Positions 1 through 64,000 of a stretch of 64,000 nucleotides of DNA are shown one piece after another. Every line of letters begins with the position of its first letter. Position 1 is the stretch's first letter. The DNA is taken from the NCBI RefSeq assembly GCF_964355755.1, contig NC_092677.1, positions 18,436,101 through 18,500,100 of the forward strand. The letters are read 5' to 3'. The translations under genes and the position numbers were made by a program. The stretch is from Antedon mediterranea. Taxonomy: Eukaryota > Animalia > Echinodermata. Under the pieces are notes generated by a model. The model was not told where the DNA came from, did no database searches, and was given only the letters and a program-made list of their open reading frames with translations.

Positions 1-287
1 CTTTAAATTTTTTGATCTATCGAACAACATGAACGAATGCTTAGAATGTCATCAACTTGTAACTCAACGCCAAGAGGCAATATTTTGCGAAGAATGCGAA
101 CGCTGGCAGCACAGGACGTGTGGTACGGCAATATCCCAGGAGGAATACCGGCGAGGTATTGAGAATGGATACATGGATTGGTCCTGTGGTGATTGTATGT
201 TGCCCAGCAATAACGAACATGCTCACGATGTTTTTGCGGAGAATTTGGGAAATTTCGCCGAACCCGACGAATTTGTCGAAGACGATC

Positions 288-1602
288 CAGGGCATCATTT
301 ATAAGGAGCGCCTGCGCGACCGCGCTCCTCCGCGCTCCTCAACAGGCTTCGAGGAGAGCAATTTATCGCGCTCCTTAATTTTCAAAATAGAGCCTAGCTT
401 TTGACAGTGTTGATTTTTCTGTCAAGAGGCCTAAAAACACGTGGATTTTTAAAAGTTAAAACCAATCTAGGCCTAGGCTAATAATATATAAGCTAAGTTA
501 TAAAGCTACAAGCCTAATGGCAGTCCCTCGTTTTTAAGGATCGCGAGCGCGATCGCAATCAACAACCTTCGAAAAGGAGAGCAATTCATCGCGCTCCATC
601 TCACAGTGCGAGGTACCAACAAAGGGGATTCCCCTGCCTGCGCGCATTCAAGGGCGAGTTTACTTCATCGCCTCATAGTGCAACCAGTACGGTGTCATAG
701 AAACACCTCCTTTACAGGAAGATCATGTCCCAACCAATAATTTTTCCCTTTATGTTTTTATGGAACGAGTTAATAAAATATATTTAATTTTAAAAGGAAA
801 CATTAATATAGGAGGCCTAAATATAATGTTTATTATTTAAAAAAGCTTAGCTGCTGGTTGCTTTAATTATGTCATTTTGAAGATGGATTATTTCTTCGAA
901 AGTTCTAACCAATTTTGGTCACTCAAATCCTCCTCAAAACACGTGCTGATGTGTGACGTCAGCATCTTCTAGAAGCTCTCTCAGCCCTCCCCCTATTGTG
1001 CGTGCGCCCATGTGTGACACATGTAAACACGATCAAATATCTTTCTTAATTATTTTAAAATGACACTTTGTAACTTATTATCAATATTTTAATGGCTGTT
1101 GCATGTTAGAATTGTATAATTTATGAATTGCAGGTAAATACTTTTCAGGTTTTCTGTCTGATTTCTAGGCCAACAAGCTAGGCTAGAAAAGCTAGGCTAA
1201 AGGCATATAGTTGGCCAGGACAGGATTCTCCAGGCTCCTGAAACCCAATCTACCCAGGCAGGCCATAAAAAAAAAATTGGCTTGAGTTTTTTGTACTGTA
1301 GAATAATACGATCCCCACGGAAAATATTGTGTGTAAAGGTGGGTGTGGTGGATTTTAGGGGAGAGGTACAGTATACATTTGTTGTGCCCGGGGGGGGGGG
1401 TTATCCCCTGTCGGGCAAAAAAATGTGTACAAAAAATTAATAAGGGCCAGCCATTTTTAATAAGGGCGACCATCCTTCAACTTCAACATAAATATTTGAG
1501 GAGAGCGATTTAAAATTTTTGCAAGGAGAGCGAATTGCTCTCCTTGGTGATTTGAGGAGAGCGATTTGTTGCTCTCCTGGGTTTTGCATACGTGATGCCC
1601 TG
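288..1602. mobile_element. Non-autonomous DNA transposon with CAGGG termini and 6-bp TSD (hAT6-like)
   Basis: TIR CAGGGCATCA...TGATGCCCTG; TSD ACGATC at 282-287 and 1603-1608; repeated subterminal GGAGAGC/GCTCTCC motifs; removal restores the host reading frame. Confidence 0.85.
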
Positions 1603-1731
1603 ACGATCTACCAGACCCATATCCGGTTGCTAATCCTGTGGTAGCTCCAGAGGATGAAGTGACCTACAGAGTTCTTCCAGGAACCTCTAACCGGGGCAAG
1701 GTATTTGAATTAAGTATTTTTTTGCGTTTCA

Positions 1732-2324
1732 TGTTTTATTTAACAATTAATAATTATACTCAATTACTGTTTTTATATTTTGGATCTGTTAAATTTGTAC
1801 AGAGATGACCTAATTCAATTACATTATCGCCACAAATTACTTAATTTATGTATATTTACAGATTCGGTTAAGTGCATTTATTTATCGTGTTTTATTTAAC
1901 AACAAATTATACTCAATTACTGTTTTTATATTTTGGATCTGTTAAATTTGTACAGAGATGACCTAATTCAATTACATTATCGCCACAAATTACGTAATTA
2001 ATATATTTACAGATTCGGTTAAGTGCATTTATTTATCGTGTTTTATTTAACAATTCATTTTTCAATTAGGCCTACTGTTTTTATATTTTGGATCTGTAAA
2101 ATTTGTACAGAGATGACCTAATTCAATTACATTATTTAACAATTCATTTTTCAATTAGGCCTACTGTTTTTATATTTTGGATCTGTAAAATTTGTACAGA
2201 GATGACCTAATTCAATTACATTATCGCCACAAATTACGTAATTAATATATATTTACAGATTCGGTTAAGTGCATTTATTTATCGTGTTTTATTTAACAAT
2301 TCATTTTTCAATTACTGTTTTTAT
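1732..2324. repeat. Intronic tandem repeat, about 160-170 bp unit, 3-4 copies with a partial unit
   Basis: Recurrent TTTTGGATCTGT(T/A)AAATTTGTACAGAGATGACCTAATTCAATTACATTAT at about 1778, 1931, 2086 and 2176. Confidence 0.9.
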
Positions 2325-2502
2325 AGGACACGTTGGTTGATAGCATCGGTTATCAGTACACCAAAAAGGTCGACCGAACCCGTGCAACAGTGACTTGGAG
2401 ATGCCGTTCTGGTAGGCTAGTCTCTCTAGGCGCGGACTACTCACCCGAGCGGCGGAGATTTATGGAAAGCCATCGCTGACGACTCCGGCAACAAACTTTA
2501 AT

Positions 2503-2722
2503 TCTATTCGGCTCTTTTACCATTACGTTCGGCTCTTTTAGCATTCGGCGCATTTCTATTCGGCCCATTTACCATTACGTTCGGCTCTTTCAGCATTCGG
2601 CGCATTTCTATTTGGCCCATTTACGTTCGGCTCTTTCAGCATTCGGCTCTCTTTTATTCGGCCCATTTACCATTACGTTCGGTTCTTTTTGATTCGGCCC
2701 TTTTTTATTCGGCTCTTTCTGC
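2503..2722. repeat. Array of TTCGGC(C/T/G) motifs, probably the subterminal repeats of the MULE-like element
   Basis: About 15 copies of (A/G)TTCGGC spaced 14-22 bp apart just downstream of the PHD/FLYWCH relic. The transposon-end role is inferred. Confidence 0.55.
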
Positions 2723-2728
2723 ATTGTA

Positions 2729-3801
2729 TTTAATATACATTTATACAAATGTATTGATTTGCAATGAATGGATTATTAATGGAACATTCCAACTTATTTG
2801 GTTTAACCATACTTGCATACTTTAACACAAGTAGGTAAATGTATGGACCCTTGGATAATAAACATAAATAGTATTGTAATGCTATACAATACTGCAAATA
2901 GGTATTAACCACTTTTGATCGCCATTTGAATCAAAAGTGTGTTGGTACTGTTAGATATAATATAAACAAATATACTAATACACTGTATTACTGTGAGTGT
3001 GGGTAGCCCCTACTTTTAGATTATAAACACATAATAATATAATACTTTATTACTGACAGTTGCTTCTCAACGTTTGTATTAATTAATAATTACAAAAATA
3101 TAAACGTAGTAGTGGTCTTTAAATGTACGTACTTTACTATTTCAATCGACTATGAGACAGTGACAGTTTTAACAAAATATCGGTAATGTTTTACTCTATT
3201 TAGTGGTATATTAATTATAGGCCTATAAAAAAAAATATTTTGTTACTGGGTGGATATAAAGAAATATAAAGAATAATTTAATAATTATATAGAATAATTA
3301 TATTAAAAATTGTTCCTCTTTGTACCTATCCTCATCCCCAACCCTCAACTCTAATGGTAGATTCAAAACACAGATTGGGTTTGTTTAAATGAATCCAAAT
3401 AAAACATTTGGACTCATTTTGTGACAATTTTCTAGGTGCTAAATTTGGTTGACTACATAAATCATTGTGTCTATTTATTTGTTTCTGTAAACGACAATGT
3501 TTTATAGTCCTGCCCCCGGTCCTGCCGTACGTACATTTGAAATCGCCAGTTTTTTTACTCTGAAATTACTATGTATTCGAGAACCATCTAGTAATAATAA
3601 TTAATCTCATTTCACACACAATATAAAAATAAAAACCACACGTAAACAGCATTAACAATTCGTAAGCATTGTTTTATTTAATTATATTCGAATAATAACA
3701 ATAATGATAATTGAAACTTTGCACATAAAACTGTTTTTCTATAAAGAATTGTTTTTAAACAGTTGTTTGTAGCTCACGTTTTATATGTAAATTAATACAT
3801 T
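2729..3801 (+). mobile_element. Helitron 3' half lacking the terminal hairpin, plus ~210 bp of flank; duplicate of 17980-19022
   Basis: Near-identical to 17980-19022 and reverse-complement homologous to 13390-14250. Ends GAGAACCATCTAG near 3592, then shared downstream sequence. Confidence 0.75.
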
Positions 3802-4153
3802 CATTCCATCTTACTATTCTAACTAAACTTTATCACTATGGAATCCGAACCCTAATCCTTCTCACTCCTCGTGCTGCCTTCCTATGAATTGTGGCGTCCC
3901 ACAAGGATCTATACTCTCGTAAACGAGTGATTTAGAGTGAACTGATGTTCACTCTTAAATGAGTGGTAATCCACTCCAATGTGAGCGACTGCCATAATTA
4001 TTAAGCATAAAATATACCACTCCTTCAACGAGTGTGCATGTATTCCCGCTCGAACTGTAAACACTCGCCACTCGACTCCCGGGAGTGAAAACTTTTGATC
4101 GAGGCAGCCAATCAAATGCAAGCATTTCATAATTGTTATCGTCATCGCGCGCT

Positions 4154-4288
4154 TGTGTAATCACTTCTTGTTGCTATACGCTTATTGGGTGCACACGGAA
4201 CAAGAACATTTAACTGATGAATTATTCATGTTTATTTTGTGACGTTTCATGAGGGGGTCCCCAACTTATGTACGAAAACAAAAATCGC
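4154..4288. mobile_element. Solo right TIR of the MULE-type MITE family found at 32389 and 39467
   Basis: Matches 39929-40060 (TGTGTAATCACTTCTTGTTGCTATACGC...GGGGGTCCCCAACTTATGTACG..AAAATCGC); followed by GGACCGGAT. Confidence 0.85.
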
Positions 4289-5274
4289 GGACCGGATGGC
4301 CCTCTGCTGCGGCCTTATTATTTACTATCCCAAGGCCTAGCCTTGCTCTATCTAGCCAAGCTAGGCTAGTAGTACTAGGCTACTACTAGGCCTAGGCTAG
4401 GCCTACTATACTGTAGGCTGGGTATTCCTCTGTATGCCTAGACTAGGCTAGGCTTCCTTGTAAAAGGGTATTCATCGATTCAAAAAATATACAATAATCT
4501 TTTTTTAATTAATCATTTTAGTTAAATACAAAAGATGGTTTACAAAATGCGAAAACACAGAAATAAGCAATTGCTGTAACTTTAAGTGCATTTACTGTTT
4601 TGCAGATGATCTGGATGTGTTCAGATATATAAAAATTACCATCAATATCAAGAGGTGGGAAAAGCAAAGTCTACGATGCTTTTCATTACATTGTACAACA
4701 GCCAGTGAGTACTTGTTAAACGTTTTTATATTTTCATCATTAAATTGCAATAGATCTATACAAAATTTGTGTTTCATTCTTTGTAAAATACTCTTAGCAC
4801 AGTATGTGATTATACATTAAATGAGCCCCCAATAAAATGCAATGTCATCTTCTCCCTTACTTCTCACAAGATCACTGTTAATTTTGTATCTGGAGCTCAA
4901 ACCTGGTTAAAATTTATTTATTTTCTGCATATTTTGAAATTGGTATAATTAAAAGTTAAACAAGAAAAGAAGGAAGGCAACTGGGAAATGTCTTTAGCTC
5001 ACACATTTGGTAAATTTTTAATGTGCAGTATACCAAATTGAAATTCAAACCACCTGATCAAAAACAAGCGTGCATTGTTGATCAGTATATTAACAAGGTG
5101 ATTAAAGATACAAAATTGTAGTGTTTATTATGTGATAAATAATAGACTAAAGTACATTTTGAGTATCGGAGGATTTGTGATAAATTCTTATTTTTCAGCT
5201 TGTTATACTGTATTTTTATATTTTTCAGGCTGGGACAGATGTTGACAGCTTTGCATCAGGAAAAGACCAGACTT

Positions 5275-8200
5275 TTTTTTTTTTGTTTTTTTTTTTTTTT
5301 TATTGAACACTTTCATATTTAAATTTAAAAAATAGCTTAAAATAATAACACTTTCTTATTAATAGTAATACACAATATAAATAATAACACTTTTTAAATA
5401 ATAATAATATATAATATACATTTCTCTTAAGAACAAACTATAAATAATTTCATGATGTAATAAATATAAATCTACTTTTTCTTTTTTCTTAAAAACAAAG
5501 TCTATAAATAATTTGTTGTCAATTTTTTTTTTATAACATATTTCAACTAAATAATTTAATTAAACATAAAACTTTCTTATTCAAATATATAGTTATAACT
5601 TACTAAATAAACAGATCATAAAAGTGTATAAATAATTCAGGATTAAAAAACATATTATAAAAAACAGTACTAAGTCCTTTTTTTTAATGCAAAGTTACCA
5701 GTCAATAAGTTCATGTTTTTCCAAGAAAGGACTCCATTTGTTTAAGTAAGTATGATGCTCCCCTTTGGTTTTCAAAATAAATTCTTCTTGTTTAACGTGT
5801 AACTTAATCTCATTCACGAATCGAACAATATTGGGCTTAATTTTTCTCATTTTACAGCTATATATGTAGTGTCGACAAATTAGTAAAATAGTATTTAGGG
5901 CTTTAAATGGTTTTTTTCTAACTCCAAAAAGGCATAATTCGGGGTTGATAATTACATTTATATTAAAATATGATTTCAACCATTGTTTAATCTTTCTCCA
6001 AAATATTTTAATTTCACAGCATTGTGCAAAAATATGTATTAAGGTTTCTGTTTCTGCTTTACATAAAGCACATAAAGGTGAGTCAATTTTCCCAATTTTA
6101 TACAAAAAGGAGTTATTACCTAAAATTCTATGCACAATTTTATATTGAAACCAGATTAGTGGTGTGGACATAGTAAGTGAGAAAAACATGGTATTAATAA
6201 TTTCCCACTCTTTATCAACATATAAAGTATCCAATGCCTTCTCCCACTTAATTTTAGCTTTCGATTGTTTTTTTCTAGAGTTGATTAGAGTATTATAAAT
6301 TAGCTTTGATCCTTTTTTATTTTTTATTACTACGCTAAGGTTAAAAGGTAGTAGTGGGCTATTTATTTTTCCTTTTGGAGAAATTTGATATAAAGACGTA
6401 TGTTGTCTGACCGCATGTATTAGGCCTTCATATTGAAGAAAGTTGATGTTAAGATTATGACGTTTACTAAGTTGTTTTAATGGAGTTATTCCATGTCTAT
6501 CAACTAAATCATTTATAAAATTCACCCCATGATTACTCCAGTTTTTATAATAGATACTTTCTCCGCCGACTTTAATATTATCATTCATCCAGAGTGTTTG
6601 TCTACATATCGATTCGGTGCTCATAGGAGTGTTGTGTTTCACAAATACGCACCACGCCTTTATTACATCCAGCCAAAATGCATTGTAAGGCTTAACCTTC
6701 GCTAATTTGATTAATTTCGATGATCCGCCTTCTATGAGCCAAGTTTTATGAATATTCAACACGAGTGGAACTAAAAGAGCCCATCCCGTCTCATTGGACG
6801 TTACTAACCGTCTAACCCACGTGATTTTTACCGATTGAATATATGCGTTTATATCGACCATTCGTAAGCCTCCAAATTTATTTTCTTGTATAAGTTGATC
6901 TCTGGATATTCTATCCACCCCTTTCCATATGAAACGATATAGTTCTGACTTAAGTGATTTTATTACATTTTCAGGGGGATCGGGTAATGTCGAAAGGATA
7001 TAGGTAAGTTTGGACAGTAATAAAGACTTCACTACCGTGATTCTTCCCAAAACAGTTAAGTTTCTTTTTGACCAATGTCTCATTGTATTTTTAATTGATT
7101 TATATACGTCTTCATAGTTCAAATCTACCATTTTATTTAAATTTGTACTGAACCGAATACCCAATGATTCAAAGGGTTCTCCATGTTTGATCCATTTTAT
7201 ATTATAGTTTTCGCATATTGAGTCACCTCGGTCTTTAAAAGAGCCAACCCAGACAGCATTTGTTTTGTTCACATTCACTTTTAGCCCGGAAATTTTGGAA
7301 AATACGTCGAGAGTCTTAAATGCTTCGTGCATTGACTTCTCTTTACCGTCAAGAAACAATACAGTGTCGTCCGCATACTGAGATAATCGATACTCATGAT
7401 TTGCAATTGATATTCCTTTAATTTGTTTATTTTCAGATATCATTGAGGATAAAATTTCTGCGCACAGAAGAAACAGGTATGGACTCAGCCCATCCCCTTG
7501 TCTACATCCTCTTTCGATTAAGAATGATTCGGAGAGAAAGCCATTGACAAGAACTGAGGATCTTGCATCTTTATATAGTACTTTCACCCATTTTTGAATG
7601 GATTGTCCGAAGTTAAAATGTTTAAGAACGCAGTTAACAAATGTGTGAGAAATGCAGTCGAACGCTTTTTCAAAGTCTATCAGTAAAAGCAGACCAGGGA
7701 TTTTCTTCTTTTCACAAATTTGAATAACATCATACATAAGTCTTGTATTTTCGCCTATATATCTCCCATTAATAAATCCTTTCTGTTGTTCACTAATTAA
7801 TATATCAAGGACCGATTTTATTCGTTCTGCAATGCATGACGAAACAAGTTTATAAGTGACACTTAACAGGGTAATAGGTCTCCAGTTTTTTAGATACTCT
7901 CTGGGTTTATCCCTCTTAGGGAGTAAAGTAATTATTCCTGACTTTTGGGAAGTTGACAGTTGACCTGAGTTATACGACTCGTTAATAGCTCTCAAAAGAT
8001 AGTAAACTAAATCCGCAAAAAAGAACTTAAAAAACTCATAGCTAAAGCCGTCAATACCAGGTGACTTTCCATTTTGTGACCTCTTAAGAGCCACTAAAAG
8101 TTCGTTATAAGTAATTGGCCCTTCAATTTTATTTTGTTGTTCTTTTGTTAATGTTGGTAATGTATTCATAGTTTTAAGAAGTTTTACAATATTTTTTTCA

Positions 8201-9764
8201 TCATCTGTATTGTGGTTTGAGGAATAAAGGTTTTTATAAAATTGTCTAGACTCAACAAGAATTTCATTTGTGTTTTGCAGAATACTATTGTTGCTTTCCT
8301 TTACTATTTTATTTATAGTTTTATCAACAAAATTTTTCTTTTCCATATTAAGAAAAAATTTGGTCGGCCTTTCGCCTTCTTCGATCCATTTAAGTTTAGT
8401 TTTCATCATTATTCTTTCCATCTTCACTTTTCTGATACTCATAAGTTCGCCGGACTTAATTTCTAGTGTACCATTTAACGTGGCGTCGCCCTTATTGATA
8501 TCAAGTGTTATTTTTTCTATTTCCCTTTCTAATTCTTTTTCTTTTTTATTTTCAATCTTTTTCTTATAAGCCCCGTAAGAAATTGTTTTTGCTCTAATTT
8601 CCATTAATATCATTTCTAAAAGAAGTTGATCACTGATGCTAAACAGCGCTTTATTAGCATCTTTATTATCTTTTTCGTTTTGCACTATATATTGTTTTAG
8701 GACTCTATTTATGGTTTCTTTAACTTGTTGCACGTATTGAATATCTTTTAATAAGGTATTGTCAAATTTCCAGTATCCTGGCCCGTATTTTATCTGGTTC
8801 ATCGTCATTTTAATATCTACGAGTGAGTGATCGGTTCGGTAACCTGGTTTTATATTACAATCCAGCATTTTGCTGTTTAGTTCAGATGAGATTAGGAAAT
8901 AATCAAGCCTGGCTTGTTTATTGAATTTATTCTGTCTCCAGGTAAACTTTTGTTCATCTCGGTTGTAAACACGCCAAACATCTGTAAGATTAAATTCACT
9001 ACAAATATTTATTATCTTTTCTCTTGCCTTTGGATTATTAAGTTTTAGGTAATTTTTACAGTCTAATTTTTTGTCCAAAATACAGTTCCAGTCGCCGCAA
9101 ACGATATTATGTGGGTTTTCATATTCTAAAACAACTTCCCTCATTTTGTCGTAAAAACCGGGGGTGTCGTTGTTGGGCCCATAAATTGAGATTAGCGTAA
9201 ATTTTAGATCGTCAACCTTTACCTCCAAAGCTAACATATTTCCATCATTATCTTTTTTATGCTTTGTAACAGTGTAGGGAAAGTTATTATTGAAAAAGAT
9301 TGCGACTCCCCTTGCATTACTACGATATGAACTAAAAAAACAATCAAGGCCCCACTCCAATCTAACAAGTGACTCAGTTTCTGCCGAGAAGTGTACATCT
9401 TGGAGGCAAATAATATTGTATTTTTTTGACTTTAGATAGTGTAACACATCTCTGCGTTTTGATTTTTCTGCTAGACCTCGACAGTTCATTGAAACTATTG
9501 ATAGCGTATTATTATTATTAGACATTTTTTATTGTTATTTTTTTACTTATTTTGTTTATATATAACGGTAGATAAAATAATAAAGCAAGGGTATATATGG
9601 TGTCATAATGGTTGTTTTGTGCAACAACCATAAACCATAGCAGTCCAAAAATTGTTTTAGCTTCGATGAGTAATGGACTGATTCTATTGCATTGTATTTT
9701 ACTACGTTTGTAAAATTTGCATTTTATGTTAATTAAATTTTTATTACAGACGATTATAAGTAAG
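5275..9764 (-). mobile_element. Tx1/L1-group non-LTR retrotransposon, 5'-truncated just upstream of ORF2, with poly(A) tail and ~139-bp target duplication
   Basis: Poly-T run at about 5273-5301, AT-rich 3' UTR, intact ORF2, and a direct repeat 5136-5274 = 9765-9903 abutting both ends. Confidence 0.92.
5695..9525 (-). CDS. LINE ORF2 protein (APE endonuclease, reverse transcriptase, C-terminal CCHC), 1276 aa
   Basis: APE motifs (SMNCRGL, CLQDVH, GDWN, RLDYFL, TDHS); Tx1-type GPGYWKFD and EGERPTKFF; RT motifs (KSPGIDG, NWRPITLL, DFEKAFD, GCRQGDGLSP, QYADD); CALC..ETLIHIFAQC. Confidence 0.97.
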   Translation of the reverse strand: MSNNNNTLSIVSMNCRGLAEKSKRRDVLHYLKSKKYNIICLQDVHFSAETESLVRLEWGLDCFFSSYRSNARGVAIFFNNNFPYTVTKHKKDNDGNMLALEVKVDDLKFTLISIYGPNNDTPGFYDKMREVVLEYENPHNIVCGDWNCILDKKLDCKNYLKLNNPKAREKIINICSEFNLTDVWRVYNRDEQKFTWRQNKFNKQARLDYFLISSELNSKMLDCNIKPGYRTDHSLVDIKMTMNQIKYGPGYWKFDNTLLKDIQYVQQVKETINRVLKQYIVQNEKDNKDANKALFSISDQLLLEMILMEIRAKTISYGAYKKKIENKKEKELEREIEKITLDINKGDATLNGTLEIKSGELMSIRKVKMERIMMKTKLKWIEEGERPTKFFLNMEKKNFVDKTINKIVKESNNSILQNTNEILVESRQFYKNLYSSNHNTDDEKNIVKLLKTMNTLPTLTKEQQNKIEGPITYNELLVALKRSQNGKSPGIDGFSYEFFKFFFADLVYYLLRAINESYNSGQLSTSQKSGIITLLPKRDKPREYLKNWRPITLLSVTYKLVSSCIAERIKSVLDILISEQQKGFINGRYIGENTRLMYDVIQICEKKKIPGLLLLIDFEKAFDCISHTFVNCVLKHFNFGQSIQKWVKVLYKDARSSVLVNGFLSESFLIERGCRQGDGLSPYLFLLCAEILSSMISENKQIKGISIANHEYRLSQYADDTVLFLDGKEKSMHEAFKTLDVFSKISGLKVNVNKTNAVWVGSFKDRGDSICENYNIKWIKHGEPFESLGIRFSTNLNKMVDLNYEDVYKSIKNTMRHWSKRNLTVLGRITVVKSLLLSKLTYILSTLPDPPENVIKSLKSELYRFIWKGVDRISRDQLIQENKFGGLRMVDINAYIQSVKITWVRRLVTSNETGWALLVPLVLNIHKTWLIEGGSSKLIKLAKVKPYNAFWLDVIKAWCVFVKHNTPMSTESICRQTLWMNDNIKVGGESIYYKNWSNHGVNFINDLVDRHGITPLKQLSKRHNLNINFLQYEGLIHAVRQHTSLYQISPKGKINSPLLPFNLSVVIKNKKGSKLIYNTLINSRKKQSKAKIKWEKALDTLYVDKEWEIINTMFFSLTMSTPLIWFQYKIVHRILGNNSFLYKIGKIDSPLCALCKAETETLIHIFAQCCEIKIFWRKIKQWLKSYFNINVIINPELCLFGVRKKPFKALNTILLICRHYIYSCKMRKIKPNIVRFVNEIKLHVKQEEFILKTKGEHHTYLNKWSPFLEKHELIDW

Positions 9765-10699
9765 TAAATAATAGACTAAAGTACATTTTGAGTATCGGAG
9801 GATTTGTGATAAATTCTTATTTTTCAGCTTGTTATACTGTATTTTTATATTTTTCAGGCTGGGACAGATGTTGACAGCTTTGCATCAGGAAAAGACCAGA
9901 CTTATTTACAGCCATTTATCCTTGCATTGGGTGATGTTAAAGAACCTACAGAGTTTTTTTGTTATTGTTGATGCAACATCTATTCCTGGTGGTAGCGCAA
10001 TTGTTCAGAAAATTGATCGACTTTTTAAAATTCAGACATTATATATTTAATGTCCAATTTGCCAGTCCGCTTTTAACCTTTTCAATTTCTTTGAAGGTCC
10101 CTTATAAGAAATTACAACAAACATCAAACCAACTGTTATATTCCCATCTTATTCGCGATGATGAGTAACGGAAATGAAATGTTTTTGATGAATTTAAATT
10201 ACCTCTTAATTATGCAGTATAGAGATTTGCTTTTCAAAATAAACAAATTAATATAGCTCAATGTCGGTTTCATTTATTTGGTTGTGCACAATTGTATTTT
10301 AAATGTTTGCAATGCATGTTTTTAAGGCTACTCTACCAAGTTTGGAATCACAGGAGCAGCCTTACAGACCGAAGATACAAGTAGTAAAAGAATACGTTAA
10401 AAATACCACTCCTAAAAAAGAGTGGTTTCCTTTCACTCTTTTATGAGTTGATTATTTTCACTCTTTTTGAAAGAGTGGGTCACTTTCACTCTTTTATGAG
10501 TGGATTATTTCCACTCTTGTTAAAAGAGTGAATTAAAATGTTCACTCTTTTTAGAGTTGGTTTCACTCATTTTAGAGTGATTTGGTGACCACTCTTTTTT
10601 TCACTCCAAAACGAGTTGTCCCTCAGTTAACTCTTTGAAAGAGTGGAAGTTCACTCTAGTTTGAGTGGTTTCTCACTCTTTTACATTAAGAGAGTACAC

Positions 10700-11435
10700 A
10701 TACCTCTCCTTTTCCTCATCTACATCAATGATATCCAACAAGTCTCAAATTAATTTTCTTATGTTCTTTTTGCCGACGATTCCAATATTTCATTCCGACT
10801 TAAAAAAATTAGCCTAATTTAAACTTTTAATTCCGAAATTCACCACGTCTAAAGCTGGTTCAAAACTAAAAAACTCTCATTAAATATTGATAAAACTAAC
10901 TTTATTCACTTCTCAAATAGTAACAAATCTAAAGAAAACCTTATCGAAATCTTCATAGACAATGTTTGAATTAAACAAGTTGATCATACTCAATTCCTCG
11001 GAGTGTCAATGACGACAAACTGAACTGGAAACGTCACATTAACACAATCTCTCAATCTATCTGGTAACAAACTAAAATTCACTTTCCCACAACACATCTT
11101 ACTTTCCCTTTATAACACCTTTATCATACCACATCTTAATTATTGTAACATTGAGTGGGCTGTCACACATTCCAAATACCTTGTCCATGGACTTCACAGA
11201 AACAACAAGACTTGACTATATGAATTATGAAGGCGATCCGTATCTGTACCCATTTCAAACACCTCACACGTTCCAAACCCCTTTTCTACAAAGTAAAAAC
11301 TCTTAACATCTTCGACATAAATAAATTGCAGACTGCTTTGTTCATACACAAATTTAGTAATGAGTAAAACTTCCTATGACATTTAATCGATTCTTTACAA
11401 AAAAACAACGAAGTTCACAATTATAACACCCGTTA
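10700..11435 (+). mobile_element. Degenerate L2/Crack-like LINE 3' fragment
   Basis: Translates in pieces to LLFLIYIND, LFADDSN, LSLNIDKTNFI, LYNTLIIPHLNYC and HNYNTR, with stops and frameshifts. Confidence 0.8.
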
Positions 11436-12294
11436 AAACCCGTATCCAAAATCAAATTGAAATAAAATTATAACACCTGTTATTAAACAATAATTTAAAT
11501 AATAATTGTATTTTTAAATATAATTTAAAAACAATCCACTGTTTAAATACTATTTAGCAATGCAAAATATAGTTTTATTACCATGCCATCAAAATTGTTT
11601 ATTTACTATAATTGTTATATTGCCACTATATAAACTGTAGCAGCACCATTGAATCTAACTCATCGTTCTCTATTTCATTTTAAACATTGTTGTTATCATG
11701 GCATCTACACGGTACGTAGGCCTATGCTGTTTTTTTATACTAATACATTATTTACTTTACTAATCGCTGTAGAATGATTTCTCCGATCTACTGTTTTTAG
11801 TTTTTTTATTATAAGTAATAGGTGTTTTGGTTAGCAACTAGTAAACTAGGAAATTTGAAGAGAAATTCATTGGCAAGGAATCACGTAAGAAAATTTAGTA
11901 AACATCCATTAATCTGATCGTATCGTCACTTTTTTTTTATCAAAGCATCGCATCTCAACACGAACATGATTTTACAAGAGGACACAAAAACGTTTATGTT
12001 TTTGTTTTTGTAATTTGTCAATTAATAATCAAATTGTAATGAATGAATTGAAAAAAAATACAACATATTTAATAAACTGTTAGACAAAATAATAATAAAT
12101 GTAGGTATAAAATGATTGTTTATTTTACATTAATTAAATTGAGGTTTTAAAAAGGTTAAAACACGAGACAATTTAATAGAATAGCGACAATAATATACAG
12201 TAGGGCATACAATGTTGTAAGCTTTGAAATGGATATGATTGGAAGTATATCGAAATTACTATTTGACATCATTTTTCTGATTAGACCTTGGGAC

Positions 12295-12395
12295 GGAACT
12301 ACACAAGGCCATATACATGGCTGCAGTCGCGTGCTCAGCTCCAATTATTGTTTACCGACCAAGCGACCGACCGACCCACCAACCGACCGACACGC
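12295..12395 (+). repeat. Dispersed repeat with (ACCG)n tract, Helentron/HINE-like; inverted copy at 29679-29752
   Basis: CATATACATGGCTGCAGTCGCGTGCTCA...CCGACCAAGCGACCGACCGAC matches the reverse complement at 29679-29752. Confidence 0.5.
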
Positions 12396-12755
12396 GTTGC
12401 ACAAGACTGAAAATGTGTTTAAATAATACAATAACTTTTAATTAGTGTCAATATATTTTATTAGTAATGTATTGTATAAAAGCTTGTTTTCCACTATTCT
12501 ATTCAATGTTTCGCAAAGAAAGAAAGAAAGAAAGATTCGCTCTACATTTTCCACTGTAGGAGCGATAGCTGTGATTTTCATTTACATGGCGTCGTGTTTC
12601 TGCTATGAGCAGAGCCATATATATAAAGAGTTACGATATTGGATTATAGTCACGTGATATGCAGATCAAATTGTGTCAAACTTGTCTCCATTAATGCATG
12701 TAAAATATAGGAGCAACAAAATACTTTCAACTTTTTCTTATATTAAAAAAAATGT

Positions 12756-13355
12756 AATTTCACATTTTACGATGAAATATCGACGTGCACAGCGTACAGA
12801 AGTACTTGCGGCAAAGAATATTGCGCGCGCGTGCGCTAGTACATTATAAAGTTCGTTTGATTGATTTTGGAACGAAACATCCCATAACTACGTCCTATTA
12901 ATAACAATAACAATATTTTCAATTCATGATGCATGCTTTGATGACTAAATAAATAATAAAGTGTTGTGGATATATTTGTTAATATGCTGAAAAGGGTATA
13001 AACAATATTAAAATAATAAAGGCAAATTATTATAAACTAGATGGTACGCTCGCGAAATTTCACATTTTACGGTGAAATATCGACGTGCACAGCGTACAGA
13101 AGTACTTGCGGCAAAGAATATTGCGCGCGCGTGCGCTAGTACATTATAAAGTTCGTTTGATTGATTTTGGAACGAAACATCCCATAACTACGTCCTATTA
13201 ATAACAATGACAATATTTTCAATTCATGATGCATGCTTTGATGACTAAATAAATAATAAAGTGTTCTGGATATATTTGTTAATATGCTGAAAAGGGTATA
13301 AACAATATTAAAATAATAAAGGCAAATTATTATAAACTAGATATGGTACGCTCGC
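12756..13355. repeat. 300-bp tandem duplication overlapping the Helitron 3' terminus
   Basis: 12756-13055 and 13056-13355 are nearly identical; each ends in TATAAACTAGAT(AT)GGTACGCTCGC. Confidence 0.9.
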
Positions 13356-16300
13356 TTCGCTCGCGTACCATCTAGGTCGTGCCCACAGATGGTTCTCGAA
13401 TACACAGTAATTTCAGCGTAACAAAACTGGCGATTTCAAATGTACGTACCGCAGGACTATAATACATTGTCGTTTACAGAAACGAATAATTAGACACGAT
13501 GATTTATGTAGTAAACTAAAATTAGCACCCTGGGAATTACTTCCGAAGAAGAAACTTATCACAAAATGAGTCCAAATTTTTGATTTGGACTCATTTAAAG
13601 AAACCCAATTTGTGTTTTGTATGTAACATTAGGGTTGAGGGATGGAAAAGCGGATAGGTACAAAGAGAAACAATTTTTAAATATATTCTTTATCCACTCA
13701 GTAACGAACTATTTTTTTCATGTTTTATAGGCCTATAAATAATATACCTCTAAATACAGTAAAACATTTGCGATTTAATACTTTGTTAAAACTGTCACTG
13801 TCATAATCAATCGAAATATTAAAGTACATGTCACGATACACCACTACGACGTTTATATTTTTGGTAATTATTAATTAATACAAACGTTGAGAAGGAACTG
13901 TTACTATAAAGTTTATTTGTATATAATAATGTGTTTATATATATCTAACAGTAGAGCCTATCCACAATCTAAGTAATACAGTTTATTTGTATATACTTTA
14001 TATTACATCTAACAGTACGAACATTCACAGTAAGAAATGTTCGATTCAAATGAGGACCAAAAATAGTTAATAGGCATTTACAGTATTGTCAAAGTATTGC
14101 AAGTTTATTCTCAAAGGGCCCATATATTTACCTACCGTATGTGTTAATCCAAGGGTTCATAAATGTACCTACTTGTGTTAAACCAACTGGCAGACTGAGA
14201 GATTGGGATGTTCCATTCATCGAAATTAATACATTTGTATAATCGTATATTAAATCTGTCAAAATAGTATTTTTTTAAGAAAATCGGCCTGTCTTCAACA
14301 TTATGAGGCTGTACTCTAGCTGTTCAACCGGTTTTCAGCTATTAAAAACAATTATCGTAGGAGGAGATAGGAAAATGCGAAGCCTCATCGCATTTTTGTG
14401 GCGGTTATTTTTCAAGATGGACATCCATTAGACAGTGTATACCACGATCGGAAAACACCCCTATTTGGGGCAAATCGTTGAACCTAAATTCGTTTTAATC
14501 GTCAATAACTTATTATCTAACTTAATTTAATTAGTAAACAGGGTTACATCAGGTGGTTAAAATCAGTACCGAAAGTACGAACCAACTTTATATACCATCG
14601 AGTACAAATTCTAAAAGTAAGGCGCGATTTACCGAATTTTGCCCTTACGTAAATTTATATATAGACTAGATGGTACGCTCGTTTCGCTCGCGTACCATCT
14701 AGGTCGTGTCCACAGATGGTTCTCGAATACACAGTAATTTCAGCGTAAAAAAACTGGCGATTTCAAATGTACGTACCGCAGGACTATAAATACATTGTCA
14801 GAAATGAATAAATAGACACGATGATTAATGTAGTCAACAAAAATTAGCACACTGGGAATTAGGCCTACTTCCGAAGGAGAAACTTGTCTTAAAATGAGTC
14901 CAACAAAATAAAACTGTCCCTGTTATAGTCGATTGAAATAGTAAAGTACATGTACACCACTACAACGTATTCGTTTTAATCGTCATTAACTAATTATCGA
15001 ACTCAATTTAATTAGTAAACAGGGTTACATCAGGTGGTTAAAATCAGTACCGAAAGTACGAACCAACTTTATATACCATCGAGTAAACATTCTAGAAATT
15101 ACGCGCGATTTACCGAATTTTGCCCTTACGTAAATTGATATAACTAGATGGTACGCTCGCTTCGCTCGCGTACCATCTAGATCGTGCCCACAGATGGTTC
15201 TCGAATACTAATAATGTCAGCGTTAAAAAACTGGCGATTTCAAATGTACGTACCGCAGGACAATAATACATGTCGTTTACAGGAACGAATAAATAGACAC
15301 TGTGATTTATGTACTCAACTAAAATTAGCACCCTGGGAATTACTTCCGAAAAAGAAACTTGTCACAAAATGAGACCAATTGTTTAAGTCAAATTTAAACA
15401 AACTTAATTTGTGTTTTATATGTAACATTATGGTTGAGGGATGGGGAAGAGGATGGTGCAAAGAGGAACAGTTTTTAAATATATTCTTTATCTATTTATT
15501 CTTTATTTATTTAGTAACGAAATATTAATTGTTTTCATGTTTTACAAATAATATACCACTAGACACAGTAAAACATTGCGATGTAATACATTTTTTAAAC
15601 TATCACCGTCCTAGTCGATTGAAAAGTACAGTACGTGTAACGACACATCACTACGACGTGTATATGTTTATAATGTATAACAATTTGTGAAAACCACCTC
15701 TATTCGGGGCAAATCATAAATTCGATTTAATCTTCAATAAATATTAAATTATCTAACTCAACTTAATTAGTAGGCCTAATGGTTTTCAATTGTTTCTTAG
15801 AGCTAATTCATACTTAAGTTGATTCCTACCCTACCCACCAAAGTTGTTCTGCGTTTAGGGCATGTGATGCACTGTAGGCCTATCCTCTACTGGCTTTACA
15901 ACGCTACTCATGCCAGTGAGGGAAGTAGGGTGTTGATGTGGGTGGTTTAACTGCAATAATAAAGATTTTTTGTACATAAATATACTGCGACTGAAAACGC
16001 TAGCTTATTATCCTTTTAAAAAAAATTATATCCAACTTCTGCAGCACAGATTGAAAAAAAAATGGATCGAATTTCTGTAATGAGTATACAGTACTTTCCT
16101 TTACGACGCCTGAGGGAATAGAAACTTGTGGAACGACACAGAGATTGGAATGTTCCATTCTTCGCAAATCAATACATTTGTATAAACGTATATTAAATCT
16201 ATAAAAATAGTATTTTTTAAAGAAAATCGGCCTGTCTTCAACATTATGATACTGTACTCGAGCTGTTCAACCGGTTTTCAGCTATTAAAAACAATTATCG

Positions 16301-16607
16301 TAGGAGGAGATAGGAAAATGCGAAGCCTCCTCGCATTTTTGTGGCGGGTATTTTTCAAGATGGACATCCATTAGACAGTGTATACCACGATCGGAAAACA
16401 CCCCTATTTGGGGCAAATCGTTGAACCTAAATTCGTTTTAATCGTCAATAACTAATTATCTAACTTAATTTAATTAGTAAACAGGGTTACATCAGGTGGT
16501 TAAAATCAGTACCGAAAGTACGAACCAACTTTATAACCATCGAGTAAAAATTCTAAAAGTAAGGCGCGATTTACCGAATTTTGCCCTTACGTAAATTTAT
16601 ATATAGA
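13337..16607 (-). mobile_element. Three head-to-tail non-autonomous Helitrons (13337-14665; 14666-15143, internally deleted; 15144-16607)
   Basis: On the minus strand the units start TCTATATATAAATTTACG (degenerate in the middle copy) and end with the hairpin CTAGATGGTACGCGAGCGAAGCGAGCGTACCATCTAG; the array sits in an A|T site with no TSD. Confidence 0.9.
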
Positions 16608-17684
16608 TAGATGAAATGATGAACGAGTCTCTGAAAGTTGGTGTCAAAAACACACAGAGAGCCATATACTGTATAAAAAGAGGGGTGAATTTGTGTGTTT
16701 TTTGTATTGGTTCATGCTTTGATGTATCCTGACTTGCATGTAGGCCCTAACAGTTATTCTTTTGTTATTATAGACACAATATATATACGTTACCAAAATA
16801 ATACCATTAATAAAATTAATTACTAAAATAAAAACGGAATATAAGCGTTATTTCATTGACAACAAAATCTAAGAATAATGCATGAACTACAGGAAAACGC
16901 TATACAAAATAGACGCGCGCGCCCTCAGTGTGCGAATTCTTTGACACAAAAATGGCTTCTAATTTTCAATGTCGTAACTCTTTATATATATGGCTCTGGC
17001 TATGATTGCTCATGAACGACGTCATGACTTGTTTCCTGAGCTCACATTGGTTGCGCAATTGTTCGCGCTTCACAAAATGTACCCAGTGTACTTGAATTCG
17101 TTGCAAAAAAAAAAATAATAATAAGCATGCGTATACGCTGGGGCTATAGCTTTAGATTCGTGAAAATGAATTTCCCTTTACTACCCCAAAGGATGACTCT
17201 ATGTCAATTTTATAATGTTTCACATTGCGTACGTGAGACGTATGATTCCTCACTATTCTTTTTTTTTATAATTTTTTCTGGGAGCCTAGGCGTAAAGTTT
17301 TTTAACTTATATAGGCCTTAGGGTTCCTTCCATACATACTAAGTTTTTATTGGTTATATCGTACGTGTTTATATAATTAATATTTTAATTATTATTTTAT
17401 GTATTTTTAATATATGTGTGGAGAACATTTTATTGAATATTGAATAAACGAATCAATCAATTTAATATAAAAATTTGCAGGCATACACAATAGTAACAGA
17501 TTTATGTTATAATATTATTTATGTTATAATATTATTAGTATTATTATAGTAGTTAATAATTGATTTACATTTTGTTATACTGAAAAGATATGAAAATGTA
17601 ACGACAAATATTTAGTCTGGTTTATTGATAATTGATTACTCTTTGATATGAATGTGATATCAGCATGTATCTTGATTATTTAGA

Positions 17685-19022
17685 CCCTGTTTACTAATTA
17701 AATTGAGTTAGATAATTAGTTATTGACAATTAAAAAGAATTTAGGTTCAACGATTTGCCCCAAATAGGGGTGTTTTCCGATCGTGGTATACACTGTTTAT
17801 TCCATGTCCATTGTAAAAATACCCGCATACCATAATACGAGGATGCTTCGCATTTTCTTATCTCCTCCTACAATAATTGTTTTTAATAGTTGAAAACCGG
17901 TTGAAGAGCTCAAGTACAACATCATAATGTTGAAGACAGGCCGATTTTCTTTAAAAAATACTATACTATTTTGATAGATTTAATATACGTTTATACAAAT
18001 GTATTGATTTGCAATGAATGGAACATTCCAACTTATTTGGTTTAACCATACTTGCATACTTTAACAGAAGTAGGTAAATGTATGGACCCTTGGATAATAA
18101 ACATAACTAGTATTAATGCTATACAATACTGCAAATAGGTATTAACCACTTTTGATCGCCATTTGAATCAAAAGTGTGTTGGTACTGTTAGATATAATAT
18201 AAACAAGTATACTAATAAACGTTATCACTGTGAGTGTGGGTAGGCCCTACTGTTAGATTATAAACACATAATAATATAATACTTTATTACTGACAGTTGC
18301 TTCTCAGCGTTTGTATTAATTAATAATTACAAAAATATAAACGTAGTAGTGGTCTTTAAATGTACGTACTTTACTATTTCAATCGACTATGAGACAGTGA
18401 CAGTTTTAACAAAATATCGGTAATGTTTTACTCTATTTAGTGGTATATTAATTATAGGCCTATAAAAAAAATATTTTGTTACTGGGTGGATATAAAGAAA
18501 TATAAAGAATAATTTAATAATTATATAGAATATATTAAAAATTGTTCCTCTTTGTACCTATCCTCATCCCCAACCCTCAACTCTAATGTTAGATTCAAAA
18601 CACAAATTGGGTTTGTTTAAATGAATCCAAATAAAAAATTTGGACTCATTTTGTGACAATTTTCTAGGTGCTAATTTTGGTTGACTACAGGTAAATCATT
18701 GTGTCTATTTATTTGTTTCTGTAAACGACATTGTTTTATAGTCCTGCCGTACGTACATTTGAAATCGCCAGGTTTTTTACGCTGAAATTACTATGTATTC
18801 GAGAACCATCTAGTAATAATAATTAATCTCATTTCACACACAATATAAAAATAAAAACCACACGTAAACAGCATTAACAATTCGTAGGCATTGTTTTATT
18901 TTATTATATTCGAATAATAACAATAATGATAATTGAAACTTTGCACATATAGAACTGTTTTTCTAAAGAATTGTTTTTAAACAGTTGTTTGTAGCTCACG
19001 TTTTATATGTAAATTAATACAT
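17685..19022 (+). mobile_element. 5'-truncated Helitron copy of the same family, hairpin deleted, plus shared 3' flank
   Basis: Reverse-complement homology to 13390-14545; ends GAGAACCATCTAG at about 18813, then about 210 bp shared with 3593-3801. Confidence 0.8.
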
Positions 19023-19088
19023 TTCCTTAAACAGGTGTGTGTATATAATACATTGATCTCATTGCATACACTAACAATAAGCCACTTA

Positions 19089-20002
19089 CGCCCGTATTCT
19101 TAAACCGGACTTTAGTCGTAGTTCGAGCTAAAACTTTAAAAATAACGTCATTTTAATTCATAAACCGAACTTCAACTAAATCGCCGACTAAATCGAGACG
19201 GATTTTGATCGATTTTTTTTAGTCCTGGAGGGGGAAGGCTAAATGGTAGACTAAATGGTTTTTAAACGATGTTCATGAAAAACGTAACAGTCATTGAGTT
19301 GTTATATTGGCCAGATATTGAAGAATGAAATATCTATTTTTATATTAGCTTAATTAAATATACATTGGTATAAGTTATAATAATGAAAATCATCTTTATT
19401 TACAACCGTATACAAATTACTATATTATTTTCTTCGCGCAAGTCCGACTTGAACTACGTGACGCCATAGCGACAATGGCAGATACGGAAATTCACCACGC
19501 GATGAAATGTTTAGGGGGCCTAGCGCTTTCTTGTCACGCTATGAAGTGCGTGGTTCGTCGCGATCATACTTTGTTGGGGCCTAGAAAATATAAAAGTTAC
19601 CGTACCGCCATGGTTCCTATATATATTTTGAAGATTTTGTTTGTTGTTAATCAAATATACTTCACTGTTAAATAAATACTGATATTGTTCTAATAATTAA
19701 CGATTAAAATTATTTTTCATGTATATTATAGTCCTGATGCGTAAAAAGTGTTGTAAAAAAATGGAAAGTGATATTAATGCGCAAAATTTCGTCTGCTCCT
19801 CAAATACTCTCTTGTCATTGGTCAATGTTTAGCTTTTGTTACCCAGACGTGTGCACCTCGATTAAAAGCTCGACTTCATTAAGTCGAACTGCAAACTTCG
19901 ACTACTTCGTTTTTGAATCGAATTTGAAGTAATAGCTCGAACTACGACTTTTTCAAGTCGAACTTCGAACTACGACTAAAGTCCGGTTTAAGAATACGGG
20001 CG
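19089..20002. mobile_element. PIF/Harbinger-like MITE
   Basis: TIR of about 38 bp, CGCCCGTATTCTTAAACCGGACTTTAGTCGTAGTTCGA; TSD TTA at 19086-19088 and 20003-20005. Confidence 0.88.
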
Positions 20003-20216
20003 TTAATGTAATTATTCTAAATAACATCAATGAGGAAAATTGCAAAATACATCATAAACATAATGTTTTAAACATGTGTTATTTCTTATGTTTATGTTAA
20101 TTTAACCTTTTATATTACATAAAATTGTCTTTCAAAATGATACACTAACCATTCGTACTTATACTAATTAATGTTCACTATCATCATGGCTGCTAAACTG
20201 TAAGTAATTTACTATT

Positions 20217-20665
20217 ATATAATACCTATATAAATTCCTGTCATTTGATTGGACGATTGTGGGTCACATTGCGTGCAATAGTATACAAATAATGAATGTT
20301 TATGAGTGCAATGGTACAAATAATGGCACGAGGTGAATGATGAAAGGTTATATCAACGAGGCAAAGCCGAGTTGATATAACCTTTCATCATTCACCAAGT
20401 GCCATTATTTGTACCATTACACGAATACAAAACATTCATTATTTGTTTTATATAACATCTAGACGTTTTTTTTTCGTACACAAAAATGTTTCAAAAAGTA
20501 CTATTTAACGATCGTTGAATAGTGCGTACTATTGCACGCCATGTGACCTACATTCGTCCAATCAAATGACAGGAATTTATATAGGTGTTATATAATATGC
20601 ACTATTAAACGATCGTTTAATAGTACTTTTTGAAACATTTTTGTGTACGAAAAAAAAAACGTCTC
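20217..20665. mobile_element. Palindromic non-autonomous element (Crypton-like architecture) with an adjacent inverted duplication; partial copy at 22100-22315
   Basis: Terminal inverted repeats CCTATATAAATTCCTGTCATTTGATTGGACGA and an internal hairpin GTGAATGATGAAAGGTTATATCAAC..GTTGATATAACCTTTCATCATTCAC; 20598-20662 is an inverted copy of 20461-20530. Family assignment is tentative. Confidence 0.55.
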
Positions 20666-22877
20666 GCAGATGAAAAAAAATCTAGTACACAAATTATCCT
20701 ATGATATGGGTTCATATTGTTCATTTTTTTTTTTGCTGGTAGACACTGTGTATCAAGAGTGTGTATATATTTACATAGTTTCTAAATACTGTATATTCAT
20801 TTGTTCATATACTAATTGATATGCTAATTTAGTGTCCAAGGTTATGTATGTGAACTGAACTGAACTTTTATTGTATCTCTTTGAAATCAGAGGCACAGTC
20901 TCAATGAGATGTGCAACAAGTTTACAGTGAAAAATAATACATACACACTTAAATATAAATACAAAACAAGAAATTAGACATAAGAACAAAATTACTAAAA
21001 AAAAATAAAAAATTAAGAAAACTGAGACAGATTAAATACTAAGAAAATGAATAAATGAAGTTTGAGAAGGAATTGTATTATATATATCATTTCGTGTGTT
21101 CCAAGCCATGGTCAGAAAAATTTTACAATGTTTGTCGAAAATAATACTTGCTAAATCGTATACATCATGGGTCAATTGATTTGGTGTAATTTTAAATTCA
21201 TTATGGATTTCAAGATCATCGAAGAATAAGTGGTATTTAAGATCTAGAGAGCTAGTAGTAAACAATTCCCAGAACATGGATAGATTATTGTCGTTTAGCT
21301 CATGTTTAAGGTTCATGAGTATTGGTTGCATTTAATTGGTATTAGTATTACAGTTTATTTTTAACTTGGTTTTATCAAACTTCCGTTATTATATTTTTAT
21401 ACTTATATATTTTGCTATTGTATGTTTAATTGTTTTAAGGATGCACCATTATTATGTGTGCCGCTGTTCAAAAAGCGTTTTCCGAATACATTATTATTAT
21501 TATTATTATTATAGCTCTGTACTTTGAAATACAACAGCGCCACCTGTCGTCTGGTCTCAGTTTCATTTGTAAACACCACCGCGAGATATGCAACAGTCGG
21601 CGGCCGTTTCGACTGTAAACCCCTAGTACTACTGTAGCTTGGCTGAAAAGCAAAACTTCGACAGACAATTGGAACTTATCTAGGCTAATTATGGTTTTCC
21701 AACAATTCCACGTCTTGTAGGGATGTCCCCATTAATTAATCAAAATTCTAAAAACGATCTAAAGCTAATTTAAATGTTGCTTGTTGAAGCTTCGGCGGTA
21801 TTGGCATCCCATAGAAAATGTTGGCGGCCGTTTCAGTCGGCGGCCGTTTCGGTCACACACCGTACTGGCTACTAGGTCTAGCCTAGGCCATGCTAGTACT
21901 AGGCTAGGGTAGTCTAGGCGTTTTAGCCTTGCTAGGCCTAAGATTGTTTGGTCGTTTGTTGACATAATTAACACTAAAGTTGGTGTGTTTATAAAATCCA
22001 TATAAATATAACATTTAATATAATATTAAAAACCAAATGATACTGTTTTTAATCAATGTGAATGAAATGTAGGCCTTTGGCTAGGGCTACCTTGCCTTAT
22101 TTGATTCAAATGACAGGAATCTATTTAGATGTTAGGCCTATATGAAACAAATAATTAATGTTTTATATTCGTGTAATGGTAATAATAATAGCTTTTGGTG
22201 AATGATGAAAGGTTAATATCAACTCGGCTGTTGCCTCGTATATATATAACCTTTCATCATTCACCTCATGCCATTATTTTGTACCATTACACTCTTAAAA
22301 ATTCATTATTTGTATATTATTGCTTAATAGTATGCTGCGTTCATAGAAAACACAAACTAAGTTCTAGCTAAGCTAAGTAAGACATTTTTTCTTCATATCA
22401 GTTTAACAAGTTGATTATAATGATATACAGTATTTACAGTAACACCAACACTAACAAAGTTAATGAATGCTCTAATGTGGCCTGATGGTGCTTTTATTTG
22501 AAAGTGGGAAAGACATGGCAATAATGAAAGGAAATGAGACCAATCACTTACGATGTATTTCATATAACTGTAAATCGCTTAATTTTATAATGTTTATACA
22601 AGAGCACTTGCTCTAACATGAAGAATTAGGTTTACTTAAGTCTATACACGAGGAATATGATGGGATGGGGGTGTCCGCGGTTGATTCTTCTAAATTAGGT
22701 CTACTTATTGGTCGACCGTTTGGTGGTGTCGCTATGTGCTATTTAGGAAATGTTTAGGTAATTTTATTATAGCAATAGCAACAACAAAGTAATAATAGAA
22801 AAGTTGTGTCTTAATAAATAGTTTTATTTTCACAATTATCACATTTGATCCAGGTTGAAACTTTATTTTACAGGCGA

Positions 22878-25800
22878 ATGCAAACGTTGGTAGTTGTGTT
22901 TCTAGCCGTGTTTTTTTTTAACGGTGGTTGTGGTGAAGGTAAGTTAGTATCAAATAATATATTATTATCTTTAATTTGCTTTACAATGTATTACTATATA
23001 CATTATTGATTACATAAACCTACAAGTATAAAACAGCAACTCAAAGAACAAATATTCAACTGGGAGCCATTGGGTTTCTTTATATAAATTTACGTAAGGA
23101 AAAAATTCGATAAATCGCGCGTTATTTCTAGAATGTTTACTCGATGGTATATAAAGTTGGTTCGTGCTTTCGGTACTAATTTTAACCACCTGATGTAACA
23201 CTGTTTACTAATTAAATTGATAATTAGTTATTGACAAAACACGATTTACCCCAAATAGGGTTGTTTTCCGATCATGGTATACACTGTCTAATGGATGTCT
23301 ATCTTGAAAAATACCCGCACACAATAATACAAGGATGCTTCGCATTTTCCTGTCTTTCCTCCTACGATAAATGTTTTAATGGCTGAAAACCGATTGAACA
23401 GCTCGAGTACAGAATCATATTGTTGAGGATTTTCTTTAAAAAATACTATTTTGATAGAATTGATATACGTTTAAACCACATGTATTGATTTACGGTGAAT
23501 GAAACATTCCAAAGGTATTACTAGAGGGTTCGTTCGCTCGCCATCCTCAAGGAAGTGTAGACGTCGACGGTTCTCGGAATGATAATGACTCTGGTAAAAA
23601 TGTTTTAGAAGGAAATTTTTGCCTGGACATTTTCGGTCGGTTACCATTATTGAAATGCTTGATATTCGTAACTCACTAACCTGTTTCACAGTGTCTTATG
23701 ATTAATAGCGTTTTACGTATAGTGTTTATTGTTAGCACTAGGGATTCAGACCAAAAAAAATCAAAAAGATCTAACGTCTATTGATTTTTGGGCAAAAAAT
23801 TGCCTCAAACTGAATCCCAATAAATGCAAATCTATGCGACTTACTTAGAGAATATATCCCATTATATACAGCATTTCTGATATACGTTTAGATTGTAATG
23901 ATTTATTAAACATTTTAGGCTGTTCCATACAAAGTAACTTGTCATGGGACAATCAAGTTCAGGATGCAGTGTCAAATTGTAACCGTCTTATTGGTCTTAT
24001 ACGGTTAATCACATCTATGCCTCTAGTAGTGTAGTTCTCCATCTTTATAAGACACTTGTGCTGTCATGCTTTTATTATTGTTCTCTAGTGCGGTGGGTGT
24101 ACCGTAAAAAATATTTAAATATGTTAGAATCCGTTTAGAGGAAAGCTACCTGCATGATCTTAAAGAAAGGTTATTTACATCAACATTATATAGATAGAAG
24201 AAAGGAGCTAGGTCTAATGTCAGTAGAGAATAGACGTGATTTCTTAAACAAGACATTCATTGCCAATATAATAATTTCACCACGATCTGATTTTATGAGT
24301 GATTATATTGATTCTTTAACCGACACCTAGTTATACTTACCTTTCATTATGGTAGAGTCCGTACTGATGCTTAAATAATCAGGGATAGCAAAATGTTTTC
24401 AGAACTTGGTGCTCCGATTAGAAATAATCTTATTGAAGAGTCGTTTTTTAAGTTTAAACACAGTTTAAAGCAACATTTTATAGATTTTTTACTTTTCATA
24501 TTTTTATTTATTTTTTTAAATTGTACCTACTCTGAATTTTTAACTTTTTAACTTTTAGAAAATCAGAATTTTTAACTTTTATACAATCATAATTTGTAAC
24601 TTTTATACAATCAGAATGAAGATGACAGTTTTATTGCTTTTCCGCTACCCTGTTATACTTACATATTTTTTTTTATGTAGAAAGATTGAAAATAATTAAA
24701 AAACAAAAGAAAGAAGCGTGACAAAGAAGCGTGAGATTTAGATTAGGATTTCTCTTGCTCCAGTCGGCCATATGTAACAGAATGTGGCACACAATCGTGC
24801 GTGCTGGTGGTCTTATGACGACTATGACAAAAAATACATAACATAAGTTGCTGATTGTTGTTAACAACCTTTTTTTATCTTTACAGAGATCACATTTCCA
24901 GGAGGTTTCGGAGGAGGAAGAAGTAAGTAAAAGAAAGATATATGAAACTATAAATAAACATTCATTGTTCGTTTTAATGTTTCTCGATTTCATTGAGGCA
25001 TATTTAGTATTTAAAAAAATGAATTATGACATGCTTCATTGCTTTTATACACTAGATGGTACGCTCGCTTCGCTCGCGTACCATCTAGGTCGTGCCCACA
25101 GATGGTTCTCGAATACATAATAATTTCAGCGTTAAAAAACTGGCGATTTCAAATGTACGTAGGCCTACCGCAGGACAATAATACATGTCGTTTACAGGAA
25201 CGAATAAATAGACACTGTGATTTATGTACTCAACTAAAATTAGCACCCTGGGAATTACTTCCGAAAGAGAAACTTGTCACAAAATGAGACCAATTGTTTA
25301 AGTCAAATTTAAACAAACTTAATTTGTGTTTTGTATGTAACATTAGGGTTGAGGGATGGGGAAGAGGATGGGTGCAAAGAGGAACACTTTTTAAATATAT
25401 TCTTTATCCATTTAGTAACGAAATATTAATTGTTTTCATGTTTTACAAATAATATACCACTACACACAGTAAAACATTGCGATGTAATACTTTGTTGAAA
25501 CTATCACCGTCATAGTCGATTGAAATAGTACAGTACATGTAACGATACATCACTACGACGTGTATATGTTTATATAATGTAAAACAATTTGTGAAAACCA
25601 CCTCTATTCAGGGAAAATCATAAATTCGATTTAATCGTCAATAAATATTAAATTATCTAACTCAACTTAATTAGTAGGCCTAATGGTTTTCAATTGTTTC
25701 TTAGAGCCAATTCATACTTAAGTTGGTTCCTACCCTACCCACCAAAGTTGTTCTGCGTTTAGGGCAATGTACCGTAGGCTATCCTCTACTGGTTTTACAA

Positions 25801-28800
25801 CGCTACTCATGCCAGTGAGGGAAGGGTGATGATGTGGGTGGTTTAACTGCAATAATAAAGATGTGTACATAATATACGGCGAGTGAAAACGCTAGCTCAT
25901 TATCCGTTTAAACAAAATTTATATCCAAAATGGATCGAATTTCTGTTATGAGTATACAGTACTTGCCTTTACGACGCCTGAGGGAATAGACGGTTGTGGA
26001 ACAGAGATTGGAATGTTCCATTCATCGCAAATCAATACATTTGTATAAACGTATATTAAATCTATCAAAATAGTATTTTTTAAAGAAAATCGGCCTGTCT
26101 TCAACATTATGATGCTGTACTCGAGCTGTTCAACCGGTTTTCAGCCATTAAAAACAATTATCGTAGGAGGAGATAGGAAAATGCGAAGCATCCTCGTATT
26201 ATTGTTTGTGGGTATTTTTCAAGACGAACATCCATTAGACAGTGTATACCACGATCGAAAAACACCCATATTTGGGGCAAATCGTTGAACCTAAATTCGT
26301 TTTAATCGATCAATAACTAATTATCGAACTCAATTTAATTAGTAAACAGGGTTACATCAGGTGGTTAAAATCAGTACCGAAAGTACGAACCAACTTTATA
26401 TACCATCGAGTAAACATTCTAGAAATAACGGGCGATTTACCGAATTTTGCCCTTACGTAAATTTATATATAGATGTATAGTTAAAACATTGTAATGCTTG
26501 TTTCTTACAGGAATACAACCCACTGGAGGCCATGGTGGTGAGTTGAAAGTGTTTTATATACAATATGTTTTAGTTTTCACAAATACTATTATTTATTTAC
26601 TTGATAAACATAAAACTATGTTGAAATGGTTGTATTAAGCATATAATAATACTTATATTAATAATGATAAACCAATATAATACAAAATATTGTGCAAACT
26701 GAACAATATGTAAGTGTACCGACCAGAATTGTTCTACATAAAAATAGGACTTTCTATATAAAAACTGCCAAATTTCCTAAAACGACGAATTTTCTGTTTT
26801 TACGCTCTACCGTACGCATCTTTAAAAGAATAGATCATTTCGCAGTTTTAAATAATTTACTCACTTCCGTAATCAAGTTTTGTTTTATTTTTCTTCTTCT
26901 TTGTTTTTAGAAGTAGGTCATTGTTTAAACTGTAAATACATCACGTGTAAGCCAAAGCAGCCAAATCTTTCAACTCATGAAATAATTATCTTCTTTCAAA
27001 ACACTAAACTCTTCACTACCTGTTACAAAGTACATTTCTATTCAAATAATGATTCTATCTTCTTGAATCGTTGTCAAACTCTAAGCTAGGAAGGTAGTCC
27101 ATTAAAAAGGCAGCACTCCTATTTTGAAATCGAAATAGTACCATGGATATTTTGAATGCGAAAGAGTTAAAAAGCTGCACGGGCACTATGACTATGAATT
27201 AATGAGGTATAAATTAAAAAAATGTATACCTTCATGACTAATCTGAAATCATATGTATATCCCTAATATGTCTACATTGTTAAAATATTGTTCTCTGTAA
27301 AGTTGTCCTTGATTCTCAACCGCAAAACAATGAAGCCAAAATGTTTTATAAAATATCCAAGCACCACAATAATCTAAATCAAGATACATAGGCCTACAAT
27401 ACAAGATCAAAGGAATTATTAAAATTGGATAAACCCAAAACAGAATTTAAAACTAAAGTTTTTGATATCGTGGTAGATTATGGAATACTGTAGAAAACCC
27501 AATGCAAAGTGCCAAAAATACTTAAACAAAACTTTGCATGTAACTTTATTTTGTACCCCTAAATATAATGAAGGTTTCTGTTTATTTAGGCCTATGTTTT
27601 TCTCTCTCTTTTATTTTTAAATTAGTAATGTATTAAGTTGATCATGGCCTTGTTGTAGAACACTTTTCCGTGTTAAAATAAAATGATTTATTATTATTCT
27701 ATTATTATATGGAAAAGAGGTCATATATATTTAGAACGATTAATTAATCTTCCCCAACTATGACAAATGTGATGGCAAATGCCGTATAAACAATTATGCC
27801 CCATCGTTCACGTAAAGTTATCATGTATACTTTTTCAGCTCATGAAAGAAATCGTCGGGATAAATGTGAGTAGCTCCTGTACATATTGTAGTTAATAGGC
27901 CTACCTTTGATATATTACGTCTGTGCTGAAATAATATTTCAAATATATGTTTTTTGTTATTGATTATATAGGCCTATGTTCATTGAATTTGTATCGGTTA
28001 CTATTTGTATTTAACCTTCTGTTTTGAAATAAAATAAATATTTTCACTGAAAATGCAATAGGCCTACATACGGACACTTTAAAATAAAGTAAATGCTTTG
28101 GGTCGATAGCTATGGCAATGTTTTGGTCAATATAATAAAATTAACTAAAATACAAAGAGGACGTATCGTATCTTTATAATTTTACATACATATCGTAAAT
28201 GTACACCGATACACTACGTAATCAATTAGGTGGGGGCACATAGGCTACGTACAGCATACATTTTGCATACCTTGATTTACTGAATTTCAGATCGCTGTAA
28301 CTAAAACGTGTTACAAGGCTTAAACAAGATTAGGCCTATAACCTAACAAATTTGGGCTGTTCAAAATGTTAATTATTTGTTGTTCTACGCTTTGTAGCAC
28401 TAGTACCTCCTGCCGTAACTGGAATAAATGTTGAAAGTGGTGAGTCAACTATCCATAACTTACACTTATTTTAAACAGTAACAGGCTGATAGACAAGAAA
28501 CAATAATTATATTTTATTGCCTATGATAAAATAGGCAATAGCGTTATAGCCTACGTATTACATTTTAAAACAAGTTTAGCATAGTAACAGTACTATATTA
28601 CATTACATTATGTAAGTGCCATAAGTTATCATTTGTTTTTTTACTGTATTTCAGGTCATGACAGAATCCGCCGGGAAGAACGTGAGTAACTGTAAAAAGT
28701 TGATAAAACATTTATTTAAACAAGACTTATAATAAATCTAATATATTTTTATTATCTTAACATTTAACTTTCGATCACATCACTTTTTTTTTTTTATTAT

Positions 28801-31800
28801 TTATTTTATTTTATTTTATTAATAATTTTGTATAGTAATATCATAATCAACACATATTAACTTTCTTGCTAATTGTTTTGGTATAGATAATTAAATGCAT
28901 AAAACTCAATGAACTGAAATAGGCCTACGTATTGAGACCAACATCTACGTATCGTACTTTATACATTCAACATTATCGTAAAACTAAACGTTGATAACAT
29001 TGTTTAAACAAGATTATAACATAACAAATGTGTACAGTCTGTTCAAAATGTTAATTATTTGTTCTACGGTTTGTATTATTAGAACCTCCTGGCCCAAGTG
29101 GTAGAATAAACGTCGAAAGTGGTGAGTCAAATAACCATAACTTACACTTACACAATTCAAAAAGAAAGAGAAGAAACAATAATTATATTTCACTGCCTTT
29201 GATTTAGGAATAAAATATGCAAACGTATTACATTTTGAAACAAAGTTTAGCATCGTAAACAGTACTATTACATTATGTAAGTTCAATAATTTATTATTTA
29301 TTTAATGTATTTCAGGTCATGACAGAATCCGCCGGGAAGAACGTGAGTAACTGTAACACATAACACATAACTTAATCTATTTTTATTATCATAAAACTTA
29401 ACTTTCGATCACAACACTAAAATGTACCTTCATCGAAATGTTTATGTGCTAGCTGCTGTAGTTCTTCTTTGTGATTCAAAGTTTAATTGTATAATATTAT
29501 CATAACCAACACAGATAAACTTGATTTCGAATACATTTTCAAATAATTAATACATAGGCTAAAAATCGAAACGATTTAAAATAACAAGTAAAAATTGAAA
29601 AAATAAATAGTCAACCGAAATAAAGGAATACTGGATTAATATTTTCCTTCTACTATTTGTATTAAGTACAGCTCACTATGTCGGTCGGTTGGTCGGTCGG
29701 TCAAATAACTGAAACATGAGCACGCGACTGCAGCCATGTATATGTCCGTGTTATATTCATCATATCGTAAATATACACCCACACACTACTAAATCAATGA
29801 GGCGGTACAGTAACACACGTACAGCAACAATTGTTCATACCTTGATTTACTGAATGTCAGTACACCATCTCACCTAGTAAGCTGTATTGTAAAGGTCGTT
29901 GATCTAAATGTTAGTAAAGCGATCGCATATTCGGTGTAAGAACAGACAGAACAAAACATTTTGTGGTTGATAATATAAAATCAAATGCATTTACTCTTAA
30001 CACTTGTGTCCCACAGAGATGTGTTCTGTCCCCCTTTTTATTTACTTTATACTCATATGATTGTAAAGCAACTAGCGATTGTCACATTTTTAAATTCGCT
30101 GATGATGGGCTGATGATACAACCATAGTAGGTCTAATTACAAAAATGACGAAAATAACTATTTTAAACAGGCCGAGAGAATGATCTTGTGTTGAATGTAA
30201 ATAAAACAAAAAGAAATGCATATTTTTTTTCAGACGTCAGCAAAATTAAAAGTTCCCACTAATCCAAGGCAAAGAAGTTGAAATTGTTACAAGTTCTTAT
30301 GTATTCACTTTGCCGATGTTGACAAATGTTTCAAAAAAGGATCTCAACGTATTTTCTTTCTTAGAAGGATCAGGCAATTTGGTATTAGATCAGAGGTACA
30401 TTAATAATAATAATAACAGACTATCGATCAATAGTTGAAAGTATTCTTACTTTATCCTTTATGGCTGTTCCAATGAAGATAAAGAATAATAAAAGTTACA
30501 CAAGGTTGTTAGAAGTGCATAAAAAGTCATAGCCATACCCAAACGTTCTATTGGTACTTTGTACGCTGAACGTTTGCTCAAAAAGGCAAATTGATGATCA
30601 TAAATGATCCATACTATCCTGACATTTCCAAATTATGTCTCACAGTCACATATTTAGATCGATACTTGTAAAAACTAATTTCTGCAATCAGCAATCCGTT
30701 CAATTAATGATACATGTTTACGTTTAAGTGTTGTACTTCCCTGAAACCTTGAAATACCGGAATGGTGTCCGGCGGCGGGGTTTAGTTTTGACCAACCCCG
30801 AAACCTTGAAATACCGGAATGGTGTTCGGTGGGGTTTAGTTTTGACCAACCCCGAAACCTTGAAATACCGGAATGGTGTTCGGCGGGGTTTAGTTTTGAC
30901 CAACCCCGAAACCTTGAAATACCGGAATGGTGTCCGGCGGCGGGGTTTAGTTTTGACCAACCCCGAAACTTTGAAATACCGGAATGGTGTCCGACGACGG
31001 GGTTTAGTTTTGACCAACCCCGAAACCTTGGAATACCGGAATGGTGTCCGGCGGCGGGGTTTAGTTTTGACCAACCCCGAAACCTTGAAATACCGGAATG
31101 GTGTTCGGCGGCGGGGTTTAGTTTTGACCAACCCCGAAACCTTGAAATACCGGAATGGTGTCCGGCGGCGGGGTTTAGTTTTGACCAACCACGAAACCTT
31201 GAAATACCGTAATGGTGTTCGGCGGGGTTTAGTTTTGACCAACCCCGAAACCTTGAAATACCGGAATGGTGTTCGGTGGGGTTTAGTTTTGACCAACCCC
31301 GAAACCTTGAAATACCGGAATGGTGTTCGGCGGGGTTTAGTTTTGACCAACCCCGAAACCTTGAAATACCGGAATGGTGTCCGGCGGCGGGGTTTAGTTT
31401 TGACCAACCCCGAAACTTTGAAATACCGGAATGGTGTCCGACGACGGGGTTTAGTTTTGACCAACCCCGAAACCTTGGAATACCGGAATGGTGTCCGGCG
31501 GCGGGGTTTAGTTTTGACCAACCCCGAAACCTTGAAATACCGGAATGGTGTTCGGCGGCGGGGTTTAGTTTTGACCAACCCCGAAACCTTGAAATACCGG
31601 AATGGTGTCCGGCGGCGGGGTTTAGTTTTGACCAACCACGAAACCTTGAAATACCGTAATGGTGTTCGGCGGGGTTTAGTTTTGACCAACCCCGAAACCT
31701 TGAAATACCGGAATGGTGTCCGGTGGCGGGGTTTAGTTTTGACCAATCCCAAAACCTTGAGATACCGGAATGGTGTCCGGCGGCGGGGTTTAGTTTTGAC

Positions 31801-34800
31801 CAACCCTGAAACCTTGAAATACCGGAATGGTGTTCGGCGGGGTTTAGTTTTGACCAACCCCGAAACCTTGAAATACCGGAATGGTGTCCGGCGGCGGGGT
31901 TTAGTTTTGACCAACCAAGCAACCTTGAAATACCGGAATGGTGTCCGGCGGCGGGGTTTAGTTTTGACCAATCCCGAAACCTTGAAATACCGGAATGGTG
32001 TTCGGCGGGGTTTAGTTTTGACCAACCCCGAAACCTTGAAATACCGGAATGGTGTCCGGCGGCGGGGTTTAGTTTTGACCAACCCTGAAACCTTGAAATA
32101 CCGGAATGGTGTTCGGCGGGGTTTAGTTTTGACAACCCGGAAACCTTGAAATACCGGAATGGTGTCCGGCGGCGGGGTTTGGTTTTGACCAACCCCGAAA
32201 CCTTGAAATACCGGAATGGTGTCCGGCGGCGGAGTTTAGTTTTGACCAACCTTGAAATACCGGAAGGGTGTCCGGCGGCGGAGTTTAGTTTTGACCAACC
32301 CCGAAACCTTGAAATACCGGAATGGTGCCCGGCGGGGTTTAGTTTTGACCACGTAGTTGAAGTTCTATTTTTTTGCTGTAGCCGGGAAGCGATTTTTTTT
32401 TTTCGTACATAAGTTGGGGACCCCCTCATGAAACGTCACAAAATAAACATGAATAATTCATCAGTTAAATTTGTTGTTCCGTGTGCACCCAAGCGTATAG
32501 CAACAAGAAGCGATTACACAACTGCAATACGATACTTTCTACAACAGTAGGCCTAGGATTCTAAGTCAATTCACGCGATTGCCTTCGCGCACTCTTCTTC
32601 ACACAAAATGTGTCGAGTCGAGGCTAATCGACAGCTAGGCAAGACATTAAACTAAGTAGTAATTCATTGGACATAGCCCAAAGAAAGCTTAGACCCACAA
32701 GAATAAAGAATGTGTATAATTTGTGTACTGTATTTTTTTTAATTCTGCTATTTTATTATCAAACAATGCATGTACTCAAAGGAACTTTAAAAATGCGCGT
32801 ATATGAACACATGAGATGGGAAGATTAGACCCACTAGAATCGTACCGCACTTGTGTAATCATTTCTTGTTGCTATACGCTTGGGTGCAAACGGAACAAGA
32901 ACATTTAACTGATGAATTATTCATGTTTATTTTGTGACGTTTCATGAGGGGGTCCCCAACTTATGTACAAAAAAAAAAATCGCTACCGGGATGCGGGATA
33001 TCTTGACGCCATATCTACAATGTCCCTCTCATATTGGTCTAACTCCTCTCTACGTTGCGGATAAGCTCCGCACAATATATTTTTATAAATACCAAAGGCA
33101 TATATGAACTCCCCGATATTTAGCCTTTTGTTTAACCTTATATCTTTAGTGTGGGCATTTGCACCATCCTTGTTGTTGGATTCGATGGATAGACCAGAGT
33201 AATACGGAATCATTATTGATGCTAAAATAACATCCCTACCTGAAATGATCTGTTGCCGGATTGCCGGAGAGATTGTTTCCACTAAAGCCCCTTTCTCACA
33301 GATGTGCCTGCAATATACCGGTACAGTGCTGGCGTCGTGCCGGTATCGTTACCGGCATATAACCATTCTCATCGGACTATCGTGCCGGAAATATAACCGG
33401 TATATACCGGCTTTCTGTGAGAAAGCAGTCGGGCATATTCGGCCAATAAAAAGTCTCTGACAAAATAATTATTGAGGGCGTCCTTTAAACTGATTCCCAG
33501 TTTTGCTAAGACGTGTGCGTCTATTAATATGGACATTGACTCAATTTTCGAAACTTCCTACCTTGGCAATGACCCTGATAGTCATTGGGTTAAGAGATTT
33601 AAAGAGTTGATGCATGACACAAACATTGCATTTTGGAAAAGTGAAATGCTAAGAAAATCGTCACTTCAGACATACTCTCTTATTAAGTCTAATCCCTGCC
33701 TTGAAAAATATTTATTGGATTGTACAGACTTTCTAGGATCTAGCCTCAAATTCAAACTACGTTCTAACACCCTTCCTTTAGGTCACAGGAGTTGTAAGTG
33801 GCTTCCTGAATATGATGGTATCTGTAAAATGTGTAAGAATGGTTTAGAAGACATTCAACATTTTCTATTCACATGTAACCAACTCAATGGCATAAGGATT
33901 GAAGAATATACCAAATTAGAATATATGTTAATCGATATCAATCATTTAGATGTATGGGAAAATTGTATCTCTGGTGACCTGAACACCAAATTAAATCTTG
34001 TATTAGGTGGAACTGATAACTACTATCATTATATGTATGACGTCGATTCCATATCAAATATCTTTGATTGTTACTGTAAGCACTATGTTAAAAGAGCTTG
34101 GGCACACAGATGTATTGTTCTAGGCGAGTAATGTTCATATCAATCAAACTAAATGATTGATATCTATCTCACTAAATGATTGATATCTATCTCATTATAG
34201 TGTTAGGTCTACATTGTTGTTGCCCAATTCATTTTATATTGTACAGTTCCTACCTAGTATTCTATATGTTTATTTCTTGTAATTTTGTATTTTTAGGTGT
34301 CAGTTCAATGGTATTGTAGTTACTGTAGTTGAATTGTTTTGACATGTTGACCTATGTCGACTTTTTATTGTAATTGTTATTTTCTATATCATGTTTTTTT
34401 TTTTTTGTATATTTCTCTTGGATGCACCTTCCATTTGGTCGAGTGCCACTGTTGTAAAAGTGTAATCTCCAAATAAATTATTAATGTTATTATTTTTGTC
34501 TAGCGATGATATGGCGGCGAATGTCAAGTTACAGATTATTATCTTCCTTTATAGCATATTTATGCAATACATGCTATGTACAGTATATTGTGCATATATT
34601 ATACAGGCATAGCAATTAATTTGTCGTCATCGGCAATCTGTAAAACACCTTAGAAGGCTGTAGGCCTACAATTTACAAGGCGATGAAAGGTCAGGCACCA
34701 ACAAACAAAGAGCTAAATGGCCTAGCCTAGCGGCCTATAGATTATGCTACAAATTTCTTCTTGTCCCCTTATTTTAAGCAGCTCTCTTATCTCATTATCC

Positions 34801-37706
34801 CTCCAGTTCGACATTATTATTGTTAATTGAATTGAATAGGCGCCAAAGTGATACACTTGACCGCGCAATGTGTCAAAGCCTCGACGGGGAACCCCGGAAT
34901 TTAACGGCGATACGTTCTCACAGAATGCCCGTCTGGCATTGCGGGGAATATCCCTAGAATATTACTAGGTCTAAAGCAGGTCATGTCGATGCCGGCATGG
35001 TGCCGGCATGATGCCAAGACGACCCGTTCTCACAGAAAACCATACCGGCATGGTAATGGTATATTCCCGCAATATTCCTGGCACACAACTCTGTGAGAAA
35101 GGGGCTTAATAGACAAGTTCTATTTCCTCTGAAATATGGTGTAAGAAGCATTTTTGGGTAGAAGCTGGGATCCACTTGATTTAGGATATTTCGACCTCGC
35201 TGATTACGAATATGGCGGATCCCAAGCGAAATTCGGCCATCTAAGCCCTTAATTTGCATAATTAAAAATGGCGGCCATTTTTTATAATTACCCTATATCT
35301 CGAGAACCACTAGTCACAGATAATTAATTTTGGTCTCAAAATGTTTTAAATATATGTTTTTATATTCACTTTAATGACACATTTTCTCAAAAAATGGATG
35401 CAAGTCTTATTTCTGACATTTTGACCTTTGACCTTTATTTATCGTATCTCAGTAACCAATAATCGGAGAGACACGAAATAGGGCTCAAATTGTTCAGAAA
35501 CTATACATTCATATTTATTATAATGAAATGTTTTTACAAAAAATGGCCAATTCTACAACTATTGACCTTTGAACTATTAGTCAAATATAATAATATAATG
35601 ATAATATAACTTTGAAAATTGTGGTCTTATGAATTTTTTTTTCTTTTTAAATTGTTTAAAATATGTGTGTTTCTATCCAGTCTAATGGCACATTTTGTAC
35701 AAGAATGGCCGATAGTATGGTTATTGACCTTTAAACTACAGCATAGGCCTACTGTATACTAAATATAATATAATTGCATAACTATGAAATTATTTATACA
35801 CAATAATAATTAGTAAAATTATAAAATTCACTGCCATCAAATATGATGTGTTATGATTTATATAGATTAAAAAAAAAATTTGAACACGCAAGTTACATTT
35901 GTTGAAATTTGAAATTTGAAATCAAGACTAAAAAACATGAATTTTCCTTAATATGGTCAAATACAAAATTTGGCAAAATTCTTCCATAAAAACCAGGAAG
36001 GCTTTTTTTCAGTAGTTAGGTAGTAAACCTAATGTAATAACATTGAAAAAAGATGGTGGATATACAGTGGATAATTTTTTTGCTATAGCATGAAAATAAT
36101 TATTTTCAACAAGCTCGTGTAACACAAATTAAATGCCAAAAATTATGAAACATAGGGGAAACTATAGATCGATAATTATTGGAATGTATGATCAATAGAA
36201 ATTTTTTGCCCGCACCTGGCCTTTAAGGTGAAAATTCGAGCCAACAACAACAAGTTTACGTACTGTAATTAATAGGTAAATTAATTGTATTACATTTCGT
36301 CTGGAAAATCGTCGCTAGCGAAAGTAAACAATAAGATTTCAAACCACGAGTATGCATTATGCATGATGCTAATTAGGATTTAGAAGGACTATAGTGACCT
36401 CACACAAGGTTACCGTACTAATAAATTAAACGTAAAAGACTAGGCGACATATTAATAAAAACAGGTGTCCCTATCAAATAGATCAGATTCACTCGACACG
36501 GCCCTCCAAGCATATAACGCTCCTGCGAACAACAATATATACCTCAAGGATGTTAAAAAAAACAAATATGTAAGTTACTTACCGGTAATTCTACATTCAT
36601 TAACCATTATCAAATAATATTCCATATAAAATCATTTATGCTTTAATCATCTCTATTCTATTCTTCAGATACCAATCCATGTGACTCAGTTGATTGTAAA
36701 AATGGTGGAAATTGTTACATTAATTCTTATTACCAAGTTTATTGCGCGTGTCAAGATTGTTATTCTGGAACATACTGTGAAAAATGTAAGTTTGTTGAAT
36801 TTTGAATTCAAAATTATTTACTGCAATTACTTAAGTTATTTGAATTATAATTAACAATTTATACCCATTTTTGTTACAGATAATGATCCTTGTAATGATG
36901 ATAGTAATCCATGTCAAAACTCTGGTCTCTGTATTTCTGAGGGTTGTAATTTTTGGTGTAAATGTCCAGCATGCTATACTGGTGACAGTTGTGAATATTG
37001 TAAGAATCCTACCCACATACATACAACGTTCTTATATTAATTATAATTTTACAATTAAAATACATTTTTCTTATAAAATAATAATTAATCATTTCAGCAT
37101 TATTTTCAAATCATTTTGAAAGGTCTTACTTTCCATCCTCCTATCTGTTGTAATTGTAATTTTAATTGTGTTTGTATGAATTTATTTCACTAAATTTTAA
37201 TAAATTATTTTCTGCTTAGACATTAACCCTTGTGAAGATGTGAATTGTAATGGCGGGCAATGTGTAGTTATTTCAAACATCAGTCAGTGCACATATGAAT
37301 GTACCAACTGTCCATATGGCTATACTGGAAACAATTGTGAAACTCGTAAGTACAGTATTCAATTACTTGTTAAAGCATGCCATTTGGTTATAAATTCCCT
37401 ACAGGTGTTGGTGCCGTCGTGGAACTACTGGCAATAGATGTCAATGTAAGTATGAACACGGATTACAAAATGTATGTGTTTATGCGTTTGTTACCTAATT
37501 AACAATGCCTCTCGGAGTACAGTGATTTATTTGTTACTAACTAATTAACATGCCTCTCGGTCTACAGTGATTTATTTGTTACTAACAAGACTCCTATGTC
37601 ATAATTAACAATGCCTCTCGGAGTACAGTGATTTATTTGATAAGACTAACATTTTACAATTTTACTTGCAGATACTTCTGGTTACTACGCCCCATACGGA
37701 GGATAA
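22878..37706 (+). CDS. Secreted precursor: signal peptide, micro-exon peptide repeats with convertase sites, 3 EGF-like domains. Exons 22878-22938, 24887-24922, 26511-26537, 27839-27865, 28398-28439, 28655-28681, 29083-29121, 29316-29342, 36669-36785, 36880-36999, 37220-37345, 37672-37706
   Basis: Every exon has a pyrimidine-AG acceptor and all but the last a GTAAG/GTGAG donor; all introns are phase 1 and all internal exon lengths are multiples of 3. Joined frame: MQTLVVVFLAVFFFNGGCGEEITFPGGFGGGRRIQPTGGHGAHERNRRDKSLVPPAVTGINVESGHDRIRREEQPPGPSGRINVESGHDRIRREEHTNPCDSVDCKNGGNC...CETHTSGYYAPYGG*. The splice from 29342 to 36669 is inferred. Confidence 0.72.
23080..23512 (+). mobile_element. Helitron 5' fragment of the same family
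   Basis: TATATAAATTTACGTAAGG..AAATCGCGCGTTATTTCTAGAATGTTTACTCGATGG is the reverse complement of the end at 26400-26470. Confidence 0.75.
23760..24480 (+). mobile_element. Degenerate CR1-group LINE 3' fragment
   Basis: Remnants KLNPNKCKSM, SNLSWDNQV, VVLHLYKTLV, LESV*RKATCMI and RRKELGLMSVENRR. Confidence 0.65.
25052..26473 (-). mobile_element. Complete non-autonomous Helitron in intron 2 of the micro-exon gene
   Basis: 5'-TC...hairpin-CTAG-3' on the minus strand; the paralogous intron at 41467-41490 shows the empty site TTTTATACA|TGTATAGTTAAAAC with no TSD. Confidence 0.95.
27800..29860 (+). repeat. Tandem duplication of a two-micro-exon module with its introns, about 2.5 units of 650-800 bp
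   Basis: Exons 28655-28681 and 29316-29342 are identical and 27839-27865 is related; 28398-28439 resembles 29083-29121; flanking intron sequences are also similar. Confidence 0.85.
29930..30737 (+). mobile_element. Degenerate Rex1/Babar-like LINE body (RT 3' half); probable 3' tail displaced to 40070-40140
   Basis: Remnants CVPQRCVLSP, FKFADD, LNVNKTK and SQRIFFLRRIRQFG. A tail with AATAAA and CTTGA repeats follows the composite block. Confidence 0.7.
30738..32350. repeat. GC-rich minisatellite, 57/54-bp unit, about 29 copies, with a 447-bp higher-order duplication
   Basis: Unit CCCGAAACCTTGAAATACCGGAATGGTGT(C/T)CGG(CGG)CGGGGTTTAGTTTTGACCAAC. Identical ORF-track peptides at 30829 and 31276 mark the 447-bp repeat. 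Confidence 0.97.
32389..32983. mobile_element. MULE-type MITE, copy 1 (about 595 bp, about 135-bp TIRs)
   Basis: GCGATTTTTTTTTTTCGTACATAAGTTGGGGACCCCCTCATG...CATGAGGGGGTCCCCAACTTATGTAC(A)nTCGC; nearly identical to 39467-40060 and in the same orientation. Confidence 0.92.
32984..33282 (-). pseudogene. DIRS/Ngaro-type retrotransposon Gag-like fragment
   Basis: ETISPAIRQQIISGRDVILAS...DIRLNKRLNIGEFIYAFGIYKNILCGAYPQRREELDQYERDIVDMASRY resembles ORF1 of tyrosine-recombinase retrotransposons; bounded by other elements on both sides. Confidence 0.65.
33286..35106. mobile_element. PIF/Harbinger-like non-autonomous element with a nested LINE fragment
   Basis: TIR AGCCCCTTTCTCACAG...CTGTGAGAAAGGGGCT; TSD TAA at 33283-33285 and 35107-35109; subterminal CCGG-rich motifs. 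Confidence 0.85.
33472..34492 (+). mobile_element. 5'-truncated non-LTR retrotransposon 3' end (RTEX/CR1-group-like; ORF remnant 33472-34131)
   Basis: SSLQTYSLIK..LEKYL..KFKLRSNTLPL..CKMC..EDIQHFLFTC zinc-knuckle C-terminus; 3' UTR ending in AATAAA and an ATT-rich tail. Confidence 0.75.
36669..37345 (+). CDS. Three phase 1-1 EGF-like domain exons (36669-36785, 36880-36999, 37220-37345)
   Basis: NPCDSVDCKNGGNCYINSYYQVYCACQDCYSGTYCEK; DPCNDDSNPCQNSGLCISEGCNFWCKCPACYTGDSCEY; NPCEDVNCNGGQCVVISNISQCTYECTNCPYGYTGNNCET. Canonical AG/GTAAG boundaries, no stops. Confidence 0.92.
37497..37640. repeat. Short intronic tandem repeat, 3 copies
   Basis: AATTAACA(A)TGCCTCTCGG(AG/TC)TACAGTGATTTATTTG three times. 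Confidence 0.85.
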
Positions 37707-39466
37707 TATCTTAAAAGAAAATAATAATGAAATAAATATTATATAAATAAGCAGGAATTGTGTGAAAACAATGTTTAACACGATTCTATTTCTATCACAT
37801 CTCCAATGATCATTCAGTAAGATATTTCTAATATTTGTGAATTTATTTATATTATATAATATATTAGGTAATTTTAATACTATTTTATAAGAATTTATAT
37901 TAATAAATGAATAAATATGTAAAAGATAATTTATCTTCATTAAGATAATAATAATAATAATAGGGCCTAATAATAATACATTTTTAGAGCGCATACAGGG
38001 TTAAGCCTCTTTGCGATTAACAATAGAAAATAACAAGTTTCCAATAAAATAAAACTGGAACTAAATATTAAATAATATAATATAAGCATTAATATAACTT
38101 TTAGTTTGATAGAATTTGTAGCTAGGGACGTACTGTATTTTGAATTTAATGTTACAGTATAATTAATTTGTTACAATGAAATTCATGGGTTTTTGTAAAA
38201 CCAGAAAAGAATTATTATAATTTATTTATATAAACGGTGTTCAATTTGAACTAAAATATAAAATAATATGATATTTGATTTGTTTTGTATTTGTTTACAA
38301 ATAAAAATCTAAAAGTATGTCTAGTAGGACATTTGCTTTCTACATTTTAATAAACGTACTTTTATAATTAAAATTGTGATTACTTCGTTATTTTTGTTAC
38401 TCCATAATCAAATAACTTTAAATTAGATAATAGCAAATCTAACAATTATTTAAAGTTGTGAACGTCTAATTAATTATAGCATTTCTAATGTGTAATGTAT
38501 TTCATCGATCAGATTTTAAAGATGTATTGTCTCCCAAAAACATGACGGAAAAATGAAGATTAATAAAATCAGACATTGAATAGGCCATTGTATATTTTTA
38601 ATTAAGCTGTAGAAAAATGAAAAAAATAATGGTTTCACTTATAAGAAGCCAAATTAACTAATTGTCTGAGACAATTTGAGTATTTTTTGCTTTTCAGGTA
38701 AATAATTTTTTTTTCGATCCAATTTTTGGTTAAAGTTTAATATTTAAAGTTACATTAAAATGGCATATTCAACAAAAACATGTTATATATAGTCAACTGA
38801 TTCATATCTAATGCAAAGTAAACAATGGAATTCACGAAATCACCACTACAATACCACAAAGCTAAAGAAGTCCTTTTACTTCATTAAATCGTGTGTACAA
38901 AACAATTCATTCGAGTTACTACGATACCAACCAATTGTTGCTGTTCTTACCTCGTGTCTAATATCATTGGTCTTTATGATTCATATTAATCTTTATTGGT
39001 CTAATCATAACAAAAAATGTAATACGAAAATGTTTATAAACTGCAAATAAAATGTAAAAATATACATAAATATGGTTAATAACATCTCATTAAATTGGTG
39101 GTATATTATTGTAAAATGCTTCACTAAAAGTAACATAAACATAATCACTTTACGATTGTCATTTTTATGACATTCATGACAGACTACAATTTATATTGTC
39201 ACGTCATTTTTGCCATGACTATAGTCTTTATTGTCATCACCATTGAATCACCATGACTACGATCATTATCATTATTTGTTATCATAATCATGGTTACAGT
39301 CATTGTCATTTATGTTATGTTATCATCACTGTCAAAACGGTCCAACATGTCTAGCTCATCTGTCATCTTTTGTATGATTAGTCCTAGTAATCGTTATTAA
39401 TGCATATTTTAATATTAAAGTTGATCGTCTTATAGGCCTAATTCGCTTCTATACCCGGACCCGGAT

Positions 39467-40060
39467 GCGATTTTTTTTTTCGTACATGAGTTGGGGACCC
39501 CCTCATGAAACGTCACAAAATAAACATGAATAATTAATCAGTTAAATTTGTTGTTCCGTGTGCACCCAAGCGTATAGCAACAAGAAGCGATTACACAGCT
39601 GCGATACGATACTTTCTACAACAGTAGGCCTAGGATTCTAAGTCAATTCACGCGATTGCCTTCGCGCACTCTTCTTCACACAAAATGTGTCGAGTCGAGG
39701 CTAATCGACAGCTAGGCAAGACATTAAACTAAGTAGTAATTCATTGGACATAGCCCAAAGAAAGCTTAGACCCACAAGAATAAAGAATGTGTATAATTTG
39801 TGTACTGTATTTTTTTTAATTCTGCTATTTTATTATCAAACAATGCATGTACTCAAAGGAACTTTAAAAATGCGCGTATATGAACACATGAGATGGGAAG
39901 ATTAGACCCACTAGAATCGTACCGCACTTGTGTAATCACTTCTTGTTGCTATACGCTTGGGTGCACACGGAACAAGAACATTTAACTGATGAATTATTCA
40001 TGTTTATTTTGTGACGTTTCATGAGGGGGTCCCCAACTTATGTACGAAAAAAAAAATCGC
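39467..40060. mobile_element. MULE-type MITE, copy 2; right boundary of the putative composite transposon
   Basis: Near-identical to 32389-32983; right flank AGCCGGGAA (40061-40069) equals the left flank of copy 1 (32380-32388). Confidence 0.92.
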
Positions 40061-41302
40061 AGCCGGGAAACCGTTCAAATTCATTTCAATGTAAATTGGT
40101 CTATGTTTTACAAATAACAATAAATTTACTTGACTTGACTAGAGAGGCCAGAAATACAAGTCTTCTAAAAAATGTTTAGGAGATTTTTTTGTTAATAGCA
40201 GGCAACCATGTTGAATGTATACTTTGTGGGGTGACAAAAACGATAGGGGTGGATGCCATCTTCAGTTTTGGGATTTAGGTCAGTTATGTGGTTATGTGGA
40301 TTTTTTTTCACGCTGCTGCTTTAGCCAGCTATGTCCCAGGAGGATGACTCATTAAGAAACCGAAAGTAAAGCAGAAGTTTTGCTAAAGGTTGACAGTTTT
40401 GCTAAAATGTATACTCGACTGTAATTTATAGGTACCACCAAAAAACGTCTGGGAAAGAGTCTAACGGTTGAATGACAAATCCCAAAGCATTTGTGGTATT
40501 TATGAGTTCAATGATATTATAAAATTCGCTTTCAGATGATACTTCAGACTTGAATGAAGTATCTAGTCATGATGGAGTGACCCGCAGACTTGACCTTAGC
40601 AATAAAATAAACTAAAGTGACTGATATGAAACACAGACTCTGTAACAAAAAAATAATATTTGTTCACATATAAAAAAAGAAAAAAAAACCGTTTAATTAT
40701 AACTCAAAAACCACTGTCTGACAATTAAGTATTTTTGACATTAAATTACATTTTTTCAGGTAAAATAACTGTTATGTGACAATAAAATGACACATTCAAA
40801 CACAAATTTGAAATAAAAAATATTTTTCAGAGGGACAATATATCTTTAAAACTGTTACGTCAATAAGCGAGCAGCGTTTTTTGTAAGAAATATTTCTTGT
40901 TTATTTTATTTTATTCACAGAAAATCACATCTACAGATTTTCTGAAGATCAGCTATCATCAAATATTATATTAATTATGAGATAAACATTTTATTTTATA
41001 CATAAAAACATAGGAAATGAAATACAAAAGTGTCATTTTCTCAAAATGTTGTTTTCACATAATTTCGATAGAACATCTTTTAAGTGGCGTGAAAGACACA
41101 CTGGGCGTTTCATAGAAATCACCGGCGGCTCAACTTGTCGGCGGTCCGCATTATTTTTTTTCTATGCAATTAAGGCAGAAATCATTGAATAATTCATTAT
41201 AGAATAATTATGACATAATATGGGAAAAGTGTATGCCATTAAAATACTGATACTAAGTGTTTCAATTACAGTGAAAACGTCTTCCATTTTTTATCTTTAC
41301 AG

Positions 41303-41540
41303 AGATCACATTTCCAGGAGGAAGAGGAGGAGGAAGAGGAGGAGGAAGTAAGTGAAAGAAAGATTAAATATCAAACTATAAAAATCATTCATTGTTCATA
41401 TTTCTTGATTGCATTGAGGCATATTAGTATTTCAAAGAAGGATTGAATAATGACATGCTTCATTGCTTTTATACATGTATAGTTAAAACATTGTGATGCT
41501 TGTTTCTCTATAGGAATACAACCCGCTGAAGGCCGTGGTG
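41303..41540 (+). CDS. Paralogous micro-exon pair (41303-41347, xITFPGGRGGGRGGG; 41514-41540, RIQPAEGRG)
   Basis: Homologous to exons 24887-24922 and 26511-26537, with intron homology extending to about 41795; splice sites intact, phase 1, lengths 45 and 27 nt. Confidence 0.7.
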
Positions 41541-43422
41541 GTGAGTTGAAAGTGTTTTATATACAATATTTTTTAGTTTTCCCAAAATACTATTATTTAT
41601 TTACTTGATAAACATAAAACTATGTTGAAATGGTTGTATTAGGCATATAATATAGGCTTATATTATAAATGATAAACCAATTTTGTTGATTTATTTATTC
41701 TAATTCTTCAAATTATTAACCAAAATAGATATGATACAAAATATTGTGCAAACTGGACAATTTACAAGTGTCCCGACCAGAATTGTTCTACATAAAATAA
41801 AATGTTTAAACTAAAATTCACAACTAAATACCATCGATATACAAATTACATTTAACAACAAGTTAAAAGCTTAGCATCAAAGTTATGTTTTAGTGTTAAA
41901 GACAAAGGAGAATATAATTAATATCGAATACTTTTACATACAACATCATTCATCACAGTCGTTAACTTATTAAAGCTTCCACTCCCCACTTGGACAAAAC
42001 GCGTGGTCGCCACAAGTAAATTGACCAATCACGGCGCGGTGGATCAACTTATCTGTGTCGAGGAGCGAGGAAACAAGTCCCAATATTGCAATGAATAAAT
42101 ATGACGTAGGTTGGTCGTCGGTCAGAGGTTATATCTGTATTTGTGTGTCTACTATATCATAAAATTGATAAAAAAAGGATACAAATTGTCAACAATAAGC
42201 TACAAATAAATGTTCACAATTTTCTTAAACTGTACAGTGTGATTAATTATTATTATTAACTATTATATCATTATTGTATATACATTTTAATGTAATTAAT
42301 TATTAATGTTTCAATTGTATTTTTAGATGGTTACTAAGGAATTACATTGATCAGCCATAGATACATCTCTTTATCCTTATGTAAACAATTGGCGAATATA
42401 AACACTTGTGTGTTTTTGTGTAGCCTACATGTACAGGAACATATTCATCATTCGCGGTACTATACGTACCATTTATTTGTATCAACAACATATATATATA
42501 TAAAGTATTTCTTTCACAAGAATATTTCTATAAATACATATTGTTAAGAGATAAATATAAAGCAAGGAAAACGTGAAAAATAATTACGAAAAATTACAAT
42601 AGAAACATTTTTAAGGTAAATTCCAGTTTTAGATGTAGAGCAAAGTAGAAAATAAAAGAAAACTATGAAAAAAGATGGATATTGCGAGAACATACTACTG
42701 TCTGGCTATTTTAACCACTTCTCTATCAACACTTGTGTCTCTCTGTATTTGCTCTGTGCAGTTATGCGCATCCCTAGCTGTAACCTCATTAATGTTGGTC
42801 AGAGTACAATAGTAGTTCTTTAAATTCCTATTCAACATTTAAATTCTAAAAAAAACCAATGGTTTAGGCCTATATGTACTTTGTTTGCGACATATATAGC
42901 GCTTTTACAGTGGGTATAACTTTTTGAGCGTTCGTTCATTCTTGTGGATTCAACCAATGTATTTTAATATTTAGGTTTTGCCAAAGCCACTAGAAATAAT
43001 AACACATATTTATCATGCTTGCTGTTGTTTTTATTTATAAGGTTATTTTATTTTTGGAAATCTAAATGTTTATTTAGCCACAGTGTGCCTGTCTTTATTT
43101 TCATATACTCGCAATTCCATCATTTTCTTATACTGACCATGATTGCATAAAAGAACCTTGATATGGTTAGAAAGCTACACTCACACTTGTTCCGTTTCAC
43201 GGAATGGAAGACGTTCAATTATTTTTATGATTTTCCATTGCTTACCAAAACAGACTCGTGTTCCGTTCTCTATGGTGTGATAGCAATGTTGCCTTTTTTT
43301 ATAAGTCTTCGTTATAAAAGGTCCTGTGGCATAAATTATGACCTATTCAATGCACGGTTGTTCATTTCAACGGCTAGTACTCCGAAAATCAAAAGGGAAA
43401 CACGACGGGTAACCACACGACG

Positions 43423-45560
43423 CACAGTGTGCCAAAAGTCCAAAATGGTAAATGTGGCAATCCAAACTGTTTAATATTGTATTAGGAAGAAGATATCTTA
43501 AATTATATAAATCCACTAATAATTTTATATTTTGTCAATTTTAATAGTGTCCTGTAACCATGGAAACTGGAAGAAACCATGATATTTCACTTAAAATGAG
43601 CAAAAACAAATGTTTTGATAAATTCGCTGTTATTTTTTCTAGAAAAAAAGCAATGGATTTGATACTGCATGGAATTGTTGTCTGTTATTAATCATATTAG
43701 GAAGTAAAAATAAAATTTCCATTATTGCTTTATTTTGGGGTTAAAAGGCACCAAATATAGCCCCAAATACCAATAAATCGTATTTTTAAAGTAAAACCAC
43801 TAAAATAGTTTGGATTTACGTCGATTCGCGCGCTAATTTTGACATTAATATTTCGAGCAAAGCTAAAGCTTTACTTACTTTAATACCAAATTTGGCTGCG
43901 ACAATTTGCGACATTGCATATAGGAAGCGATTTAAATGTCCATATGCGTGTCGTTTAAAAATAAATGTATAATGCATTCATTGACACATTGATGTACCAC
44001 AATCGCACGAACTTGACGAAGAAAAAACCTTTCCACGACGCGTCTGTATTGGAAAAGGGAATGCTACCAGTGTGAGAATAAGCATTCGTAAATGTAGGTA
44101 CATGTAACATGGCCTCCATATCAAAATAAAACTTCTGAAGCTGTCCATTCGGCTGTTTAAATTACCAATATTGACCTAGCCTGCGATGTATGTTTACGTG
44201 GATTGCATTTACATTACAATGTAAGGAATGACGAGAACATACCAAACAACCTTTTGCAGTAAACTACTAAACTATCAAAGCATTTCTTTATTGTTTACGA
44301 AGAAGATGGTACAAGTATGGCCGTCACAATCATTTCATCAGCTATTAGTAGTCAAAGAACCAGAAATTAACATGTAAAATATGTGCTGAAGTTTGCAATG
44401 CTAAAACCATCAAGACCAGCTAAAATAAGAAAGTTAATATACCAAAAAAAAACCCAGAACCGATCAAGTTTACAAGTGAAGAAGCTTTGCCACTTTTAGT
44501 TGAAACTGATATGACAAAACAGTCATACCAAACAGGTTTGCTGAAAAAGGCAACCATGCAGATATTTACCCATCATATAACAACGTGAGGGAAGCTAAGC
44601 ATAGATGCTACCCAAACAATATAACGGTTAAAGAAGATTTGGCAAGAGTACCCCTTCAAAGCTTGCTGGACCATACAGCATTTCGAATTGTTCAGGAAAA
44701 AAAAGAAGAAATTATAGAAGTAGTAGAACATTTTGAAAGATACTTCCTATCGATTTTGCCGACCTTAGACCTGCAATTCAAGAAAGAAACGACTCAACTA
44801 TAACAGACAGACAATGAGTATGTTCAAGATGAGATAAAAAAGCAGCAACCAACGAAAATATTATTTGATATTAACTATGAACTGGCTGCAGAATAAACAG
44901 AAAAGACAACATCTAGGCCTAAATAAACTACAATTTACAATTCACCATGGTTGACCAAAATGTCGTAGTAAGTAATCAATGCGATGTTATATATGTGGAG
45001 CTACTCCAAAACAGTTGATTGATTTGGAAAAACTCCCATCGTCAAGTGAAGAAGCCTACAGCTATGGGCTCTCGCCACTACACAGTGTAGGTGCTTCGAA
45101 ATGATAATTCATATTGGGTACAGAATGCCAGTAAAACAGTGGCGTATTTCGTCTGATAGTGAAAAAGCTATCGTTGTCGATATAAATAAAAAATTACACG
45201 ATCGGTTTAAAGAAGAGATAGGGCTGACAGTAGATTAACCTAACCAAGGAAAACGATGGCAACACAGCTTGCAGAGAGCTTTCCGGGAAAAAGGAGACTT
45301 TCGCTGAAATTTGCGGGTTGGATGTAAATCTAGTACACCGTATCCATATGATTTAGTAGCAATATCATGCAAATCGTGTTTAGTTATATACAACTCTATC
45401 CATGTTATAAAATGCCAGTGAGTGTACATGTAACATTGTTTTTCTAGTTCATTTATTCACAATCATTTCGAGTTGTACTGCATTACCGATAGGTAGGATA
45501 AGCGAAGAGGCTCAAGAAGCAAGGAACGAAGACATAAACCCGATAAGCATGGCATGTGAA
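43423..45560 (+). mobile_element. Degenerate Transib DNA transposon (transposase relic at about 44400-45540)
   Basis: CACAGTG terminus at 43423; remnants FTSEEALPLLVETDMTKQSYQ, IYPSYNNVREAKHRCYP, VPLQSLLDHTAFRI, FTMVD, ICGATPK, YGLSPLH and SEEAQEARN. Confidence 0.85.
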
Positions 45561-45706
45561 TGAACGGTTAGTCGTAGCAGCTCCGCTAAATATCCTCTAA
45601 AACGTTACTAATATTTAACTACCATCAAGTCTAAGTATATTTGAACTGTGAGTATTTCATTTGTAGTATACCACATCTTAATTACACGGTGAAATTTTAA
45701 GTCAAA

Positions 45707-48178
45707 ATGCCAAAAAAGAAGGAAATAGTCCTAGCCCCAACATCACCTGAGCCACCAATACTGGAAGCCGCTGTCGCCGAAACCGACACAGAGCTATTGA
45801 GGCTTGAACAGATCTGTGCGGTATTCGTGACCAGCTGGATTCGGTCTTGCGTAACCAACAAACCATGCTTACGAGGGTGGACACACTTGAAACAAACAGT
45901 CTGAGTTTGAAAAATCAATTGAATTCACATGTGCTTCAATATCGGATTTAAAAAATAAAACTGCTACTTTAGATGCGAACATTAAAGATGTTTCGGCTGA
46001 TGTTGGAAATGAAAATTTGAAGTTGCCAACGATGCAAAAACAGCTGAATAAGCTCGAACGGCACTCAAGATCTTACAACTTGCGATTCGGCGGTCTTCCA
46101 GAAGATGATCATGAAAATGCTATAGTGAAAATTACAGATTTGATTGAAAAATAACTAAATATACCAGACATCAAAATTGAAAACGCTCATCGTATAGGAA
46201 GGCCCCGTACACTGAATGAAACATCAAGACATATTATCGTACGGTTCGTATATCGTTCTCAACGTAATCAAGTCTTTACACAAGCGAGGTCACTATTTAA
46301 AAATACAAGTAAATTTGTCATTGATGATCTCAGTGAATCAGACTTAAAGAAAAAAAGAGACTTGAGAGAAGAAATGACCAAGGCCTATGTAGAAGGGAAG
46401 TGACCTACTTTCAGAAATGGTAACCTCTATAGCAATGGTCAGTTGTATGGCCAACTTTAATTGTATACATTATCCTGAGGAGTAATGATCACGGCCTATG
46501 AAAAGGGGAAGCAACCAACTTTCAGAAATGGTAACCTCTATGAATGTTAATGGTTTGTTGTATGGCAACCAACTTTAATTGCACATATTTTGTAACTGCT
46601 TTCTTTTAATTTCTTAAATTGTTTAATTGGCGGAGCATGCTACTATTTAATGTCGGAAAGAAAATACTTTATTATATATCTTATTTTATTTATTATTATT
46701 TGTTATCTATTTATTATTTACTCCACAAAAATGCTAACACAAAGTATTATAAATATCTTAAATATTAATATTACTATGCATATATATTATAATTGATTTT
46801 AACATTACTAATTCATACCTTGACTATGACGCATTTGATGATCAAGGGTTTTTTCCTTTAAATTGTGAATACCTCACACACTGAACACAAATTTCATGAA
46901 CATTTTGCATCGGATACAAACCAATTTTCATTACTACACTTTAATATCCGTAGCATGAATACAAATTTTGACCACCTCTATAATTCTTTTTCATCACATA
47001 TTGATTCTGCTCCTACAATTGTTGGTCTCACAGAGACTTGCCTATCTGATTCTTCACATAACCTTTACCCACTCCCCGGCTATAATTTGTTAACAAACAG
47101 TAAACCTGGCGATCAACGTGGAGGTGGTGTAGCAATACTTGCCTTCTGTCTTCGATTGCCAAGCATTATCTGAATTACAATTTATGAATGACATATTGGA
47201 ATCTATTTTTGTAGAAATTAGATGTCCTAATAAAAAAAATATTGTCGTTGGAGTCGTGTACAGACCACCACAAAGTAACATATCATTATTTAACACTGAA
47301 ATTGAAAACATTCTCTCACATCAAGCATTAACAAATAAAAATGTGTTTATTATGGGCGATTTAAATTTAAATTTACTACATCACGATGAAAATGCACGCA
47401 TTAGTGAATTTCTAGATACATTAATTTCATTTTCACTTATTCCACTTATTACCAAACCTACACGTGTAACTGATATTTCATCTACGTTACTTGACAATAT
47501 ATTTAGCAATATCCACCCTTTCCCGGCGGTCTCGGGAATTATTGTATCCGATATATCGGATCATTTTCCGATATTAGCAAAAACCTCGCTAACGGTTAAT
47601 CAACATTGTAACTGTCATTGTAATAAGACATTGTAATCTTTTAATCCCCAATCGTTGGCTCACTTTAAAGAACGTTTGGCAATATTTTCAATATTTATAT
47701 AGGTATATTTATTGACGACAGACTTGACTGGAAAGCCCATGTTAATTACCTTTGCAAATTATTATCAAAAAATGTTGGCATGATGTATAAATTGAAATCA
47801 ATATTTCCTCAAAAAGTATTAAATATTTTATATTCTACTCTTATTTTATCATACTTAAATTATGGTGTTCTTGCTTGGGGAAATGCTTCAAAATCAATTA
47901 TTACTAAAATTTTATTAATCCAGAAACGAGCTGTCAGAATTATCTCAAGGGTAACTTTTCGTGCTCACACCCAAGATCTCTTTCAAAAAAATAAAATATT
48001 AAAAATTGAGGACCTCTATAGATTTAATGTTGGTGTCATCATGTTTCAATTAACCGCCGGACACTTACCACCTATAATATCCAGTAAATTCACTCAAAAT
48101 AAACAATACCACACTCACCAAACAAGACAAAAAGATCAGTATCACCTGCCATTTACTCGAACTAGTCTTAACGACTAG
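45707..48178 (+). mobile_element. Internally deleted L2/Crack-like LINE (ORF1 relic about 45707-46460; APE 46865-47636; ORF2 C-terminal part 47700-48178)
   Basis: ORF1 motifs LERHSRSYNLRFGGLPE and IENAHRIG..RHIIVRF; APE motifs HFNIRS, GLTET, VYRPP, MGDLN, LDNIF, SDHFP; C-terminal LYSTLILSYLNYG and QKRAVRII. Confidence 0.88.
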
Positions 48179-48603
48179 AAATAATGTACATATAACCTTG
48201 AATATACAGTTCAAATTACACTTAACCATGGACATTTTAAAACTCTAATTTAATTGTTTAACGAAATAATATTGTCATTGGGTTAAAATGGCTGTGTTAA
48301 AAGCAATACATTCTGTGCGGCGTTTGAATGCGAGGCTCTGAAGCTAGAATTGGAAGGCTATAAGCTGAAATTTCTTGGTAAAATGGCTCAACATTATGTA
48401 ACAGGTAAGAAATAGCCTACTGTAATTGTATTTATTTGGTGAGGAGTCTCATCTGTAGGCCTACTTCTAGGCTAGGCCCACTTTAGTATTAGCCTGAGTG
48501 TGCCAACGCCAAGCATAATGCTAATCTTCTTAACTCATGTACAGTTACTACCAGTTAGGCCTACATTTGTACAATTCTGTTTATCAAGCAGTGGGTCAGA
48601 CTA

Positions 48604-49960
48604 GATTCAAGATTCAAGATTCAAGACATTTTATTTGTCCATAAAAATGGAAATTCACTTTGCTTGGTAGATTAAAACAACAATAAAAAAACAAACATAA
48701 CAAATGTTGCAACAATTTAAAACGTGCAGTATTATAACAGATAAAATACAAGATAAAAAGTTGAAAATAAAAAAACTGTTAAAAATGTAAAACTATTTAA
48801 AAATTGCATTATCGTCTTACATTAGAATTAAAAATATGAATGCTATTTACAACGAAGGATTTTCTAGTTCTACAAAGATTTGCTCTTGGAGGTCGTAGCC
48901 TCCCTGATCTATTTAAGTTATAACAGTAATGTAACGGATGAGTGGGGTCTTTCATAATATTGTTTACTTTTTTTTAAATACTCTTTTCATAGATAAATGA
49001 ACAAGGCGTTAGATCAGCTTTAATAATACGTTGTGCAATTTTACGTGGTCCTCAATATTTTTCTTATCATTATCAGTATAGTTACCATAAAAACATCCAA
49101 TGCTAAAAGATAAAATACTTTGAATAATACTTTGATAGAATTAAAATAGTGTTATCAACTCTAATTTGCTTGAGTTTTCTGAGAAAGAAAAGCCTTTGAG
49201 ATGCCTTCTTGGAAATCATGAGAGAGTTTGACTCCCATTTTAATTTGTTGTCAATTATAGTACCTAAGTATTTGTATTGGGTTACTCTTTCAACCTCGGT
49301 TTCTTTAATAGTTATTACATTATGTTCAACTGCGGTTTTACGAAAATCTATTATCATCTCTTTGGTTTTAGTAATATTAAGTATTAAGTTCATATCCTCA
49401 CACCAATTAACAAATCTTCCAACTTCATTAACAAATTAATTTACATTATGCTTACTATCGCAAAGAAAACCACTAATTACAGTATCGTCAGCGTATTTTT
49501 ACAATATTGCAATCTTTAAAACTACTTGAATAAAGAGAAAACAAAATTGGGGAAATAACACATCCCTGAGGATCCAACACTGATAGATTCTTTGTTGGAT
49601 AGGATACCATTGCACTTAACCATCTGCGGTCTATTAATCAAAAAACTATATATAACTTTGGCGAGCTGAGGTGATAAATTAAAACTTAATAATCTATCAA
49701 TTAAAACATGTGGTAAAATAGTATTAAAAGCACTAGAGAAATCGAAAAATATAGACCGTACGTATTTCTTTTTGAATCAAGTTGATGATATGTATCATGG
49801 AGATAAGAATTTACAGCATCGTCAACCTCTCTATTTTTCTTATGCAAATTGATTCGTATCTGCATTACCAATATTTTCCTTAAGTCTAGATACAATCAAC
49901 CTTTCTAAGCATTTCATTATATTTGAAGTAATTGCAGTTGGTCTAAAATCTTTTAGGCAA
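48604..49960 (-). mobile_element. Degenerate Rex1/Babar-like LINE, 5'-truncated
   Basis: DFRPTAITS, DFSSAFNTI, KYADDTVI, LNITKTKEMIIDFRK and SQRLFFLRKLK; 3' AATAAA plus (TCTTGAA)n tail at 48604-48640. Confidence 0.88.
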
Positions 49961-51176
49961 TGGATTTGAAGTGATTAGACTAGCCACTTATTCAGTATTA
50001 AAACAACTATTTTTTAATGTTTGAACTGTAATGTTTTAATGATAATCAATATATCACCATAGTTGACGAATTAATCCGATAAGCATTATAAGAACACACT
50101 TGATAGATTTTACTTAATTGGCATTTTGATATTTAATCTTAATTAATCAAGTGGACCATTTAAAGTTTATAGTTGGTTGAAGATAAAAATGTAATTTAAT
50201 GTTGTGAAAATAATGACGTGATATATATATACTGTAGGCCTATATATATTATAAACACATTAGGCAATGAACATTAATTCGAATATACAATCTGCAGACA
50301 GTAGGCCTACTGTTTCGATCTTATTAGATCTCGTCAGTGCAGCTCAGCTCGGTAGTCTATCATTACATGGCATCAAATGAAAACCTTTCTTGTAAAGTGG
50401 AAACTGTTATCATCTTATCGTCAAGTAACCTGTAACTTAAAAGCATGCGGATTCAAACGTACACAATCATATTGATACATTAGGCCTACTGGATATCACG
50501 ATAACAAATCACTTGTCAGTTATTTCATGTAGGACCTATAGTTACCGTAAATCTTCTAATTGTAACCCTGGGTTATTATTCTTTGATTGTTTTTTTTAGG
50601 GTGGATTGCTATTAGAAGTGGTAAGGGCCTAGAGTAGTGGGTTCTATTAACCTACTAATCTTAAATTAGGTACCTGAAAATAGTTCTTAGCCACCCCCAA
50701 CTTTTCCGGTCAGCAACTCATGGTAAAATAATAAAACAGTACGAATAAACAAATTTGGCTGAACCGTCTAACTTTATGTTAGGTTTATTAACTTTTAAAC
50801 CTTATCAACATGCATTATCTCTTTATTTTCAAAATACGGCTGCATCATAAGTTGTTGTGACTCTAATAGTAACCTCCCCCCAGCCCCCCCCCCCCCCACC
50901 ATCCCATGGGTTCTATTATCGACTCATTTTTCTGGAACGGAATCGGTTAAAACTCCAATATCCACAGGACCTTTATCTGTTTTTAAACATTAAAATTAAA
51001 ATTTTTATCGGTTACACGACGTACGTGTGATGAGAAGTTAACGTTGGTGGGGCGCTCCAACTGGTTCTGATGACCTCTGAACTGCAGAGAGAGAAAGAGA
51101 GAGATCAAAGTGGACCAAATCGTGTGTTGGCGCTGGGAAGAATACTGTGTCAATTTTCTTTACAAAATAACCTACA

Positions 51177-54100
51177 ATGAGTGAAACTAAAAAATATACC
51201 TTAGAAGAAGTCAAAGAACATAACAATGGTAATTCGCTGTGGCTTGTAATTCATGATAAAGTTTATGACGTAACCAAGTTTATTGATGAGGTAAGATAAT
51301 AAGAAGAAGGGTCCATCATTCATCGTAACTAAATCCTACTAGCTAGCTAGCTAGGCCTAGCTAGGTAGGTAGTAGGCCTAGGCTAGGCTAGTTCCGTTTC
51401 GCACCTGTCGTTTATTTCGACTCAAAATTGATTAAGTAACTTTATCGTGAGTACCACACTTTAGAATTAGCCCTCAAAAATACTTTTACGAAGGAGATCA
51501 CACAAAAAGTAAAAAATAAATCCTTTAAATTGATGAATTTGCAGACGTGTTTCTCGCACATTGGGTGAATTTCGAACACTCCATGTTCAATGTTGTTGTT
51601 TCTATGGAGCGCCAAAAGAGCAATCATAATAGTAGAGGGCTAAAAACTCAGTAAATTGCGTATATTTAATGCATTTATTGGTGAAAATTACGTTCAATTT
51701 TATCATATTTTGTCAATGTCAATTCAACAAAAATATTACTGTTGATACTGTACATGGTTTTTGCAGGAACGTTTAGGAATGAAAATCAACAAATTCATTA
51801 TCATATACATGTACTGTAGTGTAGGGGTATACCTTAATCTAAATAATATGCCTCTTAGTCTTACCCTTAGGCCTAGGGTTGGTTGCTATTTGAAAACAGC
51901 AAATTATTAGCAGTAAAATGTTACAGCATTTTTATTGACAAAATATATTAAAATTAAACGTGTATTCAATAATAAATGCATTAAAAGAAGACGCATTCCA
52001 CTGAGGTTTTAACCATCTATTGTTGTTGCTCTTTTGGCGCTCCATAGAAACGAAAATATTGAACTTCGAGTATGCTAAATTCGCGAACGGTATGCGAGAA
52101 ACATGTCTGTAAAATCATCAATTTAAGGATTTATTTGTTACTTTTTATGTGATTCTTCTTCATAAAGTACTTATGAGGCCCAATTTTAAGGTGTGGTATT
52201 CACAATAAGTTGCTTAACAATTTGGAGTCAAAAGGAAGTCGAAATAAAAACAGGTGCGAAACGGAACTAGCGCCGCCTAACCTACCTAGCCTAGGCTCAG
52301 GCTTGCTTAGTTAGGCTTAGCCTACGCATATCTAGGGGCCTGGGTCCCTAGCTAGAACTACTGTATGTAGGCCTAGACCTAGCTGGGCTAGGCTAGGCCT
52401 ACTTACTGCAGGCTAGCCATAGTAGGCATAGCCTAGGCCCTAAAAAAAGTAAAAGTGAGCTGCACACCTATCTAGCCTAAACACCTGTCCTAAACTAGGC
52501 CTAGGCATATTATTATTATTATTTAATAATATACCTCCATCTGCTAGGAATTGCTTATTAATAATGTGATGACTATTTTAAAGGATTGATTATATGCCGT
52601 GGCTATGCTTACGACAAGTCGTAAGTTTAAAGATAGTTTAAAACACACAAAATAATTGTTAATGTATAATAATTAAAACTGATACAAATTTAATGAATTG
52701 AACCTGAAGTAAAGTATGCCCAAAAGTTAGCTAGCTGTTTTATTTCTAAGAATTTCATTGTATCAACTAATATTTGAATTTTCCAATTATTATAGCATCC
52801 TGGAGGAGAAGAAGTTTTACTCGAGCAAGCAGGTACGGTTGAACCAGTAATTACACTAAATTTTAGCGGAGTTATAAACTGTACTGTAATTAAGTTTTTA
52901 AAAAGTGAGAGCTCACTTAACCCGCCTCCTCTCTACTTACTTTTATAAAACAACAAATATAAAAAATTAGAAACATTAGATTTAAAATTAAAAGTTCACC
53001 AAATTATTTTACATTTTTTAAGCCATGGGCTCCCAATTTTAAAATGTTGGACCCTCCACTTATAAGTATGTCTATCAAAAAACAATTTGATCAAATATAT
53101 TATACAGTAGGCCTACATGCCAAAATCTGAAGTTGAAATTTGGAGGCTGGTCTATTTGAGCTCTCGAAGCAGATATAAAAAGATATCTGTGTGAATGACA
53201 ACCTCTGAGCTATTATCATTGAGACCAGGTGAGCCTGGAAAAAGCACAGCACCTGAAAAGCGGTGGTTGCTATGTGAGGGTTTTGCTCTTTAGTTTGTAA
53301 AAAAATTATGGCCGCAGATGAAACTACAATGATTTAAATATAGTAAATATTGCGTGAGCTTTTTGTTTATTGGAGAAAATTAGTTATACTTATATAGAAA
53401 ATGTGAAAACTATTCGCGCCCAAAACGGAAGTGTTGTCATGTACTGTATTTAAAATGTTTTAATAGATTTTGAAATCCTAATTTGTTTTTGTTATAACAG
53501 ATGATTGTTTGTTTGATGATTTAATGTTTTTAAACTGTATTACACTTTAGCTCTCCCTAAAGCAGGCATGTTTAAGCTAGTTAAAAATATCAGGTTCCAG
53601 AAATATTTTTGTATACCATTTATAAAGTAGTAGTCCAAAAAATTTAGGACTTGATGAAAGTTGGTCGGATTTTTAGTTTGACTTTAAATTGGCATTATTT
53701 AGTAATTAATTATTCATTAATTTCATCAAATAGGCAAAGATGGCTCAGAATCGTTTGAAGATGTAGGGCACTCATCAGATGCAAGAGAGTTGATGGAAGA
53801 TTACTTCATAGGAGAACTAGTTGATGTAAGTTAATTTTACTGGGTTGAATTGCACACAGGTGTTGACAAAATCTGACACAAAATGTTGAATGTCCACAAC
53901 AATAGGGGCTGAGATGAACCAGTAATCTTTTTCTTTTCCGAAAGATGAACTGGGTTCTCCGAAGTGTACACAATTCTGATGTGTATGCTGTACCTCCAGT
54001 TTTAAGTCCTTATCCAAGTAGCTATGGTTTTTGTCGCCACCTGACTTGACCGTGTGACATTAAAATATTAGTTTCGTTTTTTTTCTCTATAGTCATTCAG

Positions 54101-56224
54101 TATCTTTGATGTAATTTTTTATTTTATATCTAGGCTGATAAAGGCAAAAGTTCATTCAAGGTATGTATATTAAATCTTTATATTACATAGCCTACCGTAT
54201 GTAAATATGTGAACATGATTGGTTGAAACTGCATCACATGACTACTTCTGCGAGGATCGTAAATTGTAGATTTCCTTGAGCACGATGATATTGACGGAGT
54301 AATTTTTGCCAAGGAATCATTAATTAGTAATTATCTGTATATTATTCTTCGCAAGGTAAGGTGAATGCAACGCCTAACTGTAGGCAGGCTTATTACATAA
54401 AAGGAGGCCTAGCTACACCTGACCCAGTAGATATTCTACTTGTTGTTGGCTATATAATATAACAGATATCGCCTTTTATATCGGTAAAATATAAGATTTG
54501 ACATCCACTCGGGAATGATATTATGCCTTTAAGAATTATATTTCCCTCAGCTAGCACTTCGGGAAATATATATTCCCTCGAACATAATATCATTCTCTTG
54601 GGTATGTCAAATCTTTGATTTAAAAAGCTAATTCTTATATTTATAGTTAATTAATTTGTTGCTAATATGTCTACTATCAAGTTTTTTTCCAAGGGTCATG
54701 GAGATTGTGAAAAATGTATAACATTTAACACACATTCTTGCAATACAGCCTAATATGTTTAATATAAAAGCATGCTATATTTGCTATCAAATAACCTTCA
54801 TATTGGATGTGTGCATAATTCATCTTCACCATATGTTTTTTTAATTAACAGCCAGTGTTTTCAAGCAGTTCTGAAAGTTCTGACGATAAACCGTATGTTG
54901 TCATATTATTTTTGTTTTCTTTGTACATCAAATTTTAATGTTTTTAAAAATGTTTGTAGGATTAATGTATAAATCCTTTATTATTATTATTATCATTTTA
55001 GCCCACACTCTTGTCATATACAGCCAATTCTGAGATTTTAAATTTTCTTAAGGCAGGGATGTCACCACGCTGGTCGGTGCTGGTCGGCCCCGACCAGCAC
55101 TCAACATTTCCGACCAGGATTAACAGGCTGCCGACCACCACTATTATTTATTAATCATTACGATATTTCTTAGGCCTAGGCCTAACTAAAATTCGTACTA
55201 AAACATTTTACCTAGCACATCGTTAATAACAGACAAGCTACCCTCATATAGATAAGACAAAAGACTACAGCAAATGTTCCCGTGGTTACGTACGTTACTT
55301 TATTTGTAACACAATACCAGGCCTACCCTGCCCTGGTATTCATTGTTACAGCTTGTGAGTCATGGCGAACAACGTGCTACACAGCACAGTGTACAAGTTT
55401 AAAGTTCACATAGTGACCATTCAAGCGTTTTATTTTGCACAGATTAAAAATACAAACAAGTACGCAGTAATTAAAAATGTACAACTACATAGACCCAAAC
55501 AAAATCATTTTTAATTGCTGAATGTTTTGTCACCCTGCTTTAATTATATTATGTTACTTCTAGTTTTACATTTTTGTACTCTACGAACTATTAAAAAAAA
55601 TAAAAAAACATGCGCATGGTTTAGTGAGACCGGGCAAGTTTGTTCGTTTATGATCGCCGAGCATGGTACAATAATTACACGTCCCTGGGATAACTTCAGG
55701 TTGCTGAACTTCAGTTAACCCATAAACACGTGTCTCTGTTCTTGCCGGCCATGCACTACATGCTTGCCGCACAGTTGTGAAACAAAAAATCCGGAATTCG
55801 CGAATACGCTAAAAAACTCTCGCGCAAAAGAACACGAACATTATATCGAGCAACAAGTAGTAAGGTCTATACTAGGCTAATCATTTATCTACATTATTTG
55901 ATTAGGGATTAGGCCTAAATAAAGAAGCGCCCGTTTTTGTGGAATTCAGATTTTGGGTTTTGGGGCATCTATCTGAGCCTTGGCTAGGCCTTAGTGGTCG
56001 TAGTGTCTACTCCAAAAAGCTGGTGACATCCCTGTTAAGGTGTGGGAGGTGATTTCAATTTATACCCAAAAATAATGTTAATTTACTAGCACACATAGCT
56101 CAGCATAGTACTAAACACAAATCTTCATTTTATCTACAGTACAAGTATATGGTCTTGGTTGTTCCCAGTTGGTGTAGCCTTGCTGGTAGCACTTGCTTAT
56201 CGTTATTATCTTACATCATCCTAA
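51177..56224 (+). CDS. CYB5: Cytochrome b5, tail-anchored, 131 aa. Exons 51177-51290, 52796-52832, 53734-53825, 54134-54160, 54852-54892, 56140-56224
   Basis: Spliced protein [135 protein letters not shown] and GHS heme-ligand motifs, C-terminal TM segment, all introns GT-AG. Confidence 0.96.
51388..52270. mobile_element. Foldback MITE with long (about 300-350 bp) TIRs in cytochrome b5 intron 1
   Basis: CTAGTTCCGTTTCGCACCTG...CAGGTGCGAAACGGAACTAG; internal inverted matches such as TTTCTATGGAGCGCCAAAAGAGCAA / TTGCTCTTTTGGCGCTCCATAGAAA. Confidence 0.85.
55054..56034. mobile_element. Non-autonomous DNA transposon with CAGGG termini and 6-bp TSD (hAT6-like)
   Basis: 14-bp TIR CAGGGATGTCACCA...TGGTGACATCCCTG; TSD TTAAGG at 55048-55053 and 56035-56040; subterminal CGACCA repeats. 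Confidence 0.88.
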
Positions 56225-57249
56225 TTGATAGCTGAATGAAGATAGACTACCACAGCTTTCAAGAGAACCTGCTAAGCTCGACCCAAAACATGTCATGTAA
56301 TGTCTAACAATGTTCGTCCGATATATATTCCAACAGTAGATTTTGTTTTAGTTAAAATACAATATTTTCAAACTATGCACTATGAAAATTAATTATTTAT
56401 ATCAATTATTACTGTACTTTTAATCCTATACGTCGTAATACAAATCATGATATTTTTAGTTATAGATTAGCACTGATTGAATGATTATGTAATTCAAATT
56501 CCACCTGCTCAAATTTAAGATATTGGATGCGTAGCTATTATAATGAGATGCGGATTGCTTTTTTTTTTTAATCGGTAATTTATTAAATAACCATTGAATA
56601 ATTATATATTCTATTTTTATCCTTATTACAATAATTCCTTGTCATGTTAATAAAATTTACGATATTTGACAGAAAAAAATGTGTTTGTTGTATTAAAACA
56701 ATACACCATTGGGTATGGTTTATTTACATTCACTTACTAACTATATTTTAACTATTTTTGTATTTCCATAAATCTATGATAAATAAATGAAATATCTCGG
56801 CAGCTGATTCGGTATATCACTGAACCAACAAAAGATGATCGGATTATTGCTTTCATACAAGTGGAATTGCTACATCTTTATTTTGTTTGAAATAGACCAT
56901 CTTCAATAATTGGTCTGATGGCATCAAAATATACCTACATTAGAACAGAATACAAAATTGACAGCTTAGCTGATAACAAGCCCTCCACCTATGTTCCAAT
57001 ACAATAGACAGTTACAGAATTTAACAAAAATAAGCAAGAAATACGGTAGGCCATATTTTATTGCATTATTTTGGGGCTATACACTATAAAATATGAATTT
57101 TGTTTTTTAAAGAAACAATCTGTCGGAGTCAAGATTTTACACCCCACCCTCAGGATAAACCAGGGTCGAATCCAGGATTTGTGAAACGGGACAGAGAACT
57201 TATTAGCAATATTCTTGTAATTTACTTTTAAAAGGGCCATTATTTATTA

Positions 57250-57574
57250 AAACATGAAAAATAAATATTAATAAAATTAGACTTTGAATATATTTGTTGT
57301 AGTTTTAATCAACTTCCGTAGAAAAAAAACCTGGGAAAAAAATAAGGTTTTCACTTATAAAATGACAAAATAAATGGTTAAATTCAACTAAAAACCCATT
57401 GGCTGGCAGCCATTTTGACTATATTTTGTTTTGAAATACAGTTTTTTAGGTAAATACATTTTATTTTAAATCCAATTTTTGGTCAAAGTAGATAACAATT
57501 AGGTGACATTGAAATAGCATATTCAACAAAAACAATTTAAGAATTATTTTTTCAGGAGGACAATACATCTTTAA
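57250..57574. mobile_element. Short TTAA-flanked Kolobok-like repeat; partial copies at 38520-38780 and 40640-40848
   Basis: Family termini TTAA|AGATGTATTGTC (seen at 38516) and GACAATACATCT|TTAA (seen here and near 40845); shared internal motif G(C)ATATTCAACAAAAACA. Confidence 0.6.
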
Positions 57575-58339
57575 ATAAAAACCATGTTCACAGAAAAACC
57601 CTTTCACAACACTCTGGAAACGAACCAGGACAGTTCGCATTTTACTAAGACTATTGCTAAGACTACTATGACATACCGTTTTTTTTTTCTTTTAAACAAA
57701 CGCCCCATATATATACACAGTATTGTATTACAACACACTTTGATCAGCAGTAGAATTCATTGACTTCTATGCTCTAAAATTGACCAAGCATTTTGTTACA
57801 ATTTTTTTTTCTCAATTTCTTCATATTAATACTGTTGTATTTTGTCATATATATTTATGTATTTATTTGATTATACACGTTACTATATTACATCCAAAGA
57901 AATAATCGTCTCCCCCGAATAAACGTTTCCCTAAAAACTCTTCTGAACAAAACGTTTATTCGAATAAATACGGTATCTGGTTTTATAATACTGTACAGTA
58001 TTAAAATGCACTTTACTCCCAACCCCATGGTCTTTACCATCCAGATAAGCCCACTATTGCACCTAACGATTCTTATAGGTAGCAATAGACGTCGGCTTAG
58101 TCATGCTGGAATATTATACATTGTTTATGGTGATATATTCAGATATTCAGATAATATTTATTTAGATAATAATGAATGAATATATACAAAATAGAAAAAA
58201 GATATTAAAGTGAACATAGATAAAGCAGTAATTGGTAGAAGTTATATTATGTATATATCATGAGGACGATCAAAGTTATATTTATCGAAACGTCGAGAAA
58301 CTCATAACCACCATACAAACATTCAAGCAATATATATTT

Positions 58340-61300
58340 TTATGTTATTGTTTTTTCCTGCTTTTTTGCAATATCACTAACGCGTGATGGTGATCTTTTT
58401 GACTCTTGCCATTTTCTGAACCAAAAGTCGAGGGCTTCCAAAAATGTTAACAAACTTGCACCAAAGAAAAGTCCTAAGGCGCCACCAATATCACCTATTG
58501 AAAACAAAGACATTGTGAAATCAAATTGATTGTTTTCGAGCTTCGGAGTCTCAATAGATTTAACTTCGTTTAAGAATTTCCACTTCAACATTATATGAAA
58601 TTACAGTTATTTATTTCTCATGGTATATTTAATAAACAAAAGTCATCTATACAGTAAAATTGAATTGCGATAATTGTTTACATAAATAAATAATAAATTT
58701 AATTTAGAATTAATATAGTGTTAGAAAAATTAATTTACTAAAAAAAAAAATGGCTTACAAATCAACGAAAACACATCATAATCTTCTTGTTCTGTGATTG
58801 TTTCTAATTCCAACGTTTTGTAGTACACCTCCATGTTAACCAGATTTGACCTAGAAAATCAAATCAAAAGTAACAAGAATTAAACGGGAATTAATATTTC
58901 ACTATAGTTATTGGTCTATAGTTGTTCTTAATATAATCACCTGATTTACTCTTAAAGACCCCTTCCCTGCAATTTTGGACGTTTTTTGGAAAATAATACA
59001 AATATATCACTTTAAAAACATTAAACCATGTCATTCCTTGTCTTAAATGTACGTTTTATGGTAAATTATGATAAAAAGTGAGAAACAATGCACTACCTAA
59101 GTAGCTCGCGGCGATCGACCTCTCGTGGACGGTCTCAGGCCTAGCCTAGCTAGGCTTAGTTTTGTAGGCCTAGCTGGTAAACATCGGTAACGTACGAACA
59201 TCGTACGCTAGCTATATACCTAGTCTGACGTTGTATAGTTGCTGCATTAATTGTCTTTCTATTTTTGCCAGACTCCGTTGATACAAATTGGGGAAAACCC
59301 AGTATTTTCGCTGAAAAGTTAGGAGTCTTCCATTTGTTTTGGCTTCACGATCGATCGAAAAGTGGGCGAATTACAGGTGAAAAACAACAATATCAATCCG
59401 CGCGCAATGCATTTTGGGATTTATAGCGGGCCGCTATAATTATTAAAATTGATTTATTTTTCACATTTTTAACCGTTTAAAGACGAAAAAAGTTATCGCA
59501 ATAGGACCATATAGTATTATTTTTACATTAAATATAGTTTGTGATCTTAAATTAGATCTAAAAAACGTAGGGAATGGGGCTTTAACATTAAAAATAGGCA
59601 CTAGAATAACAAGATCTTTAGTTACATGACCATGACACGGCATAGCATTAAAGCATATACTCAATAAGATATTGTTTTCGTTTTCTAGCATATTTAAGAT
59701 GTTCACCAGCCAAACCATCAAGTCCGGGTGATTTCCATTTTCCAGAGAGTTTATCAATGCAATTAGATACAAGATTAGAAGTGACATTTATACCAATCTC
59801 AGGCGGACAGTATTCTAGAGTCTCCTCTAAAAATCTTTATGAGTTGTGTTATCCACACAGTTAAACAAATGCTCATATTGTTTGGCCTAATGATTACATA
59901 GTCACCACTAACATTATCAATACCTTCATTATTAGCACTAGTGTCAAACATATGCTACACCTTCCCAAAAACCTTGGTAGTCCCTATCACTGAAAGATTG
60001 AGCTAATCAGCCCTCATTTATTGATTCTGTTTACATGTGCGTAACGCCAACTTAAAATGAGAACGAGAAATTTTCATACAATGAAACACAGGCCCATTTC
60101 TGGGGTTTTCGTTGTTATCCATAATAAAAAGGCTTCACGAGCAACAGAATGCAGATCAGAAACATAATCATTCTAGCCGGCCCGGCACAATAACTTAGAC
60201 CTAGATGGCTTCAAACATTCACTAGATGCACGTTTAAGGCAAGCAACAATATTGTTATACCGGTAATCAATAGCAAGACGGTGACACTCATTTGCTACAA
60301 TTAACATTGATACATGTTAGTGCATCAGTACAAATTTTAACATTACTAAGTAAATATTCAGTAATTGAGGCATAATAATCAATATCAGCACCTTTAACTT
60401 TAGCCCAGTTAACGTATTCATGTTTAAGCTTGGTTCCCACTAGAACGTAACGCAAGTACGTAAACGCAACGCAAGCGTTTTAACCAATGACAAGCGAAGT
60501 TATAGACAGTTAACAATCACAAGCGAATAAGCCATCGCTTGTGATTGGTCAATACGTCCTTGTGTTGCGTCGCTAGTGGGAATCACGCTTTAGATTCACT
60601 TTCATTGGAACCTTTAAAAGAGATAGCATATTCAAATAATAAGGGAAAATGATCAGATCCCCCAAAAATATCTACTTTAGTTACACAAGCATTAGCTCCA
60701 TAAGTGCACACAATATGATCCAACCAACTTGTGATTCATTGAGATTGACTTAAACATTAATGCACAGTTATCTGAATCAAAACCTAAGTAAGATAAATCT
60801 GACAGTATCAAATCGTTTTCAGAGACAAACTTTATCAGCTTTTTGGTGCTGTGAAATTCATTAATAATCGTTTGAATTTTACATAGATAATCAACAAACT
60901 CAATGAAATTATCAGCATTATTGTCATAGGGAAGATACACATTAATAAGAAGGGATACATGTGCTCCTTTTCCTATTGTGACCCCAATCAATATTTTATC
61001 ATTAAAATCAATGCAAGAGATAACATTCGATAACTTCTTTCTGTAAAAATGGCTACCCCACCATAAGGACGTCTCAATAGTAATCCATCAGAGCTGCAGA
61101 CCTGTCAGACACTAACACAATCAAAATCAACACATGAAAAGACATAAATAAACAATTCATCATCAGTAAGCCAATGCTCTTGTATGCATGGCTACAAAAT
61201 CATTGCATAAATCGTAAATCTCTTTTTTTTGCGAGATTTAAAGAACTTGCAGTTATAGGTAACACACCACAGCTTTTCATTCATCGGCATCAATGTCCTT

Positions 61301-63486
61301 AGTGGTTTTTAAATGCAATTTAATATCATCAGTGATGGTATCAGGAGACATGTTACCCAAGTAAAACTTGCATGGAGGAGGTGGTCTACCCTTGAGTGCA
61401 ATATTTACACCAGTTCCGCGTTTGTTTTTACTTTGGCGCTGGGAATGACGTTGGAATCTAAACCCATCTTCATCCTGAGAATCAGCACGATTTCCATCTG
61501 TCATCTTGCAGTATCGATGCATGATTCCGGTTTCTATCTGGCAGTACAGCAGAAGCATTATTAACACTCATTACGTGTAATTTCATCCGCCGATAGGAGG
61601 CTATTGAATCTTTTGGTTGAAGGGAGTATTCTCCCTTTCGTCTGCTCATGACCGCCTTACTACCAATATGTTGCTTAGCAACTGCTTGAGCAAACGATTT
61701 GGGACAATCATCACATTAGTTAAGTCCAATTTGGAATTATTTGAATGTATTGTTGTACTTGCTTAGAAATATCATTTCTTTGACTAGCAGCATAGGCAAT
61801 GTCGAACCACTTATAAGTTAGTTTTTAGCTTTATTTTAGTTATAGTTGATATTCTATTGTAGTGTGTTATAAAATAATAATCATAGTTGACCATCACAGG
61901 TACAGGGAACATTGCTATTGAAGACAAAATGATTCAATAGAATCAATATTTACGGTATGTTTTTAAAAATCCATTTTCGGTAGCGATCGATCAAAGACCA
62001 TTTTCAGAAATGTTTTTTTTGTGGATCAATGTTTAATTGCAATTTCGCAGTCACGATCTCATTTTGCAAGACAAATAAAATGCAGAGTGTGCTCCATTAT
62101 GTACATTTACTGATTATGAAGATTGGAATATACACGTTGAGAAAATGATTATGACTGTCATGAATAAGACAATTTATTAAGTAGATATTGTATATATTTT
62201 ATAACTACAGTATTTTCTTGTTAATACAAAAATATTTTTTTTAAATTTATTTTGTATTTATTCAATTTCTGCCATATACATAAATAAAGAAGACAAAACA
62301 ATTATAAAAGGAGGCACGGAAAGACCAAACAGGTGCTAAACACCTATGCTAGTTGGTCAACCCAGAACAGAGAAAATTAAATAAATTACGTTCTACAATA
62401 AAAGCATCGACAAGAAAGCGACCAACTACACACATTTTTAATATCAAAATTATTTAAAAAATAAATATTGAGATAATTAATCTTAAACTCGTGTTCATTT
62501 AAGTAAATGATTCCGATTTCTATCACAATTAAACATGTTTTTTTAGTGTATTCGCAATTAACAGTCACGATTTCAATTTGACTTAGATATCTCAATCCCA
62601 AACGAACGCCACTCTAACATTTTGCTATGGAACACTCATACTGTACATACTACAAACCTTATGGTTTCAATACTGTGATCTTTAAACGGTATTTTTCTTT
62701 AAAGTTTTTAAAATTACTTTAAAATGGCTATGCACCATAATACTATGGTATGATTTTTGCGGTTTATGCTTAAAAATACTTTTATTAATTTAATTTATTG
62801 TTATAGCATAATACATTAAAACATATCAATGCATTGATAAAAGGTTGAAATGTAAAAGAAAAACAAGTTTAACTCGATGAACTTATATATAGAATATAGA
62901 ATTAAGCACTGATGAGATAATAAAGTCTTTCGATTGTGATCAATAAACTCTAATTTAGTGATTTGCAGTAATAATTTAATACGATTTACTTTTGTAGGTA
63001 CCTTACCTCATGTAATCAACTGCCAGTTCAGTTCCTTGTCGAAAAGTCAATACTTTCTCCGCAATCATAAATGTAAGGTTGCGAGTGTCGTTGTAAAACA
63101 GGCTAACATATGTCGACGACGTAAAATTAAGAAATCCAGTAAGATTCTTTCTGTCAAACTGGATGAGCTCATCAAGACTGTTCCAAAACCTAAAGTTCAC
63201 ATCACTATTGCCAGTCAATGCCATAACATTGACAATGTCAGTCTTCACCATTATGCTAATTGCTGATCCCCATTCCGTTGTTATGTTATCAATGTGATTC
63301 AATTCGTAGTATACCTCATTGCATATCGAGCGTACTATGCCTGCTACTATATCTTCCGCCAATTGTGTTAGATACTTTTTGAAACTATTCCCATCCGTAC
63401 TTAAGTAATTCAAAATCTTCTGAACTGCCATGTCAAGTAAAGTGATACCATCAAAACCAGTGTCAATTGATCTCAAAAATTCTTTC
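58340..63486 (-). CDS. DEG/ENaC (ASIC-like) channel subunit, last three exons: 63007-63486, 58759-58850, 58340-58494; the gene continues beyond the window
   Basis: Spliced ...LAVDYMRSNLVNMEVYYKTLELETITEQEDYDVFSLICDIGGALGLFFGASLLTFLEALDFWFRKW...*, with the TM2 signature DIGG.LGLF.GAS; GT-AG introns and compatible phases. Confidence 0.9.
58956..59581. mobile_element. Kolobok-like MITE with TTAA TSD
   Basis: TTAA|AGACCCCTTCCCTGC ... GTAGGGAATGGGGCT|TTAA; imperfect TIR. Confidence 0.65.
59586..61800 (-). mobile_element. Degenerate L2-group LINE (ORF1 relic about 61277-61567, APE 60660-61260, start of RT about 59600-59790)
   Basis: Remnants TYNCKFFK, CIQEHWL, GRPYGG, INVYLPYD, SDHFPL and LENGNHPDL (degenerate GKSPGLDG). 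Confidence 0.75.
60427..60589. mobile_element. Small Harbinger-like MITE nested in the LINE relic
   Basis: TTA|AGCTTGGTTCCCACTAG ... CTAGTGGGAATCACGCT|TTA. Confidence 0.75.
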
Positions 63487-64000
63487 CTGAATAATACCAA
63501 GTGAAAAATACATCTAATTTGTCATTAATATCATAATTAATTATATATAATTGTATATAAATCCAAAGGCAAAATTCTGAAAAAAAATGACAATGATGGG
63601 TGTATGTGGCTGGATCTCAATAGAGATAAAAAAAAAGCGAAAGGCTAAATTAAAAGGATAAAATAAAACAGCCAGACTAAGTCTTGAGTAGAGAGCTTGT
63701 TCATCTGTGTTGCTTAATCGAACAACGCGGGACTTAGCGAAACGTATTTGCATTACAAATAATAAGATAGATTTGGCTAAATTTATCAATATCCCAGTTA
63801 ACACATCGAAGAGACAGAACCCGGACATTGGATCTGTTTCTACTAACTGGAGAATGATGCTGGTCTAGGCCTACCCTCATGCAATCATGAATTCAGAAAG
63901 ACACTGAACTGTCACTGATCTTTCAGCACACTGAACCCAGATTTCTGATTTGTAAGCAAGCGTAGATACGTTACGATAATATTGTGTTCTTGTCTCGACA

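Follow-up and report, generated by a model that had tools for sequence, protein, structure and literature searches.

The 64,000-nucleotide stretch of Antedon mediterranea DNA analysed here (the window) contains 12 exons that likely form a single gene, running from a signal exon at 22878 to a stop exon at 37706 (Table 1). On balance, we favor the reading that this gene encodes one furin-processed secreted pre-pro-protein, which would release a disulfide-rich tandem-EGF building block of a coat or adhesive. The 12-exon model has a single open frame of 227 aa (684 coding nt) with one terminal stop, and each of its exons reads open and keeps its splice sites. Its layout would be a signal peptide, a Gly/Pro linker with one GRR and three RxRR sites, and then an acidic EGF triplet; signal cleavage would fall near Gly19, a furin-type convertase would cut after GRR and the three RxRR and remove the micro-exon part, and the cut at the last RxRR would leave a free 134-aa EGF piece. 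The gene likely encodes a lineage-specific secreted protein in which a pro-region made of micro-exons precedes tandem EGF modules; a clipped coat or glue protein, not a neuropeptide, is its likely product. The model corrects the public annotation, in which the family appears as three uncharacterized, apparently incomplete models, one having the signal part without EGF (P0045) and two having EGF arrays without a signal (P0001 and P0002), and it adds a candidate to the secreted structural or adhesive proteins of crinoids.

Table 1 Exons and other features of the window; positions are counted from the first letter of the stretch.
Feature	Position	Strand	Description	Remark
e1	22878-22938	+	Start codon, predicted signal peptide, phase-1 donor	61 coding nt; residues 1-20 of P0045
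e2	24887-24922	+	36 nt, Gly-rich; 3' end gives GR of the GRR site	In P0045
e3	26511-26537	+	Spacer exon, 27 nt	In P0045
e4	27839-27865	+	Cleavage exon, 27 nt, RNRR; His six residues before the predicted cut	In P0045
e5	28398-28439	+	Spacer exon, 42 nt, ends INVES	In P0045
e6	28655-28681	+	Cleavage exon, 27 nt, RIRR	In P0045
e7	29083-29121	+	39 nt, duplicate of e5, acceptor shifted 6 nt downstream in frame	From alignment; in P0045
Intron-7 read-through	29122-29207	+	Closes the NCBI model	Stop 29205-29207, AATAAA at 29209
e8	29316-29342	+	27 nt, RIRR, identical to e6	Absent from NCBI model
Gap e8 to exon A	29861-36668		Filled with repeats	Intron-4 homology stops near 29860
Tandem array	30739-32351		57-bp unit	Within e8-A gap
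Inverted-repeat element	32382-32991			Within e8-A gap
zf-RVT fragment	33469-34131			Within e8-A gap
Exon A	36669-36785	+	EGF-like, 117 nt, phase 1-1, 7 Cys	Extra Cys in last loop
Exon B	36880-36999	+	EGF-like, 120 nt, 8 Cys	Extra Cys in hairpin and last loop
Exon C	37220-37345	+	EGF-like, 126 nt, 7 Cys	Extra Cys in hairpin
Exon remnant	37400-37445	+	3' remnant of another EGF exon (exon F)	15/15 residues identical to P0002 337-351
Terminal coding exon	37672-37706	+	Tyr/Gly-rich tail and stop	3' UTR extends beyond 37800
e2'	41303-41347	+	Second e2 copy, 45 nt, Arg/Gly-expanded	Upstream signal exon not found
e3'	41514-41540	+	Second e3 copy, 3 non-synonymous changes	No e4-e8 copy after it

The micro-exon block and its NCBI model

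An earlier note on this DNA had proposed eight exons, e1–e8, and their positions, splice sites, phases and open frames were all verified: the block has AG acceptors and GT[AG]AGT donors, and e2–e8 are each phase 1-1 and open. By eye, the predicted signal peptide of e1 exhibits a hydrophobic core and small residues at −3/−1. A strict micro-exon filter, applied to both strands of 22878–29400, was passed by six of the seven micro-exons on the + strand and by none on the − strand, compared with a mean of 0.051 and a maximum of 2 passing exons in 1000 dinucleotide shuffles; the seven micro-exons are real. The one failing the filter was e7, owing to its weak acceptor (score −0.6), and the acceptor of e8 is weak too (0.8). 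An open 36-nt candidate exon at 26911–26946 was excluded, since the NCBI model skips it.

This model, XP_071959499.1 of Antedon mediterranea (P0045; 114 aa), is exactly the translation of e1–e7 plus the read-through into intron 7. The e1–e7 joins of the earlier note match it exactly, and the note's proposal of a secreted precursor with symmetric micro-exons is supported. An AATAAA lies directly past the read-through stop (background frequency, 2.2 per kb), and the read-through is possibly a short isoform or an annotation artefact. Searches for relatives of this part returned little: P0045 had two matches among 1.84 billion representatives, itself and one bacterial protein; the latter, a cadherin-repeat protein, was rejected as a relative, its seven repeats adding up to a chance score. 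Pfam returned no family for P0045, the best ESM Atlas score for residues 1–87 was 0.78 (leads only), and a metagenome scan gave 270 pattern matches with none confirmed. Among proteins of at least 77 aa, the signal exon e1 was found only in P0045, from this locus (one match of two candidates).

Probable extension into downstream EGF-like exons

The gene had previously been taken to end at e8. However, e8 has no stop codon, and phase-compatible EGF-like exons with a stop exon, missed by the earlier note, lie at 36669–37706. Exons A, B and C are phase 1 and on the same strand as e1–e8. We favor one gene because e8 lacks a stop and the next same-strand coding exons are phase 1, because EGF arrays need a secretion signal, with which neither P0001 nor P0002 starts, and because only four strong acceptors occur between e8 and exon A, none having a reading that resembles those of the gene. 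We therefore infer a join from e8 to exon A. Against it stand the NCBI model, which omits e8 and ends in intron 7, the weak acceptors of e7 and e8, and the repeat-filled gap of 7.3 kb between e8 and exon A. A further point against it is that a search for a separate NCBI protein of at least 73 aa from these EGF exons of the window returned none (one candidate).

The same NCBI model end, with its AATAAA, would fit a stand-alone multi-peptide precursor that stops in intron 7 or in an unseen exon and yields a single amidated peptide rich in Gly plus two or three others related to one another, the EGF exons being unrelated or a stranded duplicate. A weak look-alike among apidaecin precursors in the ESM search (0.77, below the bar of the tool) points the same way. 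We consider this reading unlikely, as it gives the intact e8 nothing to splice to and provides no signal exon for the EGF arrays, and an in-phase, same-strand EGF block would hardly be expected by chance within 7.3 kb. The furin-type sites of the earlier note are supported. Short peptides alone are probably not the whole product, since e8 requires another exon after it and the frame stays open through all 12 exons, EGF exons included.

A sequencing-run search gave five runs from two studies, and in contigs of one RNA-like run (X1; one run of one study, taken as RNA by guess) exons A, B, C and the terminal exon are spliced together. An RNA-like contig joins exon C directly to the terminal exon, lacking D-E-F as at this locus and skipping the exon remnant, which is a leftover of the loss of a D-E-F triplet. 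In X1 record 1, the 156 unaligned nt before exon A have the combined length of a C-type exon and a 30-nt graph overlap (126+30), and this record is therefore likely a two-triplet form and not the window haplotype. Such a transcript would fit a window haplotype that is decaying or collapsed, the active allele having more EGF triplets and the single triplet stemming from an allelic deletion or from collapse during assembly; the broken exon-F remnant, the truncated e2'–e3' copy and the loss of one canonical Cys in P0001 agree with this. With 12/12 exons open and splice sites intact, we regard it as very unlikely, and it would make the product longer or shorter but leave its nature unchanged.

Predicted cleavage sites and duplication in the pro-region

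In the 227-aa model, GRR lies at 31 and RxRR at 45, 68 and 90. As the earlier note had observed, each furin-type RxRR occupies its own 27-nt exon, lying entirely inside e4, e6 or e8, and GRR spans e2/e3; the three RxRR are predicted furin cut sites. Of the four predicted peptides, one has an amidation signal, a Gly before its basic site; the other three lack this signal, and in e2' the predicted amidated end is turned into Arg/Gly repeats, which also argues against the stand-alone precursor. In favor of that precursor, two predicted peptides have a conserved end in common, with synonymous changes only (two sites in the INVES codons of e5/e7).

Comparison of the micro-exons with their flanks revealed a mixed picture. 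e6 and e8 are identical (27/27 nt), above the 84% of their introns (P about 0.008), whereas e5/e7 (33/42 nt) and e3/e3' (24/27 nt) are not above their flanks; e4 and e6 share 19/27 nt. e7 retained its frame despite the acceptor shift, and e8 retains both splice sites; together with the e6/e8 identity and the synonymous INVES changes, these features also count for the one-gene reading. The pro-region grew via tandem duplication of a pair of spacer and cleavage exons (e3e4, e5e6, e7e8). In other furin substrates, a His near the cut may delay cutting until an acidic compartment is reached, and here a His lies six residues ahead of every predicted RxRR cut, where it might likewise postpone cutting until an acidic secretory compartment.

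Second copy and other loci

Downstream of the EGF block, the window contains e2' and e3', for which no accompanying copies of e1 or e4–e8 were found. Micro-exon sequence flanks both sides of the EGF block (e1–e8 upstream, e2'–e3' downstream), the pattern expected from tandem duplication of one gene. Near-identical EGF arrays of five and eight modules are located on two other contigs, with NCBI models XP_071953093.1 and XP_071941017.1 at these loci; that the block does get copied is also what a stranded duplicate beside a stand-alone precursor would presuppose.

Phase-1 cassettes have been gained and lost in the pro-region as well as in the EGF array; copy-number change is seen in the genome, and variation by splicing is only possible. 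Skipping of cleavage exons is inferred, as is function. A bolder form, two cassette systems in one gene, with skippable 27-nt, pH-gated furin-site exons and EGF triplets that disulfide staples lock into rigid rods, in one, two or three copies, appears improbable to us. If true, skippable exons would set how much pro-region remains on the protein, a MEG-like splicing device outside flatworms would tune how an adhesive or coat protein matures by proteolysis, and the EGF triplet number would vary between loci or alleles; cleavage-exon skipping, if it occurs, would clearly exemplify control of convertase processing by splicing.

Cysteine pattern and fold of the EGF array

The piece following the last RxRR has 134 aa, is acidic (about −13), and contains 22 Cys and 16 Tyr. 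Cysteine counts in A-B-C are 7-8-7: we place 18 Cys in the usual EGF bonds, and the four extra Cys would bond module B to each of its neighbours, A and C, stapling a rigid triplet. Of the seven junctions of P0002, five are flanked by extra Cys on either side and two by none, although these are not independent, because the triplets share ancestry. In 42 other EGF proteins, none of 161 junctions had extra Cys on both sides and none of 247 modules had both; the counting script found 8 of the 13 Antedon modules (C-type and one degenerate B were missed), and the Antedon pattern was read separately. This 7-8-7 code offers a structural idea for stapling EGF modules into rigid triplets.

The array belongs to the EGF-like domain superfamily by its six-Cys spacing and EGF fold. 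ESM Atlas matches of the EGF part (0.91–0.94) were all EGF clusters, AlphaFold gave pLDDT 87, and the best Foldseek matches were Notch/Delta EGF arrays. The Pfam EGF score of P0002 was 20.7 bits, below the cut-off of 21.5; the three single window EGF exons matched no Pfam family, and EGF_CA, the calcium-binding EGF consensus, matched neither P0001 nor P0002 up to E 10. A protein search with P0002 returned 43 matches among 261 candidates, all generic EGF proteins except P0001; identity to the 42 non-Antedon matches was 26–40%, and none of the 43 was from another crinoid by displayed name.

The lack of close relatives found outside Antedon, the furin-processed polyprotein layout, and the fast, mostly non-synonymous change of spacer exons (3/3 in e3/e3') with copy-number change, as in defence genes, would also suit a single gene whose EGF array and/or clipped peptides serve as receptor ligand, antimicrobial or deterrent instead of structural material. 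EGFR ligands typically have an Arg before the sixth Cys and a membrane-bound precursor; the Arg is present in none of the three window modules. Moreover, basic sites between the modules and a transmembrane segment after the array are absent, and the predicted peptides are short and not cationic once cut. This role seems to us quite improbable, and a coat or adhesive role remains likely from composition and analogy.

Comparison with known systems

Schistosome MEGs are described as having a signal peptide, a run of short symmetric exons and exon duplication amid transposons (PMC8293314, PMC4350168), and the feather-star gene shares a predicted signal peptide, short symmetric exons and exon duplication in a transposon-rich setting. 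In contrast, its host is a free-living echinoderm (a crinoid), no sequence relation was found, and its micro-exons make up 21% of the long coding model, and encode convertase sites that precede a folded EGF array. Coding regions of MEGs consist mainly of symmetric exons of at most 36 nt, with variants arising by exon skipping; in the feather-star gene, internal exons of this size account for 144/286 coding nt in e1–e8 alone and for 144/684 in the 12-exon model, and the suggestion of a mainly micro-exon, MEG-style coding sequence fails for the latter; judged by sequence, the gene is not a schistosome MEG. The closest architectural parallel is SmVAL-6, mentioned in PMC4350168 as combining a MEG-like part with a folded domain.

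Marine adhesives often contain EGF repeats, and non-canonical Cys give inter-domain bonds in them, as in Sbp9 (PMC13348336). Mussel Mfp-2 and Pvfp-5, scallop Sbp9 and sea-star Sfp1 resemble the feather-star product in their secreted, Tyr-rich EGF repeats. No orthology was found, however: matches are generic EGF and weaker than Notch/Delta, PVFP-5 being a weak PDB match (E 1.1e-5, rank 19/22) below them, and the feather-star array differs in being strongly acidic, with fixed 7-8-7 Cys triplets and a micro-exon pro-region with three RxRR. The 16 Tyr in 134 aa would make a DOPA-type adhesive possible.

Crinoid neuropeptide precursors (PCNP1-20, bilaterian types; PMC9793003) likewise have a signal peptide, basic sites and Gly-dibasic amidation signals, of which the feather-star gene has one; its sites are mostly furin-type RxRR, and a C-terminal EGF part is likely. 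A motif search of the text and seven supplement files of that inventory did not find the gene (six motifs, no matches in the supplements; control motifs found), which further weakens the stand-alone precursor. Notch, Delta and fibropellin arrays share the EGF fold and the phase-1, one-exon-per-module layout, whereas the feather-star gene lacks DSL, CUB, avidin-like and transmembrane parts and has extra Cys at two fixed positions. The sea-urchin exogastrula-inducing peptide (EGIP) is an echinoderm secreted EGF-only precursor cut at basic sites between modules; in the feather-star gene the basic sites precede the array, and the EGF modules are predicted to stay linked.

Micro-exons of the precursor gene

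The eight exons claimed in the earlier note, a signal-peptide exon (e1) followed by seven micro-exons (e2–e8), were all present and carried AG acceptors and GT[AG]AGT donors; e2–e8 measured 36, 27, 27, 42, 27, 39 and 27 nt, open and in phase 1-1, as claimed. Six of the seven micro-exons passed a strict scan of the plus strand of 22878–29400, which gave no match on the minus strand and a mean of 0.051 (maximum 2) in dinucleotide shuffles (n = 1000); over the whole window, its nine matches comprised these six, two second-copy exons and one other. A search with the frame from the e1 ATG retrieved, as one match out of two candidates, XP_071959499.1 (28.6-Mb contig). This protein of 114 aa, from the feather star Antedon mediterranea, is uncharacterised and identical, letter for letter, to e1–e7 plus read-through of intron 7. 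This entry is an annotation model, not reads; calls of 27-nt exons by the NCBI pipeline usually require transcript support. The observation thus stands, and its interpretation as a peptide precursor was supported in part: the gene encodes a real secreted precursor whose micro-exon pro-region is unusual; this precursor is apparently restricted to Antedon and likely carries a stapled EGF array. The definition of micro-exon genes was taken from passages of PMC4350168 and PMC8293314.

Two further stretches were observed near these exons: one in intron 3, which may be either an optional exon or a chance occurrence, and one upstream of e1, possibly a non-coding first exon.

Positions of features in the window
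Feature	Position	Strand	Description
Direct repeats	5136–5278, 9765–9907		143 bp, 99%; flank LINE-type frame
LINE-type frame	5695–9528	−	Intact endonuclease/reverse transcriptase, 1277 aa
Upstream stretch	20168–20206	+	Consensus GTAAGT donor at end; ~2.7 kb upstream of e1
e1	22878–22938	+	Predicted signal peptide; ATG 4 nt past an acceptor
Candidate exon	26911–26946	+	36 nt, open, symmetric phase 1, three Cys; strong acceptor (score 6.1), donor GTAAGC, GC only 31%; skipped by NCBI model
Tandem array	30739–32351		57 bp, 29 copies, 91% matches; long open frames on both strands
610-bp elements	32382–32991, 39460–40068		98% identical; terminal inverted repeats ~155 bp; one either side of EGF block
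EGF-like exon A	36669–36785	+	Phase 1-1
EGF-like exon B	36880–36999	+	Phase 1-1
EGF-like exon C	37220–37345	+	Phase 1-1
Exon F remnant	37400–37444		Last 15 codons
Short stop exon	37672–37706	+	
Low-complexity stretch	39120–39400	−	Degenerate, Asp/Asn/His-rich; stops in all three frames
Second copy	41284–41797	+	Truncated: e2–intron 2–e3 (e2' at 41303, e3' at 41514)
Neighbouring gene	51177–56300	+	
Sodium channel, last exon	58340–58600	−	Amiloride-sensitive; Pfam ASC, E 1.1e-5

Probable connection of the micro-exons to downstream EGF exons

The earlier note had missed that e8 ends in a donor and lacks a stop. Three EGF-like exons (A, B, C) and a short stop exon lie 7.3 kb further on in the same strand. 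Contigs of X1, a sequencing run guessed to be RNA and one of four runs compared, splice 36785 to 36880 and 36999 to 37220 at GT..AG and then join C to 37672; these joints did not occur in the three other runs (one sample), which cover the introns. Together, the 12 exons read as a single open frame (227 aa), with predicted convertase sites GRR at 31 and RxRR at 45, 68 and 90; in this model, the region after the last RxRR is 134 aa long, contains 22 Cys and 16 Tyr and is acidic (net charge about −13).

We consider it probable that the micro-exons and EGF exons form one gene, because their frame and phase fit, because the intact e8 needs a downstream partner, and because EGF arrays require a signal and only that of e1 was found. 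The link is also favoured by the four strong acceptors between e8 and A, which all give unrelated short readings, by micro-exon sequence bordering the EGF block on both sides (e2' and e3' lie beyond it), and by an expressed form without the further triplet D-E-F, as at the window locus. A stand-alone peptide precursor is a rather unlikely reading. Against the link stand the termination of the NCBI model in intron 7 with AATAAA directly after the stop (background frequency, 2.2 per kb), the weak acceptors of e7 and e8, and the failure to find among proteins a separate one of at least 73 aa for the window's EGF exons. In X1 record 1, 156 nt ahead of exon A remain unaligned, the combined length of one C-type exon and a graph overlap of 30 nt. 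The e8–A join, by contrast, would lie behind a 35-nt repeat, where a 31-letter graph should break. X1 therefore likely shows a two-triplet transcript and is uninformative on e8.

The EGF family and its extra cysteines

Exon C matches a segment of XP_071953093.1 (P0001; 253 aa, five modules; 31.7-Mb contig) with 100% identity. P0001 agrees with the predicted mature region of the window's product at 130/134 residues and falls in the same cluster as XP_071941017.1 (P0002; 362 aa, eight modules; 40.9-Mb contig). Both models lack a signal peptide at their start: P0002 begins in another frame of an A-type exon, and the first module of P0001 is entered via intron-like sequence. P0002 contains D-E-F, of which the window retains only the end of F (15/15 codons identical); D-E-F was therefore lost there by deletion, and triplet number varies at the DNA level. 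That the window represents a decayed or collapsed haplotype appears very improbable. In module 4 of P0001, Gly replaces the canonical fourth Cys, and that locus may be decaying.

Outside Antedon, the P0002 search returned generic EGF proteins only (42 of 43 matches, 26–40% identity). For the N-terminal part, no convincing relative turned up among 1.84 billion representatives or in the ESM Atlas (best score, 0.78), and none of 270 pattern matches in metagenome contigs was confirmed.

Pfam support for EGF was marginal; the fold is supported by the ESM Atlas (10 matches listed, scores 0.91–0.94, all EGF), AlphaFold on P0002 (mean pLDDT 87.1, pTM 0.49, 31-sequence alignment), Foldseek (top matches Notch and Delta) and a PDB sequence search (22 matches). 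The modules follow a 7-8-7 Cys pattern (all eight of P0002, five of P0001, one B module of the latter lacking a canonical Cys): the first has one extra Cys in the last loop, the middle one in both hairpin and last loop, and the third one in the hairpin. In no case does P0002 have an extra last-loop Cys without an extra hairpin Cys in the next module: both occur at 5/7 junctions and neither at the other two. Among 42 other EGF proteins, no module (0/247) had extra Cys in both places and no junction (0/161) had the pair. In tandem EGF pairs, a last-loop aromatic residue packs onto the hairpin of the next module. Since the extra Cys sit where these parts meet, inter-module staples are predicted, the 22 Cys comprising 18 canonical ones and four staples; intermolecular bonds are the alternative.

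Exon duplication and proposed mechanism

Exons e5–e6 and e7–e8 are a tandem duplication of ~680 bp. Cleavage exons e6 and e8 are identical (27/27) within a 51-nt identical run, compared with 287/343 aligned intron positions (P ~0.008), possibly through gene conversion; e4 and e6 match at 19/27 nt. Conservation of the exons relative to their flanks was mixed, with e6/e8 more conserved and e3/e3' (24/27) below their flanks (92–96%). The e7 acceptor is shifted by 6 nt with the frame kept, and the upstream half of the spacer has diverged (e5 versus e7, 33/42), with both differing sites in the INVES codons synonymous. All three changes in e3' are non-synonymous, and in e2' Arg/Gly repeats replace the predicted amidated end. 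This second copy lacks the transposon-derived insert of intron 2, and no copy of e1 or e4–e8 was found for it.

From these comparisons, selection seems to preserve the reading frame and the residues immediately preceding the cleavage site rather than entire peptides, and a cleavable linker therefore suits better than a ligand. A signalling or defence product looks quite unlikely. The gene's motifs were absent from the text passages and seven supplement files searched of PMC9793003 on crinoid neuropeptides, in which control motifs were found. As the most likely mechanism we lean towards a secreted, furin-type-clipped, stapled EGF rod that joins an extracellular coat or adhesive (excerpts of PMC13348336 on EGF adhesives and PMC10381214 on echinoderm matrix served as background). 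The product would be secreted by way of its signal peptide, a furin-type convertase would cut the Gly/Pro linker at GRR and the three RxRR sites, and the freed acidic, Tyr-rich, stapled rod with its Tyr/Gly tail would enter the coat or adhesive. Perhaps the small peptides are by-products. Among the titles and opening abstract lines searched, mainly from openly accessible literature, none describes the gene or its cysteine pattern, which does not establish absence from print.

Other features of the window

The tandem array matched no Pfam family at cut-off. The first exons of the neighbouring gene, judged from their translations, resemble cytochrome b5.

What the first reader, a model, noticed from the sequence alone, without database searches (positions are those of the whole stretch)
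29930..40140. A LINE split by the 7.67-kb block independently supports its insertion as a unit
Seen: a + strand Rex/Babar-like RT relic ends near 30710 and runs into the minisatellite with no tail. Right after the second AGCCGGGAA lies ACCGTTCAAATTCATTTC...AACAATAAATTTACTTGACTTGACT, an AATAAA plus CTTGA-repeat tail like that of the Rex/Babar relic at 48604-48640, with no LINE body beside it. Inference: removing 32389-40069 rejoins one LINE 3' UTR, so the block is younger than the LINE and foreign to this spot.
Basis: partly seen in the sequence, partly recalled or inferred. Interest (0 to 1): 0.7.

Follow-up and report, generated by a model that had tools for sequence, protein, structure and literature searches.

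The report
MITE-flanked gene block splitting a LINE
In what is likely a feather-star genome, a 7.7-kb block bounded by two copies of a small DNA transposon interrupts the tail of an old retrotransposon and carries part of an EGF-repeat gene, which the two transposon copies likely moved here as one unit, a known kind of gene-fragment shuffling.

Summary
Confirmed. Other copies of the tail family, in all 4 runs laid, carry directly upstream of the tail the sequence that lies at 32355-32383 in the window. So 32355-32388 and 40070-40141 are two halves of one LINE 3' end, and 32389-40069 came later. The block is two 595-bp MITE copies (98.7% identical, 148-bp TIRs) around 6.5 kb; only the outer 9-mers match. 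The cargo holds three EGF exons, half a fourth and a last exon, near-identical to two predicted Antedon proteins on other-sized contigs that have more EGF exons: a truncated copy from elsewhere. Best mechanism: composite (macro-) transposition, 0.55; ectopic recombination into a resident MITE, 0.3. Not shown: that the RT body (29918-30714) and this 3' end are one copy across the 1.6-kb minisatellite (inferred from spacing), an empty allele, the donor locus, or any transcript. The cargo exons are sense and in phase with a host mini-exon gene, so a 200-codon chimera is possible but untested. A new member of a known kind (Drosophila Ising TE, maize macrotransposons).

The parts
29918..30714 (+). 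5'-truncated, frameshifted RT relic of Rex1/Babar type (clade label recalled; 5' edge lies between 29861 and about 29920)
   Evidence: (RVT_1 E 0.0015, PF09004 E 0.01, both under the curated cut-off)
30715..30738 (+). presumed first 24 bp of the LINE 3' UTR
   Evidence: position only; not compared with the family
30739..32351 (.). minisatellite, 29 units mostly of 54 or 57 bp, 52% GC; a second interruption or an expansion inside the UTR
32352..32379 (+). LINE 3' UTR, part left of the block (32355-32383 matches the family)
32380..32388 (+). left 9-bp target duplication AGCCGGGAA; LINE UTR sequence with two G more than the family
32389..32983 (.). left MITE copy, 595 bp, 148-bp TIRs, no coding frame of its own
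32984..39466 (.). cargo, 6483 bp of ordinary genomic DNA with nested repeats and EGF exons; inner 9-mers TACCGGGAT and GACCCGGAT
32986..33285 (-). retroelement gag-like frame (DIRS/Ngaro-like by recall; no Pfam hit) cut off by the left MITE
33286..35106 (.). TIR element flanked by TAA on both sides (Harbinger-like by recall), holding a LINE 3' fragment at 33472-34128
   Evidence: (zf-RVT E 3e-5, under cut-off)
36669..36785 (+). cargo EGF exon E1, phase 1-1, AG/GT
36880..36999 (+). cargo EGF exon E2, phase 1-1, AG/GT
37220..37345 (+). cargo EGF exon E3, phase 1-1, AG/GT; 41 of 41 residues identical to P0035 and P0036
37400..37445 (+). 3' half of the last EGF exon of P0036; the two exons before it and its 5' half are missing
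37672..37706 (+). terminal coding exon (TSGYYAPYGG, stop), AATAAA sites from 37731
39467..40060 (.). right MITE copy, same orientation, 7 substitutions and 1 indel against the left copy, none in the 299-bp core
40061..40069 (+). right 9-bp target duplication AGCCGGGAA
40070..40141 (+). LINE 3' end: UTR, AATAAA at 40119, ACTTG repeats
22874..29342 (+). predicted host gene upstream: signal-peptide-like exon 22874-22938 and phase 1-1 mini-exons 24887-24922, 26511-26537, 27839-27865, 28655-28681, 29316-29342
   Evidence: predicted from splice signals, no transcript
41303..41540 (+). two further mini-exons (41303-41347, 41514-41540), paralogues of 24887 and 26511; the block lies in the intron before them

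Best explanation
The block 32389-40060 interrupts one old LINE 3' end and was likely carried in as a composite transposon, a transposase of the MITE's family probably cutting at the outer ends of two neighbouring MITE copies and pasting them, with the 6.5 kb between, into a CCGGG site, which left the 9-bp duplication. Inferred order: (1) a 5'-truncated Rex1/Babar-type LINE inserts in an intron of a mini-exon gene and decays; (2) a minisatellite arises in its UTR and this copy gains two G, which makes the CCSGG core found beside all five MITE ends in the window; (3) at a donor locus, a deleted copy of a multi-copy EGF-repeat gene, two MITE copies insert 6.5 kb apart in the same orientation, each at its own CCSGG site; (4) the pair moves as a unit, each copy keeping only its inner old target 9-mer. 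Shown: the split UTR, the outer-only duplication, the twin MITEs, the truncated EGF cargo. Inferred: steps 1-4, the enzyme, the donor, and that the RT body belongs to this 3' end.
For: Family copies are collinear across the block in 4 of 4 runs laid (one match in the window, 0 of 100 shuffles). Outer 9-mers 9/9 identical, each MITE's own pair only 6/9 and 5/9; chance identity given the CCSGG core about 0.003. The family lacks the two G, both duplicated copies have them. Age order: the tail differs from family contigs by 4-10 letters plus gaps in most full-length pieces of 54-74 nt, the MITEs by 8 in 595. Cargo exons equal the 3' part of P0036 (362 aa, 40.9-Mb contig) and P0035 (253 aa, 31.7-Mb contig), whose upstream EGF exons are absent from the window. 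A gag-like frame is cut by the left MITE and has no continuation in the window, and the inner 9-mers occur once each, so the donor is not in these 64 kb. Precedent: Ising TE between foldback elements (PMC6431247, passage), maize Ds-Ac macrotransposon (PMC3260210, passage).
Against: All 7 substitutions between the MITEs lie in the TIRs (P 0.008 if uniform) and 6 of 7 are derived on the inner arms (P 0.06 given arms only; pattern noticed after the fact); mosaic copies are what recombination or a mis-join would give. The inner 9-mers agree at 7/9. No empty allele, donor locus, second insertion or transposase was found; no contig spans the block. The 9-bp length rests on one pair. The body-to-UTR link is by spacing only, and 140 nt is at the short end (4 of 26 shorter).
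Confidence: 0.55

Rival explanations
1. A single MITE first inserted at this site and made the duplication; the cargo then entered by homologous recombination with other MITE copies (gap repair that copied from one donor copy through the cargo to the next, or integration of a circle looped out between two donor copies). The block is still foreign and younger than the LINE, but it did not transpose as a unit.
For: Same junction pattern as composite transposition. Derived changes sit on the inner arms (6 of 7) and the cores are identical (0 of 299). The TIR is very abundant (summed depth about 8.6e5 against about 250 for single-copy contigs in X1; not a copy number). Single-copy Pack-TIRs in animals mostly arise by transposition-independent gap filling (PMC8277862, Introduction and passages).
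Against: The inner/outer asymmetry is weak (P 0.06) and found after the fact; a plain crossover does not by itself make the cores identical; conversion among the many TIR copies can explain arm-only differences under either model.
Confidence: 0.3
2. Assembly mis-join: the real locus holds one MITE, and the assembler passed through MITE copies into another locus and back.
For: It predicts the same junctions and mosaic MITEs. No contig or read seen here spans either MITE from flank to cargo.
Against: The neighbouring 1.6-kb minisatellite is resolved with unit-level variants, which suggests reads far longer than 595 bp (inference). The cargo differs from both database copies: P0035 has two other residues in E2, P0036 has three more EGF exons.
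Confidence: 0.07
3. The cargo is native: the EGF exons are the true 3' end of the mini-exon gene, two MITEs inserted independently, and the tail is a separate 5'-truncated LINE.
For: EGF exons are sense and phase 1-1 like the host exons and supply a stop and poly(A) signals; no terminal exon was found after 41540. The N-termini of P0035 and P0036 look mispredicted, so their true first exons are unknown.
Against: The UTR is collinear across the block; neither MITE has its own duplication while the pair has a perfect one; the cargo lacks the upstream EGF exons of its relatives.
Confidence: 0.03
4. Side question: the 3' end at 32352-32388 plus 40070-40141 is one LINE piece but a different copy from the RT body at 29918-30714. 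The block would still be an insertion.
For: No sequence seen links the body to 32355 across the minisatellite; short 5'-truncated copies are common for LINEs (general knowledge).
Against: Same strand, same clade type of tail, a tailless body and a bodyless tail whose spacing falls in the clade range once both interruptions are set aside; the family is of low abundance (depth 3000-8300 against about 250).
Confidence: 0.08

Closest known systems
Drosophila Ising TE, a segment between two foldback elements (PMC6431247, passage seen; primary papers not read)
   Same: host DNA between two non-coding long-TIR elements, moved as a unit in an animal; FB4 has 9-10-bp duplications and is argued to be a MULE (PMC8277862, passage)
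   Different: hundreds of kb against 7.7 kb; mobility observed there, only inferred here; simple 148-bp TIRs; a CCSGG target core here
Maize Ds-Ac macrotransposon (PMC3260210, passage)
   Same: two elements mobilise the DNA between them
   Different: hAT family with an autonomous partner at one end, up to 100 kb; here two non-autonomous copies in a crinoid-like genome
Pack-MULEs and animal Pack-TIRs, including Ssk-FB4 (PMC8277862, Introduction and passages)
   Same: gene fragments duplicated by TIR elements, often chimeric with neighbouring genes
   Different: there the fragment lies inside one element between its two TIRs; here it lies between two whole elements, four TIRs in all
Bacterial MITE-bounded composites (earlier scan note e1-3953526 names TIME-COMP; papers not read)
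   Same: MITE pair, 9-bp duplication, passenger DNA
   Different: prokaryotic, whole small gene; here spliceosomal exons inside an intron
Rex1/Babar LINEs (PMC6274825, passage)
   Same: often 5'-truncated, conserved 3' UTR followed by short repeats
   Different: this copy is a decayed relic interrupted twice in its UTR

Membership tests
Composite transposon / macrotransposon | two complete elements of one family at the ends | tested here: met
   595/594-bp copies, 98.7% identical, each with both TIRs
Composite transposon / macrotransposon | target duplication only outside the pair | tested here: met
   outer 9/9, own pairs 6/9 and 5/9
Composite transposon / macrotransposon | interrupts a sequence that is continuous elsewhere | tested here: met
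   family copies collinear in 4 of 4 runs; paralogous copies, not the orthologous empty allele
Composite transposon / macrotransposon | passenger DNA has a source elsewhere | tested here: met
   protein level only: P0035, P0036
Composite transposon / macrotransposon | moved by transposase (donor with both full elements, or a second insertion with another duplication) | not testable with these tools
   no genome held; donor not in the window
Mutator/foldback superfamily (for the MITE) | 9-bp target duplication | tested here: met
   one pair only; criterion from PMC3169594 and PMC8277862 passages
Mutator/foldback superfamily (for the MITE) | TIRs longer than 100 bp | tested here: met
   148 bp
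Mutator/foldback superfamily (for the MITE) | autonomous partner with a MULE transposase and the same ends | not testable with these tools
   no genome held; no such frame among the 29 ORFs of 100 aa or more in the window by inspection
Mutator/foldback superfamily (for the MITE) | little target-sequence preference (as reported for Tm1) | tested here: inconclusive
   CCSGG or a one-off variant beside 5 of 5 ends, 4 independent sites, against 23 CCSGG in 62 kb; too few sites, and not a defining trait of all MULEs
Pack-MULE / Pack-TIR | captured fragment inside one element between its two TIRs | tested here: not met
   cargo lies between two whole elements
Rex1/Babar LINE clade (for the relic) | RT domain of the clade | tested here: met
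   RVT_1 E 0.0015 under cut-off; tblastn to 30 of 34 RT plus PF09004-type relatives
Rex1/Babar LINE clade (for the relic) | PF09004-like region after the RT (marker recalled) | tested here: inconclusive
   E 0.01, 15.9 bits against cut-off 21
Rex1/Babar LINE clade (for the relic) | 3' UTR ending in AATAAA and short repeats | tested here: met
   same build in 26 of 43 relatives
Rex1/Babar LINE clade (for the relic) | AP endonuclease upstream of the RT | not testable with these tools
   copy is 5'-truncated inside the RT
Rex1/Babar LINE clade (for the relic) | placement with named Rex1/Babar references in an RT tree | not tested
   no named references were among the hits

The most novel reading that the evidence does not exclude
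Exon shuffling caught in the act by a MITE pair: the block dropped three in-phase EGF exons, a stop exon and poly(A) signals into an intron of an unrelated secreted-peptide gene, right behind exons with RNRR/RIRR cleavage-like motifs, and splicing now yields a new 200-residue secreted EGF precursor; the same CCSGG-targeting MITE family may have spread this EGF gene family over several chromosomes.
Probability: 0.15. Interest if true: 0.75.

Novelty: new member of a known kind. Interest (0 to 1): 0.47.

Why it matters
Composite transposition of host DNA by two small non-coding elements is a textbook mechanism in bacteria but rests on few natural cases in animals. This locus has an unusually clean internal control: the block cuts a repeat whose intact form is seen in other copies, so foreignness and order of events are read without an outgroup. 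With the genome in hand, the donor comparison would separate transposition from recombination in one step, and RNA would show whether a new EGF protein was made.

Tried and rejected
No whole genome is held, so the family was sampled through public-run contigs. First lay, 39990-44000: tables were filled by abundant repeats and showed nothing at the junction. No empty orthologous allele was seen: one X1 contig crosses the MITE/duplication junction, X5, X6 and X7 show none; contigs show presence, not absence. No RNA holder listed; X5, guessed RNA, also covers intronic stretches at low depth and was not used on expression. Exact 25-letter tail pattern: 0 hits in metagenome and in viral contigs. 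A 23-letter family pattern gave 0 matches because of a one-base gap; a merged 21-letter pattern matched 32355-32375 (4 of 100 shuffles) but was chosen knowing the window, so one search is the one relied on. The 80 metagenome loci are too distant to align in the UTR; 37 of 80 had no C-terminal anchor, 17 of 43 no detectable tail, and 3 of the 26 tails rest on ATTAAA and are doubtful. Origin of the minisatellite unit from the UTR: not significant in shuffles (P 0.15 for the tail, + strand). No duplication of 6 or more bases around the LINE. Rfam: 0 matches in 29000-42000. No close relative of the EGF protein beyond P0035/P0036. Host exons are too short for the protein searches. Earlier scan notes: none by place or sequence. 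Paper searches listed no description of a MITE-pair composite in an echinoderm; the library lacks most subscription papers.

Full report
Setting. The window is AT-rich eukaryotic DNA full of repeats. No genome is held. One cargo exon is identical to two predicted proteins named Antedon mediterranea, a crinoid, so the window likely comes from Antedon; this is an inference.

The LINE. Broken frames at 29918-30741 (+) carry weak RVT_1 and PF09004 hits, both under the curated cut-offs. They give tblastn hits to 30 of 34 relatives found with the second relic of the window and align with that relic up to its ORF end. The last conserved motif is at 30679-30711; 24 bp after 30714 a minisatellite of 29 units begins. 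At 40070-40141 lies AATAAA plus ACTTG repeats. The label Rex1/Babar is recalled and fits the description in PMC6274825 (passages seen); no tree was made. The two relics are different families: their 3' ends do not match.

Fourteen runs were listed. On 40046-40182, 22, 7, 26 and 17 contigs were laid from X1, X5, X6 and X7. Other copies begin to match at 40067-40079 and end at 40131-40142 with unrelated flanks, so this is a dispersed family. Of the 8 loose-end rows shown at 40067-40079, 6 read like window 32355-32383, with at least one in each run; by hand 25 of 30 columns for X5, 17 of 19 for X1, 20 of 23 for X7. Two rows do not (X1 at 40078, X5 at 40079), 4 rows lie at 40107, and 13 rows were not shown. 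The first 21 letters of the X5 cell match one place in the window, 32355-32375, with 0 of 100 shuffles giving a match. The family reads AGCC then GAAACC; the window has two more G in both copies of the 9-mer, so they were gained before the duplication. The block therefore interrupts one LINE 3' end. These are paralogous copies; the orthologous empty allele was not seen.

Body and tail. In 80 clade loci, 43 had the C-terminal anchor and 26 of these a tail 70-346 nt behind it (median 234); the window's second relic has 215. The window gives 9434 nt as it stands, 1753 without the block and 140 without block and minisatellite. This fits one copy interrupted twice but is not a sequence match; the long family contigs could not be read out.

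The block. Two copies of a 595-bp element with 148-bp TIRs stand in the same orientation, 98.7% identical. The outer 9-mers are identical and occur nowhere else in the window; each copy's own pair agrees at 6/9 and 5/9, the inner pair at 7/9. A TIR fragment at 4148-4288 has a similar flank, so the family seems to prefer a CCSGG core (4 independent sites). Given that core, chance identity is about 0.003. Nine-bp duplications and long TIRs point to Mutator/foldback elements (PMC8277862 and PMC3169594, passages), but no transposase was found. The TIR is very abundant in the runs. The tail is clearly more diverged from its family than the MITEs are from each other, as expected if the block is young.

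The cargo. 6483 bp of ordinary genome: a gag-like frame cut by the left MITE (DIRS-like by recall, no Pfam hit), a TAA-flanked TIR element with a nested LINE fragment, and exons E1-E3, half of a further EGF exon and a stop exon. P0036 has two further EGF exons (and a misread third) before these and three after E3; P0035 has two before and passes from E3 to the stop exon, as the cargo would, with two other residues in E2. They lie on contigs of 40.9 and 31.7 Mb. The upstream exons, the rest of the gag-like frame and second copies of the inner 9-mers are not in the window. The cargo is thus a 5'-truncated, internally deleted copy of a multi-copy gene from outside these 64 kb. Both proteins are predictions with doubtful N-termini.

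Mechanism. Composite transposition explains all junctions in one step (0.55). Recombination into a resident MITE gives the same junctions and is mildly favoured by the pattern of differences: 0 in the 299-bp core, 6 of 7 substitutions derived on the inner arms (noticed after the fact) (0.3). A mis-join cannot be excluded without spanning reads (0.07). A native cargo is nearly excluded (0.03). That the block is an insertion younger than the LINE I put at about 0.9.

Possible consequence. The block lies between predicted mini-exons 29316-29342 and 41303-41347 of a + strand gene that starts with a signal-peptide-like exon. All internal exons are phase 1-1 with AG/GT; adding lengths gives 603 nt, 200 codons and a stop, if the cargo exons are spliced on. 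Motifs RNRR and RIRR precede the EGF exons (cleavage role recalled). No terminal exon was found after 41540. EGF exons are usually phase 1-1 (general knowledge), so the fit is not strong evidence, and no transcript was seen.

Comparison. Closest are the Drosophila Ising TE (PMC6431247, passages) and the maize Ds-Ac macrotransposon (PMC3260210, passages). It is not a Pack-TIR as defined in PMC8277862 (Introduction and passages seen), as the cargo lies between two whole elements. Searches listed no echinoderm case; other papers were seen as listings only, no supplements were read, and none is relied on. Verdict: observation confirmed, interpretation supported, new member of a known kind, interest 0.47.

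Noticed in passing
window 30739-32351: Minisatellite of 29 whole units, nearly all 54 or 57 bp, so several frames stay open on both strands (up to 586 codons); a 447-bp higher-order repeat. Its unit holds a short stretch like the LINE family's UTR, not significant in shuffles. Origin unexplained.
   Followed up: partly
window 5695-9528 (-): Uninterrupted 1277-codon frame with endonuclease and RT domains, L1/Tx1-like by recall, with a 143-bp near-identical repeat at 5136-5278 and 9765-9907; looks young.
   Followed up: no
window 22874-29342 and 41303-41540 (+): Predicted gene of 27-45-bp phase 1-1 mini-exons built by repeated intragenic duplication; two exons are identical although their introns are only about 71-74% alike, which hints at selection or conversion. 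No terminal exon found.
   Followed up: partly
window 4148-4288: Lone TIR arm of the same MITE family with another interior and a similar CCGG flank.
   Followed up: partly
window 33286-35106: TAA-flanked TIR element rich in CCGG, with a LINE 3' fragment nested in it, itself inside a gag-like frame.
   Followed up: partly
window 20213-20670: Inverted-repeat element whose arms end in a T-run plus CGTACA like the MITE's TIR start; possibly a related family.
   Followed up: no
window 48604-49974 (-): Second Rex1/Babar-type relic with its own tail, another family.
   Followed up: partly
window 51179-56250 (+): Cytochrome b5-like gene, read by eye (label recalled).
   Followed up: no
window 2728-3801, 13324-18811, 23077-26474: Many 73-96% identical copies of one or two palindromic repeat families in both orientations.
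   Followed up: no
P0035, P0036: The EGF-repeat gene has near-identical copies on at least two large contigs and no close relative outside them; a recently spread, lineage-specific family.
   Followed up: partly

Follow-up and report, generated by a model that had tools for sequence, protein, structure and literature searches.

A 7.7-kb block in intron 8 of a predicted peptide gene is best explained, with a probability of about 0.55, as the recent landing of a composite transposon that supplied the gene with an in-phase EGF-coding 3' end, so that the locus would encode a predicted signal peptide, a propeptide, and three EGF domains, and the old 3' end would be largely displaced. Two micro-exons located 12 kb downstream (termed d2 and d3) were likely the former 3' end of the gene. 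Because a terminal exon and poly(A) signals are supplied by the block itself, the old end is no less likely to be displaced than to alternate with the new one. A more specific version is tentative and falls somewhat short of even odds: a within-species class 1-1 shuffle in a deuterostome, mediated by a pair of MITEs, that yields an expressed, convertase-cleavable propeptide-EGF protein, either segregating with or spliced as an alternative to the peptide-only end.

In the proposed history, the peptide gene would have grown by duplication of exon pairs (5-6 giving 7-8, and 2-3 giving d2-d3, with the 2-3 duplication preceding the divergence of a relative species, organism B). In a donor or intermediate copy in which an internal deletion was already present, two MITEs would have come to flank the EGF exons by insertion, and a transposase would then have mobilized the whole block by its outermost ends. 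In the resulting gene, exon 8 would splice to the acceptor at 36669 and the transcript would end at the imported poly(A) signals; a peptide-only form could result from skipping of the block, although insertion-free alleles are its more likely source. Furin-type cleavage at R-X-R-R would then release the EGF module in place of what was formerly the last Gly/Arg-rich peptide.

The mechanism is already known from foldback-flanked composites, Pack-TIRs, and class 1-1 shuffling; judged from its sequence, this locus would be a clean and young animal case. Much of the protein repertoire of animals arose through the shuffling of extracellular modules of phase 1-1, and in most examples the event is ancient and the vehicle gone. 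Here the donor, the vehicle, the target duplication, the recipient, and the displaced old end can all be read at less than 1% divergence. Should the chimeric junction prove to be transcribed, the locus would allow the origin of a new multidomain secreted protein (as isoform or allele, neutral or selected) to be tested directly, together with the role of a composite MITE pair as a shuffling vehicle in an animal. Without such transcription, the block would still be a tidy natural macrotransposition, mainly of interest to transposon biologists.

The peptide gene and the composite block

All exons described here lie on the forward strand of the window, the whole 64,000-nucleotide stretch of DNA analysed, which almost certainly comes from a feather star, the crinoid Antedon mediterranea. 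The peptide gene begins with a signal-peptide exon (22874-22938; ATG at 22878) that ends in phase 1, encodes a signal peptide recognized by eye, and is single copy in the window by tblastn. It is followed by seven micro-exons of 27-42 nt, with two further ones downstream of the block, every length being a multiple of three: the Gly-rich exon 2 (24887-24922; 36 nt, phase 1-1), exon 3 (26511-26537; 27 nt), exon 4 (27839-27865; 27 nt), exons 5 (28398-28439) and 6 (28655-28681), and their duplicates, the predicted exons 7 (29083-29121) and 8 (29316-29342). Exon 4 is homologous to exons 6 and 8, and all three contain an R-X-R-R site, which we take to be a furin-type convertase motif. The phase-1 donor of exon 8 suits either 3' end.

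Intron 8 contains a 57-bp satellite array (30739-32351; 29 copies) and, beyond it, the block. From left to right, the block consists of MITE copy 1 (32389-32983), a cargo of 6,483 nt on the forward strand (32984-39466), and MITE copy 2 (39467-40060). Both MITEs are complete elements with terminal inverted repeats (TIRs) of about 150 bp at either end; they stand in direct orientation and are 98.8% identical (7 substitutions in 594 positions). A 9-bp target-site duplication flanks the whole (32380-32388 and 40061-40069, forward strand): the same 9-mer occurs at both outer ends, whereas the inner ends carry different 9-mers, a pattern with a chance probability of roughly 0.003, as estimated from only four sites. 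CCSGG cores are found at both inner cargo ends in the register of the target duplication, as expected of transposase-made ends; the motif occurs 25 times in the 64 kb. The idea that the cargo ends form an older inverted repeat of their own was rejected. Nested inside the cargo is an inverted-repeat element with TAA-like flanks (33285-35107), which includes the 3' fragment of a LINE (33485-34480) with a zf-RVT match under the Pfam cut-off.

A TIR matching that of the MITE is present at 4148-4288. Upstream of it lie a PHD exon (29-202) and a 28-residue piece that is presumably FLYWCH-like and is without a Pfam match; a Pfam search found no MULE domain near this TIR. With TIRs of about 150 bp and a 9-bp duplication, the MITE is probably a member of the Mutator/Foldback superfamily, one family of which typically has 9-bp duplications (PMC3169594).

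The cargo contains three EGF exons (36669-36785, 36880-36999, and 37220-37345; 117, 120, and 126 nt), two of which match the Pfam EGF models below the cut-off and one of which has no match. EGF is a class 1-1 module, and all three exons within intron 8 have phase 1-1 and continue the frame of exon 8, as had been proposed from the sequence. They are followed by an imported terminal exon and likely 3' UTR (37672-38110; the stop codon ends at 37706), with poly(A) hexamers at 37731, 37902, 37910, 38043, and 38067. The predicted peptide+EGF product through the terminal exon (37672-37706) is 227 residues long.

The best-surviving alternative is that the block is a passenger, spliced out or carried on a silent allele, and that the gene ends through d2-d3 (with a candidate exon at 42327 or another) and makes no chimera. 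This is unlikely, although a rough matrix, built on 14 acceptors of which one is a base out of place, gives the acceptor of d2 a score of 11.6 and that of the first EGF exon 5.7. Both indels seen in d2 and d3 also preserve the frame, but such indels are expected regardless, from slippage in GGA/GTG runs. Neither the chimeric junction 29342-36669 nor the junctions 29342-41303 and 41540-42327 appeared among the compared contigs, the exon 8 junctions and the left block end lying outside the compared stretches, and a search with the third EGF among proteins of 73-2000 residues (one candidate returned) yielded no peptide+EGF protein. Against this stands the condition of the EGF exons, whose splice sites, phase, and reading frame are all intact and which, accompanied by their own poly(A) hexamers, would be reached first during transcription.

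The EGF-ended reading also draws on one contig from run X5, which is RNA by guess. After 188 other letters, this contig continues with window sequence starting exactly at the 37672 acceptor, as expected of a spliced transcript. It may derive from another copy, because at 37808 and 38002 it shows the letters of an X1 contig rather than those of the window; there are three further differences. Over 41262-42425, X5 gave seven contigs, none over d3 or the body of the 42327 exon, with the d2 part skipped as a repeat and the uncovered part counting as no evidence. The contig comparison omitted the 57-bp satellite and left out X2-X4 as well as X7 and X8, the last two having small shares; X9 yielded little. 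X5 depth fits a join from the third EGF exon to the terminal exon slightly better than the undeleted join, and in X1 the cargo has greater depth than d2-d3; these depths were set aside as support because contig depth equals neither copy number nor expression.

The downstream exon pair

The sequence-only reading had described two intact phase-1 micro-exons beyond the block, d2 (41303-41347; 45 nt) and d3 (41514-41540; 27 nt), as paralogs of exons 2 and 3. Both have AG/GT ends and lengths divisible by three, and the paralogy holds with introns included: 41284-41797 aligns with 24868-26743, the upstream copy differing by a 1.43-kb repeat in intron 2 (25046-26474) that is present in that copy only and has a second copy at 15139-16608. 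The two copies differ by substitution at 32 of 436 aligned sites (7.3%). The divergence of d3 from exon 3 (3 of 27 bases, each change altering an amino acid) is no less than that of the introns, and the d2 region of one run-X1 contig is 12 nt shorter. The same reading was right that the pair has no signal exon, since local alignments found no remnant ahead of d2-d3 that scored above background (62-91 of 200 random windows matched the scores). A whole-gene tandem paralog is unlikely, because homology spans only about 500 bp. Two candidate likenesses were rejected: a 36-nt resemblance to the signal-exon donor at 40943-40978 was equalled by 91 of 200 random windows, and apparent homologies outside the duplicate by 38 of 200 and 7 of 60.

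A speculative old terminal exon has been placed at 42327-42337, with the first AATAAA at about 42651. The AG|ATGGTTACTAA reported at 42327 is there, and RGD is formed over the last junction of the predicted product; via d2-d3 and this exon, the predicted peptide-only product has 122 residues. The exon is the best local acceptor and no more: among 156 AGs in 37720-41304, five (d2 among them) have scores of at least 8.9, as high as that of 42327. No homolog of it was found in the upstream copy.

Comparison with organism B helps to date the pair. The d copy differs from organism B at 32 of 675 positions (4.7%), and three-way sites private to the upstream copy, to d, and to organism B number 13, 5, and 3, respectively; this count took 14 of the 17 substitutions of the organism B contig, six of the 14 lacked an aligned upstream-copy base, and the three unlisted substitutions could reduce the upstream-private sites from 13 to 10. 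The copy in organism B is therefore the d orthologue. Its d3 has an in-frame 3-nt deletion and retains its splice sites; the contigs span d3 up to 42422, and the RGD is lost. The cargo differs from X1 contigs, which may come from the source sample, at 10 of 2172 positions (0.46%). The order of divergence, 7.3% for the d duplicate, 4.7% for organism B, and 0.5% for the cargo, therefore places the downstream pair before the insertion, as had been suggested.

A reading in which d2-d3 are a dead, partial duplication without any past role as a 3' end, the old end being elsewhere or lost and the EGF exons now the sole usable end, is distinctly improbable. In its favor, the duplicated stretch covers no more than about 500 bp and lacks a signal exon, its exons have diverged no less than its introns, and the 42327 exon has no upstream homolog. 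The intact splice sites of d2-d3 say little either way, because all eight invariant splice bases would survive about 74% of the time, by calculation, in a dead copy of the same age without selection. However, the gene must have ended somewhere before the insertion, which is 0.5% old, and d2-d3 are next in exon order by virtue of the outer 9-bp repeat. The d3 orthologue of organism B keeps its frame and splice sites, and exons 5-8 provide a precedent for exon-pair duplication within the gene.

The donor of the EGF exons

The three EGF exons are identical at 120 of 120 residues to the middle of XP_071941017.1, a longer EGF-array protein with more EGFs both before and after the matched part. The last EGF of this protein matches a remnant in the window (37400-37445, forward strand; 15 of 15 residues), which is the second half of the last EGF exon in the donor, and the tails agree at 10 of 10 residues. 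An internal deletion with its junction within 37379-37399 has removed two and a half EGFs. As an exon in its own right, 37405-37445 was rejected; it is off phase and is the back half of the deleted EGF exon. A third copy, XP_071953093.1, shows 2 differences in 131 residues and has the same deleted join. Because XP_071941017.1 and XP_071953093.1 are encoded on separate contigs of 40.9 and 31.7 Mb, at least one of them sits away from this window. Import of the EGF 3' end, as first proposed, is supported by the near-identical donor elsewhere, the internal deletion, the MITE pair, and the outer 9-bp duplication.

Contigs that include the cargo ends extend beyond these ends. Among the matches listed, an X1 contig of 7,914 nt covers only 38775-39475 and then continues past the cargo end, an organism B contig of 6,279 nt covers only 38756-39109 and has sequence extending beyond, and an X5 contig of 1,262 nt likewise covers only 32994-33269. 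The organism B contig on the third EGF exon departs from the window at 37385, the deletion site. No copy bracketed by both MITEs was seen among the donor-type copies found.

Neither donor model includes a signal peptide (one begins off-frame within an EGF exon, the other apparently in an intron), and the true 5' exons of the donor could be peptide exons, because both models are without a real 5' end. Annotation easily misses micro-exons, the convertase site directly before the EGFs resembles that of a natural pro-protein, and this locus could have XP_071953093.1 as one of its alleles. In Drosophila, fragments are reported to spread mainly through ectopic recombination at transposons (10.64898/2026.08.09.743762). 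Even so, an old peptide+EGF family architecture with a like-for-like swap, or entry of the block by such recombination between MITE copies, is the least probable of the alternatives and rather doubtful: no protein joining peptide exons to these EGFs was found in a set of 5.8 billion proteins or in a representative set (next relatives at most 52% identical), the donor's upstream EGF triplet is absent from the window, and a block that recombined into a resident MITE would likewise have been imported and would show the same end structure. A full-length donor orthologue was not found either in a search that gave one protein among two candidates or in a wider one in which 121 of 470 candidates passed, the best 120 of the 121 all being at most 38% identical.

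Relation to known systems

Among the papers listed in literature searches, none dealt with this locus. The composite-transposon reading can be set beside several described systems. Same-family MITEs surround host DNA, the target duplication is found only at the outer ends, and a copy of the cargo exists elsewhere, as in a two-element composite; the cargo does not lie inside one element as in Pack-TIRs and Pack-MULEs. In the Ising composite of Drosophila melanogaster (PMC6431247), two same-family TIR elements (foldback) likewise appear to move the DNA that they flank as one unit. The Ising cargo, however, measures hundreds of kilobases rather than 6.5 kb, whereas the present one is a promoterless 3' gene fragment that lies in phase within the intron of another gene, its movement being inferred from its ends. 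Pack-TIRs and Ssk-FB4 are also TIR-transposon-linked duplications of gene pieces in animals, often host-chimeric, and multicopy cases lie far from the parent (PMC8277862). Their cargo (median 224 bp) is carried in one element, whereas two whole elements bracket it here, and the four coding exons, introns, and terminal exon of this block would add protein domains and not UTR.

In alternative transposition of maize Ac, the ends of two elements similarly cooperate to join exons of different genes (PMC1592236). There, linked paralogs are joined by reversed hAT ends; here, the elements are in direct orientation with a 9-bp duplication, and a different contig carries at least one donor-type copy. 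Class 1-1 shuffling (PMC8001218) likewise places phase 1-1 domain exons, by intronic recombination, behind a phase-1 signal exon; its classical cases are ancient and have lost their vehicles, in contrast to the legible vehicle, target duplication, and donor of this locus.

The peptide gene itself resembles the schistosome MEGs, in which a signal peptide is followed by very short exons, mostly of 3n length (10.1101/2023.06.21.545858). MEGs are described as specific to Schistosomatidae and as having 10-20 exons, mostly of 15 bp, and the likeness is one of form only: short 3n exons follow a signal peptide (by eye) here too, in a genome outside the Schistosomatidae, the EGF exons being identical to crinoid proteins.

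The recipient gene and the probable composite insertion

The window is animal DNA, rich in AT and containing spliceosomal introns. The predicted peptide-precursor gene opens with a signal-type exon (22874-22938). Seven micro-exons come next, each 27-42 nt long and a multiple of three, with AG/GT borders and in phase 1. Exons 5-6 and exons 7-8 represent one repeated unit (43 of 394 positions substituted), and exon 4 is similar to exons 6 and 8; judged by its sequence, the gene is one enlarged by self-copying of its own pieces. Exons 4, 6, and 8 each carry one of the three R-X-R-R motifs, which are putative convertase sites. Searches of a crinoid neuropeptide survey (main text and seven supplementary files; PMC9793003) did not find the precursor's motifs. 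A third-copy trace of the intron before exon 5, its exon gone, lies at 29761-29860 (79% match to 28189-28290). A possible non-coding first exon (20136-20200) ends in a GTAAGT donor 2.7 kb upstream of the signal exon, which itself opens with an acceptor.

The intron after exon 8 (29316-29342) contains a composite block: two MITEs (32389-32983 and 39467-40060) with TIRs of about 150 bp, differing at 7 of 594 positions and enclosing 6,483 nt of cargo (32984-39466). The 9-mer just beyond the left MITE recurs just beyond the right one, and the inner flanks carry different 9-mers. A CCSGG-like core is common to all MITE flanks; with this core allowed for, the rough chance of the 9/9 outer match is 0.003, from only four sites. 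A 9-bp target duplication is compatible with Mutator/Foldback elements (PMC3169594). When the block is excised in silico, the intron of exon 8 is continuous with the intron before the downstream micro-exon pair.

Both inner ends also lie on a CCSGG-like core, in register, which argues for cargo ends made by transposase. The rival route is ectopic recombination at transposons (10.64898/2026.08.09.743762). A MITE-bearing circle that recombined into a resident MITE would produce identical ends, and may have given rise to the block. Contigs with the cargo ends from sequencing runs X1 (possibly the source sample), X5, and X6 are, among the matches listed, cargo-only and continue 1-7 kb beyond. The foldback-flanked composite transposon of Drosophila works in the same way (PMC6431247), and the outcome is known from Pack-TIRs (PMC8277862) and from alternative Ac transposition (PMC1592236). 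A strict Pack-TIR is ruled out because two whole elements flank the cargo. Among the literature matches listed, none concerned this peptide/EGF locus.

Several smaller features accompany the block. A GC-rich 57-bp satellite (30739-32351; 29 copies, including a perfect 447-bp higher-order repeat) stops 28 bp short of the target duplication, and its unit has CCGG motifs resembling the MITE target core. The cargo holds a nested inverted-repeat element (33285-35107) with TAA-like flanks and a LINE 3' fragment inside; the stretch 33485-34480 is missing from further copies of it in runs X1 and X9. A 1,262-nt X5 contig over 32994-33269, a presumably intronic cargo end, extends leftwards.

Source of the EGF exons

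The EGF block is in all likelihood an import from another gene (probability roughly 0.85). Searched against 5.8 billion proteins, the third EGF exon matched one cluster, from the crinoid Antedon mediterranea itself, at 100% identity. This cluster comprises two proteins, XP_071941017.1 and XP_071953093.1, encoded on different contigs (40.9 and 31.7 Mb), and both gene models lack a true N-terminus. XP_071941017.1 contains a longer run of EGFs. Its middle is identical to the window's three EGF exons at 120 of 120 residues, its last EGF closes with the 15 residues encoded by 37400-37444, and its tail equals the window's terminal exon (37672-37706). Compared with this array, the window copy thus has no upstream EGFs, and an internal deletion has removed two and a half more. 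In XP_071953093.1 the deleted join is the same, two upstream EGFs are still present, and 2 of 131 residues differ. Where it covers the third EGF exon, a contig from run X6, which represents a related organism (B), leaves the window sequence at 37385, the deletion site. Protein searches found neither a full-length relative of the donor nor close relatives of the EGF exons outside Antedon mediterranea. Compared with X1 contigs, the cargo shows 10 differences in 2172 sites, one tenth of the divergence from organism B.

The EGF exons are phased as class 1-1 shuffling requires (PMC8001218). These exons (36669-37345) encode 7, 8, and 7 cysteines instead of six, which would allow additional or inter-domain disulfides.

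The downstream micro-exons and the candidate last exon

The sequence-only reading described two further micro-exons downstream of the block (d2, 41303-41347; d3, 41514-41540), and both are present; neither a signal exon, as it reported, nor a remnant of one precedes them. The duplicate in which they sit (41284-41797) is about 500 bp long, extends into intron sequence, lacks a 1.43-kb repeat of upstream intron 2, and differs from the upstream copy at 32 of 436 sites. Homology between the upstream copy and this region is absent beyond the duplicate; given this limit and the missing signal exon, the pair is an exon-pair duplicate, with no whole-gene paralog detectable.

Contigs of organism B span d3 and its flank up to 42422, with 32 of 675 positions substituted in the two longest pieces. 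Three-way comparison, using the 14 listed of the 17 substitutions in the B contig, gave 13 changes private to the upstream copy, five to d, and three to B, which indicates that B carries the d orthologue and that the duplication predates the split. The pair very likely predates the import of the EGF block, and it probably formed the 3' part of this gene. The d3 orthologue of B retains its AG/GT borders; an in-frame 3-nt deletion within it takes out the glycine of the proposed RGD across the last junction. An X1 contig over d2 is 12 nt shorter. These in-frame indels are weak evidence because they fall in triplet runs, and the splice sites would be intact about 74% of the time without selection.

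The candidate terminal exon of the peptide-only form (42327-42337) has the best of 97 AG acceptors in 41560-44000 by a rough matrix, on which acceptors in other introns reach similar scores; the odds that it is the real last exon are about even. Organism B skips about 42423-42535, 85 bp past the candidate stop at 42337.

Predicted transcripts and neighboring features

In the insertion allele, exon 8 would join the first EGF exon across an intron of 7.3 kb, the off-phase remnant of a deleted EGF exon would be skipped, and the chimeric transcript would finish at the imported end, with a predicted product of 227 residues. Such splicing is slightly favored. The peptide-only form (122 residues) would require splicing across 12 kb, beyond a terminal exon that brings poly(A) signals of its own, and is therefore expected mainly from alleles without the block; that one allele makes both forms is doubtful. 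The sequence-only observations are confirmed; of the interpretation, which proposed an older 3' end and two isoforms, two parts are supported: the EGF import and the older downstream pair.

In a 627-nt contig from X5, a run guessed to be RNA, 188 other letters are followed by a match that starts precisely at the 37672 acceptor, so some copy of the imported terminal exon is probably spliced. The contig ends at 38110, past two poly(A) hexamers (38043 and 38067). Its letters agree with the X1 contig rather than with the window, and no upstream exon for it appears among the matches listed. Junctions 29342-36669, 29342-41303, and 41540-42327 were not observed in the contigs compared.

Elsewhere in the window, a PHD-finger exon (Pfam; stop after 91 codons) and a 28-residue piece, presumably FLYWCH-like (together 29-202, 1612-1700, and 2327-2410), precede a solitary TIR of this MITE family (4148-4288); together with it they may be what remains of an autonomous Mutator-type partner. 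Downstream of the locus, the first clear gene, cytochrome b5 (51177-56220, plus strand; first exon matching Pfam Cyt-b5), is a synteny anchor for relatives. On the minus strand, an amiloride-sensitive sodium channel exon (58406-58573; Pfam ASC) and a 156-codon open frame without a Pfam match (63021-63488) perhaps belong to the same gene, and a putative long LINE-like reverse-transcriptase stretch, seen by eye, occupies about 6300-9520.

Follow-up and report, generated by a model that had tools for sequence, protein, structure and literature searches.

A putative composite transposon in a feather star: two Mutator-like MITEs bracketing a partial EGF-repeat gene copy

How do exons of one animal gene come to lie, intact and in phase, behind another gene on a different chromosome-sized contig? 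Moves of class 1-1 modules such as EGF between unlinked animal genes have mostly been inferred from old events, the junctions of which are lost. We analyzed a 64,000-nucleotide stretch (hereafter the window) of the genome of the feather star Antedon mediterranea, a crinoid (GCF_964355755.1 NC_092677.1:18436101-18500100), which contains two copies of a MITE on either side of a block of EGF-coding DNA. In this block the junctions are young and can be read at base level, the parent genes are known, as is a relative's empty site for the right inner junction, and the recipient gene has a compatible phase. Data of types already in use would therefore suffice to test both the vehicle and the first outcome of splicing. 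Units made of two elements would be overlooked by pipelines that seek cargo inside one. Our preferred reading, to which we assign a probability of about 0.6, is composite transposition: two Mutator-like MITEs would have been cut at their outer ends and inserted together, carrying with them an incomplete copy of a gene with EGF repeats. The features are collected in Table 1. For comparison, public runs were used, X1 and X2 coming from one sample of organism A and X7 from organism B, a relative; at the right junction all contigs of four runs were considered.

Table 1. Features in and around the MITE-bracketed block (positions in the window)
Feature	Position	Strand	Remarks
Third, partial family copy	4148-4288	+	Lone right TIR; interior differs from copies 1 and 2
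Host gene as annotated	22878-29207	+	Spliced translation equals XP_071959499.1, 114/114 aa
Host signal-peptide exon, coding	22878-22938	+	
Host micro-exons	24887-24922, 26511-26537, 27839-27865, 28398-28439, 28655-28681	+	
Host last annotated exon	29083-29207	+	Read through to stop
Unannotated 27-nt micro-exon	29316-29342	+	Identical to 28655-28681, splice sites intact, phase 1-1; last host exon ahead of block
Decayed 3' part of LINE ORF2 (reverse transcriptase and C-terminal domain)	29918-30710	+	Weak Pfam matches; no tail on left of block
57-bp satellite, 29 units	30739-32351	.	Inserted directly after LINE ORF2 end
Left outer 9-bp flank (probable target site duplication, left copy)	32380-32388	+	Equals 40061-40069
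MITE copy 1	32389-32983	+	595 bp; non-autonomous, with long TIRs; TIR and 9-bp duplication are Mutator-like
Left inner junction	32984-32999	+	9-bp target, then 7 extra bases
Retroelement ORF fragment cut by MITE 1	32984-33285	-	24 homologues among 57 candidates
TIR element with TAA duplication	33286-35106	.	Nested LINE piece 33485-34480 inside; from sequence; zf-RVT match
Further high-copy repeat debris	35110-36530	.	X1 depth 20,000-226,000 vs 42-48 for long unique pieces
EGF-like exon 1	36669-36785	+	Phase 1-1; 38/38 aa identical to P0001 and P0002
EGF-like exon 2	36880-36999	+	Phase 1-1; 39/39 aa vs P0002, 37/39 vs P0001
EGF-like exon 3	37220-37345	+	Phase 1-1; 41/41 aa vs P0001 and P0002
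3' remnant of parent's last EGF exon	37400-37445	+	15/15 aa vs P0002
Terminal exon, coding part and stop	37672-37706	+	10/10 aa vs P0001 and P0002
Parent gene 3' flank	38775-39466	+	Common to MITE-free allele in organism A and to organism B (X1 record, 7914 bases; X7 record, 6314 bases)
Right inner junction	39452-39466	+	6-bp duplication of ancestral 9-bp target; final 9 bases are left flank of MITE 2
MITE copy 2	39467-40060	+	594 bp
Right outer 9-bp flank (probable target site duplication, right copy)	40061-40069	+	Equals 32380-32388
LINE-type 3' end	40070-40139	+	AATAAA at 40119 and short TTGAC repeat tail
Duplicates of host exons 2 and 3	41303-41347, 41514-41540	+	About 80% identical including introns; now downstream of block

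The MITE pair and a probable split target site

The original prediction had described two near-identical TIR elements of about 595 bp in direct orientation, and alignment of the two copies agreed with it in position and kind, giving 98.66% identity with seven substitutions and one gap. Their TIRs extend over about 148 bp at 92-95% identity, rising to 99-100% in the outer 77 bp, and end in GCG...CGC. Both this TIR length, above 100 bp, and the short (595 bp), non-coding, homogeneous (98.7% identity) and high-copy character of the element are those of a Mutator-like MITE. An ORF scan of copy 1 revealed no ORF of at least 70 aa wholly within it, and depth of the family in X1 was 94,000-178,000, compared with 42-48 for long unique pieces, a 2,000- to 4,000-fold excess that does not represent a copy number. 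A scan of metagenome contigs with the MITE end gave no matches.

Neither MITE had been predicted to carry a matching duplication of its own, with identity restricted to the outermost 9-mers, and the flanks proved to be exactly so. The outer 9-mer, AGCCGGGAA, occurs only at 32380 and 40061 when both strands of the 64 kb are checked; the inner 9-mers of the two MITEs differ. The length of 9 bp for the target duplication comes from this outer pair and from the footprints described below, which imply at least 7 bp, no single family copy with a matched 9-bp duplication having been seen. The caveat originally attached to this match, that the family prefers certain targets, was justified: a CC-x-GG core was present in 5/5 family flanks of the window, including the flank of the partial copy at 4148-4288. 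Using a profile of four distinct flanks, a tiny sample, two identical flanks would be expected by chance in 0.2-2% of cases; MITE flanks from public-run contigs were left out of this profile because they had been recruited by likeness to a window flank and are hence biased. A true target duplication is the likely explanation of the outer match. Simple tandem duplication was discarded, since both copies would then share both flanks, and so was inversion between the copies, as these are in direct orientation and the outer flanks do not recur in reverse complement at the inner ends.

The DNA beyond the outer flanks was analyzed for traces of the site into which the block would have gone. On the left, LINE ORF2 sequence (RVT_1, E 0.0015, and ALKBH8_N, E 0.01, at 29918-30710, both under the curated Pfam cut-off) is followed by the 57-bp satellite and then by 37 bases, and the LINE 3' tail is absent; the long ORFs of the satellite were rejected as a gene, being a by-product of its 57-bp unit. 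On the right, an AATAAA signal and a TTGAC repeat lie 50 bp from the block. LINEs of this type terminate in AATAAA plus a short repeat, and an example in the window agrees: of its two TTGA-type tails, the other one ends a related LINE at 48600-49900 (C-terminal domain, E 7e-8). With a looser definition of an AATAAA-plus-repeat tail, 15 tails were counted in the 64 kb, five of them on the + strand, which gives a chance of about 1% that one would fall within 100 bp. Segment 40070-40139 probably represents the remaining half of the LINE found at 29918-30710, and the DNA flanking the block on both sides reads, from its anatomy, as one LINE 3' end that was formerly contiguous. The LINE matches are weak and no other LINE copy bridges the two halves, and scanning the metagenome contigs with the LINE tail returned no matches.

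Cargo, parent genes and inner junctions

The cargo agreed with the original description of three intact EGF exons followed by a stop-containing exon with AATAAA signals downstream (at 37731, 37902, 37910 and 38043). All three EGF-like exons are open, of phase 1-1, and have AG/GT ends, and Pfam EGF was matched in two of the three, under the curated cut-off. A protein search with EGF exon 3 yielded one protein from one candidate, from Antedon mediterranea, the cluster of which consists of P0001 (253 aa, on a 31.7-Mb contig) and P0002 (362 aa, on a 40.9-Mb contig). Both proteins contain further EGF exons upstream of EGF1 that the window does not have, none of 36 six-mers tested for one of them being present in it. 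P0002 also has three EGF exons downstream, and all that the window retains of them is the final 15 residues, at 37400-37445; its missing two and a half exons gave 0/34, 0/34 and 0/21 six-mers there, and the P0001 model likewise does not contain these three exons. The match to an organism B contig ends at 37385, and these comparisons place an internal deletion ahead of the 37400-37445 remnant, with a breakpoint at about 37385-37399. The block is a 5'-truncated, internally deleted copy and is identical to neither annotated parent. A contig of run X5, RNA by guess only, matches from the first base of the terminal exon, preceded by 188 unmatched letters; it resembles a spliced message of some copy, its locus is ambiguous, and it was counted neither for nor against expression.

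The left part of the block consists of transposon debris. Among the homologues of the ORF fragment at 32984-33285, one carries a phage-integrase domain and one a LEM domain, and we take this ORF to be a likely tyrosine-recombinase of DIRS/Ngaro type. The TIR element at 33286-35106 is presumably PIF/Harbinger-like, and the joint 33484-34481 within it is present in X1 and X7.

The right inner junction was found in three states. In X7, a 6314-base contig (organism B, with 15 substitutions in the first 318 bases) follows the flank to 39459 and then runs into other DNA, with one 9-bp CC-x-GG target, no duplication and no MITE. In X1/X2, a 7914-base contig of organism A shows the 6-bp duplication at 39452-39466 and then continues just as X7 does, the MITE being absent. 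Finally, a 52-base contig of X2 joins the right flank to the MITE start; its T-run length and one base differ from copy 2 of the window, and it may be the same insertion on another haplotype rather than a donor. The site thus occurs empty, scarred, and scarred with a MITE. X5 did not cover 39224-39437.

At the left inner junction, contigs of X1 and X5 cease matching at 32994, and the X5 contig continues for 986 unlike bases without a MITE. Judged from its homologues, the retroelement ORF interrupted here runs on normally elsewhere: the motif at the break was recognized in 22/24 homologues, with Gly in 17/22 where the window has Ala, and Pro-Gly stands at the break in nine, the crinoid one included. 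The seven bases at 32993-32999 read as the first three bases of the MITE plus the last four of the target. Both inner scars are footprint-like and would derive from excision of earlier insertions at the same targets, and the targets at the inner ends have likely been reused. As to why both inner ends adjoin a scar, our guess is re-insertion of the element into its own duplication, which is favored by the rarity of CC-x-GG-type target sites, of which the window has 20.

Routes of arrival

Three observations support the original prediction that the block came as one unit: the LINE 3' end is split, the parent genes are on other contigs, and both inner junctions occur without a MITE in the public runs. 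Two complete elements of the same family bracket cargo that comes from another locus, and a target duplication is found at the outer ends only, contiguity of the site being read from LINE anatomy and not from an empty allele. Two mechanisms had been offered for the arrival, transposition by the outer TIRs and integration of a MITE-containing circle into a resident MITE. The former stands; the latter stands for a circle excised from between two MITEs of the donor and falls for a circle with a single MITE and the duplication belonging to it, which is excluded because the inner flanks represent two donor sites, each with its native continuation.

According to our preferred reading of composite transposition, the donor allele would first have received two MITEs in direct orientation, separated by 6.5 kb, one within an intron and the other 1.8 kb past the stop, both at previously used targets. 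A trans-acting transposase would then have brought together the left end of copy 1 and the right end of copy 2, and the resulting 7.67-kb unit would have entered the LINE 3' UTR, duplicating 9 bp. Two direct donor MITEs followed by one transposition by the outer ends is the history with the fewest steps. Neither an empty target allele nor a donor bearing both MITEs was encountered.

An alternative of some weight, although we hold it to be rather unlikely, is that the LINE already harbored a MITE with its own 9-bp duplication and that the block entered this MITE by homology, either as a circle from between two donor MITEs or through break repair copying donor MITE-block-MITE, no transposase acting on the whole unit. 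This would yield exactly the same structure, and structure alone cannot tell it from composite transposition. Since the copies are 98.7% alike and the family is very deep in X1, substrates for such exchanges abound; Alu-mediated duplication in primates provides a parallel. Gap filling, independent of transposition, is described as dominating single-copy Pack-TIRs in animals (PMC8277862), and for an aphid gene copy recombination and alternative transposition were inseparable by its authors' account (PMC7202869). However, recombination needs the same two-MITE donor and a resident third copy in addition, its circle route calls for two rare exchanges, and any mosaic pattern is unreadable from two copies.

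Two-step alternative transposition would dispense with donor MITEs altogether: sister copies of a resident MITE would attack two donor targets, one by its right end and the other by its left, and the products would be resolved into an insertion. Both inner ends do meet the 9-bp preferred target exactly, and reactions of this class are reported to produce composite insertions in maize (PMC9910405). Each reaction, however, uses one target, so that two targets would mean two interchromosomal events with unbalanced intermediates, and the footprints are explained no better than by the other models; we regard this route as very unlikely.

An assembly artifact was considered as well. Had the assembler strayed from one resident MITE to a copy at the donor, crossed the block and returned, matched outer flanks would be the result; no public-run contig spans the block, and the exact copy-2 junction of the window, with its longer T run and one private base, is absent among the contig pieces listed. 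The block, however, matches neither annotated parent, being without the last EGF exons of P0002 and two residues off P0001; it also contains letters unseen in the run contigs compared (for example at 38891, 39011 and 39211), and a 595-bp repeat is generally short for long-read assembly. We regard misassembly as very unlikely.

The host gene and comparison with known systems

The block lies 3 kb downstream of a gene that, like the split LINE, the footprints and the half-exon remnant, had not featured in the original prediction, on the same strand and with the same intron phase as the cargo. The product of this host gene, P0027 (XP_071959499.1), is encoded on a 28.6-Mb contig, a third one besides those of both parents, and its micro-exons measure 27-42 nt and are all of phase 1-1. 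If spliced together, host exons and block exons would form a 227-aa open frame that includes three EGF modules. Under the class 1-1 rule as set out for shuffled modules (PMC8001218), symmetric phase-1 exons are here situated, in the same orientation as the host, within a phase-1 intron; the insertion site counts as an intron only where splicing employs exon 29316-29342 or the donor at 29121. With the cargo spliced to the upstream micro-exon gene, the frame predicts a possible EGF chimera of 227 aa. The annotated host model stops at 29207, with AATAAA two bases later and before the block, so the cargo copy is more likely silent or minor. Two protein searches (1/1 and 1/4 candidates) gave no annotated protein joining the host signal peptide to the EGF exons. 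Even if no chimera is made, the locus would represent a clean natural case of MITE-bounded interchromosomal duplication in an animal.

The shared frame could also be taken to mean that the upstream gene natively has the EGF exons as its 3' end, two independent MITEs having lost their flanks and the outer match being due to chance. All the exons are indeed in frame with that gene, the family has a strong target preference, and the P0001 and P0002 models are without a signal peptide, so that they may not reach the true 5' end of the parent. Against this, the LINE is split across the block, the 3' flank of the EGF gene runs into other DNA in organisms A and B, the annotated host ends before the block, and the parent exons upstream of EGF1 are absent here. 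We consider native exons extremely unlikely.

A far-reaching extension of composite transposition, speculative and in our view unlikely, would have this locus show exon shuffling caught in the act: the MITE pair would have carried three EGF exons of phase 1, together with a terminal exon, from a different chromosome to a position behind a signal-peptide micro-exon gene, and a secreted 227-aa EGF protein would be spliced and expressed. The same right-hand MITE with other left partners may have made the truncated P0001, and this target-specific, site-reusing Mutator-like family would then be a serial exon shuffler in crinoids.

Movement by paired ends with outer target duplications is already documented in maize and Drosophila, and the Antedon unit is an unusual variant of it. 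Works by Huang and Dooner (2008) and Wang et al. (2022) reportedly deal with maize macrotransposons or composite insertions. In the maize Ac/Ds system, the outer ends of two nearby elements are described as moving the 10-28 kb of DNA between them, with target duplications at the outer ends only (PMC9910405). Paired outer ends and an outer duplication are what we propose for the Antedon block; Ac/Ds, by contrast, is a hAT system with 8-bp duplications, known from selected laboratory alleles and mostly nearby moves, whereas in Antedon two non-autonomous long-TIR MITEs, a 9-bp duplication, a wild animal and another chromosome-sized contig are involved. The foldback-framed composite TE of Ising in Drosophila resembles the Antedon block in being a mobile unit of an animal genome, with host genes framed by two elements that have long TIRs; by the description in PMC6431247 it differs in spanning hundreds of kb with whole genes and in being known cytologically, compared with 7.67 kb, a gene fragment and base-level junctions here.

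Pack-MULEs and animal Pack-TIRs such as Ssk-FB4 are likewise reported to be TIR elements that copy host exons to other chromosomes, often forming chimeras with neighbors; their cargo, according to the same source, lies inside one element, has a median of 224 bp and shows microhomology at internal breakpoints (PMC8277862), whereas the Antedon block comprises two entire elements with four TIRs, and its 6.5 kb of cargo adjoins the element ends exactly. It can therefore not be called a Pack-MULE or Pack-TIR, the cargo not being within two TIRs of one element, although it would work like one. The 14-kb aphid CYP6CY3 copy is similar as a gene copy in the region of another gene with nested DNA transposons at a breakpoint, but in the account of that case elements are at one breakpoint only, with no like pair and outer duplication (PMC7202869). 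No two-MITE composite carrying exons in an animal was encountered in the literature searched, a weak negative, the search having covered few subscription journals.

With regard to the element family, Mutator-like elements including Muta1 of Aedes share TIRs above 100 bp, target duplications of 8-11 bp and many non-autonomous derivatives, as described in PMC5225508 and PMC6446971. In those descriptions Muta1 has little or no target preference and mostly precise excision, in contrast to the narrow CC-x-GG core and footprint-like scars of the Antedon family. Elsewhere in the window, a FLYWCH reading of 2327-2476 was rejected as it had no Pfam match, and a PHD-finger ORF 4 kb to the left of the lone TIR was noted as a mere lead to an autonomous partner.

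Inner MITE junctions and flanking satellite

Since footprint-like short duplications adjoin both inner ends of the MITEs (window 32984-32999 and 39452-39466), it is suggested that this MITE family reuses the same targets. At the right inner site, three states were found across the public sequencing runs: empty, scarred, and scarred with the MITE added. The 57-bp satellite was inserted 3′ of the decayed LINE ORF2, and the outer duplication lies 28 bases away from it; several of its frames are open for more than 450 codons.

Host micro-exon gene and a second EGF gene copy

The exons of the host gene are 27-45 nt long, symmetric and phase-1; exon duplications were found inside the gene, two exons being identical. 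Its protein contains Arg-x-Arg-Arg sites, matched no family in a Pfam search, and is the only protein in its cluster. With the candidate terminal exon, and with the block left out, the host gene would close after 122 aa. A second 5′-truncated copy of the EGF gene, P0001 (XP_071953093.1), is located on another contig, and the last EGF exons missing from its model are those that the block lacks too. This copy may have been mobilised as well, or it may itself have been the direct donor.

Other features of the window

The pieces at the left end of the window are located 1.7 kb left of the lone right TIR of the family (4148-4288). The exon-like ones presumably resemble the N-terminus of a MULE transposase, and positions 2327-2476 gave no match in Pfam. 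The PHD-finger ORF, the exon-like pieces and the lone TIR may together form one end of a larger element of this family. The long LINE appeared largely intact, as judged by eye.

Features located in the window, with their supporting details
Feature	Position	Details
PHD-finger ORF and further exon-like pieces	1-2476	PHD finger by Pfam, E 2e-5
Long LINE, endonuclease and reverse transcriptase region	6450-9520	minus strand
Micro-exon gene, small secreted Gly/Pro/Arg-rich protein	22854-29342 and 41303-41540	
57-bp satellite, 29 units	30739-32351	higher-order repeats
Candidate short terminal exon, unannotated	42327-42340	3′ of duplicated exons 2′ and 3′
Cytochrome b5 gene, first exon	51177-51290	Pfam E 5e-11
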